Source: a phage
Length of the DNA: 64,000 nucleotides
Reading direction: 5' to 3' (one strand)
Sequence record: PV806337.1
The translations under genes were made by a program, and so were the position numbers. Shown one piece after another: positions 1 through 64,000 of the stretch (position 1 is the stretch's first letter; each line of letters opens with the position of its first letter). The notes under the pieces were generated by a model. That model was not told the DNA's origin and did not search any database. It saw nothing but the letters and a program-made list of their open reading frames with translations.

Positions 1-864
1 TATAATAGTCTCTCGATATTCAGGATGATTATACACATCGTTAGCACGTAATGCCCATGGTACGTTTTGATTTCCTGATAGCTCAACAGGCACGGAGTAC
101 CTATGGATTGTAGGAGCAACAGTATTATTAACCGGAGGACTAAAGATTTTATATCCAAAGAAATCTTTGAACATAACTTGCAAGCCATCCTTACGTTTTA
201 ACGTACCAGATAGTCCAATCTTGTAGCGAGCACATGATATTTCTAGGAAGTTAGTGAAAGTTGTAGCCACACAATGGTGAACTTCATCAACTATAACAGT
301 ACCGAATACTTTAGAAAGATTATTCGCATGTTTATTCACTGTTTGAATATTACTGACTACAATTGGTGGATCAATATTGTATTTCCCAGAACCTATGATG
401 CCCGGTTCAAACCCAAACCATTTACGAACTTCTGCCGCCCACATTTCACGAATGGATGTATTCGTACAGATTACCAAAGTTTTCTGGCCAAATTTATACG
501 CAAGTGCAAGGGCTAGGATAGTTTTACCAAATCCAGGCTTACCATTAATAATACAGGTATCATCGCATTCTTCATATATTGGAAGCTGATCTTCTTCACG
601 CAGCTTGAACTTAGGTTTTGGTATATCTACCGGAGCTAATGTGCGTTTATCGACTAATTCATATTTTATTCCTTTAGCATCTAGTAAGTCCAGACGCGTA
701 ATAGGAATCCACTTAATCTCTTTGGCAACAACACCACTATTCTTATACATAATAGGGTATTTACTAGTCATTGTCTCAATGTGATAAGTGGTTTGTTTAC
801 TACAATAATCCCAAAGTTCATCATCGGGCTTGAAATAGGCTTTATTAGATATAACAACCTTCAT
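1..864 (-). CDS. SF2 DExH-box helicase, N-terminal part (ORF runs off window start; T5 D10-like)
   Basis: Minus-strand ATG at 864-862 gives MKVVISNKAYF...; Walker A GKPGFGKT and DExH box VDEVHH in translation; frame open to position 1; start overlaps upstream stop (ATGA). Confidence 0.75.
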   Translation of the reverse strand, partial: MKVVISNKAYFKPDDELWDYCSKQTTYHIETMTSKYPIMYKNSGVVAKEIKWIPITRLDLLDAKGIKYELVDKRTLAPVDIPKPKFKLREEDQLPIYEECDDTCIINGKPGFGKTILALALAYKFGQKTLVICTNTSIREMWAAEVRKWFGFEPGIIGSGKYNIDPPIVVSNIQTVNKHANNLSKVFGTVIVDEVHHCVATTFTNFLEISCARYKIGLSGTLKRKDGLQVMFKDFFGYKIFSPPVNNTVAPTIHRYSVPVELSGNQNVPWALRANDVYNHPEYRETII

Positions 865-1358
865 AATTTTATTCTAAGTCTAGGAATTTCAGGCTCCTCT
901 TGATGGACTTGGTAAATAACAGGGCTATTATTTACCAGAATATAGCTTATATAAGCTGGAACATAGGATAATACAAATGGATATGGAACTTTAGCTACAT
1001 AGCATTGGTATTTTCCGTTGTAAATTCTAGCTGAATGCAAAACTTTAGAGGTGACAACATCATAAAACGTAGTTTTCTTCCAGTTAATAAGATTTCCATC
1101 AGAATCTATAAATTGGCTACGCTTTGACCCAACTAATTGAGACAACATGGATATTCTGCCCCTAATAGGATAGAGCTTATATGGTAATTCTTTCCGTTTC
1201 TCAAATAGAATAAGCCTACGTTGAGAAAAAGTGCCAGGCAACTTCCTGTTATCTAGTACATATTTATTATATCTTGTTGTAATTACGGAATAATCACCTT
1301 CTTGCTCAATTGATACAAAAGCCCGTAAAGCATATACGGGCAATTTGAAATCAAGCAC
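861..1358 (-). CDS. hypothetical protein (165 aa)
   Basis: Track ORF; GTG start overlapping polymerase stop; no recognisable motif. Confidence 0.5.
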   Translation of the reverse strand: MLDFKLPVYALRAFVSIEQEGDYSVITTRYNKYVLDNRKLPGTFSQRRLILFEKRKELPYKLYPIRGRISMLSQLVGSKRSQFIDSDGNLINWKKTTFYDVVTSKVLHSARIYNGKYQCYVAKVPYPFVLSYVPAYISYILVNNSPVIYQVHQEEPEIPRLRIKL

Positions 1359-3918
1359 CGAGAATCCTTCTCACGTTATCCAAATCTTTACATACAGCAA
1401 TAAACTTATCATCCTTGTATTTGCTATGATCTGGATGCTCTTTATCCATTGCAGCTAGTTTCTTATACTCGAATTCTGCATCAAGTAATACACCCTTGAC
1501 ATAACGAGTATATTCATCATCATCAATACAAGCGATTGATGGGTGCTGTTTCTTCATCTTACCACAAGAGTAGTCGCGAGAACCTCCAGCTTCAGAATCT
1601 GAATCAATACCAATCGGACAGCCAGGAATACTAATACCGCGGTCTTTCTGAATATTACGAATCAGGATTTCATTGTATTGGTCGATCAAATCCTCACGAA
1701 CAATAGCAACTACGGAGTCGTGAACCAGCATAACAATCTTCATCTCTTGTTCTAGGCCAAGAGAAATGATCTCATTATCTGCATCTACAGCACCTAAAAG
1801 GAGACTATCAGAAGAAGCAGACTGAATGATTGCGTTAAATCCAGAACGGATTTCTTCACCTTGAACACCACGGTCTTCGGAGTGGATATTATGCAGACGA
1901 CGTTTACGACCAAAGTGACTATAGATAAATCCATGATTCTTGATCTGATCATGGCACTTATCAATCCAACGCTTAAGCTGCGGGAACTGACCGAAGTAAG
2001 TTTCTATATACTCTTTAGCATCTGCAACCGTACACTCTACAAACGGTTCGCCTGTCTTAGCAGCCTGTTCCAGAAGAGCTTCGTTAACAGAATGAGCTAC
2101 TTTAGCTGGGCCAGAACCATACAGAATACCAAAGGTGATTGCTTTAGCTGCTTGACGCAGAGCTGGGAATAACTTTTTAACATCACGAGGCTCGCATTGG
2201 AGCTTAAATACCATGTGTGCGATGTTAGAGTGGAAGTCGGGGTATTTATCTGGTTCATTTCTCATGTTGATAAATACTTGTTGCATATTTCTATCACCAG
2301 ATAGAACAGCAGCATAATAAACTTCCGCAGTTGTTAAGTCCCATGCGATTACACGATACCCAGGAGGAGCTACTACACAACCCTTGATAATAGATTCATC
2401 ACGAGGTAACTGTTGCAAGTTCAGTTTACCGGAAGAACTCAGACGACCAGAAGTAGTCATATGTTCGTGGAAACCAGTACGAATGCAACCATCTGCATCA
2501 ATACTCAGAAGAATCTTCTCAACATAAGTAGAGATCAGCTTAGTTAGCTTACGAATCTCTAGTAGAGTCTTAGCAATTGGATGCTGCGTAGACAATTCGT
2601 TCAGAGCTTCTGCATCTGTAGAATCTGCTCCAGTATCCGTCAATTTACCTGTTGGAGTTAAGCCAACATAATCAAACAGAAGAACACGGAGTTGTTTAAC
2701 AGAGTTTGGGTTAAACGCTTCGTTCTGATCTTTCTCTAGCTGAACGACTTCTGGATAAGTATACAGTTTTTCACGAGCTTTATTCAGATTATGGGTTAAC
2801 TGGTACTGAGCTTCTTTTAAACGATCAATAGAAATAGGTACACCACGATCCTCAACACGCTGGAGAAATACACAACCAGGCATTAGGACATCATAATACA
2901 GACTACAAAGTTTTTCATTCTTCTCAATTTTTGGTAAGAAGAAGTTGTGCAAACGTATGGTAGCATCGGTATCTTTCGCAGCGTAAGGCCACATAATATC
3001 AAACGGAATTAAATCATAGGTGAAATCTTCTTTCTTGATTTTATGTGCTTTGCAGTAATCCTCTTTGAACTTATCTAGTTCGAAGTCATAGTCACCCATA
3101 TCGGTATACTTCATTGCTAGAGATTTCAAGCCATGAGTACCACGACGTTCATCTAGAACATAATGCTGCAACATAGTATCATGGAGCCTGCGTTCTTTAT
3201 GCGCTTTATCAAAAGTAAGTCCCAGATGGTACTTATAAAAGTGCATATCAAACTTCAGGTTGTGAAAAACAATAGTGTGGTTTTCACTATCCAGAATTTT
3301 CTGGAGATAATATACTGCAACCTCTGTGAGACAATCAGAATCGATATATACACCCTGATACTCTTGGTGAGACATAGAAACACCAAGCAGATAACCATCT
3401 CGACAGTATAGTGCTGAGGTTTCGGAGTCGAATGCGACAGGTCCGATAACCATATTATACACCATCTTGATATATTCTTCCGCCTCGTCAGGGTCAGTAA
3501 TAGGACGGTAATCACCAGCTTTTGCAATCTTCTCACGACCATTGATAATATCGTGGATATTCTCTACTGTTGCATCGAAAACTGGTTTCATTTCAGGCTT
3601 AAAGTGTAACTGGGCTGGGCTGATACTCGCAATCCAGTTAGCATATCCATTATACTCTACACGTTTACCGGTATAATCACCAATACCTTTCTTACCTGCA
3701 AAGTACAGGAAAGGTTCGGCACCTACTAGTATAACAAAATCATAATCATTAGGATCAAATGGGTTTTCTGGTGTTCCAATAGTAATGTGCTTTTTAAGCA
3801 AACGACCAGATAACTTCTCGTTACACATATGGAATACATCAACTTCCTCGCCGTATAGCTGGAAATGTTTATCATAACGAGTGTTATTTAGAGCTTTATC
3901 AACTACTGCGATTTTCAA
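1351..3918 (-). CDS. DNA polymerase, family A with 3'-5' exonuclease domain (855 aa)
   Basis: Exo motif VAFDSETSALY; motif B RQAAKAITFGILYGSG; motif C LVHDSVV; length equals the 855 aa I recall for T5 polymerase. Confidence 0.9.
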   Translation of the reverse strand: MKIAVVDKALNNTRYDKHFQLYGEEVDVFHMCNEKLSGRLLKKHITIGTPENPFDPNDYDFVILVGAEPFLYFAGKKGIGDYTGKRVEYNGYANWIASISPAQLHFKPEMKPVFDATVENIHDIINGREKIAKAGDYRPITDPDEAEEYIKMVYNMVIGPVAFDSETSALYCRDGYLLGVSMSHQEYQGVYIDSDCLTEVAVYYLQKILDSENHTIVFHNLKFDMHFYKYHLGLTFDKAHKERRLHDTMLQHYVLDERRGTHGLKSLAMKYTDMGDYDFELDKFKEDYCKAHKIKKEDFTYDLIPFDIMWPYAAKDTDATIRLHNFFLPKIEKNEKLCSLYYDVLMPGCVFLQRVEDRGVPISIDRLKEAQYQLTHNLNKAREKLYTYPEVVQLEKDQNEAFNPNSVKQLRVLLFDYVGLTPTGKLTDTGADSTDAEALNELSTQHPIAKTLLEIRKLTKLISTYVEKILLSIDADGCIRTGFHEHMTTSGRLSSSGKLNLQQLPRDESIIKGCVVAPPGYRVIAWDLTTAEVYYAAVLSGDRNMQQVFINMRNEPDKYPDFHSNIAHMVFKLQCEPRDVKKLFPALRQAAKAITFGILYGSGPAKVAHSVNEALLEQAAKTGEPFVECTVADAKEYIETYFGQFPQLKRWIDKCHDQIKNHGFIYSHFGRKRRLHNIHSEDRGVQGEEIRSGFNAIIQSASSDSLLLGAVDADNEIISLGLEQEMKIVMLVHDSVVAIVREDLIDQYNEILIRNIQKDRGISIPGCPIGIDSDSEAGGSRDYSCGKMKKQHPSIACIDDDEYTRYVKGVLLDAEFEYKKLAAMDKEHPDHSKYKDDKFIAVCKDLDNVRRILGA

Positions 3919-4011
3919 ATTTAATCTCCTCTTGGTAAGTAAGTATAACTTCAGTGTTTCTTCTCTAACTTACCAATATATTATATCAAAATATTGGGAT
4001 AATAGCAAATA

Positions 4012-4341
4012 CTATTTATAGGTGTGAAGTAATTTACGCATTTCATTGCGCTGCTTTTCTAGTACCCGAAATTCTTCATCTATACGCAGAAAAGCATCTA
4101 GCGCTTTCATAGATTGCTCAGTATTTTCTACAACAGCCCAATCATATGTTAGGTATACCTCTTGACCTGTATCTTTTACTTTAAAGTAAATATAAGATGC
4201 AGGTAATTTAGGATCACCAAATAAATGGAAATTCTTTCGTTTATTAAGGGACTCCAGTGTTGTAAACCGCTCTAGTTTAACCTCTTTGTGTGTTACACTA
4301 TCATACACTGGAACATCCGCATAAATATATACATATTCCAT
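4012..4341 (-). CDS. hypothetical protein (109 aa)
   Basis: Track ORF between polymerase and primase; no motif recognised. Confidence 0.5.
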   Translation of the reverse strand: MEYVYIYADVPVYDSVTHKEVKLERFTTLESLNKRKNFHLFGDPKLPASYIYFKVKDTGQEVYLTYDWAVVENTEQSMKALDAFLRIDEEFRVLEKQRNEMRKLLHTYK

Positions 4342-4367
4342 AGTAGCTCCTCAGTTATTTAGGACTA

Positions 4368-5258
4368 TTATACCAAATCTTTAAGCGATTCAGCAACTAA
4401 AATTTCAATACGTTTTGCTAACGTATCGACTTCTTCTTTATTTAAATCACCAGGATCCTTACCCTCTGGAAGTAAGAAGTTAGCAACTACAGGTGTTAAA
4501 CGTGTTTTTGTACGGATTAGTTTAGCCAGTGCTTGCGCAGCTTTATTACCAGAAGCATCATTATCTAGTAAGATAACAACAACTTTTACACCGGCAATAA
4601 TATAAGGACTGAACTTATCTGCAATGTTATCTGAAGTAAACTGATGTGTACCAAAGCAGCAAGAAGTATAGTCTATACCATTATCCTCTAGGTTCAGCAT
4701 ATCAAAGATGCCTTCAACTAGAATAAGAACTGGAGTATTATATCGTACAGGAAAAATTGGCGGTGAAACTTGTTTTGGTTTTACTAAGTATTTAGGAGGG
4801 GCAGAACTGTTTATAGAACGACCCAAAAATAGGATATTGCGTCCAACAGCATCTGTGATTGGGAATACAATTCTGCCTTCCCAGTCTGCTTGGTGTTGGA
4901 AAGCAAAATATTTCTTCAAGGTCTTAGAACTTATACCTCGGAAATCACCTTCGAAAAGGCAAGCAGATTCAGGAATTGCAAGATTCGTTGATCCATTCCT
5001 AATCTCTGAAATCTTTTTACGTACTTGCGATAGCCTTGGGGACTGTCGGTACTGAGTCTCATTAAAATAATGGTAAATGCTCGGTATACCTTTACCGAAG
5101 CCACAACTCAAGCAGTGCATAATACCTGTTTCAGGGTCAATACGCAAACTTGGGTGTTTATCGTCATGATCTGGATTGAGACAACAGATGAGGATGTCCC
5201 CACCTGTGTCTTTATATTCAATGCCTTTCAGATCAAGTAGTTCTGTTATTCTACTCAT
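4368..5258 (-). CDS. DNA primase (DnaG-like: CHC2 zinc finger + Toprim)
   Basis: Zinc finger CCLNPDHDDKHPS...HCLSCG; Toprim Glu (LILVEGIFD) and DxD (ILLDNDASG). Confidence 0.8.
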   Translation of the reverse strand: MSRITELLDLKGIEYKDTGGDILICCLNPDHDDKHPSLRIDPETGIMHCLSCGFGKGIPSIYHYFNETQYRQSPRLSQVRKKISEIRNGSTNLAIPESACLFEGDFRGISSKTLKKYFAFQHQADWEGRIVFPITDAVGRNILFLGRSINSSAPPKYLVKPKQVSPPIFPVRYNTPVLILVEGIFDMLNLEDNGIDYTSCCFGTHQFTSDNIADKFSPYIIAGVKVVVILLDNDASGNKAAQALAKLIRTKTRLTPVVANFLLPEGKDPGDLNKEEVDTLAKRIEILVAESLKDLV

Positions 5259-6778
5259 ATATCGCTGGCCTGTTCACCTGTTGAATTTTCAGTTTTGTCT
5301 TTCTTAGCACGTTTAGGTTGAGCCGGCTTATCCTTCTCAATAGGGATAACGAACTCAGCTTCCATTTGAGATATATCTTCCATTGCTAGATTGGTAGTGT
5401 TATCCATCCGCAGGGTTTCCCAGTTCATTTTAGGCATAAACTTCACGCTATCAGAAGAACGAGTCTTAACGAAGTCAAACATAATAGCACCTTGACCATT
5501 ATCAGCTTTTGCAGCATTAAGATTAGCAGCCATGTCTGCGGAATCAAGAATCCCCTTTGACATACGTGTTCTACCATCTTGATCGATCTGGTAAGGAGCT
5601 ACGCCAGCCACGTTATGTTTCTGGCAGATGGATTTGAAAGACGAGCTAACAACCATCTGTTCTTTCCAGTCATACATATCAATGGTTTTAGAATCTGGAA
5701 GTCGGGTTTGGTTAATATAGTCCAGTAAAGCTACTGTAACTTTATCACCATATCTAGCAACTAATTTATTTAATTCTACGTCAACTGTTGTAATGGACAG
5801 TTCAGGGTCATAAACGATAATCATAGGAGTATGTAGTTCATACCCTTCTATTAGCTTACTCTCCATATCGTAGAAATCACTCATCTTAGCCATTGTATAC
5901 TGTTTAACGAAGTTATCGAAAAGCTCTTCACCACCGTTGAACATTCTAGCTCTAGTTCTGGCTAATCTCAATAGAGCTGCACCTTCTAGAGTATTATTAC
6001 GCATTGCTAGTGCTGATACCCCGGCTAACATGGCTAGATTACGTCTAAATACTTCATGTTCTTTCATCTCAATTGAGAAGTATGGAGCAATATCTCCATT
6101 CAAATATTGCTGAACCTGTATGTTTGAACAGATAATGGATTTACCAGTACCACGCCAACCACCAAGCAGTAACGTTTCTGTGCGAGCTAAACCAATTTGA
6201 GCGTCGAACTCATTACAAATACCAAGAGCGATTAAGTTCAGTTTGGTATCTTCTTCTCTCTGGAAAATACGCATGTTATCTGCGTTGAATACTTTTCCAG
6301 TATTCGTTACTTTCTCTTCTAATTTTAAGTGAAGGGAGGCAACTCGGTTGAGAATTTCTCCCTGATCCAGCATTGTTAAATCTTGAAGCACGTCTGTTTC
6401 TAGAAGCTTCAGGAATAAATCCTGTGTATATTCAGCCTCTAGGACTTCAAGTGCCTGTTCCATGCTCACTTCTGGAATTTGAGTGTTAGCTAAGACGACT
6501 AGAGCTTGAGAAAGGCGGGCGTTCCTATTAGCTTCAAGCATAAGTGCGTCAATGGACGGCATTGTGTTATATTTTTTATAATAATTCTGGACGGCTTGGT
6601 AAATTGAGGAGAAAGCGTCATTAAAATGATCTTTATGCAGTTTTGAGAATGTTTCCAATGCTATTTGCTTCTGTTCGGAAGCTAGAAGCATCTTCAACAC
6701 TACAGCTTGCACGTTAAACAAGGTCATTCTCCTTTGCACGCTTTCGTGCCTTCTAAATGCAAAAAGGGGAAGGAGCAT
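5255..6778 (-). CDS. replicative DNA helicase (DnaB/RecA-fold, 507 aa)
   Basis: Walker A GGWRGTGKS; directly upstream of primase in same operon; strong RBS (AAGGGGAGGGGG) before ATG 6778. Confidence 0.7.
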   Translation of the reverse strand: MLLPLFAFRRHESVQRRMTLFNVQAVVLKMLLASEQKQIALETFSKLHKDHFNDAFSSIYQAVQNYYKKYNTMPSIDALMLEANRNARLSQALVVLANTQIPEVSMEQALEVLEAEYTQDLFLKLLETDVLQDLTMLDQGEILNRVASLHLKLEEKVTNTGKVFNADNMRIFQREEDTKLNLIALGICNEFDAQIGLARTETLLLGGWRGTGKSIICSNIQVQQYLNGDIAPYFSIEMKEHEVFRRNLAMLAGVSALAMRNNTLEGAALLRLARTRARMFNGGEELFDNFVKQYTMAKMSDFYDMESKLIEGYELHTPMIIVYDPELSITTVDVELNKLVARYGDKVTVALLDYINQTRLPDSKTIDMYDWKEQMVVSSSFKSICQKHNVAGVAPYQIDQDGRTRMSKGILDSADMAANLNAAKADNGQGAIMFDFVKTRSSDSVKFMPKMNWETLRMDNTTNLAMEDISQMEAEFVIPIEKDKPAQPKRAKKDKTENSTGEQASDI

Positions 6779-6800
6779 AGCCCCCTCCCCTTAGGTTTAA
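6764..6800 (-). promoter_or_regulatory. hairpin plus T-run spanning RBS and start codon of the DnaB-like helicase gene
   Basis: Minus-strand AAGGGGAGGGGG-CTATGCT-CCTTCCCCTT then TTTTT; start codon lies in the loop. Confidence 0.45.
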
Positions 6801-6809
6801 TTTACCAGA

Positions 6810-7577
6810 TTATTCAGCAGCCGCAGCTTTTGCATCCAGTTTAGCACGCTTAGCGGCACCATCATAGTCCTTAGCAACCAGACCACGACGAGACAGCATA
6901 GATTTAACACCGCGCTCAGACTTACCAGTTTTCTCAGCGATCTCAGCAACAGTCATGTTAACCAGATCCAGACCTTCTAACAGATCTTCACGAGTTTTAG
7001 CACTTGAGGTTTCCTGTACCGGCATAGCAGCGATACGACCTTCACGAAGCAGGCTCAGAGCTTTACCGCGGATCTGCTTAATATTACGACCGAAGTGAGC
7101 AGCGATAGCTTCAATAGTAGCACCAGCAACAACCTGATTAACAAAATCAGTTTCTTCATCTGGAGTGAAGGAACGAACAGCAGCAGCTTTTTCGGTTGGC
7201 TTAACAGAAGCGGTCATTTCCAGACTCAGAATCTTACCCTGTACCTGCTTAGCACCGAACTGACCACCAGCCACAGCAGCAGCGATTTCAGCATAGGTAT
7301 ACTGACCAGCATGAGCGTTCAGGAAATCAACCAGTTCAGCTTCCTGCTCAGGAGTCCACGGGGATTTCTGTACTTCGTTAGCTTTCTGTACTTCAAAACC
7401 TTCTTTACGCAGTTTAGAGCCAACAGAGCGAGCGGTAACATCTTTGCCAGTTTCAGCGGCCAGTTCAGCAGCGATAGCAGCTACTTGTTCTTGAGAGATT
7501 ACAGCAACACCCAGAGCAGTGGCTTTTGCTTTCAGAGACTCGGTTACACCTTCTACGTTCCAGTTCAGTTTAGACAT
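6810..7577 (-). CDS. DNA-binding protein with three internal HTH-like repeats (T5 D5-like)
   Basis: Three repeats (YAEIAAAVAGG..., IEAIAAHFGRNIKQIRGKALSL, VAEIAEKTGKSERGVKSMLSRRGL); Ala-rich; sits in replication module. Confidence 0.6.
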   Translation of the reverse strand: MSKLNWNVEGVTESLKAKATALGVAVISQEQVAAIAAELAAETGKDVTARSVGSKLRKEGFEVQKANEVQKSPWTPEQEAELVDFLNAHAGQYTYAEIAAAVAGGQFGAKQVQGKILSLEMTASVKPTEKAAAVRSFTPDEETDFVNQVVAGATIEAIAAHFGRNIKQIRGKALSLLREGRIAAMPVQETSSAKTREDLLEGLDLVNMTVAEIAEKTGKSERGVKSMLSRRGLVAKDYDGAAKRAKLDAKAAAAE

Positions 7578-8340
7578 TATTATTTTTCTCCAATAGTTCT
7601 TTAATCGACAGGATTTCTATCCCATTCGTTTCGGCTTTCTTATAAGATGAGGAAGAACGTTTTGATTCATCCTCACAGATTAGGTATTTGACGTCTTTGG
7701 TAACGGATTTCTTAACCGTGTATCCTAGACCTTCTAAGTAGTTTGTTGCATCCGTTCGATTTGCAAAATCTTGCAAAGATCCGGTAATACATACCGCGAT
7801 TCCATTTGGCTGGGCAACTAAATCATCAGTAACGACGGTTTTAGCTTTAGCACCAGTTGAGAATTTCCACGGTAATTCGATAACATCCTTGCCTTGTGGG
7901 GAATTTAGCCAGGCTTTATAATTTTCTCCAGCCTTGCCGTCAGCCTTCACATCATGGAAGCTAGTGCAATTTTGGGATAATTTCTTTGCTGCAACCTCTC
8001 CAATTAGAGGGATTCCTAAAGAACCGAGAACTGAACCAAAGTCAATGTCTCCGCGAACTTTAGTATTTAATTCGCTAATTAACTTAGCGGCAACCTTGCT
8101 ACCCACGGCTCTAACCAAATCTTCTTCGGTTAGGTAAAAGAGTTCTGAAATCTTCGTCAGCTCCAGCTTCTCAATAGTTTTCGGGCCAAAGCCCTTTAAC
8201 TTCATTTTTGAACAGAAGTTCTCAATTAACTTACTTGATTGCGCTGGACAGTTGGACTTATTCCGACAGAATAATTGTCCGTTGACAAGATCTAGCTTAG
8301 AACCACAAGAGGGACATTGTGTTGGAATTTCGATTTTCAT
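7570..8340 (-). CDS. ligB: NAD-dependent DNA ligase, C-terminal subunit (Zn finger, HhH, BRCT)
   Basis: C4 zinc finger CPSCGSKLDL...CRNKSNC, HhH-like GFGPKTIEKL, C-terminal BRCT-like region; track start 8343 is TTG, ATG at 8340. Confidence 0.8.
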   Translation of the reverse strand: MKIEIPTQCPSCGSKLDLVNGQLFCRNKSNCPAQSSKLIENFCSKMKLKGFGPKTIEKLELTKISELFYLTEEDLVRAVGSKVAAKLISELNTKVRGDIDFGSVLGSLGIPLIGEVAAKKLSQNCTSFHDVKADGKAGENYKAWLNSPQGKDVIELPWKFSTGAKAKTVVTDDLVAQPNGIAVCITGSLQDFANRTDATNYLEGLGYTVKKSVTKDVKYLICEDESKRSSSSYKKAETNGIEILSIKELLEKNNNV

Positions 8341-8370
8341 CAAATTTCTTCCTTATCAATTTATATAAAT

Positions 8371-8399
8371 ATTATAGCAAGTATTTAAGCATTTAGCAA
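8371..8399 (-). promoter_or_regulatory. T5-type promoter upstream of ligB
   Basis: -35 TTGCTA and -10 TATAAT on minus strand, 17-bp spacer, then RBS AAGGAAG. Confidence 0.65.
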
Positions 8400-8542
8400 C
8401 TACAATTTTAACTAACTTTGCTTACCCTCGCCATAACTTTCTATCCCTCAACTGAATGATAATAGTATATACCTAAGCGGCGAAAATGTCAATAACCACT
8501 TTATAATTCCGATATGGTAGATGGGTAGCAAAGGGTTATGTA

Positions 8543-9514
8543 TTAATCGTATACTCGCTCTACTATGCACGGGATTACACCACCAGCACGAATCACTCGA
8601 ATTTGGCAACCGATCTCTAGATCAAGAGAGTTAATATAATCAACGTTATTAAGAGTCGCTTTAACAATTGTAGCATCATCAATAATTACCGGTTCGAAAT
8701 AACCAACTGGAGTTACTTTACCAGAAGCCCCTACCTGCCATTCAACTTTAGTAAGAGTTGTAATCTCACCTTCTTCATCCTCTTTAATAGCGAATGCTCC
8801 ACGAGGGAATTTATTAGTCCAGCCTTCTCGGAAGAACTTGTTGTTGTCGTTAATACGAACAACTTTACCGTCCGTCGGAATCCATTTAAAGAAGGAACGC
8901 ACATTAACAACTGTTAAGAAGTTCTCATTCTCTAGCCAAAGCATATCTTTTAAATACGCTTCTGTAATACCTACAGATTCAGCAGAACACTGGATACCAT
9001 ATGCAACGAAGATTAAACCACCTTCCCCGATACGTTGTACAAAATCATCACTATCTTTGAGGTTAATAGCACCAGAGGCAAAGTTACGTTTATTTTCTAC
9101 TTCTTTTGTAATTAGAACTTCACCAGTGATTTGAGTAGGTACTTTTTGGGAAATCTTTTTAGGGATGTTCAGCAATCTTACGTTGCTTGTGACATCATTC
9201 CCTAGAATACCATTACCACGAGTTAGTGCTTGAACAAATTCGCCATTAATATATAACAGAGAAATCGCACAACCATCTAACTTATCAGTTTCTACTTGAC
9301 CTAACGGGTTAAATGGGGGTTTATCTCCACGATTATAATAAACTTTCTGTAAAGAATACATACGATACAGATGTGGAATATCACCCTTAGGTCCGATCTC
9401 TTCTTCTAACGGGAAGCGTTTTACCAGGCAATCATACTCCTCATCTGAGATTAAAGACATACCTTGATAATATGCTTCTTGGCAACGTTTAATAAAGTCT
9501 TTTACATTGGTCAT
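8543..9514 (-). CDS. ligA: NAD-dependent DNA ligase, adenylation/OB subunit
   Basis: KxDG adenylation motif (KLDGCAISLLY); N-terminal Ia-like region; separate gene from Zn/HhH/BRCT part, as in T5 split ligase. Confidence 0.8.
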   Translation of the reverse strand: MTNVKDFIKRCQEAYYQGMSLISDEEYDCLVKRFPLEEEIGPKGDIPHLYRMYSLQKVYYNRGDKPPFNPLGQVETDKLDGCAISLLYINGEFVQALTRGNGILGNDVTSNVRLLNIPKKISQKVPTQITGEVLITKEVENKRNFASGAINLKDSDDFVQRIGEGGLIFVAYGIQCSAESVGITEAYLKDMLWLENENFLTVVNVRSFFKWIPTDGKVVRINDNNKFFREGWTNKFPRGAFAIKEDEEGEITTLTKVEWQVGASGKVTPVGYFEPVIIDDATIVKATLNNVDYINSLDLEIGCQIRVIRAGGVIPCIVERVYD

Positions 9515-9787
9515 TTATTCTGCCTCATAGTATGTGGGTTGTCTAGTGGATCCGTGCCATGTATAATTTTTGCAAAGATGCAAATATGTAGTTTTTACTA
9601 GCCTATCTGACAACGGAGAGTATATTTCAGCTACTAATACTTCTTTTTCGTAATGAAGTGAAATCAGCTTATACCCACTTCTAGTTTTAGTATACTTTTC
9701 TCCATTAATCTTCTCCTCCCACATAAGTATAAGAGGCTGTCCGATGTACGGGAAAGGTTTAAGTGTACTTATACTTATCTTTTTCAC
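9515..9787 (-). CDS. hypothetical protein (90 aa)
   Basis: Track ORF, GTG start, own T5-type promoter upstream. Confidence 0.5.
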   Translation of the reverse strand: MKKISISTLKPFPYIGQPLILMWEEKINGEKYTKTRSGYKLISLHYEKEVLVAEIYSPLSDRLVKTTYLHLCKNYTWHGSTRQPTYYEAE

Positions 9788-9817
9788 TTTGCAACCCTCT
9801 CATTAATTTATATAAAT

Positions 9818-9846
9818 ATTATATAACAAAACTGAGTTGAAAGCAA
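9818..9846 (-). promoter_or_regulatory. T5-type promoter
   Basis: -35 TTGCTT, 17 bp, -10 TATAAT on minus strand upstream of 9515-9787. Confidence 0.65.
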
Positions 9847-9873
9847 GTACATTTATAAAGAAAAAGCCAAGAA

Positions 9874-10182
9874 CTAGGCATTCTTGGCTTTGAGTTCTTC
9901 AGCTCGTTTCTGTACTTCATGTAAAACCTCAGATTCGCTAAGAATCTGTGTAAACGCATAGAAAAGCTGTGATGTTGTTTCTAGGGTGTAAGGAAAAGAG
10001 AAGCCAGATTTCGTTGGAAACCATTCATCATTAATATCAAGAAGCCAGTAACGAATACCCATGTATAGATTCCCACGAAATTCAGATACTGTTAATCTTA
10101 CTTGTTCCCCCTCCTTCTCCCAAAGTATGATGGACTGGTCATCAACGTGTCCTTCATAGTTTTGATTTACCTGTTCGCTCAT
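9874..10182 (-). CDS. hypothetical protein (102 aa)
   Basis: Track ORF; no motif recognised. Confidence 0.5.
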   Translation of the reverse strand: MSEQVNQNYEGHVDDQSIILWEKEGEQVRLTVSEFRGNLYMGIRYWLLDINDEWFPTKSGFSFPYTLETTSQLFYAFTQILSESEVLHEVQKRAEELKAKNA

Positions 10183-10200
10183 TTACATATCCCAAATACA

Positions 10201-10222
10201 CAAAAAGCCCCATATAGGGGCT
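10201..10222 (-). terminator. rho-independent terminator
   Basis: Minus-strand AGCCCC-TATAT-GGGGCT followed by TTTTTG, just after stop of 10233-10529. Confidence 0.65.
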
Positions 10223-10232
10223 AATTGGTTTC

Positions 10233-10529
10233 TTATCGGCCTACTGGAGAAGCACGATCTAACTCTGATTGGAGGCTAGTCACACGACGGACTTTCTCGA
10301 CAGGAATAAAACGGAAGCTATCATTAGTACGAGAGAAGACAAGGATCTCATCATCTTTCGCTTTACGAATACGTTCACGTTTAATACGCTCAGCCAGATA
10401 TTTATCTTGGGCTGGATCAAATTCCATCGTACCCTGAAGGTACGTGGTTCCTTTCTGACGAAGTTTCTCGTAATGAAGATAAAACTCACCAAATTTTTCA
10501 CATTGTGCGATAATTTCAGCTTTGGTCAT
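10233..10529 (-). CDS. hypothetical protein (98 aa)
   Basis: Track ORF; followed by minus-strand terminator hairpin at 10201-10222. Confidence 0.5.
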   Translation of the reverse strand: MTKAEIIAQCEKFGEFYLHYEKLRQKGTTYLQGTMEFDPAQDKYLAERIKRERIRKAKDDEILVFSRTNDSFRFIPVEKVRRVTSLQSELDRASPVGR

Positions 10530-10565
10530 AACTGTGTTCCTTTTGTTGGTGGATTTATCTAAAAA

Positions 10566-10976
10566 TTACTTAGTGATAGCTCGGATTGCTTCTGCCAGAT
10601 GAGCAGCCGCTTTACCGGTCAGTTTGTCGATAATTGCATCATCCAGAAAATCTGGTGCTAGGCCAGCATCAGAGAATGCTGAACGAAGATCGGCATGAGC
10701 TTGGGCTTTGGAAGTGCGAGAACCACCAGAAGCTTTTTCTCCAGTAGATGCACTAGATTTAGAAGCAGAGCCAGCAGCTTTCTTGATATATACACCTGCT
10801 TTGGTCAACTTCATACGAAAACCGTTCGGAGTTACACCATTTTCCTGAGCAATTTCGCTAACAATTTCCATGCTAACACCCGGACGTTCATCCTCTGGGA
10901 ATTGCTCCATACGAGCAACGTATTCGGAAGACATTTTTTCGAACAGTTCATCAGTCCACTGAGTTGGAGTAGTCAT
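10566..10976 (-). CDS. hypothetical protein (136 aa), S/A/G-rich linker
   Basis: Track ORF; RBS AAGGAA; T5-type promoter upstream on minus strand. Confidence 0.5.
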   Translation of the reverse strand: MTTPTQWTDELFEKMSSEYVARMEQFPEDERPGVSMEIVSEIAQENGVTPNGFRMKLTKAGVYIKKAAGSASKSSASTGEKASGGSRTSKAQAHADLRSAFSDAGLAPDFLDDAIIDKLTGKAAAHLAEAIRAITK

Positions 10977-11033
10977 ATTTTATATTTCCTTAATTAAGAA
11001 TTAAACAGAATAGTTCTTTCAAACTATGAGAAT

Positions 11034-11062
11034 ATTATATCAAGAATTATAGGATTAAGCAA
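11034..11062 (-). promoter_or_regulatory. T5-type promoter
   Basis: -35 TTGCTT, 17 bp, -10 TATAAT on minus strand upstream of 10566-10976. Confidence 0.65.
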
Positions 11063-11079
11063 CTGAAATTTTTCTGTAG

Positions 11080-11355
11080 TTACTCCACCAGGCCAACAGC
11101 AAGCATATCATCAATGCTGGCAATCTCCCAATCGTCAGCAATAGCTTCGCATACTGTTAACGTAACAACCTCACTATAGGGATAATTACCAGCTACCCAG
11201 GTATGTTGGGTAACTACATCTGAGTCAGCGTCTAAAGTTAGTAACACTAAGCCATTATTGTCATTATCCCAGCTTCTACGATATAGAGTTTTTACTTCCC
11301 CATCTTTAAGCAAATCTGTTAGCTTACTCACGGCGTTTTCCTTTTTCTTTATCAA
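11080..11355 (-). CDS. hypothetical protein (91 aa)
   Basis: Track ORF overlapping stop of upstream gene. Confidence 0.5.
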   Translation of the reverse strand: MIKKKENAVSKLTDLLKDGEVKTLYRRSWDNDNNGLVLLTLDADSDVVTQHTWVAGNYPYSEVVTLTVCEAIADDWEIASIDDMLAVGLVE

Positions 11356-12028
11356 GTTTCAGGGCAGCCTTAACAGCTTCGTTAATCAACGTAATAATTT
11401 CTTCACGAGTCCACTTATATCCTAGAGATTTTACGTCTACCCCTAACTTTTCCAGATGTTTAACAGAAGCCAGCTCGTAATTCATATAATGAACGTTCTG
11501 TTGTTTGCCTTCTGATAGAAGCCATACACGGTAACAACCAACAGGGTTATCCATTGCTTTTTTGATTTCACCGATACACTGGTATCCAGGAACCCAAACA
11601 AGCTCACCAACTGCAAATTCTTCTGCTACAGCATCATCAGGAATAATTGGAGGATTCAATGGATCTACAATATCATTCAAACGAAGCAGAGCACCATATC
11701 GTTCCAGAACAGATTTAACCATTGCTACAGAGCGGTAATTACGATCGGCAATCTCTTCGAAAGAATCACCAGATAAATACTGCTCAATAACGTTAGCTAA
11801 CTCAATGCCTTCAATGAGTGTGCCACGTTTCTTTTTCTTCATTTCGGCAACTTGAATCTGGCGGTCTTGCCACTCCTCAATCATCCTTTCCATAGTTGGA
11901 TTGGATGATACGCCGAGCATTTCACATGCTGCTTTCTTGGTACCACCGTTCTCCAGATGCTCTATAACCTTTTTAAAGACTTCATCTGGGATTTCATGGA
12001 TATGTTTCTTTCTACGAGAACCGGCCAT
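11324..12028 (-). CDS. hypothetical protein with HTH-like segment (234 aa); first gene after PN25-type promoter
   Basis: RBS GAGAGAGGAG and ATG at 12028 immediately downstream of PN25-like promoter; possible HTH KKAACEMLGVSSNPTMERM. Confidence 0.6.
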   Translation of the reverse strand: MAGSRRKKHIHEIPDEVFKKVIEHLENGGTKKAACEMLGVSSNPTMERMIEEWQDRQIQVAEMKKKKRGTLIEGIELANVIEQYLSGDSFEEIADRNYRSVAMVKSVLERYGALLRLNDIVDPLNPPIIPDDAVAEEFAVGELVWVPGYQCIGEIKKAMDNPVGCYRVWLLSEGKQQNVHYMNYELASVKHLEKLGVDVKSLGYKWTREEIITLINEAVKAALKLDKEKGKRRE

Positions 12029-12059
12029 ATTTAAACTCCTCTCTCAAATTTATGAATCT

Positions 12060-12088
12060 ATTATACAGAAAAATTTTCCTGAAAGCAA
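12060..12088 (-). promoter_or_regulatory. T5 early promoter, PN25-type
   Basis: Reverse complement reads AAAAATTTATTTGCTTTCAGGAAAATTTTTCTGTATAATAGATTCATAAATTTGAGAGAGGAGTT; -35 TTGCTT, 17-bp spacer, -10 TATAAT. Confidence 0.85.
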
Positions 12089-12096
12089 ATAAATTT

Positions 12097-12339
12097 TTAC
12101 GATTCCTTGAGCAAAGAAGCAAGTTCAGCATAGACTTTATCTAACTCAAAGCCTATGCGAAGAGACACGTTAGTTTTCCGTTGTTTAAGTAACCACTCGG
12201 ATATGTTAGGGATGCCAGCTAATCTATGTGGTACCACCCTACATAACTTTTCCGAAGTGTCGTAAACAGGAACTTTACGTTCTTTTACTGGGAACTTCCT
12301 TATTTCCCATTTTTTATTCTTCACTGTCATTTCTAGCAC
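12097..12339 (-). CDS. hypothetical protein (80 aa)
   Basis: Track ORF; no motif. Confidence 0.45.
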   Translation of the reverse strand: MLEMTVKNKKWEIRKFPVKERKVPVYDTSEKLCRVVPHRLAGIPNISEWLLKQRKTNVSLRIGFELDKVYAELASLLKES

Positions 12340-15103
12340 CTAGTTCTGCCATTGCTTCATCATGCATATGTTTCTCCTCATCAGTCATAAACTTATATGG
12401 GATTGGCATACACTCGATTTTACAATAGGTTCTGTACCAGTCTACAATATTCTCCGTGTTCATATCCTTACCAATACCCATCATACCAAGATACATTCTT
12501 GCATATTTAGGGTTAGCACTCTGACCTGTTTTAAGGAAGAAATCTTTCTTCTTACCTTTCAGAGCTTCTATGAATGGTTTGATAGTGACGTTTGAACACT
12601 TCTTAATATCTTCCCAGAACATCTCGTGCATCTTATGGAAGAATGCAGCCCGATCATTAGGTTTATCCTTGATATATTGTTCAACATGCTCAACTGTTAC
12701 ATCTTTAATAGACTCAAGATGGTAATAGCGAACAAGAAGTAGTTTAGCTTCATACGCATCTGCATGTCGTGGAGCACAATAATCAGGAGTTGAATACAAA
12801 ATGGCTTTGATTCGCTCTTCTGTATACTCTTTACCTGCACCTTCGATAGTTCCCCAGCTTTCACTGAAAATATCAATAGTTGCACCCTGATCAAGCAAGT
12901 AATAACGTAAAGTACTAGTATAGTTCCTAGACTCCAGCTCCCTGCGACGTGCGTATAATTGCTGTGCTAACTCCAGCCAACCTTCATCAATGTTATATTG
13001 TTCAGAACCTGCGGAGAATCCACTCGTAGATTTATCAATAAAATAATAAATGTTCTGAGCACCACGGTCGCGCCTGATTGCTTGGAAACGCATGTTTGGC
13101 GCCTGGTTACTAGTTCTAGTAATAACAAATACGTTATCAAAATAGTTGAAGTCAACTCCACTCGTTACGGATGGACTACATAATAAGCAATCAATTTGTT
13201 GGTCAATTAGCTCATTAGTTGTATAATCCAGAATACGTCTAATATCCACATCAGATGTAGAGTTTGAGTGGATTTCCTTAACTAACGCACCCGTATTACG
13301 ACGCAATGCCATGCCCTTCTCATTCAGTTCATCTGGCCCACAGTCAGATACTAGGATAGATTTCTCACCCATCTCTAGAGAAGTCTGAAGTGCAACCCAA
13401 ATACTGGATTCATCAGGGAACTCATAAGCATGAGCTTTTGATAGCATTTTACGGTGATGATTATAAAATGCAACCGGTTTATCAAACTCAATCAAAGAAC
13501 CATATGCTTCAATTGTTTCTGCACTAATATCCCCATCAGATAATATAATGATTTTTGCAGTTGCAAGAATATCCCGAAGAACCTGAATACATTCACGACG
13601 TTGTTTAACAACCGGGGCGAATAATAGGTCGTTCATTACTGCATCACATTCATCGATAAAGATTGCATCAATTTGACCAATAAAACTCTTGAACTTATGC
13701 AAAGAGTGAATAGTTGTGGACATACGGTCAATAGCACCACGCTTAAAATTAAGCATATCTACAGACTTATCGTATTGTCCTGCACTAAATTTCTTAGCAT
13801 TTGAAGATACCAGTGCTCTAGTATTGGTAATTGCTAAAAAATTACCTTTAATAACTCCTGAATCTAACCAACGCACAACCGCCGTGGTTTTACCTGTGCC
13901 TAAACTCGCTTTTACAAAAGTCATATAACCTTCTGGTGGCACAGTATTTAGTTTCAAGAAATTATCAGTTTCTAGAGAATTAGTTTCTAGCTTTTTAAGT
14001 GGAATACCTTTTAAAATATCGGGTATATCGCGTTTAGAATTATTAACAAACGCTTTCAGAGCCTGCTTACGACCGTTATTAAAATAATCTTGAATATTAC
14101 GACTGTTATCTTTAGTTGCGATATATTCTGATAAGGCTGGACGGATTTCTTTTTCTAGCCATGCAAAATCAACACCATCCTCTAATGCTCTATGGTATAG
14201 TTTGGGGATAATACGCAAGTACACCCCATCCTCAGCTTCTTCTAGTTCGCTGATAGTTTCCTCTACTTTATCAGAGGCAGCTTTTTTACCTTTAATTTGA
14301 TCGAGTAAAGAGTAAAACTCCTCCTTAAACTCACCTCTAGTTGTTTCATAGTCAACCAGATTATTTGGTAAATTTACTTTAGAACCTTTAACAAATACCA
14401 GACGTGAAGCACCCTCCGCTTTAAACGGATCTACTATACCATCGGTAAATAACGGATCTGCAAAATAATGGAGCTGTACGGAAGAGTAATAAGCTAAGTC
14501 GGCAATATCAAAGCCGTACTTTTGTCTACTACTTTCATTGATAGATGTAAATAAGAATTTGATTTGACCCTGAGTTACTTTAACATTAGATTCTAGTATT
14601 AAGTGCATTCGGATACCTGGTTTTAGCCCAGCCGAAGACGATGCATGAGCGATAAACCCTGCATCAAGAGGAAACATATCCTCACTAATACTATTTAACA
14701 TCCTAATAATATGTCGAGCCATGCCAACAAGATCAAACTTGTTACAACCACCTGTATCTACAATACCATCCACGTCCATTGCAATTATATGACTTGGGTT
14801 AGATACATTAAAGTTGCCCTTCTTACGTCGCACATTATTTTTAGGTGCAAGACATCGACCTCGTACCGCAACGATATGAGGGTCAGACGTTAAACGTCTC
14901 ATAAGAGGAAGCATTTCTACTAGGGTTTGAGGATCAACTTCATCAATTACATCAAACTTGAAGGGCATTGAGGCTGGTTTACCTTCAGGATGCTTTGAGG
15001 AAAATCTTTTAGCAAAAAGATAGTCTTCTGCTTTAACTTCTCGCCAATTGCCTGTGGCTAAATCGCGATGAAATCCTGCATGACCTTGTAGGATTGAGAA
15101 CAC
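12314..15103 (-). CDS. large SF2 helicase / putative replication-origin-binding protein (T5 D2-like)
   Basis: Walker A ASLGTGKTT, Walker B IFIDECD; about 930 aa; track start 15181 is TTG, likely GTG at 15103 with AGGAG 7 nt upstream. Confidence 0.7.
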   Translation of the reverse strand: MFSILQGHAGFHRDLATGNWREVKAEDYLFAKRFSSKHPEGKPASMPFKFDVIDEVDPQTLVEMLPLMRRLTSDPHIVAVRGRCLAPKNNVRRKKGNFNVSNPSHIIAMDVDGIVDTGGCNKFDLVGMARHIIRMLNSISEDMFPLDAGFIAHASSSAGLKPGIRMHLILESNVKVTQGQIKFLFTSINESSRQKYGFDIADLAYYSSVQLHYFADPLFTDGIVDPFKAEGASRLVFVKGSKVNLPNNLVDYETTRGEFKEEFYSLLDQIKGKKAASDKVEETISELEEAEDGVYLRIIPKLYHRALEDGVDFAWLEKEIRPALSEYIATKDNSRNIQDYFNNGRKQALKAFVNNSKRDIPDILKGIPLKKLETNSLETDNFLKLNTVPPEGYMTFVKASLGTGKTTAVVRWLDSGVIKGNFLAITNTRALVSSNAKKFSAGQYDKSVDMLNFKRGAIDRMSTTIHSLHKFKSFIGQIDAIFIDECDAVMNDLLFAPVVKQRRECIQVLRDILATAKIIILSDGDISAETIEAYGSLIEFDKPVAFYNHHRKMLSKAHAYEFPDESSIWVALQTSLEMGEKSILVSDCGPDELNEKGMALRRNTGALVKEIHSNSTSDVDIRRILDYTTNELIDQQIDCLLCSPSVTSGVDFNYFDNVFVITRTSNQAPNMRFQAIRRDRGAQNIYYFIDKSTSGFSAGSEQYNIDEGWLELAQQLYARRRELESRNYTSTLRYYLLDQGATIDIFSESWGTIEGAGKEYTEERIKAILYSTPDYCAPRHADAYEAKLLLVRYYHLESIKDVTVEHVEQYIKDKPNDRAAFFHKMHEMFWEDIKKCSNVTIKPFIEALKGKKKDFFLKTGQSANPKYARMYLGMMGIGKDMNTENIVDWYRTYCKIECMPIPYKFMTDEEKHMHDEAMAELGARNDSEE

Positions 15104-15602
15104 AACAATACTCCTGTGTTGGAAATAAAATAAGTTTTCTTTAGGACTATTCAGAAAGAATAGAACAACTGTTACTGTCAATTTCTCAACAAATTAATCG
15201 CAAATACTGAAGTGGGGTGGCAACTTCCACTTTCACGCTGCGCTGCTGCTTTGCTATATCGCACAAATCCTTGAGGATGGCCGCTAAGCCAGATTTGCTC
15301 ACCTAATGCTTCATATACTAGCTCATACTAGATGCAATATAACTTACAGAATCACGTCTCGGAGTTTTTCACTCCTCCCATCTCACTTCACAACCACCTC
15401 ATACTAGGTTGCTTCGAGGCCTTACCAGGGTTCCTATGGGACGCAGATCGCTAAGTATTCTATTAACTATTTGTTTAAAAACTAACACGTAACAGTTAAA
15501 ACAACCCTTAATGGGGCAGCCTAACTGTTCCGTATCGCGGATTGTAAACAAGAAAAATTAGCAAAATCAATTTTTACTAATGTCTCTCAATTCAATATAA
15601 AT

Positions 15603-15631
15603 ATTATATCAAGATTTTGGGCATCCTGCAA
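15603..15631 (-). promoter_or_regulatory. promoter heading a roughly 500-nt leader before the D2-like gene
   Basis: -35 TTGCAG, 17 bp, -10 TATAAT on minus strand; no ORF for about 500 nt downstream. Confidence 0.5.
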
Positions 15632-15722
15632 GTAAAATTTTCCGGATGGTGCTATCATTGGTCTTGAGTACGGATAAAACCGAGCCAAAATGACTCGGTA
15701 ATCAGAGTTCAGCTAATAAAAA

Positions 15723-16115
15723 TCATTCATCATTTAAGCCTGGAACATAAATCCCAACACGGTTTAATTGTTCTTTAGCTTCTTTGAGAATATCTGGAGT
15801 GTACTCCCAAATATCATCTTCCACCTGTAAAAGATGGGGCGAACAACCATCATCCGACACACGACATATGGCCAAACCACGTGGGTGGAACAAAGAGAAA
15901 TTTAGGGCAACAATTAAACCCATAGCAGACAACTCATTCCAATCCAACTCCCATTCCCCCGCGTAGCCGGATAGGAAAACACCAACACAGGGATCATCTA
16001 TTTGCTGCTCCGGAAAAGTGAAGGAGGCTTGTCTTACCCCCAACCAACGTTGTAGCAGCTTCTCCGCACGTTTCACCAAACTAGGATCAATCTGACGCCA
16101 ATATACTTGTTCCAT
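15723..16115 (-). CDS. hypothetical protein (130 aa), paralog of 16125-16553
   Basis: Shares blocks with neighbour (PCVGVFLSG, MGLIVALNFSLFHP, RVGIYVPGLN vs PCIGLIVQV, MGLVFALNYKLFMP, RFGYMIPGLT). Confidence 0.5.
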   Translation of the reverse strand: MEQVYWRQIDPSLVKRAEKLLQRWLGVRQASFTFPEQQIDDPCVGVFLSGYAGEWELDWNELSAMGLIVALNFSLFHPRGLAICRVSDDGCSPHLLQVEDDIWEYTPDILKEAKEQLNRVGIYVPGLNDE

Positions 16116-16124
16116 TCTGCCTCC

Positions 16125-16553
16125 TTAAGCAGTTAAACCTGGGATCATATACCCGAAACGTCGAAGTTTCTGAATCCCCTCATTTACTTCTTCCGGTGAG
16201 TAAGACCAACCATAACGTTCATTAACCTGAAAACCAGGAGATTCACTAGTTTTATAGTTAACAACAAGGCGATGCTTAGCAGGCATAAACAGCTTATAAT
16301 TTAACGCAAAAACTAAGCCCATTTCGTCTAACTCTTTCCAGCCCACAATCTCTTCAAGACCATCCTCTACCTGCACAATTAAACCAATACAGGGGGCCTC
16401 ATCAATATCATCTTTAAAAGCAAAGGAGATTTCGTTATTCTCACACCATATTTTCAAGGAGTTAATAGCCTCATTATACAGGCTAGCCGGTAGAGTACGC
16501 CAAAAGTTAACCAAAATTGGGTTAGCTTCTTTAGAGAATACATTATTGAACAT
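16125..16553 (-). CDS. hypothetical protein (142 aa), paralog of 15723-16115
   Basis: Same motif blocks as neighbour; tandem duplication. Confidence 0.5.
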   Translation of the reverse strand: MFNNVFSKEANPILVNFWRTLPASLYNEAINSLKIWCENNEISFAFKDDIDEAPCIGLIVQVEDGLEEIVGWKELDEMGLVFALNYKLFMPAKHRLVVNYKTSESPGFQVNERYGWSYSPEEVNEGIQKLRRFGYMIPGLTA

Positions 16554-16555
16554 AT

Positions 16556-17062
16556 TTACACCTTAAATTGTTGTAGGGCTTTACACATTTCAAGATCTGG
16601 ACTAAATTCTAGCATATAGCTAACAGCCATTAAATCTTGAAGATTTATTCCAGTTCTACCGTTGACTATAACCGTTGGATACTGGTACATCATAGCACCA
16701 GCGTCATCCAGAACACACCAATGTTTGAGCTTATGCTTTTCAACGAAGCGAAGAACAGAATTACCCCTAGATAATCCACCCCCAGTAAAATCCGTTGTAC
16801 CAAGAAAACGATCGATAAGACCTAATCCGGTCATAATCTGAACGTTCTCCATCTCATTCCTGACAGAGAACCATGAGGATACTCCAACAATCATTATCGG
16901 AGAAGGACGAATAAAGTCCTGAAAAGCCTTGAGAAGCGGTTTGAAAACCCAATCACTTCCAAAGAAAATCTTTTCGTCATCAGGTGCATGATGGTGGGAG
17001 ATGCTCGAATTGAGCACCCCATCAATATCTAGAAAAATAATTGGAGTATTACTTATTTCCAT
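16556..17062 (-). CDS. HAD-superfamily phosphatase-like protein (168 aa)
   Basis: HAD motif I IIFLDIDGVLNS and motif IV-like VLDDAG. Confidence 0.6.
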   Translation of the reverse strand: MEISNTPIIFLDIDGVLNSSISHHHAPDDEKIFFGSDWVFKPLLKAFQDFIRPSPIMIVGVSSWFSVRNEMENVQIMTGLGLIDRFLGTTDFTGGGLSRGNSVLRFVEKHKLKHWCVLDDAGAMMYQYPTVIVNGRTGINLQDLMAVSYMLEFSPDLEMCKALQQFKV

Positions 17063-17258
17063 TTTTGTTCCTTTCTAAGAACCTATCATACTCAACCGTA
17101 TCAACATATATAACACCATAGTCATCGGATTTATAGTCCATCTCCCACAGCTCACAGCGATAGCACCAACTACCATCCGCCCATACAAATATATCATCGG
17201 GGTGTGTATACACAGATTTAACTATGGACATACCTGTTTCCCTTGCTTCTCGACACAT
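17049..17258 (-). CDS. hypothetical protein (69 aa), Cys/Trp-rich
   Basis: Track ORF overlapping both neighbours. Confidence 0.4.
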   Translation of the reverse strand: MCREARETGMSIVKSVYTHPDDIFVWADGSWCYRCELWEMDYKSDDYGVIYVDTVEYDRFLERNKNGNK

Positions 17259-18054
17259 AAGGTCTACCCTCTAAATGAGCTTCTACACGAGCAATAAAAT
17301 CAGGATCACTAAAAGCATCTACCGCACCTTTACTCCAGTAAGGGACACCACGTTCTTCCAGCTGGTACATCTCACTACGAGTCATACCTTGATAGCCCGG
17401 TTCCGCCGCGAGGGCACTATCATAGTAGTTAACTACCATAAATTTCGCAGCAGTCCTATTAAGAACAGGAAATAATTCCCAGTAGAAGTTAATTACTTGG
17501 TTAGAGCAACCAACCACAATGATCATATCTTGACTGGTAATACCATCAAAAACATTATACATTTCTGCGTATGCAGGAGCATGCTCTCCAAAGAAGATTA
17601 CATTAGGTTTAACCCATTTATAATCATCTGGATCAATAGAATTGTATCCTACATCAATAATCCGTTTATTGCTACTATTGTAGCTATCAGCTACAACAAC
17701 CTCTTTTAAATATCCGTGAATATGCAGAATGTCACTATGTGGAACGCCAGCACGCTCAATAAGGTCATCAACGTTGGTAGTCAAGTTTACTACTTGACCT
17801 GGATATTGTTTATACCATTCACCAATACGCAAATGCGCAAGATTGGGTTCAACAGTTTTTAGCTCTTCACGACGCTTGTTGTAAAACATATGGGTTTTAT
17901 GATAAAAATTACCACGAAAGGCATGAATATTACATACTTCTTCTAGATCATAGTCATCCCACAATGCTTTACCACTAGCAGTATCAGTACGGAAGGCTCG
18001 TACACCACTTTCAACACTCAAACCCGCACCACTAATAATAATTAATCTACGCAT
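17218..18054 (-). CDS. Sir2-family (sirtuin-like) NAD-binding protein lacking the zinc ribbon
   Basis: Sirtuin motifs ISGAGLSVESGVRAFR, TTNVDDLIERAG, HIHGYL, KPNVIFFGE, IIVVGCS; no CxxC...CxxC zinc module. Confidence 0.65.
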   Translation of the reverse strand: MRRLIIISGAGLSVESGVRAFRTDTASGKALWDDYDLEEVCNIHAFRGNFYHKTHMFYNKRREELKTVEPNLAHLRIGEWYKQYPGQVVNLTTNVDDLIERAGVPHSDILHIHGYLKEVVVADSYNSSNKRIIDVGYNSIDPDDYKWVKPNVIFFGEHAPAYAEMYNVFDGITSQDMIIVVGCSNQVINFYWELFPVLNRTAAKFMVVNYYDSALAAEPGYQGMTRSEMYQLEERGVPYWSKGAVDAFSDPDFIARVEAHLEGRPYVSRSKGNRYVHS

Positions 18055-18268
18055 TTTTCACCTGTTCTCTGAAGTTTTGCCCAATACTGTCTAATAGCTC
18101 AGCTAATTCTTTATTGCCTTTCTCCATTAAGGTATTAGCAATAACTTCTAGCATAGTAGCGCAGGATTCAACACCATCCTTATAGCCAGTTTCCCACTGC
18201 TGCATTAATGCATTTTCCAAAGCGGAGTTTAAACCCTTATCTGGTAGCATCGGCTTCGAGAATGCCAT
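18047..18268 (-). CDS. hypothetical protein (73 aa)
   Basis: Track ORF in overlapping operon. Confidence 0.45.
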   Translation of the reverse strand: MAFSKPMLPDKGLNSALENALMQQWETGYKDGVESCATMLEVIANTLMEKGNKELAELLDSIGQNFREQVKNA

Positions 18269-18461
18269 AAAGTTTCTCCTCTAGTTCCATAACACGATTT
18301 TCATAAGAGGCACGCAACTTTTCAATTGCCAGTGCACGCACTGTAACCTCATTAGAGTTAATAGCTAATTGGGCCAGATCTTCTGTTTCCATACGTCCGT
18401 TGTAAATTAATCGATATTTAAGGTGTTTCACATTCTTAGTCATTATTAAACTCCACTGCAA
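18237..18461 (-). CDS. hypothetical protein (74 aa)
   Basis: Track ORF in overlapping operon. Confidence 0.45.
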   Translation of the reverse strand: MQWSLIMTKNVKHLKYRLIYNGRMETEDLAQLAINSNEVTVRALAIEKLRASYENRVMELEEKLYGILEADATR

Positions 18462-18816
18462 CTGTTTCTAGGTCTTCGTCAGAAAAACTAGAGTATACAT
18501 CTTTAAGATACTGTTTAATACTCCAAGTAATATCTTCGTACCCATTGGGGCTACGTTGGTATACTTTTAACACTCTATTATACACAAATTCAAGATTACA
18601 TTTTACTTCATCTCTGTCTTCATCAAACAAGCAATATGGGTTATAAGGCGATACATCTAGATTTGTTCCCACCCAATCGCCAATAATGGTAGGGTATCCA
18701 ACACCCTCTATATGCGAGTAATCACCTGTGGCAGCAAAGACAGCCTCAGCAATATCATCTACACCCAGATGGAAACTACCACATGTAGATTCAACTATAT
18801 AGGGCTTTAATTCCAT
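18436..18816 (-). CDS. hypothetical protein (126 aa)
   Basis: Track ORF; RBS GAGAGGAGAAAG; T5-type promoter upstream. Confidence 0.55.
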   Translation of the reverse strand: MELKPYIVESTCGSFHLGVDDIAEAVFAATGDYSHIEGVGYPTIIGDWVGTNLDVSPYNPYCLFDEDRDEVKCNLEFVYNRVLKVYQRSPNGYEDITWSIKQYLKDVYSSFSDEDLETVAVEFNND

Positions 18817-18844
18817 ATCTTTCTCCTCTCAAATTTATAAATCT

Positions 18845-18873
18845 ATTATATATAAATTTTTGGCTGAAAGCAA
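18845..18873 (-). promoter_or_regulatory. T5-type promoter for the 18816-15723 operon
   Basis: -35 TTGCTT, 17 bp, -10 TATAAT, then ATTTATAAATTTGAGAGGAGAAAG RBS region. Confidence 0.7.
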
Positions 18874-18915
18874 ATAAAATAAAAGCCAGGTCGACTAGCA
18901 ACCCGGCTGATTAGC

Positions 18916-20763
18916 TTACTTAGCTCGAATATCCTGATGTTTCACCCTGCCCATAACCTCATGCTGTTTGCCTGGGTTAAATGGACGAGCACCTGGATTT
19001 CCAAGATACCCACAAACTCGACGAGTTACTTCAAGAGTTTCGGGGTCATGATTACCACAGATAGGGCACTTAAATCCATCTTCGGATGCTATTGTTTCAC
19101 CTAAGAATCCACATTTACCACAAGAATCCACTGGAGTATTAATACCGAAGTAATGAACTTTACTAGCAGCATAATTAATAACCCATTCTAGTGCATCTGG
19201 GAATCGTTTCATATCCGGTAGTTCTACATAGGAAATACACCCACCAGAAGCAATCGGAGTAAAGTTAGATTCATAATCAAATTTCACATTGGGAGCAACT
19301 TTACGTTCCACATCAAGGTGGTGAGAGTTAGTGTAGTATCCTTTGGACAGAATATCTTCATGCTCCGGGAAATATTCACGATCTAAACGGCAAAACCTAT
19401 CACACAGGGACTCTGACGGTGTAGCATACAGGCTATAACCTAACTTAGTTTCTTCCTTCTTCTGATCGACTCTATCTCGCATGTACTGCAATACACGCTG
19501 AACAAACTTGATGCTGGTCTCGGACATTGTGTCTACATCTTTGCCAAACATGAACTGTAGCATTTCATGACAACCAATATATCCTAGAGATACAGAAGCA
19601 CGGTTATAGAAATGATCGAATACGTATTCATCAGGCTCCAAGCGCAGTCCAAAGGCTCCTGACATATAGAGGATGGGTGCAGCTTTAGCTTGAATGTATT
19701 TTAAGCGATCAACTCTCCACTCCAACGCTTTTAATGCTGTATCCACACGTAGCTCAAGCAAATCAAAGAATAGATCAATATTTCCTTCAGCTTCGATAGC
19801 AATTCTAGGCAAGTTTACAGAAACAACACCTAAGTTATTACGACCTGCAGTTTCACCATCTTCTGTAGCAGCTAGGAATGAACGGCAGCCCATAGAAACT
19901 TTATAGTCACCAGTAACTTCCACAACCTTATCATAGCTGATATAATCTGGATACATACGTTCAGCAGTACATTTCATAGCTAACTTCTTGATGTCATAAT
20001 TAACATCCCCTGGTTTCATATTAACGCCATCACGGAGTACAAATACCAGTTTAGGGAAGATAGCTGTACGCTTATTGATACCTAAACCATCCATGCGTAC
20101 TTTCAGTATTGCTTTCTGTACTAGACGTGCTTCCCAAGAAGTTCCTAGACCAAAACCAAAGGTAATAAATGGACTCTGCCCATTAGAGTTGAACATGGTA
20201 TTGATTTCATATTCTAAACCCTGACAAGCGTCATAGACTTCTTTTTCAGTCATCTCCGTAGCCATTACGGATGCTTTGGCTTCATCCTTAGTCCAACGTT
20301 TTGCAAACGCATGATTTTTGTCATAAGATTTACGAACATAAGGGGCTAATACTTCATCAAGGCGATCTACAGAAGTACCACCATACTGATGGGAGCTAAC
20401 CTGAGTGATAATCTGAGCAGTAATAGCCGCCGCAGTAGTGATAGAGTTTGGAGTGCTAATTTCAGCATTACCAACCTTCATACCATTCTTCAACATATCT
20501 TCCAGAGCTACCAGGCAACAGTTAGTCATACCTAATGCAGCATAATCAGCATCATGGAAATGAATATCCCCAATCATATGAGCATTTCGAATCTGAATTG
20601 GCATTTCTTCTAAAATCAGATACTTACTCAATTCACCTGCAAGCATATCCCTTTGTGTAGGGAAACGTTCACTCGGTTTGTTCGCGTTATTAAAAAGTAA
20701 CTCTTCATTGGCAGATCCCTCAATAATTTCCTTACAATTTCTAATCAATTCATCTTTGTTCAT
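18916..20763 (-). CDS. nrdD: anaerobic ribonucleoside-triphosphate reductase (class III RNR)
   Basis: C-terminal zinc site CGKCGF...CPICGNHD and glycyl-radical motif RVCGYLG; 615 aa. Confidence 0.9.
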   Translation of the reverse strand: MNKDELIRNCKEIIEGSANEELLFNNANKPSERFPTQRDMLAGELSKYLILEEMPIQIRNAHMIGDIHFHDADYAALGMTNCCLVALEDMLKNGMKVGNAEISTPNSITTAAAITAQIITQVSSHQYGGTSVDRLDEVLAPYVRKSYDKNHAFAKRWTKDEAKASVMATEMTEKEVYDACQGLEYEINTMFNSNGQSPFITFGFGLGTSWEARLVQKAILKVRMDGLGINKRTAIFPKLVFVLRDGVNMKPGDVNYDIKKLAMKCTAERMYPDYISYDKVVEVTGDYKVSMGCRSFLAATEDGETAGRNNLGVVSVNLPRIAIEAEGNIDLFFDLLELRVDTALKALEWRVDRLKYIQAKAAPILYMSGAFGLRLEPDEYVFDHFYNRASVSLGYIGCHEMLQFMFGKDVDTMSETSIKFVQRVLQYMRDRVDQKKEETKLGYSLYATPSESLCDRFCRLDREYFPEHEDILSKGYYTNSHHLDVERKVAPNVKFDYESNFTPIASGGCISYVELPDMKRFPDALEWVINYAASKVHYFGINTPVDSCGKCGFLGETIASEDGFKCPICGNHDPETLEVTRRVCGYLGNPGARPFNPGKQHEVMGRVKHQDIRAK

Positions 20764-21421
20764 TAATTATTTCCTCAATAAACCTTGCTACTACTTCTGG
20801 CTCAATACTAAAAAATTCTGTAGCACCATCAAAATCTTTATATTGACAATTATATTCCTTAAACTGTAAATGGGTTTCTCTCTCAATATGCATAGCTTTT
20901 GATCTATCTGAAAAGCTATACTCCTTAAATATTTTTAAATCATGTATGTTAGAGGAAGTTTTAATATCTCTGAGTCTATCTTTAGTTCTGCTAGACACAC
21001 CTATTTTGGTTCCCACATTACTTACTAAAATATATACGTTAGTAGGATAATTATCCTTCTCTAATAAACATATAGGACAACCAGAATTATGATTTCTAAC
21101 ACTATCAAGTGTAGACTCCCATTTATGATCATTCTCACAGCTGAACATGATTTTACTCTTGGAATTGATATATTTACCTTCCATCTTTATTCCACGGGCA
21201 GCTAAAGATTCATTTACTTCTTTAAGATCTAAAGTACGGCTAGCACAATAAGGGCAACCTCTACCACCTTTTACGTTATCTACTCTAGCCTCCCAACTAT
21301 GCCCATTAGAGCACTTAAATATAGCCTTGGATTTAGCTGATACATACGTGCTTAGCATAACTATTCCTCTAGGAGCAAGTGCTAAGTTCACATCTTCTGT
21401 AGTTATTTTCTTTCTTACCAT
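20750..21421 (-). CDS. zinc-ribbon x2 plus T5orf172/GIY-YIG-like domain protein (homing-endonuclease-like)
   Basis: Two repeats C..GH.W......CP.C; C-terminal NVYILVSN...KIGVSSR...EFF resembling T5orf172 domain; overlaps nrdD start. Confidence 0.6.
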   Translation of the reverse strand: MVRKKITTEDVNLALAPRGIVMLSTYVSAKSKAIFKCSNGHSWEARVDNVKGGRGCPYCASRTLDLKEVNESLAARGIKMEGKYINSKSKIMFSCENDHKWESTLDSVRNHNSGCPICLLEKDNYPTNVYILVSNVGTKIGVSSRTKDRLRDIKTSSNIHDLKIFKEYSFSDRSKAMHIERETHLQFKEYNCQYKDFDGATEFFSIEPEVVARFIEEIINEQR

Positions 21422-21442
21422 TAAATTCTCCTTAATTCACAT

Positions 21443-21471
21443 ATTATACATAATTCCACCCCATACGTCAA
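21443..21471 (-). promoter_or_regulatory. sigma70-like promoter for 21421 gene and nrdD
   Basis: -35 TTGACG, 17 bp, -10 TATAAT on minus strand; RBS AAGGAG. Confidence 0.6.
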
Positions 21472-21643
21472 CTACATTTTTCTAATACTATTTGACTTTT
21501 GATTTTTATCAATTTTTATTGATGCTATACAGCATAATATCTTTACATATAAATAAATGATTATCTAGTATCATATTTCTACCTTTATAAGCAAGTAAAT
21601 TTTTTATTTAAAAGCAATATCATAGGTTTATTTAAAATTATAC

Positions 21644-21673
21644 TTGCTTTTTGCTGTAAACCTTGTTATAATA
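21644..21673 (+). promoter_or_regulatory. T5-type promoter for phoH
   Basis: -35 TTGCTT, 17 bp, -10 TATAAT about 75 nt upstream of phoH. Confidence 0.65.
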
Positions 21674-21748
21674 TATTTGTAAGTTGATAAACAAGATCTC
21701 TTTGTTGATCCTCTGTTAGAAGCGAAGTACACTATAGGAGTGTTATTT

Positions 21749-22501
21749 ATGGGAAAAGCACGTCAAAAAAGAGAGAACCGCAATGGTTCAAGAAAGCGTG
21801 GCAACAAGTATGAGAATAACGTAATTCAGGCTGATTTTTCTAATGATTACGCTAACCCAGTTGCTAAATCCCTAGTAGGTAAAAACCGCGAGCAAAAATC
21901 ATATATCAATATGATCAAGAACAACACAGTGACTGTGGGCATCGGTGAGCCAGGTACTGGTAAAACCTTTATTCCGTCCGTTCTTGCAGCTCAGGAACTC
22001 GTAGACATTCACTCAGATATTGAGCAAGTGATCCTCGTACGTCCTAATGAACCTCTAGGTAAGTCTCTTGGTATGCTTCCTGGTGATCTAGCAGAAAAGC
22101 TAGAGCCTTGGTTGGAGCCAATAGCTGATGGTATGAAATGGGCCATCGGCGATCATGCCTATAAGGGATATGTCGAACGTCAGAAAATTAAATTTTTGGC
22201 TGTCGAACATGCTCGTGGCAGAACTTTCAACAACTCCTATGTAATTGTCGATGAAGCTCAGAATATTTCCGTTGAGGCAATGATTTGTCTTCTAACTCGT
22301 GTAGGGCAAGACTGCCGTTTAATTATCTGCGGAGATATAGCTCAGAAAGACATTAAAGGTGACTCAGGTCTAGCACTCCTTATGGAAGTCTATGAGAAAT
22401 ACGAAAATGCCCCATTCTCAATGATCGAATTGATTGATAACGTTCGTTCTGTTGAGTCTAAAGCATTCTATGACATCTTTAAAGACATGGGGAAGGTGTA
22501 A
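21749..22501 (+). CDS. phoH: PhoH-like ATPase
   Basis: Walker A GEPGTGKTF, Walker B VIVDEAQN; track start 21740 is GTG, ATG at 21749 with AGGAG upstream. Confidence 0.85.
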   Translation: MGKARQKRENRNGSRKRGNKYENNVIQADFSNDYANPVAKSLVGKNREQKSYINMIKNNTVTVGIGEPGTGKTFIPSVLAAQELVDIHSDIEQVILVRPNEPLGKSLGMLPGDLAEKLEPWLEPIADGMKWAIGDHAYKGYVERQKIKFLAVEHARGRTFNNSYVIVDEAQNISVEAMICLLTRVGQDCRLIICGDIAQKDIKGDSGLALLMEVYEKYENAPFSMIELIDNVRSVESKAFYDIFKDMGKV

Positions 22502-22502
22502 T

Positions 22503-22724
22503 ATGGGAAACGTCGTTCATCTGAGCCGTAAAACTAAAATACATCGTACTTCACTGAGTGCTGCTAATATGATTACACGTAAGGAAGGGGAAGAAAGTCC
22601 TAAGACAACCCTAGCGTGGAAAATTGTAACCTCAAATCCAAATAAACCATTCAATTATAACGAGTTGAGCACCTCCATAGATATTCTATTAAAAGAAGTA
22701 GCTAGAACTAAAGTAATTGAATAA
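22503..22724 (+). CDS. hypothetical protein (73 aa)
   Basis: ATG at 22503 with RBS GGGGAAGG; track start 22434 lies inside phoH. Confidence 0.5.
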   Translation: MGNVVHLSRKTKIHRTSLSAANMITRKEGEESPKTTLAWKIVTSNPNKPFNYNELSTSIDILLKEVARTKVIE

Positions 22725-22866
22725 GCTAAAAAGCTAGACTGGTAATATACAGGGCCTGGGTATGAAAATACTCGGGCCTTTTCTATCAGAAAATTTTATT
22801 TGCCTAATGACCGATAATAAAGTAGAATATTCCTTAAATCCTGATAACTATAAAAAGGAAAGCCAA

Positions 22867-25197
22867 ATGAGCCATCGCATTGAAAAAGTAATTAAACGTG
22901 ACGGTACTGTAGAAGACTTTGCTCCTGAAAAAATCAATGGTTGGGCAGAGTATGGTTGCAAAACAGTTGATGTAAGCTGGTCAGCCATTACTATGGCTGC
23001 TCAAAAAACTCTGCCTAAAGGGGTTGTAGATTCCGACACTCTGATGGATGCATTAATTAAAGCTGCTGAAAGTCTTATTAAAGATAATCCAGCATACGAT
23101 GTGCCAGCAAAGGAATTACGTCTTGCGCAAATGCGTAAACGCCTTTATGACTCTTTCGAACCACCTTCTTTACGCTTCTTCCATGACCACATGGTTAGCG
23201 TAGGTGCATGGGAAGACATGAGTGCATGGATTACCGATGAGCAATTTGAAGCTCTGAATCAGGTTATCGACCATGATCGTGACCGTCTTTTTACTAGTGG
23301 TGGGCTGAAGCAGTTCTTTGATAAGTATTCCCGTCGTAATATAGCCACTGGTGAAATTTATGAAACCCCGCAATTCGCCTACATGGGTATGGCAATGGCG
23401 ATGTTATCTCAACCTAACTGGACAATTCTAGATGCAATCGACCTCTACAACGCAATGTCGCTCCACAAAATCAACGTTCCTACGCCGCCACTGGTTGGTC
23501 TGCGCTCTAGTGACCGTGGATTTGCTAGTTGCTGTCTCGTGGATTCCACTGACACGTTGGATTCAATCGACACCGCCGAGCACATCGTCTTCAAAATGGT
23601 CGCAGCCAGAGCGGGAATCGGGTATCATCTTGAAAGCCGATCAATTGCTGATCCGGTGCGAAATGGGGCATTCCCGCATTCCGGAAAACTGCCATATTAT
23701 CGACACATTGACCGCTCAGTAAAGGCCAATACTCAGCAAACTCGTGGTGGTTCTGCTACAGTGTCTTATCCATACTTCGACCCTGAAATCATTCAATTGA
23801 TGCAGGTTAAGCAACAACGTGCTACAGATGAGAATAAAATCGATAAGATGGATTATTCTCTGAGCTTTAACAATCTTTTGTTAAAACGTTATCTTAAAAA
23901 CGAAGATATTACGCTAATGTCATACTTCTATGCTCCAGAAGTTCATGAAGCGTTTTATAGTGATGACGAGGCTAAATTTGAAGAAATCTACGTGGCAGCG
24001 GAGAAACGTGTGGCATCTCTTACAAAGATCGACCACGAAGGAAAAACAGTTCCTGCAGCTCCTAAAGTCTCTGCAAAAGAAATCCTAGATACTTGGCTAC
24101 GTATCCGAATGGAAACAGGACGTATGTATGCTCACCACATTGGGGAATCTAATCGTCACGGTAACTTCCTTGATCCGATCCGTATGACAAACCTTTGTGT
24201 TGAAATTACTCAGCCTACACGCCCGTTCCATCACATTACAGAGCTGTACAAGACAAAAGAGCAGCTTGATCAAATGAAGCCGGAGGATATTGGTGAAGTA
24301 TCTCTGTGTAACTTAGGTGGTGTTGTACTTGGACGCATGGAATCTCTGGCTGAGTGGGAAAAAACTTGCTACATCCTTCTGAAGTTTGTTGATACAATTA
24401 TTGAAATTCAGGATTATCCGTTCCCAACTATGGAATATACGGCCAAGAAACGTCGTAATGTCGGTATTGGCCTAATGAACGCAGCAGGTGCAATGGCAGC
24501 AGAAGGTCTGGCTTACGAAGGTATTGAAGCTCGTAACTGGATCCACCGTGAGGCTGAAAAACTGTCTTACTTCCTGCATAAAGCCTCTGTACGCCTGGCT
24601 AAGGAACAGGGTGCATGTGAGTGGTTTGATCGTACTAAACCATCTAAAGGAATTCTGGTAATCGACACGTACAAGAAAACTGTTGATGAGCTGGTATCCG
24701 TAGGTCTAGAAATGGACTGGGAGTCTCTGCGTGCAGATATTCTGAAATATGGTATGCGTAACTCTGTTCTGACTGCTCAGATGCCGGGAGAAAGTTCTTC
24801 TGTTCTGTTAGGTGTTACTAACTCTATCGAACCACCTCGTAAGATTGTATCTATCAAGGGTAGTGCAGTAAATAAAGTAATTGCAATTGCTCCAGGTGCA
24901 ACCGATTGGGAAACGTTAATGAGCTATAAATTGGCTTATGATGTAGATCGTATCGAGTGGATCAAATGGGTAGCAACTATGCAGAAATTCTTCAGCCAGT
25001 CTGTTAGTACTAATATGTACTACGACTACACCAAGTTTGAGAATGAAATTATTCCTGGCCCAGTAGTAGTTCGTGATTTCATGACTGCTGTTAAATACGG
25101 GTGGAAAACTTGGTATTATGCTAACTTCAACACCGCAAATGGTGGTGGTGCTGGAGAAGAAGCAGCTGGTTGTGCATCAGGCGGTTGTACTATTTAA
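22867..25197 (+). CDS. nrdA: ribonucleotide reductase class Ia large subunit
   Basis: N-terminal ATP-cone-like region, C-terminal redox pair GCASGGC; likely start M36 of track ORF with RBS AAAGGAAAG. Confidence 0.9.
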   Translation: MSHRIEKVIKRDGTVEDFAPEKINGWAEYGCKTVDVSWSAITMAAQKTLPKGVVDSDTLMDALIKAAESLIKDNPAYDVPAKELRLAQMRKRLYDSFEPPSLRFFHDHMVSVGAWEDMSAWITDEQFEALNQVIDHDRDRLFTSGGLKQFFDKYSRRNIATGEIYETPQFAYMGMAMAMLSQPNWTILDAIDLYNAMSLHKINVPTPPLVGLRSSDRGFASCCLVDSTDTLDSIDTAEHIVFKMVAARAGIGYHLESRSIADPVRNGAFPHSGKLPYYRHIDRSVKANTQQTRGGSATVSYPYFDPEIIQLMQVKQQRATDENKIDKMDYSLSFNNLLLKRYLKNEDITLMSYFYAPEVHEAFYSDDEAKFEEIYVAAEKRVASLTKIDHEGKTVPAAPKVSAKEILDTWLRIRMETGRMYAHHIGESNRHGNFLDPIRMTNLCVEITQPTRPFHHITELYKTKEQLDQMKPEDIGEVSLCNLGGVVLGRMESLAEWEKTCYILLKFVDTIIEIQDYPFPTMEYTAKKRRNVGIGLMNAAGAMAAEGLAYEGIEARNWIHREAEKLSYFLHKASVRLAKEQGACEWFDRTKPSKGILVIDTYKKTVDELVSVGLEMDWESLRADILKYGMRNSVLTAQMPGESSSVLLGVTNSIEPPRKIVSIKGSAVNKVIAIAPGATDWETLMSYKLAYDVDRIEWIKWVATMQKFFSQSVSTNMYYDYTKFENEIIPGPVVVRDFMTAVKYGWKTWYYANFNTANGGGAGEEAAGCASGGCTI

Positions 25198-25206
25198 TAA
25201 AAACAA

Positions 25207-25233
25207 GGAGATCTTCGGGTCTCCTTTTTCTTT
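25207..25233 (+). terminator. rho-independent terminator after nrdA
   Basis: GGAGAT-CTTCGG-GTCTCC followed by TTTTTCTTTG. Confidence 0.7.
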
Positions 25234-25243
25234 GAAATTTTAC

Positions 25244-25272
25244 TTGCTAATCGCTACCAGATTTGCTATAAT
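25244..25272 (+). promoter_or_regulatory. T5-type promoter for nrdB
   Basis: -35 TTGCTA, 17 bp, -10 TATAAT directly after terminator hairpin. Confidence 0.7.
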
Positions 25273-25303
25273 ATTCCTGAAATAGTGAGAAAGAGGAAAA
25301 TCA

Positions 25304-26449
25304 ATGACTACTTTACTAAACCTGAATTGGGATCATACTAACGCCGACCTTTTCCTGGGAGATTCTCTCGGTATCGCAGATTATGTACGTGTAGCACATC
25401 CAGAACTAGAACGTCTGGCACTTCTGCAGCGCTCTCAATTTTGGACTGAAACTGAAATCAGTCTGGAAGCAGATAAGAAACAATGGCCTAATCTCCCACG
25501 AGAAATTCAGGAAATTACACTCCTGAACTTAGCATGGCAAACTCAAACTGATTCCTTTATCAGTCGTGCCCCTGAAGCAGCTATTATGCCGCTTGTAAGT
25601 CGTCCAGAATTGGAAGGTATGCTCAAACAGTGGAGCTATTTTGAAGACCTGCATAGTCGTGCTTATAGCAATATTATTCGTAATGTGCTGACTGATCCAG
25701 CAGAATTTATTGATTCTGTAACCAAAAACCAAGAAGCATTCGCGCGCATCGCTGATTCTGTTGAACTATTCGATGAACTGTACCAGTTAGGTCAGTATTT
25801 CATCGCAGTACGCGATCATCGTGGCGACAATACATATCCAGAAACTGAGTTCCCTGAAGTTAAACGTGAAACTCAGGCTAAACTATTAGACGCTTACTTT
25901 GCGATCTATGGTCTGGAAGCAATGCAGTTTTACGCATCCTTTGCATGTACCTTTGCATTAGCAGAGAACGATATTCTGCAAGGTATTGCTAAAAATCTGC
26001 AATTAATCGCTAAAGATGAAGCTCTGCACACTCAGATGTCCAAAGCAATCATCCAGATTATGTTTCAGCAATTTGACAAAGATCTGGTAGATGAAGCAGT
26101 GGCTAAAGCACCAGCACAGCTCCTGAAAACTCTGAAAACTGAAATTGAATGGGGTCATTTCATTTTCAAAGGTCGTAGTCTGATTGGCTTGAATGCAGAA
26201 CTTCTAGAAGAATATCTGTATTTTGTGGGACGTAATGCATTTATGCACATCGGTGTAGAATGGCCTAGTCATTTACCAGTAATCACCAAAAACCCTATTC
26301 CGTGGATTATGAACTGGTTGGATACTACTTCTCTACAGCCTGCTCCACAAGAAATCCAGATTGGTGCAGCCTACCGTGTAGGTCAGGTAACTGAGACCTC
26401 TACTGATACTCTGAAAGATCTGGGTAATGAATTTGGAGATTTCTTATGA
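25304..26449 (+). CDS. nrdB: ribonucleotide reductase class Ia small subunit
   Basis: Diiron ligand blocks (EAMQFYASFA, DEALHTQ); own promoter and terminator upstream. Confidence 0.9.
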   Translation: MTTLLNLNWDHTNADLFLGDSLGIADYVRVAHPELERLALLQRSQFWTETEISLEADKKQWPNLPREIQEITLLNLAWQTQTDSFISRAPEAAIMPLVSRPELEGMLKQWSYFEDLHSRAYSNIIRNVLTDPAEFIDSVTKNQEAFARIADSVELFDELYQLGQYFIAVRDHRGDNTYPETEFPEVKRETQAKLLDAYFAIYGLEAMQFYASFACTFALAENDILQGIAKNLQLIAKDEALHTQMSKAIIQIMFQQFDKDLVDEAVAKAPAQLLKTLKTEIEWGHFIFKGRSLIGLNAELLEEYLYFVGRNAFMHIGVEWPSHLPVITKNPIPWIMNWLDTTSLQPAPQEIQIGAAYRVGQVTETSTDTLKDLGNEFGDFL

Positions 26450-26979
26450 TTACAGCAATGTATGCAGTTGGGCCGAATGGGGAGTTCGGCCTCCGCGGTA
26501 AACTTCCATGGGGTTCCTTCAAAGAAGAACTAGATGCTTTCTATTCTCAACTGGACGTGTTGAATCCAGATAACATCATCATTGGTGCGGGTACTTATTT
26601 AGCTCTTCCATACGCCGTTAGAGAACGTATGATTGGAGCTTCTGACCTATTTATTCGTGCTGATCGTCCACTGCCAGATGATATTACACATGATATTTAC
26701 ACCCCAATTTCTAAGATTGGGGATGCTTTACCTACATTTCTGAAAGATCAGCAGACAGTAGTTCTAGGTGGTGCTAACCTTCTTCTAGAAATGTATCAAT
26801 ATGGTCATATTGAAAGTGCTTTTGTATCCACAATCTTTAGTAATCAAAAACTAGAGGCAGATGTATATCTGGATAATACGATTCTAGATTACAACTATGA
26901 ATCTACTCGTTTAGTTTACGCAACTGGCGCAAACAGTGATAACAGCCTGCGATTTGTACAGGAATTGGTTACTTATTAA
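26446..26979 (+). CDS. frd: dihydrofolate reductase
   Basis: N-terminal [23 protein letters not shown] signature; overlaps nrdB stop and thyA start. Confidence 0.8.
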
Positions 26980-27833
26980 TGGATCAGTATATAGAAGTTG
27001 GAAAACGTATTCTATCAGAAGGTCAGTGGGTAACGAATCCCAGAACAGGGGTTCGTTGCCTCACCATTATTGATGCAGATTTTACTTTTAACGTAGGTGC
27101 AGGTGAATTCCCACTTATTACTACTCGTAAGGCGTTTGCAAAACAAGCAATAATGGAAATGATTGGGTATCTACGTGGGTATGATTCAGCAGCACAATTC
27201 CGCGCTATTGGTGTTAACACATGGAATGCTAATGCAAATGAAAACTTAGCTTGGCTAGACAATCCATACCGTAAAGGTGAGGATGATATGGGACGAGTCT
27301 ATGGTGTTCAAGGACGTCAGTGGACTAATTCCGATGGTCTTATGTTTGACCAACTAGTCAAGATTTATCATAATCTGAAAAAGGGCATTGATGATCGTGG
27401 GGAAATTCTAACCTTCTGGAATCCGGGGGAGTTCTCAAAGGGTTGCTTACGTCCATGTATGCATACTCATCAGTTCTCTATTTTGGGAGATACATTATAT
27501 CTGAACTCTTTCCAGAGATCTAATGACTTCCTGTTAGGCCAAGTATTTAACATGGTTCAGTGCTATACGCTTCTAGCATTAATGGCACAGATTACAGGCC
27601 TTAAACCAGGAATTGCACGCCAGAAGATTATCAATCTTCATATCTATGAGGATCAGTATAATGTTTTGATGGAGCACAAGCAATTCGATCGTGAACCTTT
27701 TGCACTCCCAACTCTAGAAATTAATCCAAATATTAAGACTTTAGATGACGTATTGACTTGGGTAAGTAAGGATGATTTTACTGTTCAAGGTTATGAACAT
27801 CATCCAGCTATTGCATACCCATTCACTGTTTAA
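26979..27833 (+). CDS. thyA: thymidylate synthase
   Basis: ThyA-like blocks (FWNPGEF, catalytic Cys region [19 protein letters not shown]); adjacent to frd. Confidence 0.8.
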
Positions 27834-27846
27834 TTTAAAATATTAT

Positions 27847-27876
27847 TTGCTTTAATCCCAGTACTTATAGTATAAT
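27847..27876 (+). promoter_or_regulatory. T5-type promoter for HNH endonuclease gene
   Basis: -35 TTGCTT, 18 bp, -10 TATAAT. Confidence 0.65.
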
Positions 27877-27903
27877 ATCTCCTATATACATTATAGGAGA
27901 TAT
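27875..27903 (+). promoter_or_regulatory. 12-bp perfect inverted repeat occluding the RBS of the HNH gene
   Basis: ATATCTCCTATA-TACAT-TATAGGAGATAT; right arm contains the AGGAG Shine-Dalgarno 5 nt before ATG 27908. Confidence 0.6.
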
Positions 27904-27907
27904 ATTT

Positions 27908-28462
27908 ATGATCGTACAAGAGGGGTGGACAAAAGAATCCGCACGTAATAGGTTTATCTATAATCCTCTTACTGGGGAGATTTTAAATAGAATTAACAGT
28001 GGTAGGGCTAAGAAAGGACAGATAGCCGGGTACCTAGACAAGTCTACTGGATATATTCGGGTAACATTGGCAGGAAAAAGAATGAAAGGACATCAGTTAG
28101 CCTTCTTATACATGGAAGGATATATACCTGATACTATAGATCACATCAACAGAATAAAATCTGATAATAGATGGTGTAATTTAAGGGAATCTTCACCCCA
28201 AGAGAATGCTAGAAATATTAAAGCAAGAAGTAAATCTGGTTATTTAGGGGTTGGGTGGCATAAGCCAAGTCAAAAATGGTGGGTATATACTAAAGATGTA
28301 AAAGGAGCGCAGATTAATGGTGGTTACTTTGATTATACGAAATTAGAGGAAGCAGTCAATAAAGCTAATGAACTCCGTCAGCAATTACATGGACATACTG
28401 CTATTTTAGAAGTTTTTAATCCTGATCAACCAATACCTACCATAGAGGAACTTAATAAATGA
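27908..28462 (+). CDS. HNH homing endonuclease with AP2-like DNA-binding region
   Basis: HNH motif HQLAFLYMEG...IDHINRIKSDNRWCNLRE; AP2-like GYLGVGWHKPSQKWWVY. Confidence 0.75.
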   Translation: MIVQEGWTKESARNRFIYNPLTGEILNRINSGRAKKGQIAGYLDKSTGYIRVTLAGKRMKGHQLAFLYMEGYIPDTIDHINRIKSDNRWCNLRESSPQENARNIKARSKSGYLGVGWHKPSQKWWVYTKDVKGAQINGGYFDYTKLEEAVNKANELRQQLHGHTAILEVFNPDQPIPTIEELNK

Positions 28463-28935
28463 GTGTTTTCCACATTTACACAGATGGTGCTTGTAAGTCT
28501 AACCCAGGTCCAGGTGCTTGGGGATTTATTGTCTATGATGATAACGATGATCGTTTAGGTTCTAAATCTGGATATAGTCCTAAAACTACAAATAATGAGA
28601 TGGAACTCACGGCTATTGTAGAGGCTCTACGTTGGTCAGTTAAAAAAGATAATAGACCAATTGTTATCTATACTGATTCTGCTTATTGCAAAAATGGTAT
28701 GGAAAGTTGGATGTTTTCTTGGCAAAGGAAAGGCTGGAAGAAAGCAGATGGTGAAGTTCCTCTTAATCTAGAACTTTGGCAGGAAGCATTTAAATTAACA
28801 CAGCAGTATATCAACTTTCATAATACTAACCCTACCTTTATTAAGGTTAAAGGACATTCTGGTATTAGTGGTAATGAAGCTGTAGACGCCTTATGTAACA
28901 CAGTTATTACTGAAGCTGAAATGGCTGAGATGTGA
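28459..28935 (+). CDS. rnh: ribonuclease H (RNase HI)
   Basis: HIYTDGACKSNPGPGAWGF, ELTAIVEAL, IYTDSAY, GHSGISGNEAVDAL. Confidence 0.85.
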   Translation: MSVFHIYTDGACKSNPGPGAWGFIVYDDNDDRLGSKSGYSPKTTNNEMELTAIVEALRWSVKKDNRPIVIYTDSAYCKNGMESWMFSWQRKGWKKADGEVPLNLELWQEAFKLTQQYINFHNTNPTFIKVKGHSGISGNEAVDALCNTVITEAEMAEM

Positions 28936-28956
28936 TAAATAAATTAAAAAATTTTC

Positions 28957-28985
28957 TTGCTTAAAGCCCTCTAATTTAGTATAAT
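28957..28985 (+). promoter_or_regulatory. T5-type promoter
   Basis: -35 TTGCTT, 17 bp, -10 TATAAT upstream of 29013. Confidence 0.7.
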
Positions 28986-29012
28986 ATTCGTATTGAAAGT
29001 GAGGAGGGCTTT

Positions 29013-29291
29013 ATGAGAATTTATAACTCAAATTCATTAGGATTTAAACCGTTGAGAAAACGTGCACAATCACCTCGTCAAATAAGAAAGGCTAATATTG
29101 GTGAGCCAGAAACACGTCTTCCACCTCCTCCGGAACAACGTTTAGTTTATCTGGATGAAGAATTAGCTGAACGCGAAAGAAAAGCTCAAGAAGAGATTGA
29201 GCGTAAGAAAATGTGTACTGCTCCAGCATATAATAAAGGAGCGTATCAATATGTTTCCGATGCAGAACAAGCCAAGATGGTTGGTAGATAA
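29013..29291 (+). CDS. hypothetical protein (92 aa)
   Basis: Track ORF with T5-type promoter and RBS GAGGAGGG. Confidence 0.55.
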   Translation: MRIYNSNSLGFKPLRKRAQSPRQIRKANIGEPETRLPPPPEQRLVYLDEELAERERKAQEEIERKKMCTAPAYNKGAYQYVSDAEQAKMVGR

Positions 29292-29307
29292 TTTTTAAAA
29301 AATTCAT

Positions 29308-29336
29308 TTGCTAAACGCTTCAAATTCTCGTATAAT
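29308..29336 (+). promoter_or_regulatory. T5-type promoter
   Basis: AAAAATTCATTTGCTAAACGCTTCAAATTCTCGTATAAT; -35 TTGCTA, 17 bp, -10 TATAAT. Confidence 0.75.
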
Positions 29337-29374
29337 ATACTTCATAAATTGATAAACAAAAAGGAAAATAAATA

Positions 29375-29890
29375 ATGGCTAAGCAGAAAAACGCAAAAAC
29401 TCAAGCAGCCCCGGCAGTTAAAACTTTCCCTCAGACTGAGGCTAACCGCAAAGCTCGTCTGGAACGCCACCTGCGCAAGCACCCTACTGATGCTCAAGCT
29501 GCACAGGCACTGAATCGTCCGGCTCCGATTCGTCAAAAGCCGAAGGCTAAGAATACCACTCGTTCTGTAGTCCGCCTTGTGACCTATGTACAGGGTTATG
29601 GTCACAAATCTGTTCCAGTAGCACTGAGTTTCAATGCTGGAGCAGAATTGTTCCCTCGTAATGGCATGGCCATGAAAGATTACGAGAAAGCAGTTAACCA
29701 GAAACGCAAACCAACGGCAGATGTATTGCGTGATACTCGTGGACAGTTTGGTTCTGTTAAGCCAAATATCTTCGGTGTAGAGTATAGCAAAGATAATGTT
29801 CGTGCTCTATGTTACGGTGTAGGCATTAAGTTCACGGGTGATTCTGCTCGTAAATCTGCTAAACCAGCTCGTAAACGTAAAGCGAAGTAA
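29375..29890 (+). CDS. hypothetical basic protein (171 aa)
   Basis: Lys/Arg-rich; own promoter; RBS AAAGGAAAA. Confidence 0.55.
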   Translation: MAKQKNAKTQAAPAVKTFPQTEANRKARLERHLRKHPTDAQAAQALNRPAPIRQKPKAKNTTRSVVRLVTYVQGYGHKSVPVALSFNAGAELFPRNGMAMKDYEKAVNQKRKPTADVLRDTRGQFGSVKPNIFGVEYSKDNVRALCYGVGIKFTGDSARKSAKPARKRKAK

Positions 29891-29899
29891 TAGATAAAT

Positions 29900-29915
29900 A
29901 GGGGCAGAAGCCCCT
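29900..29915 (+). other. GC-rich GNRA-tetraloop hairpin (intergenic RNA element)
   Basis: AGGGGC-AGAA-GCCCCT immediately after stop of 29375-29890; no T-run. Confidence 0.5.
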
Positions 29916-29954
29916 ACAATCTACTAATTCTCTAACTAATCAAGGATATTTTTT

Positions 29955-30170
29955 ATGTTCTCTAAGAAACCACGTTCCGTTACTGAAATCGTTGCTTCCT
30001 TTACCACTATCACTGATGAGCTTCAAGCTCGTATTGAGGCTGATCAAAAAATTGCGGCGGATATTCAGAAACAGCAGGAAGAACTCGCTTTAAAGTTGGC
30101 TGAAACCAACAAGAGTGAAAAATCTGCCCAAACTATTATGGAAAATATCCTTAAACTGCTGGGCAAGTGA
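29955..30170 (+). CDS. hypothetical protein (71 aa), coiled-coil-like
   Basis: Track ORF with RBS AAGGA. Confidence 0.5.
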   Translation: MFSKKPRSVTEIVASFTTITDELQARIEADQKIAADIQKQQEELALKLAETNKSEKSAQTIMENILKLLGK

Positions 30171-30178
30171 TTTAAATC

Positions 30179-30196
30179 AGGGGGCGAAAGCCCCTC
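30179..30196 (+). other. GC-rich GNRA-tetraloop hairpin (intergenic RNA element)
   Basis: AGGGGGC-GAAA-GCCCCT after stop of 29955-30170; near-identical to hairpin at 29900. Confidence 0.5.
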
Positions 30197-30211
30197 TTAT
30201 TTGGAGAAACT

Positions 30212-30448
30212 ATGCGTAATTTTGTAGCAAAGAATGATTTTAACCGTGCTAGCACTCATAAGTCCGCTAGAGATTATACACGACTTTCTAGTCATGAGGT
30301 AATGGACACCTGTTATGAAGAGCTGGAAGGTAGCTGGAATGAATGGCCCGACTTCTCTATGGAAGAGAACTGGGATGTCAGTGAGGATATGCTTCCTGGC
30401 TTTAAAGACCCCAAGAAGTGGGAGTCTATTAAAGAGCTGTCTCTTTAA
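30212..30448 (+). CDS. hypothetical acidic protein (78 aa)
   Basis: Track ORF with RBS GGAG. Confidence 0.5.
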   Translation: MRNFVAKNDFNRASTHKSARDYTRLSSHEVMDTCYEELEGSWNEWPDFSMEENWDVSEDMLPGFKDPKKWESIKELSL

Positions 30449-30476
30449 TAGTTTTCTACACAATAAAGGATAAGTT

Positions 30477-31178
30477 ATGAAAGTAAAACCATTTGGTATG
30501 CTAGATATTGAATCTCTGGGAACTCCAGGAGATTGTGGTACTACTCATATCGCAATGCCTTCTTTCGCTTTTGTGGCTATGCATGGAATTGATAAAGACC
30601 CTGATCTAATATTTGTTACTTTGGATGTACAAGATCAGCTTAATTCTGGTGCCAAAGTTACAGCATCTACTCTAGCATTCTGGATGGATCAAGCTAAAAA
30701 TAGCCCGTCTGCTATCCACATTATGGAAGCTATGAAGGAACGTAATCCAAAACTGATTGCCTTCCAAAATGGTAAACATCATTGCACTAATAAACTCGGC
30801 TCTAACTATGCTGCCTACTCTATGGCTAAAAATATTATGGAGTTGGCTTTAGGCGAAAATGCTTTGTATTATGGAAACGGTCCAGAGTTTGATATGACTA
30901 TCTACTCTGCAAACACGTTCCATGCTGGAACCAATGAAGAGGTAGTTCCGTGGAAATTCTGGAATTTGGGTAATGTTCGATCTCTTCGTAACCTCTGGAT
31001 GCAGGCTGGATACAGTTATAAAGCTCTAGAGACCGAAGGTATTAGCTGGGCAATAGCTAAAATGGAGAAGATGGACACCATTCGTTATGGGATCTATCCG
31101 GTTAAGCACGACCCAGCATTTGATGCCTTAGTTGAGAGCTATTGTGTTGCAGCTATGATCGAAAAAATGAAAATTTGA
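30477..31178 (+). CDS. DEDDh-family 3'-5' exonuclease-like protein
   Basis: Exo I-like MLDIESLG and Exo III-like HDPAFDALVE. Confidence 0.6.
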   Translation: MKVKPFGMLDIESLGTPGDCGTTHIAMPSFAFVAMHGIDKDPDLIFVTLDVQDQLNSGAKVTASTLAFWMDQAKNSPSAIHIMEAMKERNPKLIAFQNGKHHCTNKLGSNYAAYSMAKNIMELALGENALYYGNGPEFDMTIYSANTFHAGTNEEVVPWKFWNLGNVRSLRNLWMQAGYSYKALETEGISWAIAKMEKMDTIRYGIYPVKHDPAFDALVESYCVAAMIEKMKI

Positions 31179-31179
31179 T

Positions 31180-31208
31180 TTGCTTCCGGCTCCAAAATTC
31201 TGTATAAT
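31180..31208 (+). promoter_or_regulatory. T5-type promoter
   Basis: -35 TTGCTT, 17 bp, -10 TATAAT upstream of 31249. Confidence 0.7.
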
Positions 31209-31248
31209 ATATTCATAAATTTGAGAAAACAATAAAAGGAAAACAAAT

Positions 31249-31431
31249 ATGCCAGTATCTAAAAATGTTCGTAAAAATGGTAAGAAAGCTACTCGTAATC
31301 TGGGTATCCGTCGTATGGCTGAACGTCAATCAGGTATCCAGAAAATCTTTGATCTGCTAAATCGTGCTAATCCTAAAATTGATAACAGTAACGATACTGT
31401 TCTGCGCACTCTGCTGGCAATTGGTCTGTAA
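31249..31431 (+). CDS. hypothetical small basic protein (60 aa)
   Basis: Track ORF with own promoter. Confidence 0.5.
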   Translation: MPVSKNVRKNGKKATRNLGIRRMAERQSGIQKIFDLLNRANPKIDNSNDTVLRTLLAIGL

Positions 31432-31484
31432 TAGACCAACTTTAAACAAATTCAAATCTCAAACTTCATATAAGGAAGCAAATA

Positions 31485-32123
31485 ATGACTACTCGTATCT
31501 CTAAAACTCGCGCTCTGGCAACTATCAAATCTCTGGAAGCTAAAATCCGTAAAGCTACTGAACAACAGCTTCTGATCGCTGTTGGTGAAGGTAAGGATAA
31601 AAATAAGGTTGTAGTTGGCGCTGCAATCGAAGTAGATGATTTATCTGAGCGTATTAAGACAGATTTCCAGTCCCTGCTGGATATGATGTCCCAGCGTGAT
31701 CGTATCAAAGCTGCTCTGATTAAGAGCAATGCAGAAACGATCGTTGAGATAGGCTCTCGTAAAATGACTGTTGCGGAAGCAATTGAAGCTAAGCGTTCTA
31801 TGGAACTTAAAGCCCAACTGCTGGCTAACATGCGTAAGCAGTTCCATGCCGCCACGGTTAAGTTTAATACGCAGAAAGCACAGTTTGATGCTAAATATGA
31901 GCGTTTGCAGGATAGCATGGCTACCCGTGATAAGAAAACTTCCGAAGATGAAGTTAAAATGCAGCTCAACCTGCTGGAACTCAAGAATACTCCATTCTTG
32001 ATTGATCCGCTGGAACTGGAGAAGCTGATTAAGCAGCATGACGAGGAATACCAGGACTTTGCAACAAATGTTGATTTTGTTCTGTCCGAGTCTAACGCCT
32101 CTACCTTCATTGAAGTAGAGTAA
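31485..32123 (+). CDS. hypothetical protein (212 aa), coiled-coil-rich
   Basis: Track ORF with RBS AAGGAAG; antisense track ORFs look spurious. Confidence 0.6.
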   Translation: MTTRISKTRALATIKSLEAKIRKATEQQLLIAVGEGKDKNKVVVGAAIEVDDLSERIKTDFQSLLDMMSQRDRIKAALIKSNAETIVEIGSRKMTVAEAIEAKRSMELKAQLLANMRKQFHAATVKFNTQKAQFDAKYERLQDSMATRDKKTSEDEVKMQLNLLELKNTPFLIDPLELEKLIKQHDEEYQDFATNVDFVLSESNASTFIEVE

Positions 32124-32506
32124 TAATTTAAAAGCTAGTAAATCGGTAGACGAAAGCCCAAGCATCTTACCTCGCAGCAGCGGTTGAAATACGAGGTTAA
32201 ATAAGACCGCTGACCATACTATAAAGTATAATCTATTGGAGATTATGTTTATTACACCAGCCTTTTAAGCTGACACGTAAGAACAAAGCGTCGTTGATAT
32301 TACCGACACAACTTCAAAGATCAACATTTAAGTATGAAAGCTGAAAAGTTTAAAGAACTCAAACTTCTAAACTTCTAAAGCTAAAAGATGCAAAGTATTC
32401 GTTGATGATTCAAACCCTAGATCAAAGGTACATGGCTCATAAGATATGGCCTGTGGCGCCTCTAGGCTGTTTATCGGTTTACTAGTTTCACAATTTAAAA
32501 ATGTAT

Positions 32507-32535
32507 TTGCTAATTTACTAAGTTATCTGTATAAT
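32507..32535 (+). promoter_or_regulatory. T5-type promoter
   Basis: -35 TTGCTA, 17 bp, -10 TATAAT upstream of 32566. Confidence 0.7.
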
Positions 32536-32565
32536 ATATTTTTAAATTGATGAAACGAGGCTATT

Positions 32566-32883
32566 ATGACTTTTCATATTTTGATTGATGATGTGCGTAA
32601 TCTTCACGGAATGGATATTATCATTCGAACCCCAGAAGCCGCTGTAGAGTTTCTGAATAAAACTGATACCACCGGCCATTTCGTTTATATGGATAATGAC
32701 TTGGCTGTAGATGGTATGGAAGGTTATCAAATTCTTCGTTTACTCTTAGAATTTGGGCAGAGACCAAAGAAAGTGGTACTAGTAACCTCGAACCCAGTAG
32801 CTAAGCAAAATATGCGTAATGATTTGCTTGACTTAGGGTATAAAGAAAATCCCAATCGTGTTGAATATGATTGGCAGGAGTAA
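32566..32883 (+). CDS. hypothetical protein (105 aa), possibly receiver-like fold
   Basis: Track ORF with own promoter; acidic residues ILIDDV...MDNDL; weak. Confidence 0.5.
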   Translation: MTFHILIDDVRNLHGMDIIIRTPEAAVEFLNKTDTTGHFVYMDNDLAVDGMEGYQILRLLLEFGQRPKKVVLVTSNPVAKQNMRNDLLDLGYKENPNRVEYDWQE

Positions 32884-32888
32884 AAAGA

Positions 32889-33338
32889 ATGAAGGCAGCT
32901 TTGCTTTTAGTAGCTGCCCTTACCTTCAGCTTTAGTAGTCAGGCATCGCACGATGCAAAAGAAATAGATTGCATTGCTAAAAATATCTATTTCGAAAGTC
33001 GTGGTGAGGGCATAAAGGGAATGACGGCGATTGCACATGTTACTAAAAACCGTGTAAACTCCGGTAAATTCCCAGATTCCTACTGTAAAGTAGTATATCA
33101 GTCTAACCAGTTCTCTTGGGTATCTAAGAGACCAAAAGTTGATAAAACTGATGAGGCTTGGCAAACCGCTAAGAATTTAGCTAGAGTGATATACTACGTT
33201 GATTTACCACAAGATCCTACATATGGAGCACTATACTTCCATAGTGGTAAAGATAAACCTTACTGGACAAAGAAGTTTAAGAAAACAACTAAGATTAAGG
33301 GACATACATTCTATAAACCTGTTGTCACTAAAACTTAA
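32889..33338 (+). CDS. secreted cell-wall hydrolase, SleB/CwlJ-like
   Basis: Signal peptide MKAALLLVAALTFSFSSQA; block NIYFESRGEGIKGMTAIAHVTKNR typical of SleB-type hydrolases. Confidence 0.6.
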   Translation: MKAALLLVAALTFSFSSQASHDAKEIDCIAKNIYFESRGEGIKGMTAIAHVTKNRVNSGKFPDSYCKVVYQSNQFSWVSKRPKVDKTDEAWQTAKNLARVIYYVDLPQDPTYGALYFHSGKDKPYWTKKFKKTTKIKGHTFYKPVVTKT

Positions 33339-33346
33339 AAATTTAC

Positions 33347-33375
33347 TTGCTTAGCTACTTAAATTTCTGTATAAT
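33347..33375 (+). promoter_or_regulatory. T5-type promoter
   Basis: -35 TTGCTT, 17 bp, -10 TATAAT upstream of small ORF 33407. Confidence 0.7.
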
Positions 33376-33406
33376 ACTTTCATAAATTAATGAGAGGAAG
33401 CGAAAT

Positions 33407-33577
33407 ATGAAATCAGTTGTAATTATTGGTGTTAACACTCGCGGTATTCGTACTACGAAAACTGTTAAAACTTCTAACGTTGCTGAAATAACTACGAACC
33501 CTAAAAAGTTTGATTTCGCCAAAGTCTCAGCAGTTATGACAGAACAATCTTTTAACCAAGCATTGGGGATGAAATAA
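33407..33577 (+). CDS. hypothetical small protein (56 aa)
   Basis: Not in track (<60 aa); T5-type promoter and RBS GAGAGGAAG upstream; stop overlaps next start. Confidence 0.4.
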   Translation: MKSVVIIGVNTRGIRTTKTVKTSNVAEITTNPKKFDFAKVSAVMTEQSFNQALGMK

Positions 33578-34011
33578 TGGGTGAAAATATTCTAATGACC
33601 CTTCGTGGACTACTTAGTCTAGCACGTACTCACGGTGATAAGGAACGGGCACTTAATCTTCAGACCATGATTGGTGATCTGCAACGTATTGATAAAGACA
33701 TTGTTACTCGAACCGAGTTCGTAGCCTATCTGAAAGCTCAGATTAAGGCTCTAGAAAATGCAAAACAACGCGCTATTAAAGTTGGTATGGAAGTTCCTAC
33801 TGATGTAGACTATGAGCAACTGCTTTATTCCATGCTGCAAGAGTATCAGCCAAGTCAACTGACTGAGGTTCAGATTCGTGAGTATTTTGCAGAACTGGTT
33901 AAATTAAACCCAGGTATTACCAAAGCTCTATTAATGAAAACTATTAAGGCAGAATTTCCCGGACGTTATGACGGTAAAACAACTGCTTTGATTGCTAGTG
34001 AATTTTTCTAA
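33577..34011 (+). CDS. hypothetical protein (144 aa)
   Basis: Track ORF. Confidence 0.55.
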   Translation: MGENILMTLRGLLSLARTHGDKERALNLQTMIGDLQRIDKDIVTRTEFVAYLKAQIKALENAKQRAIKVGMEVPTDVDYEQLLYSMLQEYQPSQLTEVQIREYFAELVKLNPGITKALLMKTIKAEFPGRYDGKTTALIASEFF

Positions 34012-34019
34012 AAATTCAT

Positions 34020-34048
34020 TTGCTAAATGCTTATAAATTCTGTATAAT
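34020..34048 (+). promoter_or_regulatory. T5-type promoter driving an about 800-nt non-coding transcript ending in tRNA-Arg
   Basis: -35 TTGCTA, 17 bp, -10 TATAAT; no ORF with RBS until 34955. Confidence 0.7.
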
Positions 34049-34270
34049 ATATTCATAAATTAGGGAACAGCGAGCCGATTACGCTGAGTGCAGAATCCCA
34101 ACCGGAGCGCATTGAATAGAGTCGGTGGGTTAGTTGTAAAACTAGTACACAGGGGGCGGCAATCCCGGTTAGTGGCTAGAACGTGTAAAATGAGGCGTCT
34201 GAAACCTCTCCCCTAAACTCTTCTCTGATTTATAAATAGTGGGGTGTGGAAATCACTTATGTAGTAACAC

Positions 34271-34342
34271 TGCCGTCCTAGTATAATTGGTATTATCAAG
34301 CCGTAACTGGTGGAAGATGTAGGTTCGAATCCTACGGTCGGT
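34271..34342 (+). ncRNA. degenerate tRNA-like fragment (T-arm and acceptor only)
   Basis: T-arm GTAGG-TTCGAAT-CCTAC and 6/7-bp acceptor GCCGTCC/GGTCGGT, no convincing anticodon arm, no CCA. Confidence 0.3.
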
Positions 34343-34845
34343 AAGAACTGGATAACTGATGCTTTTAACATAAAAGCTTCCGAGGTTAGTTGCGCACTGC
34401 CTAAACCACGCGGTAGTTGGTTCCAGACTAACCAACCAGTCTGCTGAATAGTTTTATTACGATTTAACTATGTCCAGGCTAAAGAAGAACTTTAGAAGGT
34501 ATTCTAGGATAGTGAAGTTCTTTCTCCATATCGGAGTAGTTTTTCAAGCTATCCACAAAGTGGGAAATGCTGACATGAGAGATGTCACTAATGGTGCACA
34601 ATAGCACAGGTAATTCGCGATAACTCCTGTTGAGTAGCAGCAAAAGGTGGGAAGTCATGACCCCAAGCCTAACCGAGTCCTCAATATACCGCAGGACATA
34701 ACCACTAAGTCACCCTGACTTAAACTGGAAAATAATAGACGTTACTGTATTTTGTCTTGAAATACTTAATGAGTGAGACTTATGACTCTCCCGGTATCGT
34801 CTGTATTTTTAAGAGTTTTTACGAGAGTTCTTAAAAATACTTAAA

Positions 34846-34920
34846 CGGGGTGTAGTCTAAGGGAGAGGCAGGAGTCTTCTAAATTCCTTTATGCAGGTTC
34901 GAATCCTGTCACCTCGGCCA
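34846..34920 (+). tRNA. tRNA-Arg (anticodon TCT)
   Basis: Acceptor CGGGGTG/CACCTCG, anticodon stem GGAGT/ATTCC with loop CTTCTAA, T-arm GCAGG-TTCGAAT-CCTGT, encoded CCA. Confidence 0.8.
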
Positions 34921-34954
34921 ATTTTATTAACTGTAACTAAAACAAAGGAAATAT

Positions 34955-35902
34955 ATGTTTGCTACTAAAAATATGAAAGAACTGACTTCTGAGCAGAAAG
35001 TAATTCGTACTATTAAACGTTGGGGTATTGGTGCTGTAGTTGGTTTAGCAGGTTTAATCCTAGCTTTTAATTCATATACTATTGTTTCTGATGGTACGGT
35101 TAAAACCCAAACATTCCTGGGTAAAGTAGACCCTAATCCAGTATTGCCGGGCTTCCATCTTGTAAACCCGTTTGCATCTTTCGATACTTTTAGTACAAAA
35201 GATATTGCTGTAAAATTAGATAAACTTCAGGTTCCTAGCCAGGATAAGTTTAAATCCACTGTTGACCTGACTGTTATGTTGCAGTTTGATGGTTCTAAAG
35301 CACCGATTAACCGTATTAACGCAGGTACTCAGGATCAGGCACTAGACAAGTATGTAACTGAAAAATTACTGTCTACTATTCGTGAGTTTGGTAAGTCTGT
35401 ACCTAAAGCACAAGATTTATTTGATGCTAAAATTCAGGCTCAATTGCAAACTGCAATTCAACAGGAAGTTGAAGAGTATGCGCGCCCATATGGTTACACA
35501 GTTAAGCAGGTATTCCTTCAGGATATTACCTTGCCGCCAGTAATCATGGAACAGGTACAGAATACCAAAGTTCGTGAAGAGCAAGTTAATGCTGCGAAAG
35601 CTGAACTTGCTCGCGTTGAACAGGAAGCACAGCAAAAAGTTAAACAAGCAGAAGCAGATCGTGAAGCTCGTAACAACCAAGCTATTGCTAATGAACGTGA
35701 CGCAGATGCTAAACTGTACGCAGCTAAGAAAGAAGCTGAAGCTAACGCCGCATTGCAACGTACCATTACTCCTGAAATGATTCGTTGGAAACAACTGGAA
35801 GTTGAAATGATCCGTGCTCAGAAGTATCAAGGTGGTGTACCTCAGACTGTGGTAGGTACTGGCTACGATGGTCAAATGATCATGGATATGCGTAACAAGT
35901 AA
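34955..35902 (+). CDS. SPFH/band-7 (stomatin/prohibitin-like) membrane protein
   Basis: N-terminal TM (WGIGAVVGLAGLILAF), SPFH-like core, long Ala/Glu/Gln coiled coil. Confidence 0.65.
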   Translation: MFATKNMKELTSEQKVIRTIKRWGIGAVVGLAGLILAFNSYTIVSDGTVKTQTFLGKVDPNPVLPGFHLVNPFASFDTFSTKDIAVKLDKLQVPSQDKFKSTVDLTVMLQFDGSKAPINRINAGTQDQALDKYVTEKLLSTIREFGKSVPKAQDLFDAKIQAQLQTAIQQEVEEYARPYGYTVKQVFLQDITLPPVIMEQVQNTKVREEQVNAAKAELARVEQEAQQKVKQAEADREARNNQAIANERDADAKLYAAKKEAEANAALQRTITPEMIRWKQLEVEMIRAQKYQGGVPQTVVGTGYDGQMIMDMRNK

Positions 35903-35925
35903 TAGTTACACGTAATCTTCGAACC

Positions 35926-35960
35926 AAGCCCGCGTTTCCTACGAGAGCGCGGGCTTTTCT
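35926..35960 (+). terminator. rho-independent terminator after SPFH gene
   Basis: AAGCCCGCG ... CGCGGGCTT followed by TTTCTGTATTT. Confidence 0.7.
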
Positions 35961-35970
35961 GTATTTAAGG

Positions 35971-36015
35971 CAAAAGAAAAAGCCCCTTACCTTTCGGCAG
36001 GGGCTTTTGTTTTTG
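35971..36015. terminator. bidirectional terminator between convergent units
   Basis: AGCCCCT-TACCTTTCGGC-AGGGGCT flanked by A-run upstream and T-run downstream. Confidence 0.65.
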
Positions 36016-36221
36016 GTTTAGAACCATACTCTCGGTGTACAGCAACCACCCATACGGGAGGCCAATCTTGACTGAAAATCTACTCTAGGGGGCAGGATAA
36101 GAGTAGGCTTAAAGGCAAAGGGATTGAACGCCGGTATTTGCGTAAACATTGCTGGAGAGCAACAACGTGCTACAGGCACTGGGCAGCACGAAACAGATTT
36201 TCTGCAACACATATTTCCTCC

Positions 36222-36638
36222 TTAGGAGTTACTACCCCCATTTTGAGCTTTTGCAACTTGGCTTTGGCAGAAGCTATTAAACTTACCCATAAGTGATACA
36301 AGCTGTTTCCCATCCTCTGTCTTTGCGAAGTCTTCGAAAAGGGCTAGTACTGCCTGTCCTTCCGCAGAAACCTGCGGTTGTTGGGTTTGTTGCTGAACTT
36401 GCTGCTGAGGCACCTGTTGCTGCATTTGTTGAGGCATTTGCGACTGCCCGCTCATTTGCTGCATCATTTGCATAGGACTCACACTTCCAGGGTTTTGCTG
36501 GAGTTGTTGCTGCATCTGTTGCGCTTCTGCTAAACGCTGTTGCAACTGTTGTAAGTAGGGGTTATCCAGACCCGGAATGGGCTGCTGGGAGCCCATACTT
36601 TGATTAAGTCCGTTATTTACAAAACCATATTTACTCAT
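36222..36638 (-). CDS. Gln-rich low-complexity protein (138 aa)
   Basis: Track ORF; extreme Q/M/P composition (QQMQQQLQQ...). Confidence 0.5.
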   Translation of the reverse strand: MSKYGFVNNGLNQSMGSQQPIPGLDNPYLQQLQQRLAEAQQMQQQLQQNPGSVSPMQMMQQMSGQSQMPQQMQQQVPQQQVQQQTQQPQVSAEGQAVLALFEDFAKTEDGKQLVSLMGKFNSFCQSQVAKAQNGGSNS

Positions 36639-36659
36639 AATGGGCTCCTCCCCTTAATA

Positions 36660-37649
36660 TTAAGCCGGCAGTTTAGCCTGCAGACCAGCCAGAGTCTGAG
36701 TGATAGCACCAAGACTTAAAGCGATTTGATTAATTACCTGACCGTTAGCACCGCTACCCGCAGCGATTGCTTCACGTAGGCGACATGCGTCTAACTCATC
36801 CTGGATACGCGCAGTAGTTACACCAGCGATCGCAGTCTGAAGTTCACAGCAACATTCAGCGATCTGACGTTCCAGAGAGTTCTGGTTAGCACACATCTGA
36901 GCCTGAACAGCGGCAAACTGGTTATTAGTTTGTAAAGTCTGCTGGAAAGCGATCTGTGCAGAATCAAACTTATCTTGTGCACGAGCTATCTGGTTAGCTG
37001 CGAAAGATTGATCAATCTGGCGAGAAAGATCGAACTGACCCTGAATAACGTTGCGAGTTTCCTGGCAGATCTGATTAGACAGATTAGCACCTGTACCGTA
37101 GATCGTAGTTAGTACAGACTGAGTATCACGGCTCTGGTTTTGGGTTGTCTGGCTAAAACCATTGTTAACTGCGCTTAAAACAGCTCCAGTACCCTGGTTA
37201 GCCTCTGTACGAGTAGTGTTGATAGCTGCTAGAATACTAGCGGTATCTTGGTTCTGAAGTACTGCATCAACTGCGGTACCTTCACCAACTACACCACGTC
37301 CACCGAATCCACCGAAACCACCGAATCCGCCGGTTAATAGAGCACCGATTAGGATAGCTCCGAATAGTCCCATACCTTCACCACCGAAAGCACCTGCGTT
37401 TGCTGGGTAACCACCCAGTAGGCCAGGGAAGCCACTAGTGAATACGTTTACTGGTTCTTGCATTTTATGTTTTCCATATTTATGACAATGTTCATCATCG
37501 TCATCTTCTTCTTCATCATCGTGTTCACGATGTTTTTCTTCGTAGGCTCTGACCTTCTCCCACTTTTTCTTATCTGATTCCTCGTGACGGTGCAGTTCTG
37601 CTGCAACGCTAGCGACGGTCTCAGGACTCTTAGCTACTTCTTCTGTCAT
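36660..37649 (-). CDS. membrane protein with His/acidic N-terminus, Gly-rich TM and Q/N/T-rich C-terminus
   Basis: Likely start M21 of track ORF with RBS AGGAGGTG; HREHDDEEEDDDDEH block; GALLTGGFGGFGGFGG; own sigma70-like promoter. Confidence 0.55.
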   Translation of the reverse strand: MTEEVAKSPETVASVAAELHRHEESDKKKWEKVRAYEEKHREHDDEEEDDDDEHCHKYGKHKMQEPVNVFTSGFPGLLGGYPANAGAFGGEGMGLFGAILIGALLTGGFGGFGGFGGRGVVGEGTAVDAVLQNQDTASILAAINTTRTEANQGTGAVLSAVNNGFSQTTQNQSRDTQSVLTTIYGTGANLSNQICQETRNVIQGQFDLSRQIDQSFAANQIARAQDKFDSAQIAFQQTLQTNNQFAAVQAQMCANQNSLERQIAECCCELQTAIAGVTTARIQDELDACRLREAIAAGSGANGQVINQIALSLGAITQTLAGLQAKLPA

Positions 37650-37711
37650 ATTTTGACACCTCCTAGTATATAGAAAATGTGTGTCTCTTTGATCACTCAT
37701 CCATAACATAT

Positions 37712-37740
37712 ACTTTACACTACCCCAGCGAAAATGTCAA
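37712..37740 (-). promoter_or_regulatory. sigma70-like promoter for antisense island gene
   Basis: -35 TTGACA, 17 bp, -10 TAAAGT on minus strand; lacks the T5 early promoter downstream box. Confidence 0.5.
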
Positions 37741-37856
37741 GGGGTCTTTAAAAATTGCCCCCGGATTTTTAGTGGGGTCACAAATTTTGGTCCTCCCCAC
37801 TTATCTGCTACCCTTAAGTGCCCTATGATTTTCCTCTAAAAAGTTAAAAAATTTGA

Positions 37857-37885
37857 TTGCTTGAATGCTAAATTCTCTGTATAAT
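37857..37885 (+). promoter_or_regulatory. T5-type promoter for Toprim gene
   Basis: -35 TTGCTT, 17 bp, -10 TATAAT. Confidence 0.7.
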
Positions 37886-37915
37886 ATATCTATAAATTTG
37901 AGAGAGGAACCAAAT

Positions 37916-38434
37916 ATGAATGTTGATGAGCTAACACAGCACCTCTTATCCAGAGGATTTGATACAGATAAATATCATTGCTGGTTAAGTCCGGAAGGAT
38001 GGCTAACAGTCCCGTTGTATGACTTCTCCGGGATGTTGCGAGGCTATCAGACGTATAATCCTTCTGCTCCAAAAGGTCATGGTAAGTGTCCCTTTGAAGC
38101 TAAATATTTTACTTATTCTACTACCCAGTGTGTATGGGGACTAGAAACTCTCAATGGAGATGAAAAAGTAGTATTGATCGCTGAATCTGTATTTAAGGCA
38201 GTTGCGCTACATAACGCTGGTTATCCAGCCCTGGCAATGTTAGGTTCTTCTCCAGGAAAAGCGTTATTAAAGCAACTGAAATTATTACCTTTTAAATTGG
38301 TAGCTGTCGGAGACAACGATCCTGCGGGTGAAAAATTTGCTAGAAAATTAAACGGCTTTGTTTCTCCCGTAGATGTGGATGAGATGTCTACCGAAAACTT
38401 GAAAAATTTTCTTGCTATGAAGCTAAATTTCTAA
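37916..38434 (+). CDS. Toprim-domain protein (possible RNase M5-like/primase-like nuclease)
   Basis: Toprim Glu (VVLIAESVFKAV) and DxD (AVGDNDPAGEKFARKL); likely start M18 of track ORF. Confidence 0.6.
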   Translation: MNVDELTQHLLSRGFDTDKYHCWLSPEGWLTVPLYDFSGMLRGYQTYNPSAPKGHGKCPFEAKYFTYSTTQCVWGLETLNGDEKVVLIAESVFKAVALHNAGYPALAMLGSSPGKALLKQLKLLPFKLVAVGDNDPAGEKFARKLNGFVSPVDVDEMSTENLKNFLAMKLNF

Positions 38435-38440
38435 TATAAT
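38412..38440 (+). promoter_or_regulatory. T5-type promoter directly upstream of tRNA-Ser
   Basis: -35 TTGCTA, 17 bp, -10 TATAAT; tRNA starts about 16 nt after -10. Confidence 0.65.
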
Positions 38441-38455
38441 ATATCTTATAAATTC

Positions 38456-38544
38456 GGAAGAATAGCATAACGGTATTGCAGCAGATTGCTAATCTGTCGG
38501 TTTGAAATATAGCCTTGTGGGTTCGATTCCCACTTCTTCCGCCA
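38456..38544 (+). tRNA. tRNA-Ser (anticodon GCT), long variable arm
   Basis: Acceptor GGAAGAA/TTCTTCC, anticodon loop TTGCTAA, T-arm GTGGG-TTCGATT-CCCAC, CCA; T5-type promoter directly upstream. Confidence 0.8.
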
Positions 38545-38550
38545 AATTCT

Positions 38551-38628
38551 GGTTCTCAAGCTCATATGGTATGAGCACCCGGCTCATAACCGGAAGGTAC
38601 GTAGGTTCGAATCCTCGGGGAGCCACCA
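38551..38628 (+). tRNA. tRNA with CAT anticodon (Met/fMet/Ile2), non-canonical T-stem
   Basis: Acceptor GGTTCTC/GGGAGCC with G-U pairs; anticodon loop CTCATAA; T-loop TTCGAAT with bulged stem; CCA. Confidence 0.55.
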
Positions 38629-38648
38629 ACTTAATTAGGGGATTACAA

Positions 38649-38837
38649 GTGGAATTATACATAGTTTATGTTGTATTTATTCAAGATAGAGAATACCCGG
38701 ATGAATATAAAAAAGGATATAGGTTAGCCAGAGCTACCTCTGAGGCCCAAGCTATGGATAAAGTGGCAGATTATATGATTATGGTAGAAAACGTATACTA
38801 TATCGACTCCCTTGAAGCCTCAAAAGTAATTGACTAA
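38649..38837 (+). CDS. hypothetical small protein (62 aa, GTG start)
   Basis: C-terminal part of track ORF 38502..38837 downstream of two tRNAs; weak. Confidence 0.3.
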   Translation: MELYIVYVVFIQDREYPDEYKKGYRLARATSEAQAMDKVADYMIMVENVYYIDSLEASKVID

Positions 38838-38846
38838 GGAGACTAT

Positions 38847-39032
38847 ATGTCCAAGTTTCAAGAACTCAAGCAAGAGCTAGAAGAATGTGCCTGCCCTGAG
38901 TGTAGGGGAATTGGTGAAAGTTCTGATGCAGAAGCAGGAGATACTTTTTGCAATATCTGGATTTGTTCAAATTGCAACGGTACAGGTATTAATCCTAACT
39001 GCGGTGTTTCCCTAGATATTGAACGAGGATAA
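38847..39032 (+). CDS. small Cys-rich zinc-ribbon-like protein (61 aa)
   Basis: CPECRG...CNIWICSNCNGTG; RBS AAGGAG. Confidence 0.5.
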   Translation: MSKFQELKQELEECACPECRGIGESSDAEAGDTFCNIWICSNCNGTGINPNCGVSLDIERG

Positions 39033-39037
39033 TACCT

Positions 39038-39127
39038 GTGAAACTAAAAGATTATTATATTGGTTGGTTTGTGGGACTAGTAGTAGGATTTTCACTAGGC
39101 TATAATATGTATCAACTAATAAACTGA
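39038..39127 (+). CDS. possible hydrophobic micro-peptide (29 aa, GTG start)
   Basis: VKLKDYYIGWFVGLVVGFSLGYNMYQLIN; speculative. Confidence 0.2.
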   Translation: MKLKDYYIGWFVGLVVGFSLGYNMYQLIN

Positions 39128-39133
39128 TTACAT

Positions 39134-39210
39134 GGGGGTGTAATCGAATTGGCATAGGTACTGGACTTAAAATTCAGGTTTTGTGGGTTCGAATCCCACC
39201 ACCCCTACCA
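39134..39210 (+). tRNA. tRNA, probable anticodon TAA (Leu), short variable arm
   Basis: Acceptor GGGGGTG/CACCCCT, anticodon stem CTGGA/TTCAG with loop CTTAAAA, T-arm GTGGG-TTCGAAT-CCCAC, CCA. Confidence 0.6.
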
Positions 39211-39225
39211 ACTTAAGGAAATAAG

Positions 39226-39393
39226 ATGTATAGACATCCACCTCCGCCAACACGTCGTTCTAGGGAAGTCATCCTTATGGAATTGACTAAAAACTTCAAG
39301 GCAACTCTTGAAGATAGAGATTTAGGCACGGATGAAGACATTGATTTTATTTGTAGACTATTAAAGATGAAACTGGAGAAACAACATGGCTAA
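39226..39393 (+). CDS. hypothetical small protein (55 aa)
   Basis: ATG 11 nt after RBS AAGGAA; stop overlaps next start (ATGGCTAA). Confidence 0.4.
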   Translation: MYRHPPPPTRRSREVILMELTKNFKATLEDRDLGTDEDIDFICRLLKMKLEKQHG

Positions 39394-39592
39394 TCCTGAA
39401 ATTACCGCACAACGTTTCATGCTTAAAGGCATGATTGCTGAAGCAGGTATGACTCAAGAGGTTGCAGACTTTCATAAGCAATTTCTTGATATTATAACTC
39501 TAGCTAAAGAGACTGGAGAAAGAGAACACGGTGCAGCAATTATGGCTATATCTCTTATTAGCCTAGACTTAGCTGAAGAATCTGGAATTTAG
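39386..39592 (+). CDS. hypothetical protein (68 aa)
   Basis: Track ORF. Confidence 0.5.
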   Translation: MANPEITAQRFMLKGMIAEAGMTQEVADFHKQFLDIITLAKETGEREHGAAIMAISLISLDLAEESGI

Positions 39593-39622
39593 CTCCTCCA
39601 AACAGAATTTTTAAAAATGTAC

Positions 39623-39652
39623 TTGCCTTTTGCTTTAAATTTCTGATATAAT
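39623..39652 (+). promoter_or_regulatory. T5-type promoter
   Basis: -35 TTGCCT, 18 bp, -10 TATAAT upstream of 39683. Confidence 0.6.
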
Positions 39653-39682
39653 AGTTATATAAATTGATGAAGGAGTTAACTA

Positions 39683-39958
39683 ATGCAAAATCGTGTTGTA
39701 GCAACTGGTATTGAAAGTGCAATCTGTAAATCCTGGGAAGGCTGGGAAGGTGAGATTGAATGGCTTTATTTCTATGATGTAGAACTTCTACCGGAAGTTA
39801 AAGCTAAATGTGTTGAAGCTGGCATGGCTCCAGATGCAAAAGCTGATATTGATATTTCAATGTCTGAACTTAAAGGTCGTGTAATTACTGTTAGTGATGA
39901 GGGCGAAGAAGTCTTCGAACTTCCATTCTCCTTAACTGTCACTCCTAAGTTCGACTAA
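39683..39958 (+). CDS. hypothetical protein (91 aa)
   Basis: Track ORF with promoter and RBS AAGGAG. Confidence 0.55.
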   Translation: MQNRVVATGIESAICKSWEGWEGEIEWLYFYDVELLPEVKAKCVEAGMAPDAKADIDISMSELKGRVITVSDEGEEVFELPFSLTVTPKFD

Positions 39959-39994
39959 CTAATACAGCATTGGGTAAGTTCTTTAAAATTTGAC

Positions 39995-40023
39995 TTGCTC
40001 AGTGCCTTAAAACTTGGTATAAT
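39995..40023 (+). promoter_or_regulatory. promoter for tRNA sub-cluster (Tyr, Glu, Trp)
   Basis: -35 TTGCTC (overlapping TTGACT), 17 bp, -10 TATAAT. Confidence 0.6.
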
Positions 40024-40039
40024 AGTTATCTAATTTGGA

Positions 40040-40089
40040 AACATATTTAAAAGTGTTTAAACTAGTATTTGAATACTTTTAAATATGTT
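40040..40089 (+). promoter_or_regulatory. 15-bp perfect inverted repeat in tRNA leader
   Basis: AACATATTTAAAAGT ... ACTTTTAAATATGTT separated by 20 nt; right arm ends 3 nt into tRNA-Tyr. Confidence 0.6.
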
Positions 40090-40177
40090 GGATTAGTATC
40101 GTAGAGGTAGCGAAGCAGACTGTAAATCTGCCGACTCGGAAGGGTCTCGGGTGGTTCGACTCCATCATCCAACACCA
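40087..40177 (+). tRNA. tRNA-Tyr (anticodon GTA), long variable arm
   Basis: Acceptor GTTGGAT/ATCCAAC, anticodon stem GCAGA/TCTGC with loop CTGTAAA, T-loop TTCGACT, CCA. Confidence 0.8.
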
Positions 40178-40184
40178 AATTTAA

Positions 40185-40261
40185 GTCCTGTTAGACAAAC
40201 TGGTAAAGTCACTACCCTTTCAAGGTAGGATTTGCGGGTTCGATCCCCGCACAGGACGCCA
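40185..40261 (+). tRNA. tRNA-Glu (anticodon TTC)
   Basis: Acceptor GTCCTGT/ACAGGAC, anticodon stem CTACC/GGTAG with loop CTTTCAA, T-arm GCGGG-TTCGATC-CCCGC, CCA. Confidence 0.8.
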
Positions 40262-40267
40262 TTTTCT

Positions 40268-40346
40268 GCATTCCTAGAGTGTTACTGGACAGCATGTCGG
40301 TCTCCAAAACCGTACGGTCTAGGTTCGAGTCCTAGTAGGTTTGCCA
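40268..40346 (+). tRNA. putative tRNA-Trp (anticodon CCA); acceptor and D stems poorly paired
   Basis: T-arm CTAGG-TTCGAGT-CCTAG then ...G-CCA; anticodon loop CTCCAAA; weak acceptor pairing, possible pseudogene. Confidence 0.45.
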
Positions 40347-40352
40347 AAATTT

Positions 40353-40427
40353 GCACCTTTAGCTGAGATGGATTAGCGCTTGCCTGAAGAGCTTGAGAGG
40401 TTGGATCGTTACCAACGGGGTGCTCCA
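40353..40427 (+). tRNA. tRNA-like, possibly Phe (anticodon GAA), non-canonical T-loop
   Basis: Acceptor GCACCTT/GGGGTGC, D-arm GCTG...TAGC, anticodon loop CTGAAGA with mismatched stem, T-arm GTTGG-ATCGTTA-CCAAC, CCA. Confidence 0.45.
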
Positions 40428-40444
40428 AATTGAAGGAGCTGCTG

Positions 40445-40717
40445 ATGCATCCTGAAAACTTCTTTATTTACTGCGCTGATAAGTCGCTGAAACGTAGAAT
40501 TAACAAAGTCTATCATTATAGTGCTAGTCAACAGCCTTATGTATACGCTTTTGACGGTGATCACATTCCACTAGAACAATTATCTTGTGATTACATGATA
40601 TTGAAGAACTTTGATGAGACGAAGATCTCGAGCGTTCACAATCGACAGAATCCATTAACGTGGAAATATAAGAAGAAAAAGAAAGGCATCAAATTCTTAA
40701 AAAATGTAGTTGCTTAG
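40445..40717 (+). CDS. hypothetical protein (90 aa)
   Basis: ATG 40445 with RBS GAAGGAG; track start 40430 is TTG. Confidence 0.5.
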   Translation: MHPENFFIYCADKSLKRRINKVYHYSASQQPYVYAFDGDHIPLEQLSCDYMILKNFDETKISSVHNRQNPLTWKYKKKKKGIKFLKNVVA

Positions 40718-40738
40718 TTTCCAAAAGTTCTGTATAAT
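40710..40738 (+). promoter_or_regulatory. T5-type promoter upstream of tRNA-Cys
   Basis: -35 TTGCTT, 17 bp, -10 TATAAT. Confidence 0.65.
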
Positions 40739-40786
40739 AATTACATAAATTGAACTGGAGAAGCAACATGACAGAACAAGATAAAC

Positions 40787-40862
40787 CGACCGTTGGCTGA
40801 ATGGCTTAGGCGAAGGATTGCAAATCCTTTTTATGTGAGTTCAAATCTCATGCGGTCGTCCA
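40787..40862 (+). tRNA. tRNA-Cys (anticodon GCA)
   Basis: Acceptor CGACCGT/GCGGTCG, anticodon stem AAGGA/TCCTT with loop TTGCAAA, T-loop TTCAAAT, CCA; promoter directly upstream. Confidence 0.8.
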
Positions 40863-40883
40863 AATTACTAAAGGAAAGAAGTA

Positions 40884-41402
40884 GTGCATACAAAAGTTTT
40901 TGATAGTTTGGTAAAGAAAGGCGTTGTTACTAACGAGCCCTTCTATATAACCGCAGAACTAATCCAGAGATTTATGGAAGAATATATAAATCTTTCAGGA
41001 ACCAATGGTAATACCAAAAAGAATACAAATACTATGTATTCGAGAAAACTTGCTGCACTTTCCTTTATAAAGTTTAAGCAGGAAAATAAACTTCCTATTT
41101 CTGAAGGTTTTGTATACTGTATTAGTAATCCTGCATGGAAAAATCAGTATAAAATAGGTATGAGTCAAAATCCAAAAGAGAGATTAGCTCAATATCAGAC
41201 TTATTCCCCTTATAGGGATTATAAGTTAGAGCATTGGTCTTTTTGGTTTGACAAACGAAAAGGTGAAAAACTAATTCACCAGTATTTCAAAGATTTAAAA
41301 GAACATGAGTGGTTTAGTATAAATTCTAGGGATCTTAGTAAATATCTAGAACGTATTAACTCTAGTTCTGACTTATATGGTTCCTTAGCTCTAATTGGTT
41401 AG
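40884..41402 (+). CDS. T5orf172/GIY-YIG-like domain protein
   Basis: GFVYCISNPAWKNQYKIGMSQNPKERL...EWF; GTG start with RBS AAGGAAAG; last 24 nt overlap a tRNA 5' end. Confidence 0.6.
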   Translation: MHTKVFDSLVKKGVVTNEPFYITAELIQRFMEEYINLSGTNGNTKKNTNTMYSRKLAALSFIKFKQENKLPISEGFVYCISNPAWKNQYKIGMSQNPKERLAQYQTYSPYRDYKLEHWSFWFDKRKGEKLIHQYFKDLKEHEWFSINSRDLSKYLERINSSSDLYGSLALIG

Positions 41403-41456
41403 AGCGGCATCTTGTTAAGTTGAGGGTTGCTGGTTCGAATCCTGCAGGAACCGCCA
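41379..41456 (+). tRNA. tRNA, probable Asn (anticodon GTT)
   Basis: Perfect acceptor GGTTCCT/AGGAACC, D-arm GCTC...GAGC, loop TTGTTAA, T-loop TTCGAAT, CCA; 5' end overlaps CDS 40884-41402. Confidence 0.6.
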
Positions 41457-41558
41457 AATTCTGTGTAGAGTTAAGTAAACCGGTAGCCAACCAGCTATCA
41501 TTGCTGACATCGAATTCAGCCATAGATACCATTTTCGTTAATAACTGAGGAAACAAGC

Positions 41559-41744
41559 ATGTCCAAGAATGTAATTGCGCAGCTAGAAGTTCATCGTGAT
41601 AGCACTATCAACAATATTGAAGTTGAGAAGAAATACATAGAAGAACTTAAACATGATATACTGGTAAGTCTCAACCGTCTTAATGTACGAAAAGAGTTTC
41701 TTAAAGAACTTAATGCAGCTATTGAAAAACTCAAAGCTGAGTAA
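41559..41744 (+). CDS. hypothetical protein (61 aa), coiled coil
   Basis: Track ORF with RBS GAGGAAA. Confidence 0.5.
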   Translation: MSKNVIAQLEVHRDSTINNIEVEKKYIEELKHDILVSLNRLNVRKEFLKELNAAIEKLKAE

Positions 41745-41753
41745 ATGAATTAT

Positions 41754-41830
41754 GCGACCGGGGCTGGCTTGGTAATGGTACTCCCCTGTCACGGGAGAGA
41801 ATGTGGGTTCAAATCCCATCGGTCGCGCCA
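41754..41830 (+). tRNA. tRNA-Asp (anticodon GTC)
   Basis: Acceptor GCGACCG/CGGTCGC, anticodon stem CTCCC/GGGAG with loop CTGTCAC, T-loop TTCAAAT, CCA. Confidence 0.8.
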
Positions 41831-41847
41831 AATAAGGTAGGTTAGCT

Positions 41848-42006
41848 ATGGAACGTAGGGAGTTTACTCCAGAAGAGATAGAGCAGATAAAAGAATCTGC
41901 TATGAAAAATGCTAGAATATCTCTGTCACTGGAAGGTATCATTATTAGTGATGTAAACTTTGAAAAAATCAAAGCCATAGCTGATGAACTGGAAAAAGTA
42001 ATTTAA
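41848..42006 (+). CDS. hypothetical small protein (52 aa)
   Basis: Not in track; ATG after RBS AAGG. Confidence 0.35.
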   Translation: MERREFTPEEIEQIKESAMKNARISLSLEGIIISDVNFEKIKAIADELEKVI

Positions 42007-42007
42007 T

Positions 42008-42083
42008 ACATCCATAGCTCAATGGTTAGAGCTACCGCCTCTTAAGCGGAGGGTTCTAGGTTCAAGTCCTAGTGGGTGTACCA
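42008..42083 (+). tRNA. tRNA-Lys (anticodon CTT)
   Basis: Acceptor ACATCCA/TGGGTGT, D-arm GCTC..GAGC, loop CTCTTAA, T-arm CTAGG-TTCAAGT-CCTAG, CCA. Confidence 0.65.
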
Positions 42084-42109
42084 AATTAAACTAGCACGAG
42101 AAATATGCT

Positions 42110-42457
42110 ATGATTAATGCTAAAGAAGAATTGTTACTTGCCCTAAAGAATACTAATTCTGAAGTTAAGTGTATTAAGATAGAATTCGGTTATTATGGGG
42201 ATAAAGAAGTTTGGGTATTACCCGTAGGTTATACAGAAAAAGATATTGAAGATTTTCTAGATAATCTAGACTTTAAATATGATTCTGGTTTCGGCGGACA
42301 ATTGCTTTATGGTAACGTATGGTTTACCGATGGAACTTGGTTAGAACGTGGTGAATATGATGGTTCTGAATGGTGGGAATATAAGACTACACCAGCAATC
42401 CCAGAAGAATGCCGAACAATTAATGGTGAAGTAGATCGTACTTTACTATTAAATTAA
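42110..42457 (+). CDS. hypothetical protein (115 aa)
   Basis: Track ORF. Confidence 0.55.
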   Translation: MINAKEELLLALKNTNSEVKCIKIEFGYYGDKEVWVLPVGYTEKDIEDFLDNLDFKYDSGFGGQLLYGNVWFTDGTWLERGEYDGSEWWEYKTTPAIPEECRTINGEVDRTLLLN

Positions 42458-42579
42458 CAAAATTTCAGTGCAGAACACGGAGCTAGCAATTCGGAAGTGC
42501 TGACTCATGATAAGCTGCCTATGTACTTGCGAAGCGGTCGTGTCCAAGACTCGGACTCTTGCACTGAAAACAATCAAAC

Positions 42580-42700
42580 ATTCTAGCGTGGTTGATGGGG
42601 AAACCAGCTTGGCGAGGGCAGAAGCTCGTTCGATTCGAGTGAAAGAATGGTTCTCGTAAGTCCGCACAAGTGATAACAGGTTCGAGTCCTGTCTAGAATG
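42580..42700 (+). ncRNA. tRNA-like element about 121 nt, tRNA ends with expanded internal region
   Basis: Perfect 7-bp acceptor ATTCTAG/CTAGAAT, D-arm-like TGGTT-GATGGGGA-AACCA, 3' T-arm ACAGG-TTCGAGT-CCTGT, internal second T-arm-like CTCG-TTCGATT-CGAG; no CCA. Confidence 0.4.
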
Positions 42701-42711
42701 ACACTATAAAG

Positions 42712-42833
42712 TTTACTTATTATGTAGGTTCCGATAGACCGGCGGGTCTATTCTGGCATTTAAGAGAGGTCTCGCAAACTTCTTTGTCAGCCGTGGGGTT
42801 GGTAGCCTCCAGGTGGCCTACACAATAAGTAAA
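42712..42833 (+). ncRNA. structured non-coding element closed by a 17-bp long-range stem
   Basis: TTTACTTATTATGTAGG pairs with CCTACACAATAAGTAAA 105 nt downstream (16/17); internal hairpins AGACC-GGCG-GGTCT; no ORF. Confidence 0.4.
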
Positions 42834-42849
42834 TTTATTAAAAATTCAT

Positions 42850-42878
42850 TTGCTATTCTGCTTTATTATCTGTATAAT
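42850..42878 (+). promoter_or_regulatory. T5-type promoter
   Basis: -35 TTGCTA, 17 bp, -10 TATAAT upstream of small membrane ORF 42911. Confidence 0.7.
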
Positions 42879-42910
42879 ATATTTTATAAAGTGAAGAGAA
42901 GGAAAGCAAA

Positions 42911-43069
42911 ATGAAACACAAGATAGCTCAAGTTTTTATGGCATTATGGTGTATACCAATAGCTATAACAGCATTTAATCTAGATACTTTTACTATAGAA
43001 GAAAAATGTATCGGATTAGTTAGCGGTTTTATTATGCTGGGCTTATCTTTGCTGTGGTTAAAGAACTAA
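42911..43069 (+). CDS. small membrane protein (52 aa)
   Basis: Promoter and RBS GAAGAGAAGGAAAG; two hydrophobic segments. Confidence 0.4.
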   Translation: MKHKIAQVFMALWCIPIAITAFNLDTFTIEEKCIGLVSGFIMLGLSLLWLKN

Positions 43070-43073
43070 TATT

Positions 43074-43151
43074 CTCCGTGTAGCTCAGTTTGGCCAGAGC
43101 GTTTCGTTTGGGGCGATAGGGTCGGGGGTTCAAATCCTCCCACGGAGACCA
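43074..43151 (+). tRNA. tRNA-Pro (anticodon TGG)
   Basis: Acceptor CTCCGTG/CACGGAG, D-arm GCTCAGTTTGGCCAGAGC, loop TTTGGGG, T-loop TTCAAAT, CCA. Confidence 0.7.
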
Positions 43152-43157
43152 AACAAT

Positions 43158-43235
43158 TGCGGGTTAGATCTCTGGTAGAGATCGCTAGTCTCATAAGCTA
43201 GAAAGAGGTAGGTTCGATTCCTGCACCCGCTTCCA
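43158..43235 (+). tRNA. tRNA with CAT anticodon (Met/fMet/Ile2)
   Basis: Anticodon stem CTAGT/GCTAG with loop CTCATAA, T-loop TTCGATT, CCA end. Confidence 0.65.
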
Positions 43236-43255
43236 CTTTAATAGAGGATTTCGAA

Positions 43256-43423
43256 ATGAAAGTATTTCGATTAGTAGTAAGTGACAAACGTTTAGGTAAG
43301 AATACCTCAAAATCCTTACTTGCTCATTATGGAAAAGATGAGAAAGAAGTAATGGCGGAGTTTGGGATTAATCACCCTTACTTGAAAGTTCACTCTATTA
43401 AAGAAGTATATAATGGTTACTAA
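43256..43423 (+). CDS. hypothetical small protein (55 aa)
   Basis: ATG after RBS AGAGGA between two tRNAs. Confidence 0.4.
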   Translation: MKVFRLVVSDKRLGKNTSKSLLAHYGKDEKEVMAEFGINHPYLKVHSIKEVYNGY

Positions 43424-43424
43424 T

Positions 43425-43503
43425 AGATCGCTAGCTCAATAGGTTTAGTAGCATCCGACTTTTAATCGGAAGGTTCTGGGTTCGAGTCCCAGGCGATCTA
43501 CCA
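43425..43503 (+). tRNA. tRNA-Lys (anticodon TTT)
   Basis: Acceptor AGATCGC/GCGATCT, anticodon stem TCCGA/TCGGA with loop CTTTTAA, T-arm CTGGG-TTCGAGT-CCCAG, CCA. Confidence 0.8.
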
Positions 43504-43521
43504 ATTTCAAGAAAAACGCAG

Positions 43522-43550
43522 TTGCTTGATGCTTAATTTCTTGTTATAAT
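43522..43550 (+). promoter_or_regulatory. T5-type promoter driving a structured leader and tRNAs
   Basis: -35 TTGCTT, 17 bp, -10 TATAAT; followed by GAAA-tetraloop hairpin 43564-43583. Confidence 0.65.
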
Positions 43551-43563
43551 ATTTATATAAATT

Positions 43564-43583
43564 GATGAGGAGAAATCCTCATC
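43564..43583 (+). other. GAAA-tetraloop hairpin at 5' end of a promoter-driven transcript
   Basis: GATGAGGA-GAAA-TCCTCATC, about 14 nt downstream of -10 TATAAT. Confidence 0.5.
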
Positions 43584-43787
43584 ATAGTTCACTAAGGTAT
43601 TAGCTCGACCTAGGACTGGCTACCAAAAAGCACGATCCCTACGATTTGGAGAAGTTCTAGATTAGTCCACTAGATTCAGCGGCAACTGAATAGTGTATTG
43701 GGTTTGCGAGATGACGCAGTTCCTTCCGCTCGAAGCGAAGGTGCTGTAGTTACGCCGAGCTAATAGCCTTAGTAAACTAAAGAATTT

Positions 43788-43866
43788 GGGGGATGGGTCT
43801 GCTAGGGGTGGACACCTCACTTGCACCGAGGACATCAGAACGATTCGAATTCGTTATCCTCCACCA
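43788..43866 (+). tRNA. tRNA, probable Ala (anticodon TGC)
   Basis: Acceptor GGGGGAT/ATCCTCC, D-arm GTCT...GGAC, loop CTTGCAC, T-arm AACGA-TTCGAAT-TCGTT, CCA. Confidence 0.6.
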
Positions 43867-43871
43867 AATAC

Positions 43872-43948
43872 GCGTGATTGATGGAATTGGCATACATACC
43901 GTCCTTAGAAGTCGGGTTTTGAGGGTTCGAATCCCTTGTCACGCACCA
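43872..43948 (+). tRNA. tRNA, probable anticodon TAG (Leu), short variable arm
   Basis: Acceptor GCGTGAT/GTCACGC, loop CTTAGAA, T-arm GAGGG-TTCGAAT-CCCTT, CCA. Confidence 0.55.
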
Positions 43949-44073
43949 AATTTGATGGTCAGAGTAAATTAAACCTACTATCTCGGTTGAGCTGTTTTAA
44001 TGGGTTCGAATCCCAGCGAGGCGTAACTGCCTGGTGTGATAGAGGCATCATTCCACTAACATTGGAAAAACTA

Positions 44074-44304
44074 ATGAAACGAAAATTAAAAAAGTCTTAT
44101 ATAATTAAGATAAATAAGCTACGAAGTAGGGCAAAAGGATGGCCACTTCGAATATTAATTGCGGATAACCATACTAGATACCATGCGGAACAACGTCATT
44201 ACAAACAGTGGGAGTCATACTGCCGCTCAAAAGCAGGTCGTTTAGATGGATCTTATGAGTTTCTATTTGGTAAGAAGCCTACTAGAGTAGCTTTAGGTAA
44301 TTAA
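44074..44304 (+). CDS. hypothetical small basic protein (76 aa)
   Basis: Internal ATG of track ORF 43936..44304, whose N-terminus overlaps a tRNA; weak RBS. Confidence 0.3.
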   Translation: MKRKLKKSYIIKINKLRSRAKGWPLRILIADNHTRYHAEQRHYKQWESYCRSKAGRLDGSYEFLFGKKPTRVALGN

Positions 44305-44309
44305 TACTT

Positions 44310-44400
44310 GGAAGAGCAAATCGAATTGGCGACGAAAACCGCTTGGAAAGTGGCTGACTGGTAAAACGGCTTGAGAGTTCAAATCTCTCCTCTTCCGCCA
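44310..44400 (+). tRNA. tRNA-Ser-like (probable anticodon GGA), long variable arm
   Basis: Acceptor GGAAGAG/CTCTTCC, T-arm GAGAG-TTCAAAT-CTCTC, CCA; candidate loop TTGGAAA. Confidence 0.55.
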
Positions 44401-44412
44401 AACAATTTATAT

Positions 44413-44507
44413 GGTAGGTCAATCCAATGGCTGGCGTGGGACTCCGACTTGAAATCGGTTGATCGTAGTGATACGGTGTAAGGGTTCGATCCCCTTACCT
44501 ACCTCCA
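44413..44507 (+). tRNA. tRNA-Ser-like (probable anticodon TGA), long variable arm
   Basis: Acceptor GGTAGGT/ACCTACC, anticodon hairpin CCGA-CTTGAAA-TCGG, extra arm CGTA-GTGA-TACG, T-arm AAGGG-TTCGATC-CCCTT, CCA. Confidence 0.6.
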
Positions 44508-44512
44508 AATCT

Positions 44513-44644
44513 TGAAGTATGCCGGAATCGGTAGACGGGGCTGCCTAAAAGGTTTATAGGGAACATCCACTCCCTGCAACATACCTCATAAAGCGGCTGA
44601 GATAAATGGTCTATCTCGTGAAGGTTCAAGTCCTTCTGCTTCTT
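44513..44644 (+). ncRNA. tRNA-Leu-like element about 130 nt with extra internal sequence
   Basis: 5' TGAAGTA-TG-CCG-GAATCGGTAGA-CGG resembles type II Leu D-arm; 3' T-arm GAAGG-TTCAAGT-CCTTC; acceptor 6/7 pairs; extra hairpin GAGATA/TATCTC. Confidence 0.35.
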
Positions 44645-44873
44645 GATATATCTATGGCTCAAAGTGTAACGGTGCTATTTGATGCTCTTAGTAAGACTTT
44701 CCCGACATGCGTTCGGGAGTAAGCTGCTAAGGCTAGAGTAGAAGAGTTTCGGAGAGCCGCCACAATTGAAAATTCGTACTCGTCTTGAGCTGCGCGCAAT
44801 AGGAGATAACTTGATTAGTATTCTAGAACATGCTAATTGAGGATGGTTTCGCTAACCCTGCGAGTTTTCAATT

Positions 44874-44950
44874 GTGGCTATATCATAATTGGTTAATGAT
44901 CCTGATTGTGAATCAGGCCTATGTGGATTCGAATTCCACTAGCCACCCCA
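44874..44950 (+). tRNA. tRNA-His (anticodon GTG)
   Basis: Acceptor GTGGCTA/TAGCCAC, anticodon stem CCTGA/TCAGG with loop TTGTGAA, T-arm GTGGA-TTCGAAT-TCCAC, CCA. Confidence 0.8.
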
Positions 44951-44975
44951 AATTAACTTAAACAGGAAATAAAAT

Positions 44976-45170
44976 ATGGCTGATTTCTGCAAACAATGCT
45001 CCATTGATATGTGGGGCAGAGATACTGGTGATCTTTCTGGTTTGATTACAGAAGCTGAAGTTAAAGAAGGCTACGGTGCAGTTGTAGTTTGCGAAGGCTG
45101 TGGAGTTATTCGAGTAGATCATGAAGGCAAACGTTTAGAAGAACCTGGGCCAACTACTCTAATTCCATAG
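44976..45170 (+). CDS. hypothetical Cys-containing protein (64 aa)
   Basis: Track ORF with RBS AGGAAA; CxxC...CxxC. Confidence 0.5.
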   Translation: MADFCKQCSIDMWGRDTGDLSGLITEAEVKEGYGAVVVCEGCGVIRVDHEGKRLEEPGPTTLIP

Positions 45171-45182
45171 AGTAATAATTAT

Positions 45183-45258
45183 TGGGATGTAGATCAATTG
45201 GCAGATCGTCGGCCTCTGACTCCGAAGGTTCCACGTTCGATCCGTGGCATCCCAGCCA
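45183..45258 (+). tRNA. tRNA-Gln (anticodon CTG)
   Basis: Acceptor TGGGATG/CATCCCA, D-arm GATC..GATC, loop CTCTGAC, T-arm CCACG-TTCGATC-CGTGG, CCA. Confidence 0.7.
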
Positions 45259-45264
45259 AACAAT

Positions 45265-45340
45265 TGGAGAGTAGTGTAACGGTTAGCACAACGGCCTTTG
45301 ACTCCGTTAATGGTAGGTTCGATTCCTCCTTCTCCAGCCA
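45265..45340 (+). tRNA. tRNA-Gln (anticodon TTG)
   Basis: Acceptor TGGAGAG/TTCTCCA, loop CTTTGAC (paralogous to previous tRNA), T-loop TTCGATT, CCA. Confidence 0.7.
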
Positions 45341-45348
45341 AATAATAA

Positions 45349-45424
45349 GCGGTTAAGCACACGGGTTGTGTCGCAGGCCTTCCAAGCCTCGCTGAGTAGG
45401 GTTCGATTCCCTCTAGCCGCTCCA
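45349..45424 (+). tRNA. tRNA-Gly (anticodon TCC)
   Basis: Acceptor GCGGTTA/TAGCCGC, anticodon stem AGGC/GCCT with loop CTTCCAA, T-loop TTCGATT, CCA. Confidence 0.7.
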
Positions 45425-45440
45425 ACTTTAAGGAAATGTT

Positions 45441-45662
45441 ATGCACGTTTTTGAGTTTCGTAATAAAAATACTGATAAGCGAGTTATCATTATTGGAGAA
45501 ACATACCGAGCATATGAACAAACTGACGGCTCTGTTATCTTGAATGATGAGAAAGGAGGTTTTAGCTTTTATCCAGAAGAACCTTATGAAGAGTTTCGTA
45601 CTAAGTTTCTTTTACCAGACTGGCTAGCAGTAGCTGAGCAACGAGAATCCGAAGATGGCTGA
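45441..45662 (+). CDS. hypothetical protein (73 aa)
   Basis: Track ORF with RBS AAGGAAA. Confidence 0.55.
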   Translation: MHVFEFRNKNTDKRVIIIGETYRAYEQTDGSVILNDEKGGFSFYPEEPYEEFRTKFLLPDWLAVAEQRESEDG

Positions 45663-45819
45663 TAACCTAAAATTAAGGGTCGACAAACAAAAGAAATACA
45701 TTGAGGTTGAATTAGGCGAAGAACGCTTAAAGCTAACTTTCGAGTTTCTTCAGCAGTTGGCAATGACAGTTATGACTGATAAGTCTCCTGTTATTGAAAA
45801 AGAAATCCCGTTGAAATAA
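45655..45819 (+). CDS. hypothetical small protein (54 aa)
   Basis: ATG overlapping previous stop (ATGGCTGA); not in track. Confidence 0.35.
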   Translation: MADNLKLRVDKQKKYIEVELGEERLKLTFEFLQQLAMTVMTDKSPVIEKEIPLK

Positions 45820-45827
45820 CGGGTTCT

Positions 45828-45902
45828 GCTCCTAAAGCATTGCTGGCGATGCAGTTGCCTTGTAAGCATCTGAACCGGGTTCGATTCCTGGTGGGAGCAC
45901 CA
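45828..45902 (+). tRNA. tRNA-Thr (anticodon TGT)
   Basis: Acceptor GCTCCTA/TGGGAGC, D-arm GCAT..ATGC, loop CTTGTAA, T-arm CCGGG-TTCGATT-CCTGG, CCA. Confidence 0.7.
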
Positions 45903-45917
45903 AATTTAAAAATTCAT

Positions 45918-45946
45918 TTGCCTTCTCTCTTATTTCTTGTTATAAT
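45918..45946 (+). promoter_or_regulatory. T5-type promoter
   Basis: -35 TTGCCT, 17 bp, -10 TATAAT upstream of 45977. Confidence 0.7.
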
Positions 45947-45976
45947 ATTTATATAAATTAATGAGAGGGAAACCAA

Positions 45977-46270
45977 ATGAAACGTTATCTTTCTGTAGTA
46001 TTTCAAACTGGTGGTCAAAGATATACCTATGAATTTCCTAACTCTTGGAAAATCAAAGAAGGTGATCAAGTTGTTGTGTTAACACCACGTGAAGGATATA
46101 AAGTAGTAACTGTTAAACAAGTATTCCCAAAAGATCATGAACCAGCTAAAGGCATTTGCTATAAGATGATTCATGGTGTAGTTCGTCAAGTACCACGAGC
46201 GGAAGTCGAAATCAAAATAGATAAAGATGGTAAACTTAAATACACCTCCTGCTTAGACGAGTTGCTATAA
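45977..46270 (+). CDS. hypothetical protein (97 aa)
   Basis: Track ORF with promoter and RBS GAGAGGGAAA. Confidence 0.55.
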   Translation: MKRYLSVVFQTGGQRYTYEFPNSWKIKEGDQVVVLTPREGYKVVTVKQVFPKDHEPAKGICYKMIHGVVRQVPRAEVEIKIDKDGKLKYTSCLDELL

Positions 46271-46476
46271 TGAGGATTACTTTTACAGAAAAGATCATGA
46301 GTAATGGTGTTATGATCATTACCGCATGGGATGGTAATCAGTGGTGTAGTGTTTCAGGTATTAAACCTGAAGAACAAACACTAGAAAATATCTCAAAGAT
46401 TAAGCGAAGAATGGCAGAACGTGCACGACTTCCAGGTGCACCCAGAAATGGCAAACGTTCTGCAACTAAATGTTAA
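46270..46476 (+). CDS. hypothetical protein (68 aa)
   Basis: Track ORF overlapping previous stop. Confidence 0.5.
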   Translation: MRITFTEKIMSNGVMIITAWDGNQWCSVSGIKPEEQTLENISKIKRRMAERARLPGAPRNGKRSATKC

Positions 46477-46477
46477 T

Positions 46478-46554
46478 GCTTCGGTAGCTTAGCGATCTAA
46501 AGCACTCGGCTGATAACCGAGAGATCGGGGGTTTAAATCCCTCCCGGAGTACCA
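46478..46554 (+). tRNA. tRNA-Ile (anticodon GAT)
   Basis: Acceptor GCTTCGG/CCGGAGT, anticodon stem CTCGG/CCGAG with loop CTGATAA, T-loop TTTAAAT, CCA. Confidence 0.75.
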
Positions 46555-46650
46555 AATTTAGGAATTAAGACTATGCGTCCAGGAAAGTTTAAAAAAGCTA
46601 ATTGGTCTAAAGAGTATAAAGAATACTTACTTAGTCTAATAAAACATAAT

Positions 46651-46726
46651 AGTTAGTTGGCAGAGTGGTTATGCACCTCCTTCATACGGAGCGATTACAG
46701 TGGTTCAAATCCACTACTAACTACCA
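46651..46726 (+). tRNA. tRNA with CAT anticodon (Met/fMet/Ile2)
   Basis: Acceptor AGTTAGT/ACTAACT, anticodon stem CTCC/GGAG with loop TTCATAC, T-arm AGTGG-TTCAAAT-CCACT, CCA. Confidence 0.7.
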
Positions 46727-46763
46727 TTAAAAGAGCTAGAGATAGCTAAATATAGGAGCAGTT

Positions 46764-46958
46764 ATGTTAACAGTTAAAGTAATGGCCACTAATGGTGGTG
46801 AAGAAATTCATGACGGTACTAGTGTAGGATTTAATCCCAAAAATAAAAGTATTCATATTTCAGGATTAGATCAACCAATTTTCTTAAAAGAGAATGAAGT
46901 TGCCTATGTTATGAACCAAAATGGTAAAACTGTTTCCGTATACTATGGAAAAGTATAA
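46764..46958 (+). CDS. hypothetical protein (64 aa)
   Basis: Track ORF with RBS AGGAG; terminator follows. Confidence 0.55.
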   Translation: MLTVKVMATNGGEEIHDGTSVGFNPKNKSIHISGLDQPIFLKENEVAYVMNQNGKTVSVYYGKV

Positions 46959-46968
46959 AGAATAAAAT

Positions 46969-46995
46969 ATCAGGCCTTTGTGCCTGATTTCTATG
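46969..46995 (+). terminator. rho-independent terminator
   Basis: ATCAGGC-CTTTGT-GCCTGAT followed by TTCTATGTTTATT. Confidence 0.6.
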
Positions 46996-47143
46996 TTTAT
47001 TAAGCTGAATGGGACTATCAATCCACAAGCCGGACTACGAGCGATTATCGGGTATTCACTTAATAAACAGCCTGCCTTCCAGTTTTTATCTTGCTTCTGG
47101 GTTAACAAAAAGCTGAGCCAAATTCTAACATCGGGGAGATCTA

Positions 47144-47512
47144 ATGAAAGCATATCAAAATCTTAAATCTGGCGTAATTAACCTTGTTCATGAAAATCAG
47201 ATTATTCAGCTGTACTCCGACAATGGTGAACTTAAACAGAAAGTTCTAGTTGAAGATCTAGAAGGTATCACACCACAATTCGATTCCGAAGCCTTCCGTG
47301 AAGTCAAAGTGGAAGTCGCTCCTCAAATCGAAGGTGGTCAGCACCTAAATGTCAATGTGTTAAGCCGTGATCAGCTTTTGGATGCGCAGAAACATCCTGA
47401 AAAATATCCTCAGTTGACCATCCGTGTCTCTGGCTACGCTGTTCGATTTAATGCACTGACTCGCGAACAACAGAACGACGTTATTAGTCGTACGTTTACT
47501 CAGGCGATGTAA
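47144..47512 (+). CDS. grcA: autonomous glycyl-radical cofactor (GrcA/YfiD-like)
   Basis: C-terminal half [57 protein letters not shown] closely resembles E. coli GrcA incl. RVSGY glycyl radical motif. Confidence 0.8.
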
Positions 47513-47593
47513 TGGGGTTTGGATACGATTTCTCCCAGCTACGCAAGGTAGTCGAGCAAACTCCATTTATCTCCCAAGTTTTAGGAGAAATGT

Positions 47594-47908
47594 GTGGATC
47601 GAGCATTAAGACGCCATCACCGGCAACGTATGAAGAACAACCGCAAGAAGTACTGGACAGTCTTTCCACATGAAGAAAGCCCTAAGCGGTTAGGTATCAT
47701 CACTACTACTCCTTGCATCTGTTCTTGTTGGATGTGTGGGAACCCTCGCAAATATTATAAGAATAGTAAAGCAGGACTGAAAATTTCGGAGATTAGGAAA
47801 ATGGAAGCAATGATTATGGGCATTTCAAATGATGAATTTGATGGCTTTGTAGGATTCGGAGAAGGAATCAGCTCAGGCTGTTTCGAAGATGAATGCCACG
47901 ATCTGTAA
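47594..47908 (+). CDS. hypothetical protein with basic N-terminus and CxCxCxxC cluster (104 aa)
   Basis: GTG start with RBS AGGAG; TPCICSCWMCGNP; not a CX3CX2C radical-SAM motif. Confidence 0.5.
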   Translation: MDRALRRHHRQRMKNNRKKYWTVFPHEESPKRLGIITTTPCICSCWMCGNPRKYYKNSKAGLKISEIRKMEAMIMGISNDEFDGFVGFGEGISSGCFEDECHDL

Positions 47909-47917
47909 TTAATAACA

Positions 47918-47953
47918 AACCCCAGCTATTGAACAAGTAGTCTGGGGTTTTTC
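47918..47953 (+). terminator. rho-independent terminator
   Basis: AACCCCAG ... CTGGGGTT followed by TTTCT. Confidence 0.7.
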
Positions 47954-48029
47954 TGTATACAGGTAAATAGTTTATGTATAATAAAATTCATCCACATTAG
48001 GTTAATTTAAAAGACTTAATGGAGGTAAT

Positions 48030-48377
48030 ATGAGCCGTACTTATCGTAAACAATCTGGTGATCAGTGGTGGAAGTCTAAAGAACAATTCTCTCAAGAATA
48101 TTCTTTCATCAAAGAAAATGGCTACTGGATTCGTGTTATTTATGCCAAATCTTGGGACTACATCAAAAAAGAAATGAAGGAAGCAACCATTCGTAATGAG
48201 AAAAAGGATGGTTATAACTGGAATTCCATTAGTAAGAATGTTAAGTGGCACTCTAATAAAATGGTTCGTCAAGGGAATCGTCAAGAACTCCACCGCGTGA
48301 TGAAAGATACAGAAAATTATGATTATAATCGCGATCATGACATGCGTAAGCGTGGATTATGGTGGTGCTATGACTAA
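48030..48377 (+). CDS. hypothetical protein (115 aa), Trp/Lys-rich
   Basis: Track ORF with RBS GGAGG. Confidence 0.55.
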   Translation: MSRTYRKQSGDQWWKSKEQFSQEYSFIKENGYWIRVIYAKSWDYIKKEMKEATIRNEKKDGYNWNSISKNVKWHSNKMVRQGNRQELHRVMKDTENYDYNRDHDMRKRGLWWCYD

Positions 48378-48394
48378 ATTCTGAAATAATTCAT

Positions 48395-48423
48395 TTGCTA
48401 AACCTCTCTTTTCTTGCTATAAT
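48395..48423 (+). promoter_or_regulatory. T5-type promoter
   Basis: -35 TTGCTA, 17 bp, -10 TATAAT upstream of 48454. Confidence 0.7.
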
Positions 48424-48453
48424 ATATTTATAAATTGATGGGAGAGGTTTGAA

Positions 48454-48735
48454 ATGAAAACTCGTCTAGACTGTGCCCTTCATGTTCTTGAGCATGATGT
48501 TGTGGGAACCTGTATGTCTTACCACGAAGCAGGTCGTTTAATTAAAGAACGTGTGGCAGATGTGTGCGGATTGAAGATTACTGCTGAGGAATCTGAGGAT
48601 CTTTTAGGTCAAGCACTGGAGAAAACCGAAATGTTTCTCTGCGATTCTTGTTCTTGGTGGTGTGAAGCTCACGAACGTTCTTTCAACGATTATGATGTAT
48701 GTCGTGATTGTAGTGGGGAGGATGAAAATGAATAA
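48454..48735 (+). CDS. hypothetical Cys-rich protein (93 aa)
   Basis: Track ORF with promoter; CDSCSWWCEAH...CRDCSG. Confidence 0.55.
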   Translation: MKTRLDCALHVLEHDVVGTCMSYHEAGRLIKERVADVCGLKITAEESEDLLGQALEKTEMFLCDSCSWWCEAHERSFNDYDVCRDCSGEDENE

Positions 48736-49027
48736 GTTTATTATTGCACTGATGATCTCCGCAGTTAGTTTCGGTTCTATGGCGTCTACCAAAGTTTCTA
48801 TGAAAAATGGCAGTGTTAAAGTCCAACAGAACGGCATTATTACCGAGTATGGTAAAGTTCGTGATGTTAAAGAACGTAATGGTAAAGTAGAAATCTATAC
48901 TAACAAAAACTTTTCTACTCCAGCTGTTACTATTGGCAAACGCGGTGAAATAACCACTCAACGTACTAATAGCTCTAGTTCTTTTACTTGTCGTTATGAT
49001 TGCGACTTTGAAGGTGAAGATGAATAA
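48728..49027 (+). CDS. secreted protein with signal peptide (99 aa)
   Basis: MNKFIIALMISAVSFGSMAS signal peptide; RBS GGGAGG; track start 48662 lies in upstream gene. Confidence 0.5.
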   Translation: MNKFIIALMISAVSFGSMASTKVSMKNGSVKVQQNGIITEYGKVRDVKERNGKVEIYTNKNFSTPAVTIGKRGEITTQRTNSSSSFTCRYDCDFEGEDE

Positions 49028-49412
49028 TTTAGACCCTAGAATTAAATTTGCAATTACCGAAATCCAAGATCAAATTGATGAGGACTTTACTGTTTGGTCA
49101 AGGTCCGGTAACGGGGAATACTGCCAGCTTTATAGTATGAAAATGGGTATCTCAATTGAGCTTAATATCAACTCTGAGGGTAGAGTTGAAGCCCAACCCA
49201 TGTTCAGTGTTCCAGGCTTCTCTGGATTTGTTGCAGGTATAAAATTGTGCCTACCAAATAACCATCTTCATCGAGTTATTTGTCAGCTAGAGACTATTAA
49301 GCATTTCTTGCCAGAAGGTAATATTAATGACTACTACCATGAAGTTGTAGCAGCTCATATGATGAAAGAAAGTAAACGTCGGAGAGAAGAACGTGAAAAG
49401 ACTAAACATTAA
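49020..49412 (+). CDS. hypothetical protein (130 aa)
   Basis: Internal ATG of track ORF 48996..49412 with RBS GAAGGTGAAG. Confidence 0.5.
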   Translation: MNNLDPRIKFAITEIQDQIDEDFTVWSRSGNGEYCQLYSMKMGISIELNINSEGRVEAQPMFSVPGFSGFVAGIKLCLPNNHLHRVICQLETIKHFLPEGNINDYYHEVVAAHMMKESKRRREEREKTKH

Positions 49413-49689
49413 CAGCACAGTGCAGATTCCAGCAACTAAGGATGTTTTAACATTCCTACGAAGTGAAAACGCTCAGTTTTGGCATGATCATGTTGTAAAG
49501 AACGGTAGTATTCCAGATGTAGTTGCCTTTGCCAAAAAACGTATCGAAGAATATAAAGATCCAGAGATTAAAGATGGGATGATCACTATGCAATTGTGGG
49601 TAGCCATGAATACGTTTGGACCTACTATGAGTCTAGGAGTTACTCCACTGTTTACTAATATTCTAATTAATGAAAAGGATCTGAAATGA
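49393..49689 (+). CDS. hypothetical protein (98 aa)
   Basis: Track ORF, GTG start. Confidence 0.5.
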   Translation: MKRLNINSTVQIPATKDVLTFLRSENAQFWHDHVVKNGSIPDVVAFAKKRIEEYKDPEIKDGMITMQLWVAMNTFGPTMSLGVTPLFTNILINEKDLK

Positions 49690-49970
49690 TTATCTCTCCA
49701 TTTGCTCTTTGGTTCGTCATTGGATCTATAGTAGCTATTTACAGCTTGGTTGATGATCTGTATATTTCTAAGAATAAAGATGTAATATTATACGTTATAC
49801 ATAAAACTCGACCGTTAGATCTGCCTCCTCTTGATGATAAAACATTACTCAGATGTGCTAGATCTATGATATTTATTGTGGATATTCTTCTAGGCCCAAC
49901 ATCTGTGTTTTTCTTTTATAGAAAGACTCGTAATATGAAAAAATTTAAAGCTGAAATGCAGAATACCTAA
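49686..49970 (+). CDS. membrane protein (94 aa)
   Basis: Track ORF; N-terminal TM FALWFVIGSIVAIYSLV. Confidence 0.5.
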   Translation: MIISPFALWFVIGSIVAIYSLVDDLYISKNKDVILYVIHKTRPLDLPPLDDKTLLRCARSMIFIVDILLGPTSVFFFYRKTRNMKKFKAEMQNT

Positions 49971-50080
49971 AGAACTCGCGTAGGACCGAGTTGCGTCACC
50001 TGCAACTGTTACGGATAAGGGAGTCGTGCCCCTTAGTGCGGTAAGTGGTGAGGTGGCTGCTAGCCATAACTGGAGATAAT

Positions 50081-50425
50081 ATGACTATATTACTAATTCT
50101 TGTTACAACTTGGTTTTTAATCGGTGCTGTATATGCGATAGCTATTATTAGACATTTGGATGAACATTCTGCTGAATGGTTTGTTAAGTATCTACGTATT
50201 GATGATCAAGAACAGAAGTTTAAAGATGAAAAGCAGAAAAAAGCAGTAAATAATATGACAGCCAAAGAATGCTTGTTCTACATGCGTATTGTAGGGTTCT
50301 TTGGACTATTAGTTGCTGGCCCAATTGGTTCTACCATTGCTCCATATAAAGAAACAGTTGCTGACATCAAATTGTGGAGAAATGCAGGGGTACTACGCAA
50401 AGCTAGAGAAACTAATATTACATAA
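50081..50425 (+). CDS. membrane protein (114 aa)
   Basis: ATG with RBS GGAGA; two predicted TM segments; terminator follows. Confidence 0.5.
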   Translation: MTILLILVTTWFLIGAVYAIAIIRHLDEHSAEWFVKYLRIDDQEQKFKDEKQKKAVNNMTAKECLFYMRIVGFFGLLVAGPIGSTIAPYKETVADIKLWRNAGVLRKARETNIT

Positions 50426-50469
50426 GATTGATACTAAATCAACTTACTAGCAAAAGCAAATAATGACAA

Positions 50470-50505
50470 AGCCCAGCCTGCACTTTTGCGACTGGGCTAT
50501 TTTTA
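50470..50505 (+). terminator. rho-independent terminator
   Basis: GCCCAG-CCTGCACTTTTGCGA-CTGGGC followed by TATTTTTAT. Confidence 0.65.
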
Positions 50506-50519
50506 TAATAAAATTTTAG

Positions 50520-50548
50520 TTGCTTAGATGCCCAAACTTTTGTATAAT
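50520..50548 (+). promoter_or_regulatory. T5-type promoter
   Basis: -35 TTGCTT, 17 bp, -10 TATAAT upstream of 50580. Confidence 0.7.
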
Positions 50549-50579
50549 ATGTTTATAGATTGAGGCAAGAGGATTAAAT

Positions 50580-51278
50580 ATGAGGATTATTTCTAAGTTC
50601 GCCGATGTGTATGATTTGCAGAACAGTTTGTTCGACCCAGATCGTGTTTGGGAGCGTAAAACTGAAGAGTTGCTGGTTAAAGTAACCGATGATGCAGAAA
50701 AGAACATTGTGCATACTCGCCAGGTATTTCGTGATGGCTCGCTATCTTTTCGTGGTGATTTCGAATATTTTGTAAACCCACTATTTGTTGCAGGTGAAGT
50801 TTACTGGTTGCACGAGCTGTACTGCTGGCATCCGGCATTTAGCTTCAAAACGTTCAACCTCGACACTATGTTCGATAAAATGGAAGAGATGGGGTTGCAT
50901 GCCCGCTCTTATTTAATGGATAAGAGTCGCGGAGATGTTCGTGAAACAATGCGTGATTTGCTCGCTGAAGCAAAACCTAAAGCAGAACGTATCTTATCCG
51001 AACTGCGTGTACCGATTGCATATGTGAAAGGTATTAAAAAGAACGATAACGATGATGTTCGTAACTTCGTGATTCAGACTAACATTCGTTTCCATCAGTC
51101 AGGTATTCCGTGGCAGGAAATTGAAAGTAACTTATACCGTTTACACCAAGTTCTCGAACAGTATATCTTCGGTGTACTAGGAACTGGTGAGCCTGATATG
51201 ATTAAAGTATCAGATAAAGACAGGTTAGCAGCGCATGGATTTGATACAAAAACTTCTTTCAGGAATATGGCAAGGTAA
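50580..51278 (+). CDS. hypothetical protein (232 aa)
   Basis: Track ORF with promoter and RBS. Confidence 0.6.
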   Translation: MRIISKFADVYDLQNSLFDPDRVWERKTEELLVKVTDDAEKNIVHTRQVFRDGSLSFRGDFEYFVNPLFVAGEVYWLHELYCWHPAFSFKTFNLDTMFDKMEEMGLHARSYLMDKSRGDVRETMRDLLAEAKPKAERILSELRVPIAYVKGIKKNDNDDVRNFVIQTNIRFHQSGIPWQEIESNLYRLHQVLEQYIFGVLGTGEPDMIKVSDKDRLAAHGFDTKTSFRNMAR

Positions 51279-51684
51279 GTGGTATATCCTGGGAGCAGGT
51301 CTAGCGATAGGCATCGGGTTCGGTGCTTATCACTTAGTAGATAAAGTGGAGACTTTAGCAGGAGATCTTGCGGTAGCTACTAAAAAGATTTCTTCTCTAG
51401 AGACTTCCCTCAATAAGGTGAAAGCTGAAAGCGAACTTCGTGAGACTAGAATGAATCAGTATTTCACAATGAATAATATTTCGCAAGCAGATCTAGACAA
51501 AAAGATTAAGCAGTTAGACAAAGCTCTTAGTCGCCAAGATATTATAGCTGCAAAGCCTGGATTGGTAACATTAATTGCTAAAAAGCAGAGTAAAGAGTTC
51601 GAGGAAAGATTAGCATGTTTAACTGGAAACTTGGAATACTGCTCGCAGCCGCAATCACAATCACAGGCTGTGCAGAAGAAATAA
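51235..51684 (+). CDS. membrane-anchored coiled-coil protein (possible i-spanin-like)
   Basis: N-terminal TM WYILGAGLAIGIGFGAYHLV then coiled coil; overlaps both neighbours. Confidence 0.5.
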   Translation: MDLIQKLLSGIWQGKWYILGAGLAIGIGFGAYHLVDKVETLAGDLAVATKKISSLETSLNKVKAESELRETRMNQYFTMNNISQADLDKKIKQLDKALSRQDIIAAKPGLVTLIAKKQSKEFEERLACLTGNLEYCSQPQSQSQAVQKK

Positions 51685-51968
51685 AACCAGAGCCATCTCA
51701 TGAGTTAAAGCAAGCTCATGTAGACTGGCCTAAAGGACTTCAACCTTGTAGCTTTGACTTTAAGTTTGAAAAGAAAGTAGCTACAAATGGAGAAGATGGC
51801 GTAGTAGTTGTTGTACCATATAAAGATTGGAATATGTTGGCAAAATGCCGTGAGGCAGAATATTCATATATTTCACGACTGACAAGTATGGTTTGCTTCT
51901 ATCGCCAAGATTTACAAGAAAAACGTTGCTTAGTTTACTATCCACCCATTACAAATAGGAAAGATTAA
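51615..51968 (+). CDS. lipoprotein (possible o-spanin-like)
   Basis: Lipobox LAAAITITGC; start embedded in upstream gene; RBS GAGGAAAG. Confidence 0.5.
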   Translation: MFNWKLGILLAAAITITGCAEEIKPEPSHELKQAHVDWPKGLQPCSFDFKFEKKVATNGEDGVVVVVPYKDWNMLAKCREAEYSYISRLTSMVCFYRQDLQEKRCLVYYPPITNRKD

Positions 51969-52720
51969 TGTCAGTATTAGTCGGTTTACATGGTGAAGCT
52001 GGTTCGGGAAAAGATACCGTTGCAAAATTAATTATCGATTGGTGTAATGACACGTATCCAACGTGTTTACCCCGTCGTTATAGTTTTGCTAAGCCCGTTT
52101 ATGAACTTGCATCCGTAATCCTCGGTGTAACTCCAGAGTTTCTAGGAGAGCGCAGGGGAAAAGAGGTTGACCAATGGTTTACGGTCACACAATCTCAATT
52201 GGAGCGAGCCAGAGATGTGTGGTTTAAGTACGGTATCGATAAGTTTGAAGACTTCTCGTACGTTTGGCCTATTTTTGAGGAAAAATATCTTAATCCTCAA
52301 CAACTTATCTCAGAGAGTAAAAAAGACGGACTTTATAGTTTATTTATTTCTCCGAGAAAAATGTTACAGCTCGTAGGAACTGAGCTAGGAAGGCAGCTGG
52401 TGCATGAACGCATTTGGCTCATAATTCTGGAGCAATCCATCGCTAAAGACGACCCAGACGTCGCCGTAATAACAGATGTTAGATTCCCCAATGAAGGAGA
52501 GTTACTCAGAGAAACAAACCATTTAGATATGGATTCTTTGATAGTAAATGTAGTACCCGCTGAGCAGAAGTTCACTATTAAATCAGATCATCCATCTGAA
52601 AGTGGTATTCCTGCAAAATATATTACTCACGAATTAGTTAATAAATTCGATGGTATCAATAACCTTAAACTAGAAGTTTATAACTTCTGTGACTTAGAGC
52701 TAGAACCACTAGTTGGATAA
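51968..52720 (+). CDS. deoxynucleoside monophosphate kinase-like P-loop kinase
   Basis: P-loop GLHGEAGSGKDT at N-terminus; about 250 aa. Confidence 0.65.
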   Translation: MSVLVGLHGEAGSGKDTVAKLIIDWCNDTYPTCLPRRYSFAKPVYELASVILGVTPEFLGERRGKEVDQWFTVTQSQLERARDVWFKYGIDKFEDFSYVWPIFEEKYLNPQQLISESKKDGLYSLFISPRKMLQLVGTELGRQLVHERIWLIILEQSIAKDDPDVAVITDVRFPNEGELLRETNHLDMDSLIVNVVPAEQKFTIKSDHPSESGIPAKYITHELVNKFDGINNLKLEVYNFCDLELEPLVG

Positions 52721-52732
52721 TCAAGGATCGCT

Positions 52733-53332
52733 ATGACTAATAAAAAAGAAGAAAAGACTAACCTGTTTCACTCCATTCGCCAATCTAATGAGTATACCTT
52801 TTTCTTTGATGAAGAATTAGGTCCACCTGATGAATACCGTGATTTATCAATGGTACTTATGCAGGCAAATGAGGACGACGAAATTAATCTGATGATTAAT
52901 GGCCCGGGTGGTTATGTTGATACTGCCGCACAGTTATCTAACTTAATTGCTAATTGCCGTGGAACAGTTATAGGACACCTGATTGGTCCTAGTGCTTCTG
53001 CTTACTGCACAATTTTCCTATCTTGTCATGGATGGGTAGTACACCCACATGCTACGCTAATGGGACACACGTTCTCTGGCGGGTTCTGTGAGAAAGGTCA
53101 AGAAATCAAGAAAGCCTATGAATCTTACAACAAGTTCGTAGAAGATATGATGCTAGATGTCTACTATCCATTCTTCTCAATAGATGAAATCGACGAGATG
53201 GTAAAAGACAACAAAAATATCTATCTAGATAGCAAGGAAATACATAAGCGTATTGAAATCTTGGCAAAATATCGATCTGAGCAATATAATAAAATGCAGT
53301 TACCTCAATCCGAGGGGCACAACGAAGAGTAA
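52733..53332 (+). CDS. ClpP-like serine peptidase (S14 fold)
   Basis: ClpP-type INGPGGYVDTAAQL and Ser/His region GPSASAY...HPHATLMGH. Confidence 0.55.
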   Translation: MTNKKEEKTNLFHSIRQSNEYTFFFDEELGPPDEYRDLSMVLMQANEDDEINLMINGPGGYVDTAAQLSNLIANCRGTVIGHLIGPSASAYCTIFLSCHGWVVHPHATLMGHTFSGGFCEKGQEIKKAYESYNKFVEDMMLDVYYPFFSIDEIDEMVKDNKNIYLDSKEIHKRIEILAKYRSEQYNKMQLPQSEGHNEE

Positions 53333-53342
53333 GTAATTTTAA

Positions 53343-53374
53343 GCCAGGGTTAAGTACCCTGGCTTTTCTTTTAT
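53343..53374 (+). terminator. rho-independent terminator before lysis cassette
   Basis: GCCAGGG-TTAAGTA-CCCTGGC followed by TTTTCTTTT. Confidence 0.75.
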
Positions 53375-53434
53375 CTAAAATTCTTCTTGACAACGACATA
53401 ATTTTGTGCTCCAAGTGTAACATTTAAAAACCCA

Positions 53435-53463
53435 TTGAAATTTTCCTCCAAAATTAGTATAAT
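53435..53463 (+). promoter_or_regulatory. promoter for holin-endolysin cassette
   Basis: -35 TTGAAA, 17 bp, -10 TATAAT, then RBS AGAGGAGG and TTG start. Confidence 0.6.
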
Positions 53464-53488
53464 GGTACTGGTTAGAGGAGGTTACAAA

Positions 53489-54145
53489 TTGGAAAAGTTC
53501 TTACAATTATTAACAGTACTGCTCCAAGAAGCGAAAGACCCAGCATCGCTTCTTAAACGTCTGCTAACTATCTTAGTTGCTGTCATTATTTTCTTATTTG
53601 TTAGTAATACTAGTGAAGTGATGTCATTCTTAAAGACTTTTTCCACGTCTGCAGTTTTACAGGATTTACAAACCCAGAGGATAGATAACTTCCCTAATGT
53701 GGCGAGGGAAAAGAGCATGGTTCTCTTCTCTCAGACGGGTGCAGATGCTGTTTTTGTAGTCAAGTATAAACCAGATGCTATCAATGACTATTCCAATATT
53801 ATTGCATGGGAAAGTAATGCGCAATTAGATAGGGCTGACTTGGCCGATAAAGCGGTAAATAAAACGTCTGAATTATACAGACGTCATTTAGAGGGCTTTA
53901 ACTACGCATCGGATCTAAGTGTAAGAGTAAATAAATATATGGGGTTAAATATACCTGCGTTTAAAAACGTTACTTTTAATTACATATACACTTGTCCATA
54001 CTTCAATCTAAAAAATATCTATGCTGGGTACATTGGTATTGCTTGGAAAGATAATCCGGTAGATACAGCTGATTCTGAACAGTTCAAGGAATATTTAGCA
54101 AAGCTCTGTTCCCCACAACAGAGATCTTTAGGTAGATCAATATGA
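53489..54145 (+). CDS. hol: holin (218 aa, TTG start)
   Basis: RBS AGAGGAGG then TTG; N-terminal TM; immediately upstream of and overlapping endolysin. Confidence 0.65.
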   Translation: MEKFLQLLTVLLQEAKDPASLLKRLLTILVAVIIFLFVSNTSEVMSFLKTFSTSAVLQDLQTQRIDNFPNVAREKSMVLFSQTGADAVFVVKYKPDAINDYSNIIAWESNAQLDRADLADKAVNKTSELYRRHLEGFNYASDLSVRVNKYMGLNIPAFKNVTFNYIYTCPYFNLKNIYAGYIGIAWKDNPVDTADSEQFKEYLAKLCSPQQRSLGRSI

Positions 54146-54555
54146 GTTTTAAATTTGGTAAAAATAGTGAAAAACAATTAGCTACCGTTAAGCCCGAACT
54201 ACAAAAAGTAGCTCGTAGGGCTTTAGAACTATCTCCGTATGATTTCACAATCGTGCAAGGTATTCGTACAGTAGCACAAAGTGCCCAGAACATTGCTAAT
54301 GGTACTTCATTTCTAAAAGATCCTAGTAAAAGCAAACATATTACTGGGGATGCTATTGATTTTGCTCCATATATTAATGGCAAAATTGATTGGAATGACT
54401 TAGAAGCATTTTGGGCAGTTAAAAAGGCTTTTGAACAAGCTGGTAAAGAGCTAGGCATTAAACTTCGTTTTGGTGCTGATTGGAATGCTTCGGGAGATTA
54501 TCACGACGAAATAAAACGTGGTACCTATGATGGCGGTCATGTCGAACTAGTTTAA
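54142..54555 (+). CDS. lys: endolysin, zinc L-alanyl-D-glutamate peptidase (M15)
   Basis: 137 aa MSFKFGKNSEKQLATVKPEL... matches my recollection of T5 endolysin; zinc ligands HITGDAID and GGHVEL. Confidence 0.9.
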   Translation: MSFKFGKNSEKQLATVKPELQKVARRALELSPYDFTIVQGIRTVAQSAQNIANGTSFLKDPSKSKHITGDAIDFAPYINGKIDWNDLEAFWAVKKAFEQAGKELGIKLRFGADWNASGDYHDEIKRGTYDGGHVELV

Positions 54556-54566
54556 TTAATAACTGA

Positions 54567-54590
54567 GGCGGGAATATTCCCGCCTTTTTA
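54567..54590 (+). terminator. rho-independent terminator after endolysin
   Basis: GGCGGGA-ATAT-TCCCGCC followed by TTTTT. Confidence 0.8.
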
Positions 54591-54632
54591 GGCAAAGGGG
54601 GCTTTAATAATTTTTGAAGATAGGAGAAAGCC

Positions 54633-55049
54633 ATGTTTGCAGAACTATTCACTATGATGCTGCTAGGTATCTGGAAAATAAGTCTAGTAGTATTCGTTTT
54701 AATGATAGTCTTTACTATCATTGCATTAACTACCCGAAATAGCTTATTAATAAAGGTTATTCACGGACTAGAGTATATAATTATGGGTTCATTCGGCGTT
54801 TGTAAATGCAATTGCCATAGAGATACGAAATATTGTTGGTTATGGATGGAACTAGAGAATCCTATATCCATAGCTTTGGCTGTTTCATTCGGTATGATTC
54901 TTATGGCCCTTACTCTAGCATTAATACCTTTGATGTTAGCTGGGGGAGTTACAGCGTATTTCACCCTTTTCTCCCCGATACTTATGTACTCAATTTACCC
55001 AATAACTATGTATCTAGTTAGGAAAAAATTTATACATACAGTAGATTAA
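54633..55049 (+). CDS. multi-pass membrane protein (138 aa)
   Basis: Track ORF with RBS AGGAGAAAG; four hydrophobic segments. Confidence 0.5.
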   Translation: MFAELFTMMLLGIWKISLVVFVLMIVFTIIALTTRNSLLIKVIHGLEYIIMGSFGVCKCNCHRDTKYCWLWMELENPISIALAVSFGMILMALTLALIPLMLAGGVTAYFTLFSPILMYSIYPITMYLVRKKFIHTVD

Positions 55050-55062
55050 GATAAAAAAGTAG

Positions 55063-55091
55063 TTGACTTTTAGCCCTAGTTATTATATAAT
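55063..55091 (+). promoter_or_regulatory. sigma70 consensus-like promoter
   Basis: -35 TTGACT, about 17 bp, -10 TATAAT upstream of 55125. Confidence 0.65.
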
Positions 55092-55124
55092 ATATACATA
55101 AATTAGTTAAGAGAGGTATATATT

Positions 55125-55556
55125 ATGTCTGATCGTTTCTATACTCAAATGGCGGAACATTTTCGTATACCACATTACGAGCTAAACATTGCACTCCGTG
55201 ATCATGACTCTCCTGAGTACAAAAAGCTCGAAAAGAAAGCGGAAAAATCTATTGATACAAAGGTAGGTGCATCTATGTCTAAGGGCAAAAAGTTAACTCG
55301 TCTTGATCTTAATAAAATTTTAACTGAACTTTTGGGTACTGATATTGAAGGTGCTAAATTACCGCTTCTTGTACTAGAGACTATGATTAAAAAGGTCAAA
55401 AATAAAGAATATAAGAAGGTAGAAGTGCCAGAAGGCAGATTGAAGGCTCCTTATCAGGAAGCATTAACCGAGTGTTTGGGTGTAAATCTTGATCTAAGCA
55501 CCGCAACCGTAAAAACTATGAAAAACTTCTTAGAGGCCATTAATAACTATGAGTAA
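55125..55556 (+). CDS. hypothetical protein (143 aa)
   Basis: Track ORF with promoter (TTGACT/TATAAT) and RBS. Confidence 0.55.
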   Translation: MSDRFYTQMAEHFRIPHYELNIALRDHDSPEYKKLEKKAEKSIDTKVGASMSKGKKLTRLDLNKILTELLGTDIEGAKLPLLVLETMIKKVKNKEYKKVEVPEGRLKAPYQEALTECLGVNLDLSTATVKTMKNFLEAINNYE

Positions 55557-55839
55557 ATTAGTATATCTATTGAAAGGTTCCACTTGCAATCCTTGCAAAA
55601 TGTTTGAGCCAGTATTTGATAAAGTAGTCAATGACTATAATTTGGAAATCCATAAAGAGACTGATAATACAGAATTAATGCAGAAATTTGGTGTGCGCCA
55701 AGTTCCTGTAGTAGTTCTGGCAGATCGCTTACCTAATGGTCGAGTAGAAGCTAATCATATTCTGATTGGACGTCAGCTTCGTAAAGAAACTATGCACGAA
55801 GCTATTAAAAATTTCCTGGATGATAATCCAGAGGACTAA
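55549..55839 (+). CDS. thioredoxin/glutaredoxin-like redoxin
   Basis: CxxC active site GSTCNPCKMFEPVF near N-terminus; 96 aa. Confidence 0.6.
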   Translation: MSKLVYLLKGSTCNPCKMFEPVFDKVVNDYNLEIHKETDNTELMQKFGVRQVPVVVLADRLPNGRVEANHILIGRQLRKETMHEAIKNFLDDNPED

Positions 55840-55847
55840 TAAACAAA

Positions 55848-55878
55848 GCCTGATCTTAGCGGATCAGGCTTTTATTTT
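55848..55878 (+). terminator. rho-independent terminator
   Basis: AGCCTGATC-TTAGCG-GATCAGGCT followed by TTTATTTT. Confidence 0.75.
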
Positions 55879-55880
55879 AC

Positions 55881-55909
55881 TTGCTTTTTGCTAAAAATTT
55901 TGGTATAAT
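55881..55909 (+). promoter_or_regulatory. T5-type promoter
   Basis: -35 TTGCTT, 17 bp, -10 TATAAT upstream of 55937. Confidence 0.7.
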
Positions 55910-55936
55910 ATTTATATAAATTGATCGGAGGATTAA

Positions 55937-56182
55937 ATGTTAGCGGAACAGGCAAAACGTTTAGCCAGAATAAATAGAGCTGCACTTCTTAAAAGCAGAA
56001 AGAAACAATATAAGTATGTTAAAAAGAGAATAGTTTCTTCTGTGGGGATTGGAGGTTCTTTTGTACAGTTTAATCGTGATGAAATTGGTTATGAAGCTAT
56101 AAAAGCCCTCTATAAAGAGGGTTATACCCTCCAACTATCTAATGATTATGGCACAACTATTTTAACTGTTATTTGGGAATAA
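55937..56182 (+). CDS. hypothetical protein (81 aa)
   Basis: Track ORF with promoter and RBS GGAGGA. Confidence 0.5.
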   Translation: MLAEQAKRLARINRAALLKSRKKQYKYVKKRIVSSVGIGGSFVQFNRDEIGYEAIKALYKEGYTLQLSNDYGTTILTVIWE

Positions 56183-56184
56183 TT

Positions 56185-57048
56185 ATGAAAAAAGAATTTA
56201 ATGTACATAAAACTCTAGTAGTGCCGGATGATGCCAACTTGTTTTTCGTTGGTGATATTCATGGGTGCAACGATTTGCTAGAAGATGCGTTAAAATTAGC
56301 TGGGTATAATAGCAAAAAAGATTGCGTAGTATGTGTTGGTGACTTAATTGACCGAGGCACACAAAACTTACAAGTTTTAGCCAAATTCCTGTATAATCCA
56401 CGCTTTATCAGTGTCCGTGGCAATCATGACCAATTTATGATTGTGGGAGATTGGGCTAACTGGATGTATAATGGTGGTATGTGGGCCATGAATGAACTAG
56501 ATGCTGACACCATTAAAAATATTGCCGAAGATATGGCTGAAAAAATGCCAGTATTCCTAACTGTTAGACATCGTGGTAAGAAGTTTGGTGTTGTTCATGG
56601 TGGTATACCTTTTACATACAAAGAATGTGGTAATGAAGTAGAAACCCCAGTATGGGATAATCTTATTGCACAAGTAGAAGCAACTAAGGAAGACCCACAT
56701 GACCATCCGGGATACCATGTTGAACCATATTTATGGGATCGAGATGTAATCCAAGAAATAGGCTTCTACTTGTCCAAAAATGGTGAGGAACACCCATATT
56801 TCCAGCGTTATGCAGGATTTAAAGAAAAATACATGGTAGAAGTGCCTGAAGTTAAAGGGGTAGATTTCGTGTTTCACGGGCATACTGGGGTCCCTTACCC
56901 ACTTCTTTATAAAAACCGTGTTTATCTTGATACTGGCGGTGTTTTCAACGGGCAGTTGACGGTTGCGCAGGTTAATGATGAAACGGGCAAAATCACCACA
57001 TTTACTACACTCCGGGAAGATAGCTGTGGTGTACAGAGGATTCTTTAA
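56185..57048 (+). CDS. Ser/Thr protein phosphatase (PPP-family metallophosphatase)
   Basis: GDIHGC, GDLIDRG, GNHD, GH motifs; track start 56173 is TTG, ATG at 56185. Confidence 0.8.
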   Translation: MKKEFNVHKTLVVPDDANLFFVGDIHGCNDLLEDALKLAGYNSKKDCVVCVGDLIDRGTQNLQVLAKFLYNPRFISVRGNHDQFMIVGDWANWMYNGGMWAMNELDADTIKNIAEDMAEKMPVFLTVRHRGKKFGVVHGGIPFTYKECGNEVETPVWDNLIAQVEATKEDPHDHPGYHVEPYLWDRDVIQEIGFYLSKNGEEHPYFQRYAGFKEKYMVEVPEVKGVDFVFHGHTGVPYPLLYKNRVYLDTGGVFNGQLTVAQVNDETGKITTFTTLREDSCGVQRIL

Positions 57049-57347
57049 TGAATGATAGAATGAAAGAAGTACGAGAAGAATTACGAGCAATGCGTATTGA
57101 TGCCCTTCGTTGGAGGGCATTAGTTAATGCTTTCGTCAAAGGAGATACTGGGGTAATATATTCTGGGATAGCAGTCAATTTTTGTTTTAATTCTCCTACT
57201 GAAATAGAGGTAGAAACAAGGCTTACTACCTATCTTAATGAGGTAGACCTTAAGGAAGGAGAGACTTCCGAGGAGTTTAAAACCAAAGTGTTAACCTCTT
57301 GGGTTGATAGTTTAATACAGAATAAGGAAAAGAGTAATGAAAGTTAA
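57048..57347 (+). CDS. hypothetical protein (99 aa)
   Basis: Track ORF overlapping previous stop. Confidence 0.5.
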   Translation: MNDRMKEVREELRAMRIDALRWRALVNAFVKGDTGVIYSGIAVNFCFNSPTEIEVETRLTTYLNEVDLKEGETSEEFKTKVLTSWVDSLIQNKEKSNES

Positions 57348-57927
57348 ATTCTGGTCAGACTTGCACCTAGACCACCCTGGAGCGTTACGTTTCCGTCCGT
57401 GGTTTAAGAACATGAAGGAGCACGATGAGTATATTCTAGACACTTTGTCCAAGCATATTGGTAAACGAACAAAACTTATTTTGCTAGGAGATATTGCAGT
57501 AGGTCGTGAAGGTCTGGCCAAGTTAAAGTCGGTTATCCACAATGTCCCTAATCAACTCATTATGGGTAATCATGATGCGGAGCGTCAAGGACTGAGTATT
57601 AGGGACTTAGCGGAAGTTTATGACGATATTCAAGCTCTAGGCAAACAGACTGGAGGTGGCAAAAAGTTTTGGCTATCTCACTGCCCTTTGCATCCCAATG
57701 AACTTCGTGGCAAACTAAATATTCACGGACATGTACATACTACTTCTTTACGTGACCCACGTTATATTAATGTCTCATTTGAAATGAGTAGAACTCCAAT
57801 TCCACTAGAGGATATTGTGTCTGGTAAGTTTACTAGTTACGATAGAGTGGTTAATTGTACTACCGGCGAGGTATTACAAATAGGAGAAGACGTAGCTGCT
57901 GTATTGCGTGGCGATATAAATGTCTAA
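57337..57927 (+). CDS. calcineurin-like metallophosphoesterase
   Basis: SDLHLDH, LLGDIAVG, GNHDAE, GHVH motifs. Confidence 0.7.
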   Translation: MKVKFWSDLHLDHPGALRFRPWFKNMKEHDEYILDTLSKHIGKRTKLILLGDIAVGREGLAKLKSVIHNVPNQLIMGNHDAERQGLSIRDLAEVYDDIQALGKQTGGGKKFWLSHCPLHPNELRGKLNIHGHVHTTSLRDPRYINVSFEMSRTPIPLEDIVSGKFTSYDRVVNCTTGEVLQIGEDVAAVLRGDINV

Positions 57928-58035
57928 GTATATAGCTGAGGTTATTATTAAACGAATCATACAGGCGATAGCAATACTTATAATCATTTGTATTGCTATT
58001 GGCACAGGATTAGGCATTTTAATTAAAAGTTTTAT

Positions 58036-58064
58036 TTGCTAAAATGCTTAAGTTTCTGTATAAT
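58036..58064 (+). promoter_or_regulatory. T5-type promoter
   Basis: -35 TTGCTA, 17 bp, -10 TATAAT upstream of 58095. Confidence 0.7.
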
Positions 58065-58094
58065 TGCTGTATAAATTGATGAGAAGGAATCAAA

Positions 58095-58526
58095 ATGAAC
58101 AAAGTTGATAAAGCTCTAGTTTTCGCAGCAGCAGATAAGTTTGAACAAGTTAAGGCAACTTTCCGAACCCTGTTTCAGTCTTACGTACAGGATAAGTCTA
58201 ATCCTATTTCTGAACGCTTGATGGTTTGGGAGTGTCATGCTTGCAATGCCTTATTAATTGCGGATTATCGTAGCGATATAGATAAAGATCTATGCGAAAT
58301 TCTTATCGCTGAGGAGGCAGAACGTTATCAGTTAGTCTCTTTCCAAGATTTGGCGGAGCATATCATTCCCGATGATCTTTGGGATAAATACTATGGTGAT
58401 CCTGAAGATGAAGGAATGACTCCAGAAGCATGTATTGAGCTGATCTGCAAAGATCATCCTGAAATTGCAGAGAAATTTGAAAAAGTTTTTGCTTCTGAGT
58501 TCTCCGGCGTTGTTAACGATTGGTAA
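58095..58526 (+). CDS. hypothetical acidic protein (143 aa)
   Basis: Track ORF with promoter and RBS. Confidence 0.55.
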   Translation: MNKVDKALVFAAADKFEQVKATFRTLFQSYVQDKSNPISERLMVWECHACNALLIADYRSDIDKDLCEILIAEEAERYQLVSFQDLAEHIIPDDLWDKYYGDPEDEGMTPEACIELICKDHPEIAEKFEKVFASEFSGVVNDW

Positions 58527-58543
58527 GTAATTAAAAAATTCAG

Positions 58544-58572
58544 TTGCTTTAAGCCTTAAAATTCTGTATAAT
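58544..58572 (+). promoter_or_regulatory. T5-type promoter
   Basis: -35 TTGCTT, 17 bp, -10 TATAAT upstream of 58605. Confidence 0.7.
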
Positions 58573-58604
58573 AAGTTCATAAATTAATGAGAGAGGAAAT
58601 TCTA

Positions 58605-58856
58605 ATGGAAAACATGACTAAAAACGAAATGGCTAACGTTCTGGCAATTCTCCTCGACATGCAGGGTTTTGAAGGACAGCTCATGAAGATGTCTATTCCG
58701 GCGATGAAAAAGATGTATGATTCTCTGAATAAGAATGCTATGGCGTTCAACCTTGCAAAACAGGAAGCTCGTTTTGCTAAAGAGCATCAAGCGACTGCCG
58801 AACGTCGTGCAGCATCTTTTGAGCGTGAAGTTAAGCAACTGAAAGGTAAGAAATAA
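58605..58856 (+). CDS. hypothetical protein (83 aa)
   Basis: ATG after RBS GAGAGAGGAAA; track start 58587 lies in promoter leader. Confidence 0.5.
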   Translation: MENMTKNEMANVLAILLDMQGFEGQLMKMSIPAMKKMYDSLNKNAMAFNLAKQEARFAKEHQATAERRAASFEREVKQLKGKK

Positions 58857-58878
58857 GGACTAAGGGAGTATATAATTA

Positions 58879-59160
58879 ATGTTGATTGAAATTCTTATTG
58901 GGTTACTAGTTCTTACTACGCTAGTAGCGATTGGCGGAGTTATTGGGATTGTGAATGCACGAAAAAGCATGGAAAATATGCTTATTACTAATGATGGACT
59001 ACACCACCGTTTGCTAGAGCAAGAGCAGGATATTGAATTAGCACAAAGACGCTCGGATATTCTTAAGGAAAAATTAAATAATATAGAAGCAGTAGTTGGG
59101 AATAATAAATTACCTGCTAAAGTAATGCGTACACAGATAATCACGGAGATTAAAAAATGA
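58879..59160 (+). CDS. membrane protein (93 aa)
   Basis: N-terminal TM LIEILIGLLVLTTLVAIGGVIGIV; RBS AAGGGAG. Confidence 0.5.
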   Translation: MLIEILIGLLVLTTLVAIGGVIGIVNARKSMENMLITNDGLHHRLLEQEQDIELAQRRSDILKEKLNNIEAVVGNNKLPAKVMRTQIITEIKK

Positions 59161-59402
59161 TGATGTTTATCCTAGCATTTTATTTGATTGTGGTAGGGGT
59201 TCTAGTTACTAAGTACCACATATGGGCACCAAATAATGTAGGTAAGGTAGCACTGTTTGTTATCCCAGTTCCACTTATTATACTTTCTATGTTACTGGTG
59301 ATGTTAATAGGTAAAGTAACAAAAACAGATGTTAAGCGCATTGCTGACGAATTGCAACAGTCCTGTGATATGGTTGAGGATATTCTTAAAGATGAAGTTT
59401 AA
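59157..59402 (+). CDS. membrane protein (81 aa)
   Basis: Two TM segments; overlaps previous stop. Confidence 0.5.
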   Translation: MMMFILAFYLIVVGVLVTKYHIWAPNNVGKVALFVIPVPLIILSMLLVMLIGKVTKTDVKRIADELQQSCDMVEDILKDEV

Positions 59403-59718
59403 TTTTAATGAATTAAATACCTTACATGAGATATTACAGTTTGTGAATAATAATATTAGTATTCCAGATGATACACTAGAAGTTCTCATGTTAATCGAGA
59501 AAAAGGTAGGAATTGAAATTGAGGATTCTTGGAAACCACTTTCTGTATTAACACCTCTTAATATGAAAGTGATAGTTAAAAATATTGATACTGGTGAAGA
59601 GTGTGAAATGATTCGTAAAGAACTAGCTGATAGCTACTCACCAAAGTCTGTAGTAATGTACCATGATGATACCGCTAAGACTCTACAGACAGCTAATTAC
59701 GTATGGCGTCTCCCATGA
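59392..59718 (+). CDS. hypothetical protein (108 aa)
   Basis: ATG overlapping previous stop; track start 59329 lies in upstream gene. Confidence 0.45.
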   Translation: MKFNFNELNTLHEILQFVNNNISIPDDTLEVLMLIEKKVGIEIEDSWKPLSVLTPLNMKVIVKNIDTGEECEMIRKELADSYSPKSVVMYHDDTAKTLQTANYVWRLP

Positions 59719-59817
59719 TTAATTTAGTACCAATTACTGCGTGGCTAATAGCACTATTAGTGCTCGCAGTTTTTATTATTGTGGAGCAGGCCAAAGTAAT
59801 AAGGAGACTTAAAAACA

Positions 59818-60018
59818 ATGATAAAACGTCTTGTTTATCAGGCACCAAAGATTGTAACTGAGTATTTTGTATTACTGCCTCAGATTGTATTTCTAACAGC
59901 ATTATTTAATATACTTTTTCGACATCTAGGAATAACGGAAAATATCTTCTACACTTCTGGACTACTTCCTTTTATGTACGAAGGCATTATCGTGGCAATT
60001 AACGGAGTTCGTAAATGA
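59818..60018 (+). CDS. small membrane protein (66 aa)
   Basis: Track ORF with RBS AAGGAGA. Confidence 0.4.
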   Translation: MIKRLVYQAPKIVTEYFVLLPQIVFLTALFNILFRHLGITENIFYTSGLLPFMYEGIIVAINGVRK

Positions 60019-60476
60019 CAGCACTACAACAACTACAGAATTACTGGTTTGATAACCAATTTAACGATCTTTTCATCCAGTTGTTTGTCGAAACGAACGG
60101 ACGCTTCAACTACCGATTCTTTAACAAGTTTCACGAAACAAAATTCTCGCATACAGAAATTAATGCAGCGATCCAAGACCTAACTGGTTCTAAAGTAGTT
60201 CAATATCGTGAAGTAGACTTTACACCAGATTGTTTTGGGTTTGAGTTGTTTAAGAAAGCATATAAATTTGGTAAGTTTGAGGATGCTCGTCAATGGGTTC
60301 ATGATTTCTGGTACAACACTGATATTGTTCCTAGTCGTGTACTGATTCTTAACTGGATTGCTAAACAACATCCGCCTAAAGCTCAATCATCCTTCTTACC
60401 AACTGACACAGGAAACCTCTACCATGACAGAAAAGAAAAATCCATTATTGGAGCAGATGAAGGAGTGGGAGAGTAA
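60015..60476 (+). CDS. hypothetical protein (153 aa)
   Basis: Track ORF overlapping previous stop. Confidence 0.5.
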   Translation: MTALQQLQNYWFDNQFNDLFIQLFVETNGRFNYRFFNKFHETKFSHTEINAAIQDLTGSKVVQYREVDFTPDCFGFELFKKAYKFGKFEDARQWVHDFWYNTDIVPSRVLILNWIAKQHPPKAQSSFLPTDTGNLYHDRKEKSIIGADEGVGE

Positions 60477-60795
60477 TATTGAATCTGGTCTAGTAGACGG
60501 AGAAGATATTGTTAACTCCATGCTAGAAGTAACAGTAGATAATATTAATCCTATTTTGGCCAAAGAAACCTCCGATCTTATAGGACTCTCTAGCACATTT
60601 GATTCTTTAGCTAAATTAGCCTTAGATGACGAAGAGATAACCAAAGAAGATCTCGCCTCAGCTATGAATATGGCTATTAACGCTTACATTGGTAAACGTA
60701 CCGATGAACTTGGTAAACAGATCAATAAGCGTGATGCTACGCTAGGTCTTATGGAAACGGCCACTATGTTAAGAAGTGGTAAACAACTTCATTAA
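60424..60795 (+). CDS. hypothetical protein (about 123 aa)
   Basis: Internal ATG (MTEKKNPLLEQ) of track ORF 60358..60795; start uncertain; terminator follows. Confidence 0.45.
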   Translation: MTEKKNPLLEQMKEWESNIESGLVDGEDIVNSMLEVTVDNINPILAKETSDLIGLSSTFDSLAKLALDDEEITKEDLASAMNMAINAYIGKRTDELGKQINKRDATLGLMETATMLRSGKQLH

Positions 60796-60802
60796 TTCTA
60801 GA

Positions 60803-60840
60803 GGCCAGGACTTAATTGTTCTGGCCTTTTGAGTACATAT
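60803..60840 (+). terminator. rho-independent terminator
   Basis: GGCCAG-GACTTAATTGTT-CTGGCC followed by TTTT. Confidence 0.65.
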
Positions 60841-60854
60841 AAAAGGAGACTATA

Positions 60855-61088
60855 GTGGAAATTGTATTAGTTATTCTTGCAATAGCACTATTATTCGCAA
60901 TCAGCGTATCTATTAAAAAGACTCGTGATCTTAATAGGACTATAGATGATAACAGAAAACTACGTGGTGAAAAGGCTAGGCTTAACCTACAACATGAAGC
61001 TCTGAAGTTATTTGTAGTTCAGGGCAATAGAAACCATACTCCTGAAGACTTTATTAAACAGCTTAAAAAGCACTTAGGGCTCAAATAA
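60855..61088 (+). CDS. small membrane protein (77 aa, GTG start)
   Basis: RBS AAGGAG; N-terminal TM IVLVILAIALLFAISV. Confidence 0.45.
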   Translation: MEIVLVILAIALLFAISVSIKKTRDLNRTIDDNRKLRGEKARLNLQHEALKLFVVQGNRNHTPEDFIKQLKKHLGLK

Positions 61089-61273
61089 TGGAAACTCTTT
61101 TTCTTTTAATGCTCGTAGGTTCTCTGTTACTAATACTAGCACTTCTACTAATCTGCAATATTCTTAATAATAAGAATCTAGAGCTAAAGTGTGAGAACCA
61201 AATCCTTAACCGTGAACTTAAACAATATAATCTAGCAGCCTATAAACTGTTAGACAAACTGGAGAATAAATAA
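61088..61273 (+). CDS. small membrane protein (61 aa)
   Basis: TM LFLLMLVGSLLLILALLLI; overlaps neighbours. Confidence 0.4.
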   Translation: METLFLLMLVGSLLLILALLLICNILNNKNLELKCENQILNRELKQYNLAAYKLLDKLENK

Positions 61274-61875
61274 TGACTTTTAATGCGCAACAATCTATTC
61301 AAGTAGTGCCAGATCATGAACTGAACACATGGGATTATAGCTTTAAAGATTTAACCGCTACTGTACAATTTAAATCTATGAAGCTAACATTTGCACACAC
61401 TGACCTTAGAGCATGTAAAGGTCTTGAGGATAAGCTCGAAGATGCTCGCAAGATTTTTGGTAAGGCTCGCATCCCAGCTGATAATCTAATTAACGCATTA
61501 ATCGATGCAGGGTACAAACTTGTGAAGACTGAGGTGAACCGCCCTAGTACTCCAGTGACTATTAGAGATCCGTGGCAGTCAGGGACAATCGCAATGCTGA
61601 ATAAATCATCGGATTTGCACAATGTTCCTTGTGGGGGTGTGATAAGTAGTACGCAGTCATATAAGTTTGGGGAAGATTACGGCCCTTCTGTACAGTTGAA
61701 ACATACTCAAGAAGCTTTTGAATCTGATATGCGAAGCGTAGCACCTGCGGATGCTGAAGGTTTTAGAAGTCCCATCTATGTTACTCACTTTAATAATCTT
61801 AGGCCTGGGAGTATAAATGATGCTATCCTTGAAGCGTTGGGAGCTGCTATTAATGAAGATAAGAGGGGTAATTAA
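61273..61875 (+). CDS. hypothetical protein (200 aa)
   Basis: Track ORF. Confidence 0.55.
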   Translation: MTFNAQQSIQVVPDHELNTWDYSFKDLTATVQFKSMKLTFAHTDLRACKGLEDKLEDARKIFGKARIPADNLINALIDAGYKLVKTEVNRPSTPVTIRDPWQSGTIAMLNKSSDLHNVPCGGVISSTQSYKFGEDYGPSVQLKHTQEAFESDMRSVAPADAEGFRSPIYVTHFNNLRPGSINDAILEALGAAINEDKRGN

Positions 61876-62600
61876 TGAGTATAAAAAAGAATTTAGCAGA
61901 GATTATTAAGTTAGCTAGAGCTTGTAATGGAAAATGTGTTTCTCAGCTTAATGAACTAGAAGCACATGCAGTAGCATTTTGTGCAGAGTTTTATCCTGCA
62001 TACCTTAATGCTAGTGGGCAACCTAAATATAATAAGGATGCCGAAGAAGTTACGTTAGCTCCTTCATATATTAGCTTGCGTCGTTTAATTCAAACCGTTG
62101 ATCCTACTATTAAAGGATTCTCAGCAGATTCATTCCACGTCTTTGCAGATAAAGAACTCCCGTATTTTAAAGAAGGAAATGCAAAGTCATGTTTAGAATG
62201 TTATCCTAATATACTGATGATTCCTCAAAAGCAATGTAAATACGATCATCTTCCTAGACTTACAAAGAAAGTAGCACCACCTTATTCTTCTCTATCTGAA
62301 TTAAAGCTAGGAATTGTATCTACACTTGCGCAGATTCATCTAAGTATAGTTGACGACTCAACAACATCTAACCCTATTCTAGATGCTGCTCACTTTGAAA
62401 TTTTACGTGATCCTGAACAAGCTAGAAAAGTTGCTAAGTCTGTTAAGTTTGATATATCAACAATTCTTGACACTAAACAAGAAACTAGACCTAGAGGAAG
62501 TGTAGATTATTCTGCGCTAAATTCCGAGTCATCTTACTTAGCAACATTCCTTTTCATGGCGTCAAAAGGGGTTATTCTAAAGGTTAATAAAGATGGATGA
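61875..62600 (+). CDS. hypothetical protein (241 aa)
   Basis: Track ORF. Confidence 0.55.
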   Translation: MSIKKNLAEIIKLARACNGKCVSQLNELEAHAVAFCAEFYPAYLNASGQPKYNKDAEEVTLAPSYISLRRLIQTVDPTIKGFSADSFHVFADKELPYFKEGNAKSCLECYPNILMIPQKQCKYDHLPRLTKKVAPPYSSLSELKLGIVSTLAQIHLSIVDDSTTSNPILDAAHFEILRDPEQARKVAKSVKFDISTILDTKQETRPRGSVDYSALNSESSYLATFLFMASKGVILKVNKDG

Positions 62601-63321
62601 TTTACGTGCTGAAATTAATAAAAAGTTACGAGAGGAAGCCCGGAGGTTTCCTCTTAAAAACTTTTTGAAGTCAAATGGCTCTACTAATATAACGAAGATT
62701 AGGCAACTTCACCCTGACTTCCAACAAGAGGCCTTAAACCTTATCTTTATTAGGAAAGCTTTAAAAGTCCAGAAAGAAGAGTATGGGTATGAAAGAGTTA
62801 ATTATAAGACAGCCAATCAGTTAGTAGAGATATGGTGCTATAAACATAAAGGATACTTTATGCAAACTGCTAGATCTCACCTAGATGGGCACGGTTGTTT
62901 ACAATGTGCTAGGGAAAGCAACCTAAATACACCTATCGAGAAACCGGAGGTAGAAGAAGATGTTCAGTCCCCCACATATCTCTATATCTTCTCTAATAAA
63001 GATCAGTCTAGGAAGAAATTAAAGACAAAGATTGGGGTTTCTAGAGAGCCACATCAAAGGTTTAAGAATCTAGAGTATGATAAATTGCGTGTGCCGGGTT
63101 TTGAAGATATGGAAGTATTTGGTATCTACCAGTATAAGAAAGGATCGAAAGAACTCGCTTACAAAATAGAACACCAAGCACATAAATTTTTCGAGAATAA
63201 ATTTGCTAACCATTATAAATTCGATGGAGCAAAAGAGATATTCAACATTAAAGCTGTAGAGGCAGAAGAATATCTATTAAGTCAAGGTTGCATAAAAATT
63301 TACCCAACTCCAAACTCATGA
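62593..63321 (+). CDS. zinc-ribbon plus T5orf172/GIY-YIG-like domain protein
   Basis: N-terminal CYKHKGYF...GHGCLQCAR; C-terminal YLYIFSNKDQ...KIGVSREPHQR...GAKEIF, same family as 20750-21421 and 40884-41402. Confidence 0.6.
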   Translation: MDDLRAEINKKLREEARRFPLKNFLKSNGSTNITKIRQLHPDFQQEALNLIFIRKALKVQKEEYGYERVNYKTANQLVEIWCYKHKGYFMQTARSHLDGHGCLQCARESNLNTPIEKPEVEEDVQSPTYLYIFSNKDQSRKKLKTKIGVSREPHQRFKNLEYDKLRVPGFEDMEVFGIYQYKKGSKELAYKIEHQAHKFFENKFANHYKFDGAKEIFNIKAVEAEEYLLSQGCIKIYPTPNS

Positions 63322-63348
63322 CAAAAATTTAAAAGTAACGAAATCTGC

Positions 63349-63378
63349 TTGACATTCGTGAGAATAATGTGTTATAAT
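63349..63378 (+). promoter_or_regulatory. sigma70 consensus promoter facing the repeat region
   Basis: -35 TTGACA, 18 bp, -10 TATAAT; no ORF downstream within window. Confidence 0.6.
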
Positions 63379-63699
63379 AATCTCATAGATTAAAAACATC
63401 AACTTGTTTTTACCTCTAGGCCGTAGATTTACATCATTCCTCGTAGGAAAACACTTGATGACGGTTCTGCTCGCAGGTTCTCGTCAATTGTTCTTCCACA
63501 CCGAGACTTAGGAGGATGTATCAAATCGCACGCGCCTAGAGGGGCTAACTCTCATGAAATGGGGGTATATTTACTTTTAAATAACTAAAAAATATTTAAA
63601 GGCAATATCTGTGTTCAAGATGATACACCTGTTGCCGCTCTCCATCTCTAGGATCACATACACTTTCCTAGAAACTCCAGAGTTCTCACTAAATACTCA

Positions 63700-63950
63700 C
63701 GAAATATCACACTTCTAGTGGGCGGTTCTCCTAAGTTTCTAGGAACATATACTAGGCGGTTAATATAGGGCGGTTAATATAGGGCGGTTATTTCTAGGAG
63801 ACATTTTTCCAAAACACATTTCCAGAAATTACTATCGGATTTGCACATTGTGTTTCTAGAAATTTATGGTCGGATTTGCACAAACGCCTAAGTTTTTAGG
63901 AACTCTTACTCCCCTGAAAATGGCAGCATTATTTCGGGCCGAAGGCCCAT
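63700..63950. repeat. iteron-like direct repeats and repeated motifs in non-coding region
   Basis: Three tandem copies of about 14 bp (TAGGCGGTTAATA, TAGGGCGGTTAATA, TAGGGCGGTTATTT); GGGCGGTT 4 times; CTAAGTTTCTAGGAAC twice; TCGGATTTGCACA twice; hairpin GGGCCGAAGGCCC. Confidence 0.6.
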
Positions 63951-64000
63951 AATTGCCTGAGTTTTTAGAGCCACAGAAATTTTCACTTGTCAAGCTATTT

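What the first reader, a model, noticed from the sequence alone, without database searches (positions are those of the whole stretch)
47144..47512. Phage-encoded GrcA (YfiD)-like autonomous glycyl-radical cofactor
The C-terminal about 60 residues, including the RVSGY glycyl-radical motif, are very similar to E. coli GrcA, the spare-part protein that restores oxygen-cleaved pyruvate formate-lyase. The phage also encodes the glycyl-radical enzyme NrdD, but I see no activase (NrdG or PflA-like, CX3CX2C radical SAM) in this window, so both would depend on host activases. This suggests the phage invests in anaerobic or oxygen-stress metabolism of its host.
Basis: partly seen in the sequence, partly recalled or inferred. 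Interest (0 to 1): 0.6.

Follow-up and report, generated by a model that had tools for sequence, protein, structure and literature searches.

The report
T5-like phage GrcA spare-part protein
This is a real, well-conserved phage copy of the small bacterial "spare part" protein GrcA, which repairs oxygen-damaged pyruvate formate-lyase; it is already annotated in hundreds of T5-like and T4-like phages, and its T4 homologue has been tested biochemically, so it is an ordinary, known feature.

Summary
Window 47144..47512 (+) encodes a 122-aa protein. Its last 62 residues are a PFL-type glycyl-radical domain: Pfam Gly_radical E=3.5e-18, E. coli GrcA/YfiD structure 6owr E=1e-30, PflB C-terminus E=5e-27. 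The RVSGYAV motif has the radical glycine at Gly97.

The window is a T5-like phage (Tequintavirus). The gene is the orthologue of T5.056 and is 52% identical over its full length to T4 Vs.6/Y06I. Wagner et al. 2001 showed that Y06I is radicalised by PFL activase and restores oxygen-cleaved PFL. tblastn homologues occur in 1583 phage records, many already labelled "autonomous glycyl radical cofactor GrcA". dN/dS is 0.04-0.16, so the gene is functional.

NrdD is at 18916..20763 (-). No NrdG/PflA-type activase is found in the window or in two complete relatives (T5, WP85), and record counts indicate T5-like phages as a group have NrdD without NrdG.

The most likely mechanism is that host PflA installs a radical on Gly97 and the protein then rescues host PFL. 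I infer that this also secures formate, the reductant of the phage's class III ribonucleotide reductase.

Verdict: interpretation supported, already known, low interest.

The parts
47144..47512 (+). grcA-like gene (orthologue of T5.056 and T4 vs.6/Y06I), 122 aa plus stop
   Evidence: dN/dS 0.04-0.16 against T5, BF23, WP85, SA001 and faergetype
47324..47509 (+). C-terminal glycyl-radical domain, residues 61-122; 77% identical to E. coli GrcA and 79% to PflB residues 699-760
   Evidence: 37 invariant columns across 30 phage and bacterial GrcAs; Foldseek top hits are 6owr and then PFL
47423..47443 (+). RVSGYAV motif (residues 94-100); the Gly97 codon GGC at 47432-47434 is the predicted radical site, equivalent to GrcA G102 and PflB G734
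   Evidence: direct reading of the sequence; invariant in alignment A1
47144..47323 (+). N-terminal half, residues 1-60. It is weakly GrcA-like (31% identity to E. coli GrcA, 35% to T4 Vs.6), has a T5-clade-specific segment, and is under purifying selection (dN/dS 0.10-0.18)
   Evidence: AF2 predicts beta strands at moderate confidence
47133..47138 (+). Shine-Dalgarno-like GGGGAG, 5 nt before the ATG. The roughly 40 nt before the start codon are conserved across T5-like phages
46969..46988 (+). terminator-like hairpin lying within the 143-nt intergenic insertion upstream of the gene (present here and in WP85, absent from T5_ev212 and two Logan contigs)
47594..47908 (+). downstream gene in the same transcription unit (T5.055 / BF23 ORF trn 2.22 homologue), 104 aa, basic N-terminus, CxCxCxxC cysteine cluster; function unknown, not a radical-SAM activase
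18916..20763 (-). phage NrdD (class III anaerobic ribonucleotide reductase), 54% identical to E. coli NrdD, with the glycyl loop RRVCGYLG conserved and no ATP-cone

Best explanation

Proposed mechanism:
1. The gene is expressed early from the T5-type tRNA operon.
2. The 14-kDa protein binds host pyruvate formate-lyase whose own C-terminal radical domain has been cleaved at Gly734 by oxygen.
3. Host PflA (PFL activase, a radical-SAM enzyme) abstracts a hydrogen from Gly97 in the RVSGYAV loop.
4. The radical is passed to Cys419 of PflB, which restores pyruvate -> acetyl-CoA + formate.

T5-type phages shut off host gene expression and degrade host DNA, so the infected cell cannot make new PflB or GrcA. 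The phage therefore supplies the spare part itself.

Likely pay-off (inferred): continued fermentative ATP production, and a continued supply of formate. Formate is the reductant used by E. coli- and T4-type class III ribonucleotide reductases, and the phage encodes one (NrdD).

The phage carries no activase, so GrcA would depend on host PflA and NrdD on host NrdG.

What is shown and what is inferred: shown here are the homology, the domain architecture, the conservation and selection, and the absence of an activase. The biochemical activity has been shown elsewhere, but only for the T4 homologue. The activity of this protein, its timing and the formate link are inferred.
For: Homology: Pfam Gly_radical E=3.5e-18. 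The best NCBIfam match is TIGR04365 GrcA, 121 bits. PDB 6owr YfiD E=1e-30 and PflB E=5e-27. The Foldseek top hit for the AF2 model is the YfiD NMR structure, followed by PFL.

Conservation: RVSGYAV and 37 C-terminal positions are invariant across 30 phage and bacterial GrcAs.

Relation to the T4 protein: the match to phrog_1209 is full length, and identity to T4-like Vs.6 is 52% over the full length. T4 vs.6 is itself annotated GrcA. PMC8683613, citing Wagner et al. 2001 BBRC 285:456 (reference also seen), describes Y06I as radicalised by PFL-AE and restoring O2-cleaved PFL.

Selection: dN/dS is 0.04-0.16 overall and 0-0.06 in the C-terminal domain.

Operon context: in T5 the order is promoter P11 ... 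tRNA-Met, T5.056, T5.055, terminator.

No activase: tblastn with T4 NrdG, E. coli NrdG and E. coli PflA finds nothing below E=0.9 in the window, in complete WP85 or in complete T5, while the T4 control scores 7e-111, 5e-45 and 3e-10. NrdD-positive minus NrdG-positive records come to 273 for Salmonella and 130 for Escherichia. That matches the 273 and 132 T5-like records.

Formate link: formate is the reductant of E. coli, L. lactis and T4 NrdD (PMC4493059). The window's NrdD is 54% identical to E. coli NrdD. In Aeromonas phages Ah1 and Aeh1 the vs.6 homologue sits in an nrdD-nrdG-vs.6-nrdC-nrdH cluster and overlaps the end of nrdG.
Against: There is no experiment on any T5-like protein. The N-terminal half, which in YfiD matters for binding cleaved PFL and for activation (PMC8683613), is only about 31% identical to E. 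coli GrcA. It carries a clade-specific segment, and as a result the protein misses the TIGR04365 trusted cutoff (121 vs 170 bits). The AF2 model is only moderate (mean pLDDT 67). The formate-for-NrdD rationale rests on co-occurrence in the few lineages I sampled and on one gene cluster in Aeromonas phages. In T5 and T4 the two genes are 17-27 kb apart. I found no paper that states this link.
Confidence: 0.8

Rival explanations
1. Decoy or brake rather than repair part. The protein keeps the RVSGYAV loop so that it soaks up host PflA activity or occupies PflB. This would down-regulate host fermentation or redirect pyruvate.
For: Sequence alone cannot separate a productive substrate of PflA from a competitive one, because both need the conserved motif. 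The N-terminal half diverges from bacterial GrcA.
Against: The T4 homologue restores PFL activity in vitro (Wagner 2001, as described in PMC8683613). The whole C-terminal domain that packs into the PFL barrel is essentially frozen (dN/dS 0-0.06), not just the PflA-binding loop. It is 79% identical to PflB. That is what a working replacement part would need.
Confidence: 0.07
2. Spare part for another glycyl-radical enzyme: either the phage's own NrdD after oxygen cleavage, or host TdcE (2-ketobutyrate formate-lyase).
For: The phage encodes NrdD. In Aeromonas phages the homologue is translationally coupled to nrdG. Several database records label the gene 2-ketobutyrate formate-lyase. PMC8683613 speculates that spare parts may exist for other glycyl-radical enzymes.
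Against: There is no detectable similarity between this protein and the NrdD C-terminal radical domain (BLASTP E=5.6). The NrdD loop is RRVCGYLG, not RVSGYAV. The best matches are all PFL or GrcA. TdcE was not compared here.
Confidence: 0.05
3. Non-functional remnant: a recently captured fragment of host pflB or grcA that drifts along in the variable tRNA region.
For: The gene lies in a mosaic, indel-rich tRNA region with many mobile endonucleases.
Against: The 369-nt ORF is intact in every T5-like orthologue I retrieved (7 sequences). Homologues occur in 1583 phage records, 1419 of them covering at least 80% of the protein. Against T5, dS is 0.57 and dN is 0.03. The gene has its own conserved ribosome-binding site.
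Confidence: 0.01

Closest known systems
Bacteriophage T4 Vs.6 (Y06I_BPT4, NP_049730)
   Same: Same size (120 vs 122 aa). Same MKAYQ N-terminus and same two-part architecture. Identity is 52% overall and 77% in the radical domain. Both match the same PHROG (phrog_1209) over their full length. Both are phage-borne and sit in early-gene regions.
   Different: T4's C-terminal domain is 95% identical to E. coli GrcA, whereas the T5-type domain is equidistant from GrcA (77%) and PflB (79%). T4 also encodes its own NrdG; T5-like phages do not. The T5-type N-terminal half has an extra segment. Only the T4 protein has been tested biochemically.
E. coli GrcA / YfiD (P68066, PDB 6owr; NCBIfam TIGR04365)
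   Same: A standalone protein of about 14 kDa. The C-terminal 62 aa are 77% identical, including [10 protein letters not shown]. It is the top sequence and fold hit. The linker has a similar REV..VE..P motif before [11 protein letters not shown].
   Different: The N-terminal 60 residues are only about 31% identical. The total score is below the family's trusted cutoff (121 vs 170 bits). The gene is encoded by a virus and is expressed from a phage early operon, not from the host's own regulated promoter.
E. coli pyruvate formate-lyase PflB, C-terminal residues 699-760
   Same: 79% identity, including the terminal TFTQ.M, which resembles PflB more than GrcA.
   Different: It lacks the roughly 700-residue ten-stranded barrel and the Cys418/Cys419 active site, so it cannot be a formate acetyltransferase. 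Annotations such as 'pyruvate formate-lyase' or 'acetyltransferase-related' in many phage records are misleading.
T5.056 of phage T5 (YP_006884) and ORF trn 2.21 of BF23
   Same: Direct orthologues, about 93-96% identical in protein sequence, in the same position after tRNA-Met and before T5.055.
   Different: In this window a 64-aa ORF and a 143-nt insertion with a hairpin separate tRNA-Met from the gene. In T5 the gene follows the tRNA by 13 nt.

Membership tests
Autonomous glycyl radical cofactor GrcA/YfiD (TIGR04365 / IPR011140) | Small standalone protein (about 120-130 aa), not a fragment of a full-length glycyl-radical enzyme | tested here: met
   122-aa ORF with its own ribosome-binding site and stop codon. 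The 7 T5-like orthologues retrieved are all 122 aa, and T4 Vs.6 is 120 aa.
Autonomous glycyl radical cofactor GrcA/YfiD (TIGR04365 / IPR011140) | C-terminal PFL-type glycyl-radical domain with the RVSGYAV loop | tested here: met
   PF01228 66.5 bits (cutoff 22.2). RVSGYAV at residues 94-100. 77-79% identity to GrcA and PflB.
Autonomous glycyl radical cofactor GrcA/YfiD (TIGR04365 / IPR011140) | Whole-protein score above the curated equivalog cutoff, i.e. a GrcA-type N-terminal half | tested here: not met
   121.4 bits against a cutoff of 170, with the match covering only residues 50-122. The multiple alignment still shows weak N-terminal homology: Q5 is nearly invariant, and identity is 31-35%. 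It is therefore a divergent phage subfamily (phrog_1209) rather than a strict equivalog.
Autonomous glycyl radical cofactor GrcA/YfiD (TIGR04365 / IPR011140) | Fold of the radical domain (helix, beta-hairpin with Gly at the tip, helix) | tested here: met
   The AF2 model has H75-83, E92-95/E98-101 and H107-117. The Foldseek top hit is 6owr (E=7e-6), followed by 2pfl. The model is of moderate quality (pLDDT 67).
Autonomous glycyl radical cofactor GrcA/YfiD (TIGR04365 / IPR011140) | Radical installation by PflA and rescue of O2-cleaved PFL | not testable with these tools
   Shown only for E. coli YfiD and T4 Y06I (Wagner 2001, as described in PMC8683613).
Pyruvate formate-lyase / formate C-acetyltransferase (TIGR01255) | Full catalytic barrel of about 750 aa with the Cys418-Cys419 pair | tested here: not met
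   Only profile positions 683-744 of 744 are matched. The score is 85.9 bits against a cutoff of 994.
Glycyl-radical activase (radical SAM; NrdG/PflA) anywhere in the phage | Protein of 150 aa or more with a CX3CX2C cluster and homology to NrdG or PflA | tested here: not met
   tblastn finds nothing below E=0.9 in the window, WP85 or T5, and the positive control works. The only in-gene CX3CX2C (CICSCWMC, ORF 47594-47908, 104 aa) has no Pfam hit and matches phrog_4499, function unknown.

The most novel reading that the evidence does not exclude
The T5-clade N-terminal half is distinct from both bacterial GrcA and T4 Vs.6. It is predicted to be beta-structured and is under purifying selection. 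It could give the protein a property the host's GrcA lacks. One possibility is binding and radical-loading intact or differently damaged PflB, or another host glycyl-radical enzyme. That would make the phage protein an active re-wiring device, coupling PFL-derived formate to the phage's activase-less NrdD, rather than a simple spare part.
Probability: 0.1. Interest if true: 0.45.

Novelty: already known. Interest (0 to 1): 0.15.

Why it matters
It matters little beyond correct annotation. Many phage records call this gene "pyruvate formate-lyase", "acetyltransferase-related", "2-ketobutyrate formate-lyase" or even "ribonucleotide reductase subunit". It should be called a GrcA-type autonomous glycyl-radical cofactor.

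One observation is modestly useful. T5-like phages as a group carry two glycyl-radical proteins (NrdD and GrcA) but no activase, so both depend on host NrdG and PflA that were made before host shut-off. GrcA may also protect the formate supply that a class III ribonucleotide reductase needs. That is a testable idea about how gut phages replicate at low or fluctuating oxygen, but it extends known biology and is not a new kind of system.

Tried and rejected
1. Hidden activase. I scanned all six frames of the window, WP85 and T5 for CX3CX2C. I also ran tblastn with T4 NrdG, E. coli NrdG and E. coli PflA. Only noise came back, and the T4 control was positive.

2. The one CX3CX2C-containing ORF next to the gene (47594-47908). 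It has no Pfam hit, matches a PHROG of unknown function, and is only 104 aa, so I rejected it as an activase.

3. Spare part for NrdD. BLASTP of the two proteins gives E=5.6, so I rejected this.

4. Structured RNA or riboswitch in the 185-nt leader. The fold z-score is 0.27, and Rfam finds only tRNAs in the window, so I rejected this.

5. Own promoter. There is only a weak 9/12 sigma-70-like match at 47102-47131, and the region has no more promoter-like sites than shuffled sequence, so this is not claimed.

6. Literature on the T5 gene. Searches for 'T5.056', Tequintavirus plus glycyl radical, T5-like plus pyruvate formate-lyase, and nrdD/nrdG plus bacteriophage T5 all returned nothing.

7. 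Genome-level co-occurrence of GrcA and NrdD across all phage records. This could not be done rigorously because the tools list at most 60 records per search. Only genus-level counts and sampled lineages were compared.

Full report
**Observation**

A GGGGAG ribosome-binding site lies 5 nt upstream. The motif RVSGYAV occupies residues 94-100, and the Gly97 codon (GGC) is at 47432-47434.

The similarity is far beyond chance:
- Pfam Gly_radical: 66.5 bits against a gathering score of 22.2, E=3.5e-18.
- Best NCBIfam family: TIGR04365 "autonomous glycyl radical cofactor GrcA", 121 bits.
- Best solved structures: E. coli GrcA/YfiD (6owr, E=1e-30) and the PflB C-terminus (E=5e-27).
- Identity over the last 62 residues: 77% to E. 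coli GrcA, 79% to PflB and 77% to T4 Vs.6.

**What the window is**

The surrounding DNA is 94-96% identical to T5-like phages of about 110 kb (Salmonella phage WP85, Escherichia phages slur09 and AKFV33, and others). The window carries the characteristic T5 tRNA cluster, with 21 tRNAs.

In phage T5 itself the orthologue is T5.056. It was annotated in 2004-5 as "putative acetyltransferase-related protein" from its match to the glycine-radical InterPro domain. In T5 it sits in an early transcription unit: promoter P11, T5.058, tRNA-Ile, T5.057, tRNA-Met, T5.056, T5.055, rho-independent terminator.

An identical protein is encoded on other contigs of 108-110 kb in public assemblies.

**How widespread and how well known**

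tblastn finds the protein in 1583 phage records. About 440 are T5-like, at 86% identity or more. About 1000 are T4-like, at roughly 52% identity over the full length. Aeromonas phages are also represented in that search. The protein-database search adds Vibrio phages and jumbo phages of about 350 kb. Many of these records already name the gene "autonomous glycyl radical cofactor GrcA".

The T4 gene is vs.6 (Y06I_BPT4), annotated GrcA in RefSeq. PMC8683613, citing Wagner et al. 2001 (BBRC 285:456; reference also seen), describes Y06I, like YfiD, as receiving a glycyl radical from PFL activase and forming an active complex with oxygen-cleaved PFL. According to that paper, YfiD and Y06I are the only two validated spare-part proteins. 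The kind of element is therefore known and experimentally grounded. The T5-type member is annotated but untested.

**Anatomy**

An alignment of 30 phage and bacterial GrcAs shows 37 invariant positions, all in residues 63-119.

The N-terminal half is only 31-35% identical among the T5-type protein, T4 Vs.6 and E. coli GrcA. Even so, it aligns along its whole length: the MKAYQ/ITGIQ start with a nearly invariant Gln5, and an REV..VE..P linker before [11 protein letters not shown]. The T5 clade has an extra segment. This divergence explains why the protein misses the TIGR04365 trusted cutoff (121 vs 170 bits, with the match limited to residues 50-122). It still matches the phage family phrog_1209 end to end (E=6e-48).

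An AlphaFold2 model is of moderate quality (mean pLDDT 67). It reproduces the helix, beta-hairpin and helix of the radical domain, with Gly97 at the tip of the hairpin. Its best Foldseek hits are the YfiD NMR structure and then PFL.

The gene is under strong purifying selection against five T5-like orthologues. dN/dS is 0.04-0.16 overall, 0-0.06 in the C-terminal domain and 0.10-0.18 in the N-terminal half, with dS up to 0.57. Both halves therefore matter to the phage.

**The activase question**

NrdD is confirmed at 18916..20763 (-) (Pfam NRDD E=1e-172). It is 54% identical to E. coli NrdD and has a nearly identical glycyl loop (VTRRVCGYLG.P.ARPFN.GKQ). It lacks the N-terminal ATP-cone region.

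No radical-SAM activase is present. Six-frame CX3CX2C scans find only a CICSCWMC cluster in the 104-aa T5.055 homologue (47594..47908), plus frames that do not look coding. That ORF has no Pfam match and belongs to a PHROG of unknown function.

tblastn with T4 NrdG, E. coli NrdG and E. coli PflA finds nothing below E=0.9 in the window, in the complete WP85 genome or in the complete T5 genome. The same search recovers T4 nrdG at 7e-111, 5e-45 and 3e-10. Neither complete genome has an annotated activase.

Record counts give the same answer for the whole group. NrdD homologues occur in 2924 phage records and NrdG homologues in 2273. The excess is 273 for Salmonella phages and 130 for Escherichia phages. 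That closely matches the 273 and 132 T5-like records that carry this locus. T5-like phages therefore carry NrdD and GrcA but rely on host NrdG and PflA.

**Mechanism**

The best-supported reading (confidence about 0.8) is that the protein works as YfiD and Y06I do.
1. It docks on host PflB that has lost its radical domain through oxygen cleavage at Gly734.
2. Host PflA radicalises it on Gly97.
3. The radical passes to Cys419, and PFL catalysis resumes.

T5's A1 protein degrades host DNA and shuts off host gene expression (annotation). A phage-encoded copy is therefore the only way to add spare parts after infection. This rationale is my inference.

A second inferred benefit links the two glycyl-radical genes. 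Formate, the product of PFL, is the reductant of E. coli-, L. lactis- and T4-type class III ribonucleotide reductases (PMC4493059). Keeping PFL alive would thus keep the phage's NrdD supplied.

Evidence for this link:
- GrcA-like genes and NrdD co-occur in the T5-like, T4-like and Aeromonas T4-like genomes I inspected.
- GrcA-like genes also occur in jumbo enterobacterial phages, and one jumbo Erwinia phage carries NrdD, but I did not check both genes in the same jumbo genome.
- In Aeromonas phages Ah1 and Aeh1 the vs.6 homologue lies inside an nrdD-nrdG-vs.6-nrdC-nrdH cluster and overlaps the end of nrdG.

I found no paper that states this link, and I could not do a rigorous genome-wide co-occurrence test.

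**Rivals**

- A PflA/PFL decoy cannot be excluded from sequence alone. It is disfavoured by the T4 biochemistry and by the near-frozen conservation of the entire barrel-inserting domain (about 0.07).
- A spare part for NrdD is disfavoured because the two radical domains share no detectable similarity (E=5.6). A role with host TdcE was not tested. Together these rate about 0.05.
- A decaying captured fragment is excluded by the dN/dS values and by conservation across homologues in 1583 phage records (about 0.01).

**Verdict**

The feature is already known: T5.056 and T4 Vs.6/Y06I, widely annotated as GrcA.

This analysis adds four things:
- A cleaner annotation. It is not a formate-lyase, an acetyltransferase or an RNR subunit.
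- A family-wide statement that T5-like phages lack both activases.
- Evidence that the divergent N-terminal half is under selection.
- A testable formate-supply hypothesis.

Interest is low (0.15).

Noticed in passing
window 46961-47103 (within the 46959-47143 intergenic region): A 143-nt insertion lies between the 64-aa ORF (46764..46958) and grcA. It is present here and in WP85 but absent from T5_ev212 and two Logan contigs that encode the identical protein. It carries a terminator-like hairpin at 46969-46988. Its folding energy is no better than shuffled sequence (z=0.27).
   Followed up: partly
window 47512-47908: Two overlapping ORFs follow grcA, and different records annotate different ones. 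The 53-aa ORF (47512..47673) is annotated in WP85 and T5_ev212. The 104-aa ORF (47594..47908) is T5.055 / BF23 trn 2.22. Substitutions among five phages are mostly synonymous in the 104-aa frame, and the 53-aa frame loses its stop codon in phage faergetype, so the 104-aa gene is probably the real one. It has a very basic N-terminus and a CxCxCxxC cluster. Its function is unknown.
   Followed up: partly
window 20750-21421 (-): A 223-aa ORF with T5orf172, DUF4379 zinc-finger and CapR domains (a likely homing-endonuclease-type mobile gene) abuts the start of nrdD. This segment (about 20746-21554) is absent from both T5 and WP85.
   Followed up: partly
window 27908-28462, 40884-41402, 62593-63321: Further mobile-endonuclease-like ORFs (HNH_3, T5orf172/MUG113, T5orf172) lie in segments that are missing from WP85 and/or T5. 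The last 2.1 kb of the window (61871-64000) matches neither relative.
   Followed up: partly
window 18916-20763 (-): The phage NrdD aligns to E. coli NrdD only from E. coli residue 110 onward. It therefore lacks the N-terminal ATP-cone regulatory region, while the zinc-ribbon cysteines and the glycyl loop are kept.
   Followed up: partly
phage collection as a whole: NrdD-positive minus NrdG-positive record counts (Salmonella 273, Escherichia 130) closely match the number of T5-like records (273, 132). This implies the whole T5-like group carries an activase-less class III RNR.
   Followed up: partly
L018 3522-4384 (Aeromonas phage Ah1) and L019 3435-4288 (Aeh1): The GrcA/Vs.6 homologue overlaps the stop codon of nrdG by 4 nt, inside an nrdD-nrdG-vs.6-nrdC-nrdH cluster. 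This suggests co-expression of the PFL spare part with the anaerobic RNR module.
   Followed up: partly
window 34272-34343, 38551-38625, 40353-40424: Rfam's tRNA model scores three extra weak matches (31-40 bits) that ARAGORN did not call. T5 is annotated with several tRNA-like stable RNAs of unknown function in its tRNA region.
   Followed up: no
window 15723-18054 (-): Downstream of nrdD lie a Sir2-family protein (17218..18054), a HAD_SAK_2 domain protein (16556..17062) and two tandem DUF7415 proteins (15723..16553).
   Followed up: no

What the first reader, a model, noticed from the sequence alone, without database searches (positions are those of the whole stretch)
51235..51968. Overlapping membrane coiled-coil protein and lipoprotein resembling an i-spanin/o-spanin pair
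ORF 51235-51684 has an N-terminal TM helix followed by a coiled coil, and ORF 51615-51968 starts inside it in another frame and encodes a lipobox (ITGC) lipoprotein with several Cys. This embedded or overlapping arrangement is the hallmark of two-component spanins, although the pair lies about 1.5 kb upstream of the holin-endolysin genes and the lipoprotein is longer than typical o-spanins.
Basis: partly seen in the sequence, partly recalled or inferred. Interest (0 to 1): 0.45.

Follow-up and report, generated by a model that had tools for sequence, protein, structure and literature searches.

The report
T5-type overlapped spanin gene pair

Summary
Both ORFs are at the stated coordinates. ORF 51235-51684 (149 aa) has one N-terminal membrane helix followed by a long heptad-patterned helix. 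ORF 51615-51968 (117 aa) starts 70 nt before the first ORF ends, in another frame. It has a lipoprotein signal peptide with lipobox ITG|C.

The window is a T5-like phage (Demerecviridae). The pair is 93% and 95% identical to T5.045 and T5.044, and public records annotate it as i-spanin/o-spanin at the homologous positions. It matches the "T5 family" of overlapped spanins in Kongari et al. 2018, which reports the same 70-bp overlap.

Both proteins fall in the PHROG families that hold T4 PseT.3 and PseT.2, a pair shown to replace lambda Rz/Rz1. The lipidated Cys and the two Cys that are essential in T4 PseT.2 are invariant in my alignment. Gene order (i-spanin, o-spanin, dNMP kinase, Clp-like protease, terminator, promoter, T-type holin, endolysin) holds in four Demerecviridae compared and as far as the protease in a fifth.

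The function is inferred by homology. I found no direct test of the T5 pair, and CRISPRi-ART knockdown of T5.044/T5.045 showed no fitness effect.

Verdict: already known, low interest.

The parts
51235..51684 (+). i-spanin gene (149 aa), homologue of T5.045 and T4 PseT.3
   Evidence: ORF. PHROG 739 at E 1.4e-37. 93% identical to T5.045. BLASTP against T4 PseT.3 gives 5e-6. Annotated i-spanin in DaisyDussoix.
51283..51339 (+). Single N-terminal transmembrane helix of the i-spanin (residues 17-35, YILGAGLAIGIGFGAYHLV)
   Evidence: Highest Kyte-Doolittle 19-residue window, mean 1.55.
51340..51471 (+). Periplasmic helix alpha-1 of the i-spanin, with a heptad (coiled-coil-like) pattern
   Evidence: Heptad a/d score 0.95 for the 28-residue windows starting at residues 36-38. 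The AF2 helix spans residues 30-79 with pLDDT 81-90 in its core. The profile weakly matches coiled-coil chains in the PDB.
51547..51567 (+). AAKPGLV motif of the i-spanin; K107, P108 and L110 are the only invariant columns shared with T4-like PseT.3
   Evidence: Alignment A2; coordinates checked.
51616..51642 (+). CLTGNLEYC: the two periplasmic Cys (128, 136) of the i-spanin C-terminal tail. Present in all Demerecviridae compared and absent from T4-type PseT.3.
   Evidence: Alignment A2; sequences.
51601..51606 (+). Shine-Dalgarno GAGGAA for the o-spanin, lying inside i-spanin codons, 8 nt before the ATG
   Evidence: An equivalent purine-rich site sits at the same place in all relatives.
51615..51684 (+). 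70-nt dual-coding overlap: the i-spanin tail in one frame and the o-spanin signal peptide in another
   Evidence: Same length as published for T5. 15 of 70 sites vary, without the third-position excess seen in the single-coding parts.
51615..51968 (+). o-spanin gene (117 aa precursor; 99 aa mature including the lipidated Cys), homologue of T5.044 and T4 PseT.2
   Evidence: ORF. PHROG 812 at E 5.1e-30. 95% identical to T5.044. BLASTP against T4 PseT.2 gives 9e-7.
51660..51671 (+). Lipobox ITGC (Cys19 is the lipidated residue; residue +2 is Ala)
   Evidence: Pattern tests. G18 and C19 are invariant in alignment A1.
51894..51929 (+). Segment bounded by Cys94 and Cys105 of the o-spanin, aligned with C87 and C98 of T4 PseT.2
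   Evidence: Invariant columns in A1. Both Cys are essential in T4 PseT.2 according to PMC6139136.
51747..51848 (+). Segment bounded by the extra Cys pair (Cys45, Cys78) of the o-spanin. Present in most Demerecviridae, absent from PSTCR5 and the T4-like phages.
   Evidence: Alignment A1.
53341..53365 (+). Intrinsic-terminator-like hairpin (10 pairs plus a T run) that ends the transcription unit carrying the spanin genes
   Evidence: T5 has a terminator annotated at the same place.
53435..53463 (+). Promoter-like site (TTGAAA, 17 nt spacer, TATAAT) for the holin-endolysin operon
   Evidence: T5 has a promoter annotated at the same place.
53489..54145 (+). Class III (T4 T-type) holin, most likely starting at TTG 53489
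   Evidence: Pfam PF11031 at E 2.8e-112. Annotated start in DaisyDussoix. GAGGAGG upstream of the TTG.
54142..54555 (+). Endolysin (M15-type L-alanyl-D-glutamate peptidase, as in T5 lys)
   Evidence: PHROG 465 at E 1.1e-54. Pfam Peptidase_M15_4. T5.040 homologue.

Best explanation
The two ORFs are the two-component spanin of a T5-like phage.

Shown here: the anatomy, the homology and the conservation.

Inferred from the lambda Rz/Rz1 and T4 PseT.3/PseT.2 systems:
- The 149-aa protein inserts in the inner membrane through its single N-terminal helix (N-in, C-out). It projects a mostly helical 114-residue domain into the periplasm.
- The 117-aa protein is exported, lipidated on Cys19, cleaved by signal peptidase II, and sorted to the inner leaflet of the outer membrane because residue +2 is Ala rather than Asp.
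- The two periplasmic domains bind through their C-terminal parts and form a complex that spans the periplasm and threads the peptidoglycan mesh.
- Homotypic disulfides stabilise the complex. In T4 PseT.2 the pair corresponding to Cys94 and Cys105 is required.
- The complex stays inert while the cell wall is intact. Once the T-type holin releases the M15 endolysin and the wall is degraded, the complexes can move and change shape. They then fuse the inner and outer membranes, which removes the last barrier to phage release.

The genes sit in an upstream transcription unit with dnk and the Clp-like protease, not in the holin-endolysin operon. The spanin is therefore probably made ahead of time and simply waits for the wall to go.
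For: - Anatomy: transmembrane helix, heptad helix, lipobox, Ala at +2, no C-terminal membrane segment in the lipoprotein, and a 70-nt out-of-frame overlap with its own Shine-Dalgarno site.
- Family: PHROG 739 and 812 'Rz-like spanin' at E 1.4e-37 and 5.1e-30. These are the PHROGs assigned to T4 pseT.3 and pseT.2.
- Identity to T5: 93% and 95% to T5.045 and T5.044, which are annotated Rz-like spanins similar to T4 PseT.3/PseT.2.
- Literature: Kongari et al. 2018 define a T5 spanin family with a 70-bp overlap. They show that T4 PseT.3/PseT.2 complement a lambda Rz-am Rz1-am lysis defect, and that PseT.2 C87 and C98 are both essential (PMC6139136).
- Direct homology to T4: BLASTP 5e-6 (i-spanin) and 9e-7 (o-spanin).
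- Conserved residues: lipobox G-C, Cys94, Cys105 and the KPxL motif are invariant.
- Selection: third-codon-position variation dominates in each ORF's own frame, and both ORFs are intact in 14 relatives.
- Synteny: spanins, dnk, Clp-like protease, holin, endolysin in T5, Slocum, Klebsiella K7_rec16 and Proteus VTCCBPA139.
- Transcription signals: terminator at 53341-53365 and promoter at 53435-53463, matching T5's annotated signals.
Against: - I found no experiment on the T5-family pair itself.
- CRISPRi-ART knockdown of T5.044 and T5.045 is scored 'Not Fit', meaning no measurable fitness cost (PMC11879866, supplementary file 16). This fits the conditional phenotype of spanin mutants but does not support a lysis role.
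- Pfam and NCBIfam have no model that matches either protein, and no solved structure is related.
- The single-sequence AlphaFold2 models are weak, with mean pLDDT 48 (o-spanin) and 63 (i-spanin).
- Membrane localisation, lipidation, complex formation, disulfide bonding and membrane fusion are all inferred by homology. None was tested here.
Confidence: 0.93

Rival explanations
1. The pair is homologous to PseT.3/PseT.2 but serves another envelope function in T5-like phages, such as superinfection exclusion or early envelope remodelling, rather than outer-membrane disruption at lysis.
For: The genes lie in a transcription unit with dnk and a Clp-like protease. A terminator and a promoter separate that unit from holin and endolysin. 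Knockdown of T5.044 and T5.045 shows no fitness effect. No direct lysis assay for this family was found.
Against: T4's spanin genes also lie in a region unlinked from its holin and endolysin genes, yet they complement lambda Rz/Rz1. The residues essential in T4 PseT.2 are invariant here. Spanin mutants of lambda are known to be conditional, so a 'Not Fit' score is expected. In the ~6-kb region examined around the lysis genes, no other ORF matched a spanin family or stood out as a spanin candidate.
Confidence: 0.04
2. The lipoprotein is a receptor-blocking, superinfection-exclusion lipoprotein of the T5 Llp kind, and the upstream membrane protein is unrelated to it.
For: T5-like phages are known to encode such a lipoprotein (my own knowledge). 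The o-spanin profile has a marginal hit to a PDB chain named 'Phage lipoprotein' (9rps_D, E 0.16), but only over the signal peptide.
Against: That hit covers profile positions 4-29 only, which is the signal sequence. The mature domain is homologous to T4 PseT.2. The coupling with the i-spanin gene, at a homologous start position, holds from T4-like phages to Demerecviridae.
Confidence: 0.02
3. The second ORF is a chance open frame and is not expressed, so only the membrane coiled-coil protein is real.
For: Several public records leave it unannotated or truncated.
Against: It is intact with a conserved lipobox in every relative examined, down to 24% identity. Variation is dominated by the third codon position in its own frame. 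It has a conserved Shine-Dalgarno site. It matches PHROG 812 at E 5e-30. Kongari et al. explain the missing annotations as gene-caller bias against overlapping genes.
Confidence: 0.01

Closest known systems
Phage T5 T5.045/T5.044 (the 'T5 family' of overlapped spanins, Kongari et al. 2018)
   Same: 93% and 95% amino-acid identity. Same 70-nt overlap, frame offset and Shine-Dalgarno site, and same neighbours (T5.047 homologue upstream, dnk downstream).
   Different: T5 carries the HNH endonuclease gene hegF between T5.047 and the i-spanin; the window does not. As a result the first ~10 residues of the i-spanin differ, and its start overlaps the upstream ORF by 44 nt.
Phage T4 PseT.3/PseT.2 (experimentally validated 'separated' spanins)
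   Same: Same PHROG families, 739 and 812. Alignable over the transmembrane helix, helix alpha-1, the KPGLV motif, the lipobox, the central strand-helix region and the C-terminal CxYR...C pair. The o-spanin start sits at the homologous point of the i-spanin gene. The genes are not next to holin or endolysin.
   Different: Only 22-28% identity. T4 PseT.3 has no Cys and stops 4 nt into pseT.2. Here the i-spanin reads on for 70 nt and gains a CxxGxxxxC tail, and the o-spanin has an extra Cys pair at 45 and 78.
Phage lambda Rz/Rz1
   Same: Same functional layout: a type II inner-membrane protein with a helical periplasmic domain plus an outer-membrane lipoprotein, with periplasmic Cys in both.
   Different: No sequence similarity was detected, and no Pfam family reached its threshold. 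Lambda's Rz1 is wholly embedded in Rz; it is 40 aa when mature, proline-rich and unstructured. Here the genes only overlap, the mature lipoprotein is 99 aa, and strand and helix elements are predicted for it (low confidence).
Phage P2 LysB/LysC (overlapped spanin gene pair)
   Same: Named with lambda Rz/Rz1 and T4 PseT.3/PseT.2 as a paradigm two-component spanin system. That its genes overlap, as here, is my own knowledge.
   Different: I made no sequence comparison with P2. It is listed as a separate paradigm system.
Phage T1 gp11 (unimolecular spanin)
   Same: Outer-membrane lipoprotein signal, and a role in outer-membrane disruption.
   Different: A u-spanin is a single protein carrying both a lipobox and a C-terminal membrane helix. 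The lipoprotein here has no C-terminal hydrophobic segment and has a partner i-spanin.

Membership tests
Two-component spanin (generic definition, Summer 2007 / Kongari 2018) | i-spanin: a single N-terminal transmembrane domain with a largely helical periplasmic domain | tested here: met
   Kyte-Doolittle mean 1.55 at residues 17-35 and no other membrane segment. Helix over residues 30-79 and further helices in the AF2 model. Heptad pattern.
Two-component spanin (generic definition, Summer 2007 / Kongari 2018) | o-spanin: a lipoprotein signal peptide with a lipobox Cys and no inner-membrane retention residue (Asp) at +2 | tested here: met
   ITG|C fits [LVI][ASTVI][GAS]C and a PS51257-style rule, and residue +2 is Ala. 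G18 and C19 are invariant in A1. No dedicated predictor (LipoP, SignalP) was available.
Two-component spanin (generic definition, Summer 2007 / Kongari 2018) | The o-spanin gene is embedded in, overlapping, or immediately after the i-spanin gene | tested here: met
   70-nt overlap with a frame offset of 2.
Two-component spanin (generic definition, Summer 2007 / Kongari 2018) | At least one periplasmic Cys available for homotypic disulfide bonds | tested here: met
   Cys128 and Cys136 in the i-spanin; Cys45, 78, 94 and 105 in the mature o-spanin. Actual disulfide formation was not testable.
Two-component spanin (generic definition, Summer 2007 / Kongari 2018) | Required for outer-membrane disruption; complements lambda Rz-am Rz1-am | not testable with these tools
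   No experiment on the T5 family was found. Knockdown in T5 shows no fitness effect. The T4 homologues do complement.
Two-component spanin (generic definition, Summer 2007 / Kongari 2018) | Physical complex between the C-terminal parts of the i- and o-spanin | not testable with these tools
   No complex prediction or binding assay was available.
T5 spanin family (Kongari et al. 2018) | Sequence homology to T5 i- and o-spanins, with the overlapped (70 bp) or separated arrangement | tested here: met
   93% and 95% identity to T5.045 and T5.044. 70-nt overlap as published.
T4 PseT.3/PseT.2 family (PHROG 739 / PHROG 812) | Significant match to the family profiles and to the T4 proteins | tested here: met
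   E 1.4e-37 and 5.1e-30. T4 genes are assigned to the same PHROGs. BLASTP 5e-6 and 9e-7.
T4 PseT.3/PseT.2 family (PHROG 739 / PHROG 812) | The two C-terminal Cys of the o-spanin that are essential in T4 (C87, C98) | tested here: met
   Cys94 and Cys105 are invariant columns in A1. Their essentiality in T4 comes from PMC6139136.
T4 PseT.3/PseT.2 family (PHROG 739 / PHROG 812) | Cys-free i-spanin and a 'separated' gene arrangement, as in T4 | tested here: not met
   The i-spanin here has two Cys in a C-terminal tail, and the genes overlap by 70 nt against 4 nt in T4 and PEi20. This is a subfamily difference and does not argue against homology.
Lambda Rz/Rz1 family | Sequence membership (Pfam Rz and Rz1 models) and an embedded gene arrangement | tested here: not met
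   No Pfam family reaches its threshold for either protein. The o-spanin gene extends 284 nt beyond the i-spanin stop.
Unimolecular spanin (T1 gp11 type) | One protein carrying both an N-terminal lipobox and a C-terminal transmembrane helix | tested here: not met
   The only hydrophobic windows in the 117-aa protein start at residues 1-7.

The most novel reading that the evidence does not exclude
T5-type spanins may be a covalently distinct sub-type of the T4 PseT.3/PseT.2 family.

Compared with T4-like phages, the o-spanin start sits at the homologous point of the i-spanin gene. The Demerecviridae i-spanin, however, reads on for 34-88 nt and gains a CxxGxxxxC tail, which is encoded over the o-spanin signal peptide. 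Most Demerecviridae o-spanins also gain a second Cys pair (Cys45, Cys78).

If the i-spanin tail forms intermolecular disulfides, as lambda Rz C152 does, the T5 complex would combine lambda-type cross-linking of the i-spanin with T4-type cross-linking of the o-spanin. The overlap itself would then have arisen by simple displacement of a stop codon, rather than by the duplication-and-deletion route proposed for other families.
Probability: 0.3. Interest if true: 0.2.

Novelty: already known. Interest (0 to 1): 0.08.

Why it matters
It matters little for discovery. The pair is in the literature (the T5 family of Kongari et al. 2018) and in many GenBank records.

Its practical value is for annotation. 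Several deposited T5-like genomes still leave the overlapping o-spanin uncalled or truncated, so confirming coordinates, start codon and lipobox helps annotate this window correctly.

There is also a small evolutionary point. The overlap corresponds to a Cys-bearing C-terminal extension of the i-spanin relative to T4-type homologues. That would make a neat test case for how overlapping spanin genes arise and how disulfide architecture varies within one family.

Tried and rejected
- Pfam and NCBIfam scans gave nothing above threshold for either protein. The sub-threshold FtsL, MctB and similar hits to the i-spanin only reflect the 'membrane helix plus coiled coil' layout.
- PDB profile searches found no related solved structure. 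There were only generic coiled-coil chains for the i-spanin and signal-peptide-only hits for the o-spanin.
- The single-sequence AlphaFold2 models were too weak (mean pLDDT 48 and 63) to justify fold searches, so none was run.
- I did not run the large protein-database searches. The phage collection already settled identity, and they would not have changed the verdict.
- Literature searches for a direct functional test of T5.044/T5.045 found only Kongari 2018 and the CRISPRi-ART fitness table.
- The antisense ORF 51456-51701 (81 aa) was rejected as spurious because it is interrupted by stops in close relatives.
- The Llp-type exclusion lipoprotein and u-spanin readings were considered and rejected.
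Full report
**Observation**

The ORF listing shows ORF 51235-51684 (+, 149 aa, ATG) and ORF 51615-51968 (+, 117 aa, ATG). They share 70 nt (51615-51684), and the second ORF is offset by 2 in frame.

The 149-aa protein has one strongly hydrophobic 19-residue window at residues 17-35, YILGAGLAIGIGFGAYHLV (Kyte-Doolittle mean 1.55). A heptad a/d hydrophobic pattern follows, peaking for the 28-residue windows that start at residues 36-38. A single-sequence AlphaFold2 model gives one helix over residues 30-79, with pLDDT 81-90 across residues 41-70, and shorter helices up to residue 129. A profile of the family weakly matches coiled-coil chains in the PDB, such as Lpp, M protein and tropomyosin, and no specific fold.

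The 117-aa protein begins MFNWKLGILLAAAITITG|C. This fits the lipobox consensus and a PROSITE-PS51257-style rule. Residue +2 is Ala. Four more Cys lie at 45, 78, 94 and 105, and there is no C-terminal hydrophobic segment. A GAGGAA Shine-Dalgarno sequence lies 8 nt before its ATG, inside i-spanin codons. The arrangement is 'overlapped', not 'embedded'.

**What the window is**

The 4.6 kb around the finding is 97% identical to T5-like phages. There are 457 matching records, mostly from Salmonella and Escherichia Demerecviridae. In phage DaisyDussoix the homologous ORFs are annotated i-spanin and o-spanin at exactly corresponding positions.

In T5 itself they are T5.045 (147 aa) and T5.044 (117 aa). 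Both are annotated 'Rz-like spanin', with notes of similarity to T4 PseT.3/PseT.2. They are 93% and 95% identical to the window proteins.

PHROG 739 and PHROG 812 ('Rz-like spanin', lysis category) match at E 1.4e-37 and 5.1e-30. T4 pseT.3 and pseT.2 are assigned to these same PHROGs in the re-annotation table of PMC11879866.

**Literature**

Kongari et al. 2018 (PMC6139136) define a 'T5 family' of two-component spanins. Its members are EPS7, Stitch, SPC35, AKFV33, FFH1, DT57C and T5 (overlapped), and phiR201 and Shivani (separated by an inserted homing-endonuclease gene). The paper states that 'the T5 spanins overlap by 70 bp'.

The same paper shows three things about T4. PseT.3/PseT.2 complement the lambda Rz-am Rz1-am lysis defect. 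PseT.2 C87 and C98 are both essential. The T4 spanin genes are not near the holin gene t or the endolysin gene e.

**Homology to T4 and conservation**

I extracted the pairs from the following phages:
- T5, Shivani, Serratia phage Slocum and a Klebsiella phage
- Proteus phage VTCCBPA139 and Providencia phage PSTCR5
- the T4-like Edwardsiella phage PEi20, and T4 itself

BLASTP of the window proteins against T4 PseT.3 and PseT.2 gives 5e-6 and 9e-7.

In the o-spanin alignment the invariant columns are M1, G18, C19 (lipobox), P25, P39, C94, Y96, E102 and C105. C94 and C105 align with T4 C87 and C98. In the i-spanin alignment K107, P108 and L110 of an AAKPGLV motif are invariant.

Among nine close relatives (88-97% nucleotide identity) both frames are intact. 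Variable sites concentrate at the third codon position of each ORF's own frame:
- i-only part: 53 of 115 third positions vary, against 14 and 6 of 116 for positions 1 and 2.
- o-only part: 43 of 95 third positions vary, against 10 of 94 and 11 of 95.
- Overlap: 15 of 70 sites vary, with no such third-position excess.

The antisense ORF 51456-51701 is broken in close relatives and is spurious.

**Origin of the overlap**

In every phage compared, the o-spanin start lies at the homologous point of the i-spanin gene. It sits just after codons for a conserved F-(E/Q)-E-like stretch that doubles as the Shine-Dalgarno site.
- In T4 and PEi20 the i-spanin stops there, leaving a 4-nt overlap.
- In Demerecviridae it reads on for 34, 49, 70, 76 or 88 nt.
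- The extension always carries a CxxGxxxxC motif, here CLTGNLEYC with Cys128 and Cys136. T4-type PseT.3 lacks it.

Most Demerecviridae o-spanins also carry an extra Cys pair (45, 78). It is absent from PSTCR5 and the T4-like phages. This is the only respect in which the pair departs from the tested T4 model, and it is the basis of the modest 'novel reading'.

**Context**

Four other Demerecviridae share the gene order of the window: T5.047 homologue, i-spanin, o-spanin, dNMP kinase, Clp-like protease, holin, endolysin. They are T5, Slocum, Klebsiella K7_rec16 and Proteus VTCCBPA139. The Providencia PSTCR5 locus shows the same order as far as the protease.

A strong terminator-like hairpin (53341-53365) follows the protease gene. 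A promoter-like site with 11 of 12 consensus matches (53435-53463) precedes the holin. Both match features annotated in T5.

The holin is a T4 T-type (class III) holin: Pfam PF11031 at E 2.8e-112. Its likely start is TTG 53489, behind GAGGAGG. The endolysin is an M15 peptidase.

It is a conserved property of the family and parallels T4.

**Mechanism**

The mechanism is inferred from the lambda and T4 work summarised in PMC6139136.
- The i-spanin is anchored in the inner membrane and the lipidated o-spanin in the outer membrane.
- Their periplasmic domains associate through their C-terminal parts and are stabilised by homotypic disulfides.
- The complexes are held inactive by the intact murein.
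- After holin-triggered release of the endolysin they fuse the two membranes.

None of these steps was tested for the T5 family. Localisation, lipidation, complex formation and fusion are all inference.

The one functional data point I found is neutral. CRISPRi-ART knockdown of T5.044 and T5.045 is scored 'Not Fit'. That is what one expects of spanins, whose mutant phenotype in lambda is conditional.

**What led nowhere**

- Pfam and NCBIfam have no matching model.
- There is no related solved structure.
- The o-spanin AlphaFold2 model is poor (mean pLDDT 48). Its strand-helix-strand-strand order loosely recalls the beta1-alpha-beta2 prediction published for PseT.2, but it cannot bear weight.

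**Verdict**

The feature is already known and ordinary for a T5-like phage, so interest is low.

Noticed in passing
window 50580-51278: This is the T5.047 homologue (PHROG 4243, unknown function, 232 aa). It overlaps the i-spanin start by 44 nt. T5 has the HNH endonuclease gene hegF inserted between the two genes, and the window does not. T5.047 is scored 'Fit' (knockdown costs the phage fitness) in CRISPRi-ART, unlike the spanins, yet it has no known function.
   Followed up: partly
window 54633-55049: This is the T5.039 homologue (PHROG 5944, 138 aa). T5 annotates it as having four transmembrane domains. It lies directly after the endolysin gene, has no known function and no Pfam or NCBIfam match. 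It could be lysis-related, but nothing shows it.
   Followed up: no
window 34846-46726: A cluster of 21 tRNA genes, all on the + strand, typical of T5-like phages.
   Followed up: no
window 53435-53491: The mechanical ORF start of the holin (TTG 53435) coincides with the -35 hexamer of a promoter-like site. The real start is most likely TTG 53489, behind GAGGAGG, giving the 218-aa holin annotated in T5 and DaisyDussoix.
   Followed up: yes
L011, L012, L014, L015 (phagemcphageface, APCEc03, oselot, PNJ1902): Several deposited T5-like genomes do not annotate the overlapping o-spanin gene, or call only a truncated piece (APCEc03, locus 706-954). The full ORF with its lipobox is intact in all of them.
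   Followed up: yes
L001, L012, L016 and L014, aligned to window 51615-51968: The o-spanin start codon is GTG instead of ATG in DaisyDussoix, APCEc03 and EPS7. Phage oselot has a 3-residue GED duplication in the mature o-spanin.
   Followed up: partly
hits H34 (MG065642.1) and H120 (OR847290.1): Sequences nearly identical to T5-like spanin genes are deposited as 'Campylobacter phage A148' (113 kb) and 'Listeria phage LM 4-11-1'. These host labels are implausible for Demerecviridae and suggest mislabelling or contamination.
   Followed up: no
L008 1815-2513 (Salmonella phage Shivani): In Shivani a ~700-bp gene sits between the i- and o-spanin genes. [quoted passage not shown]
   Followed up: partly
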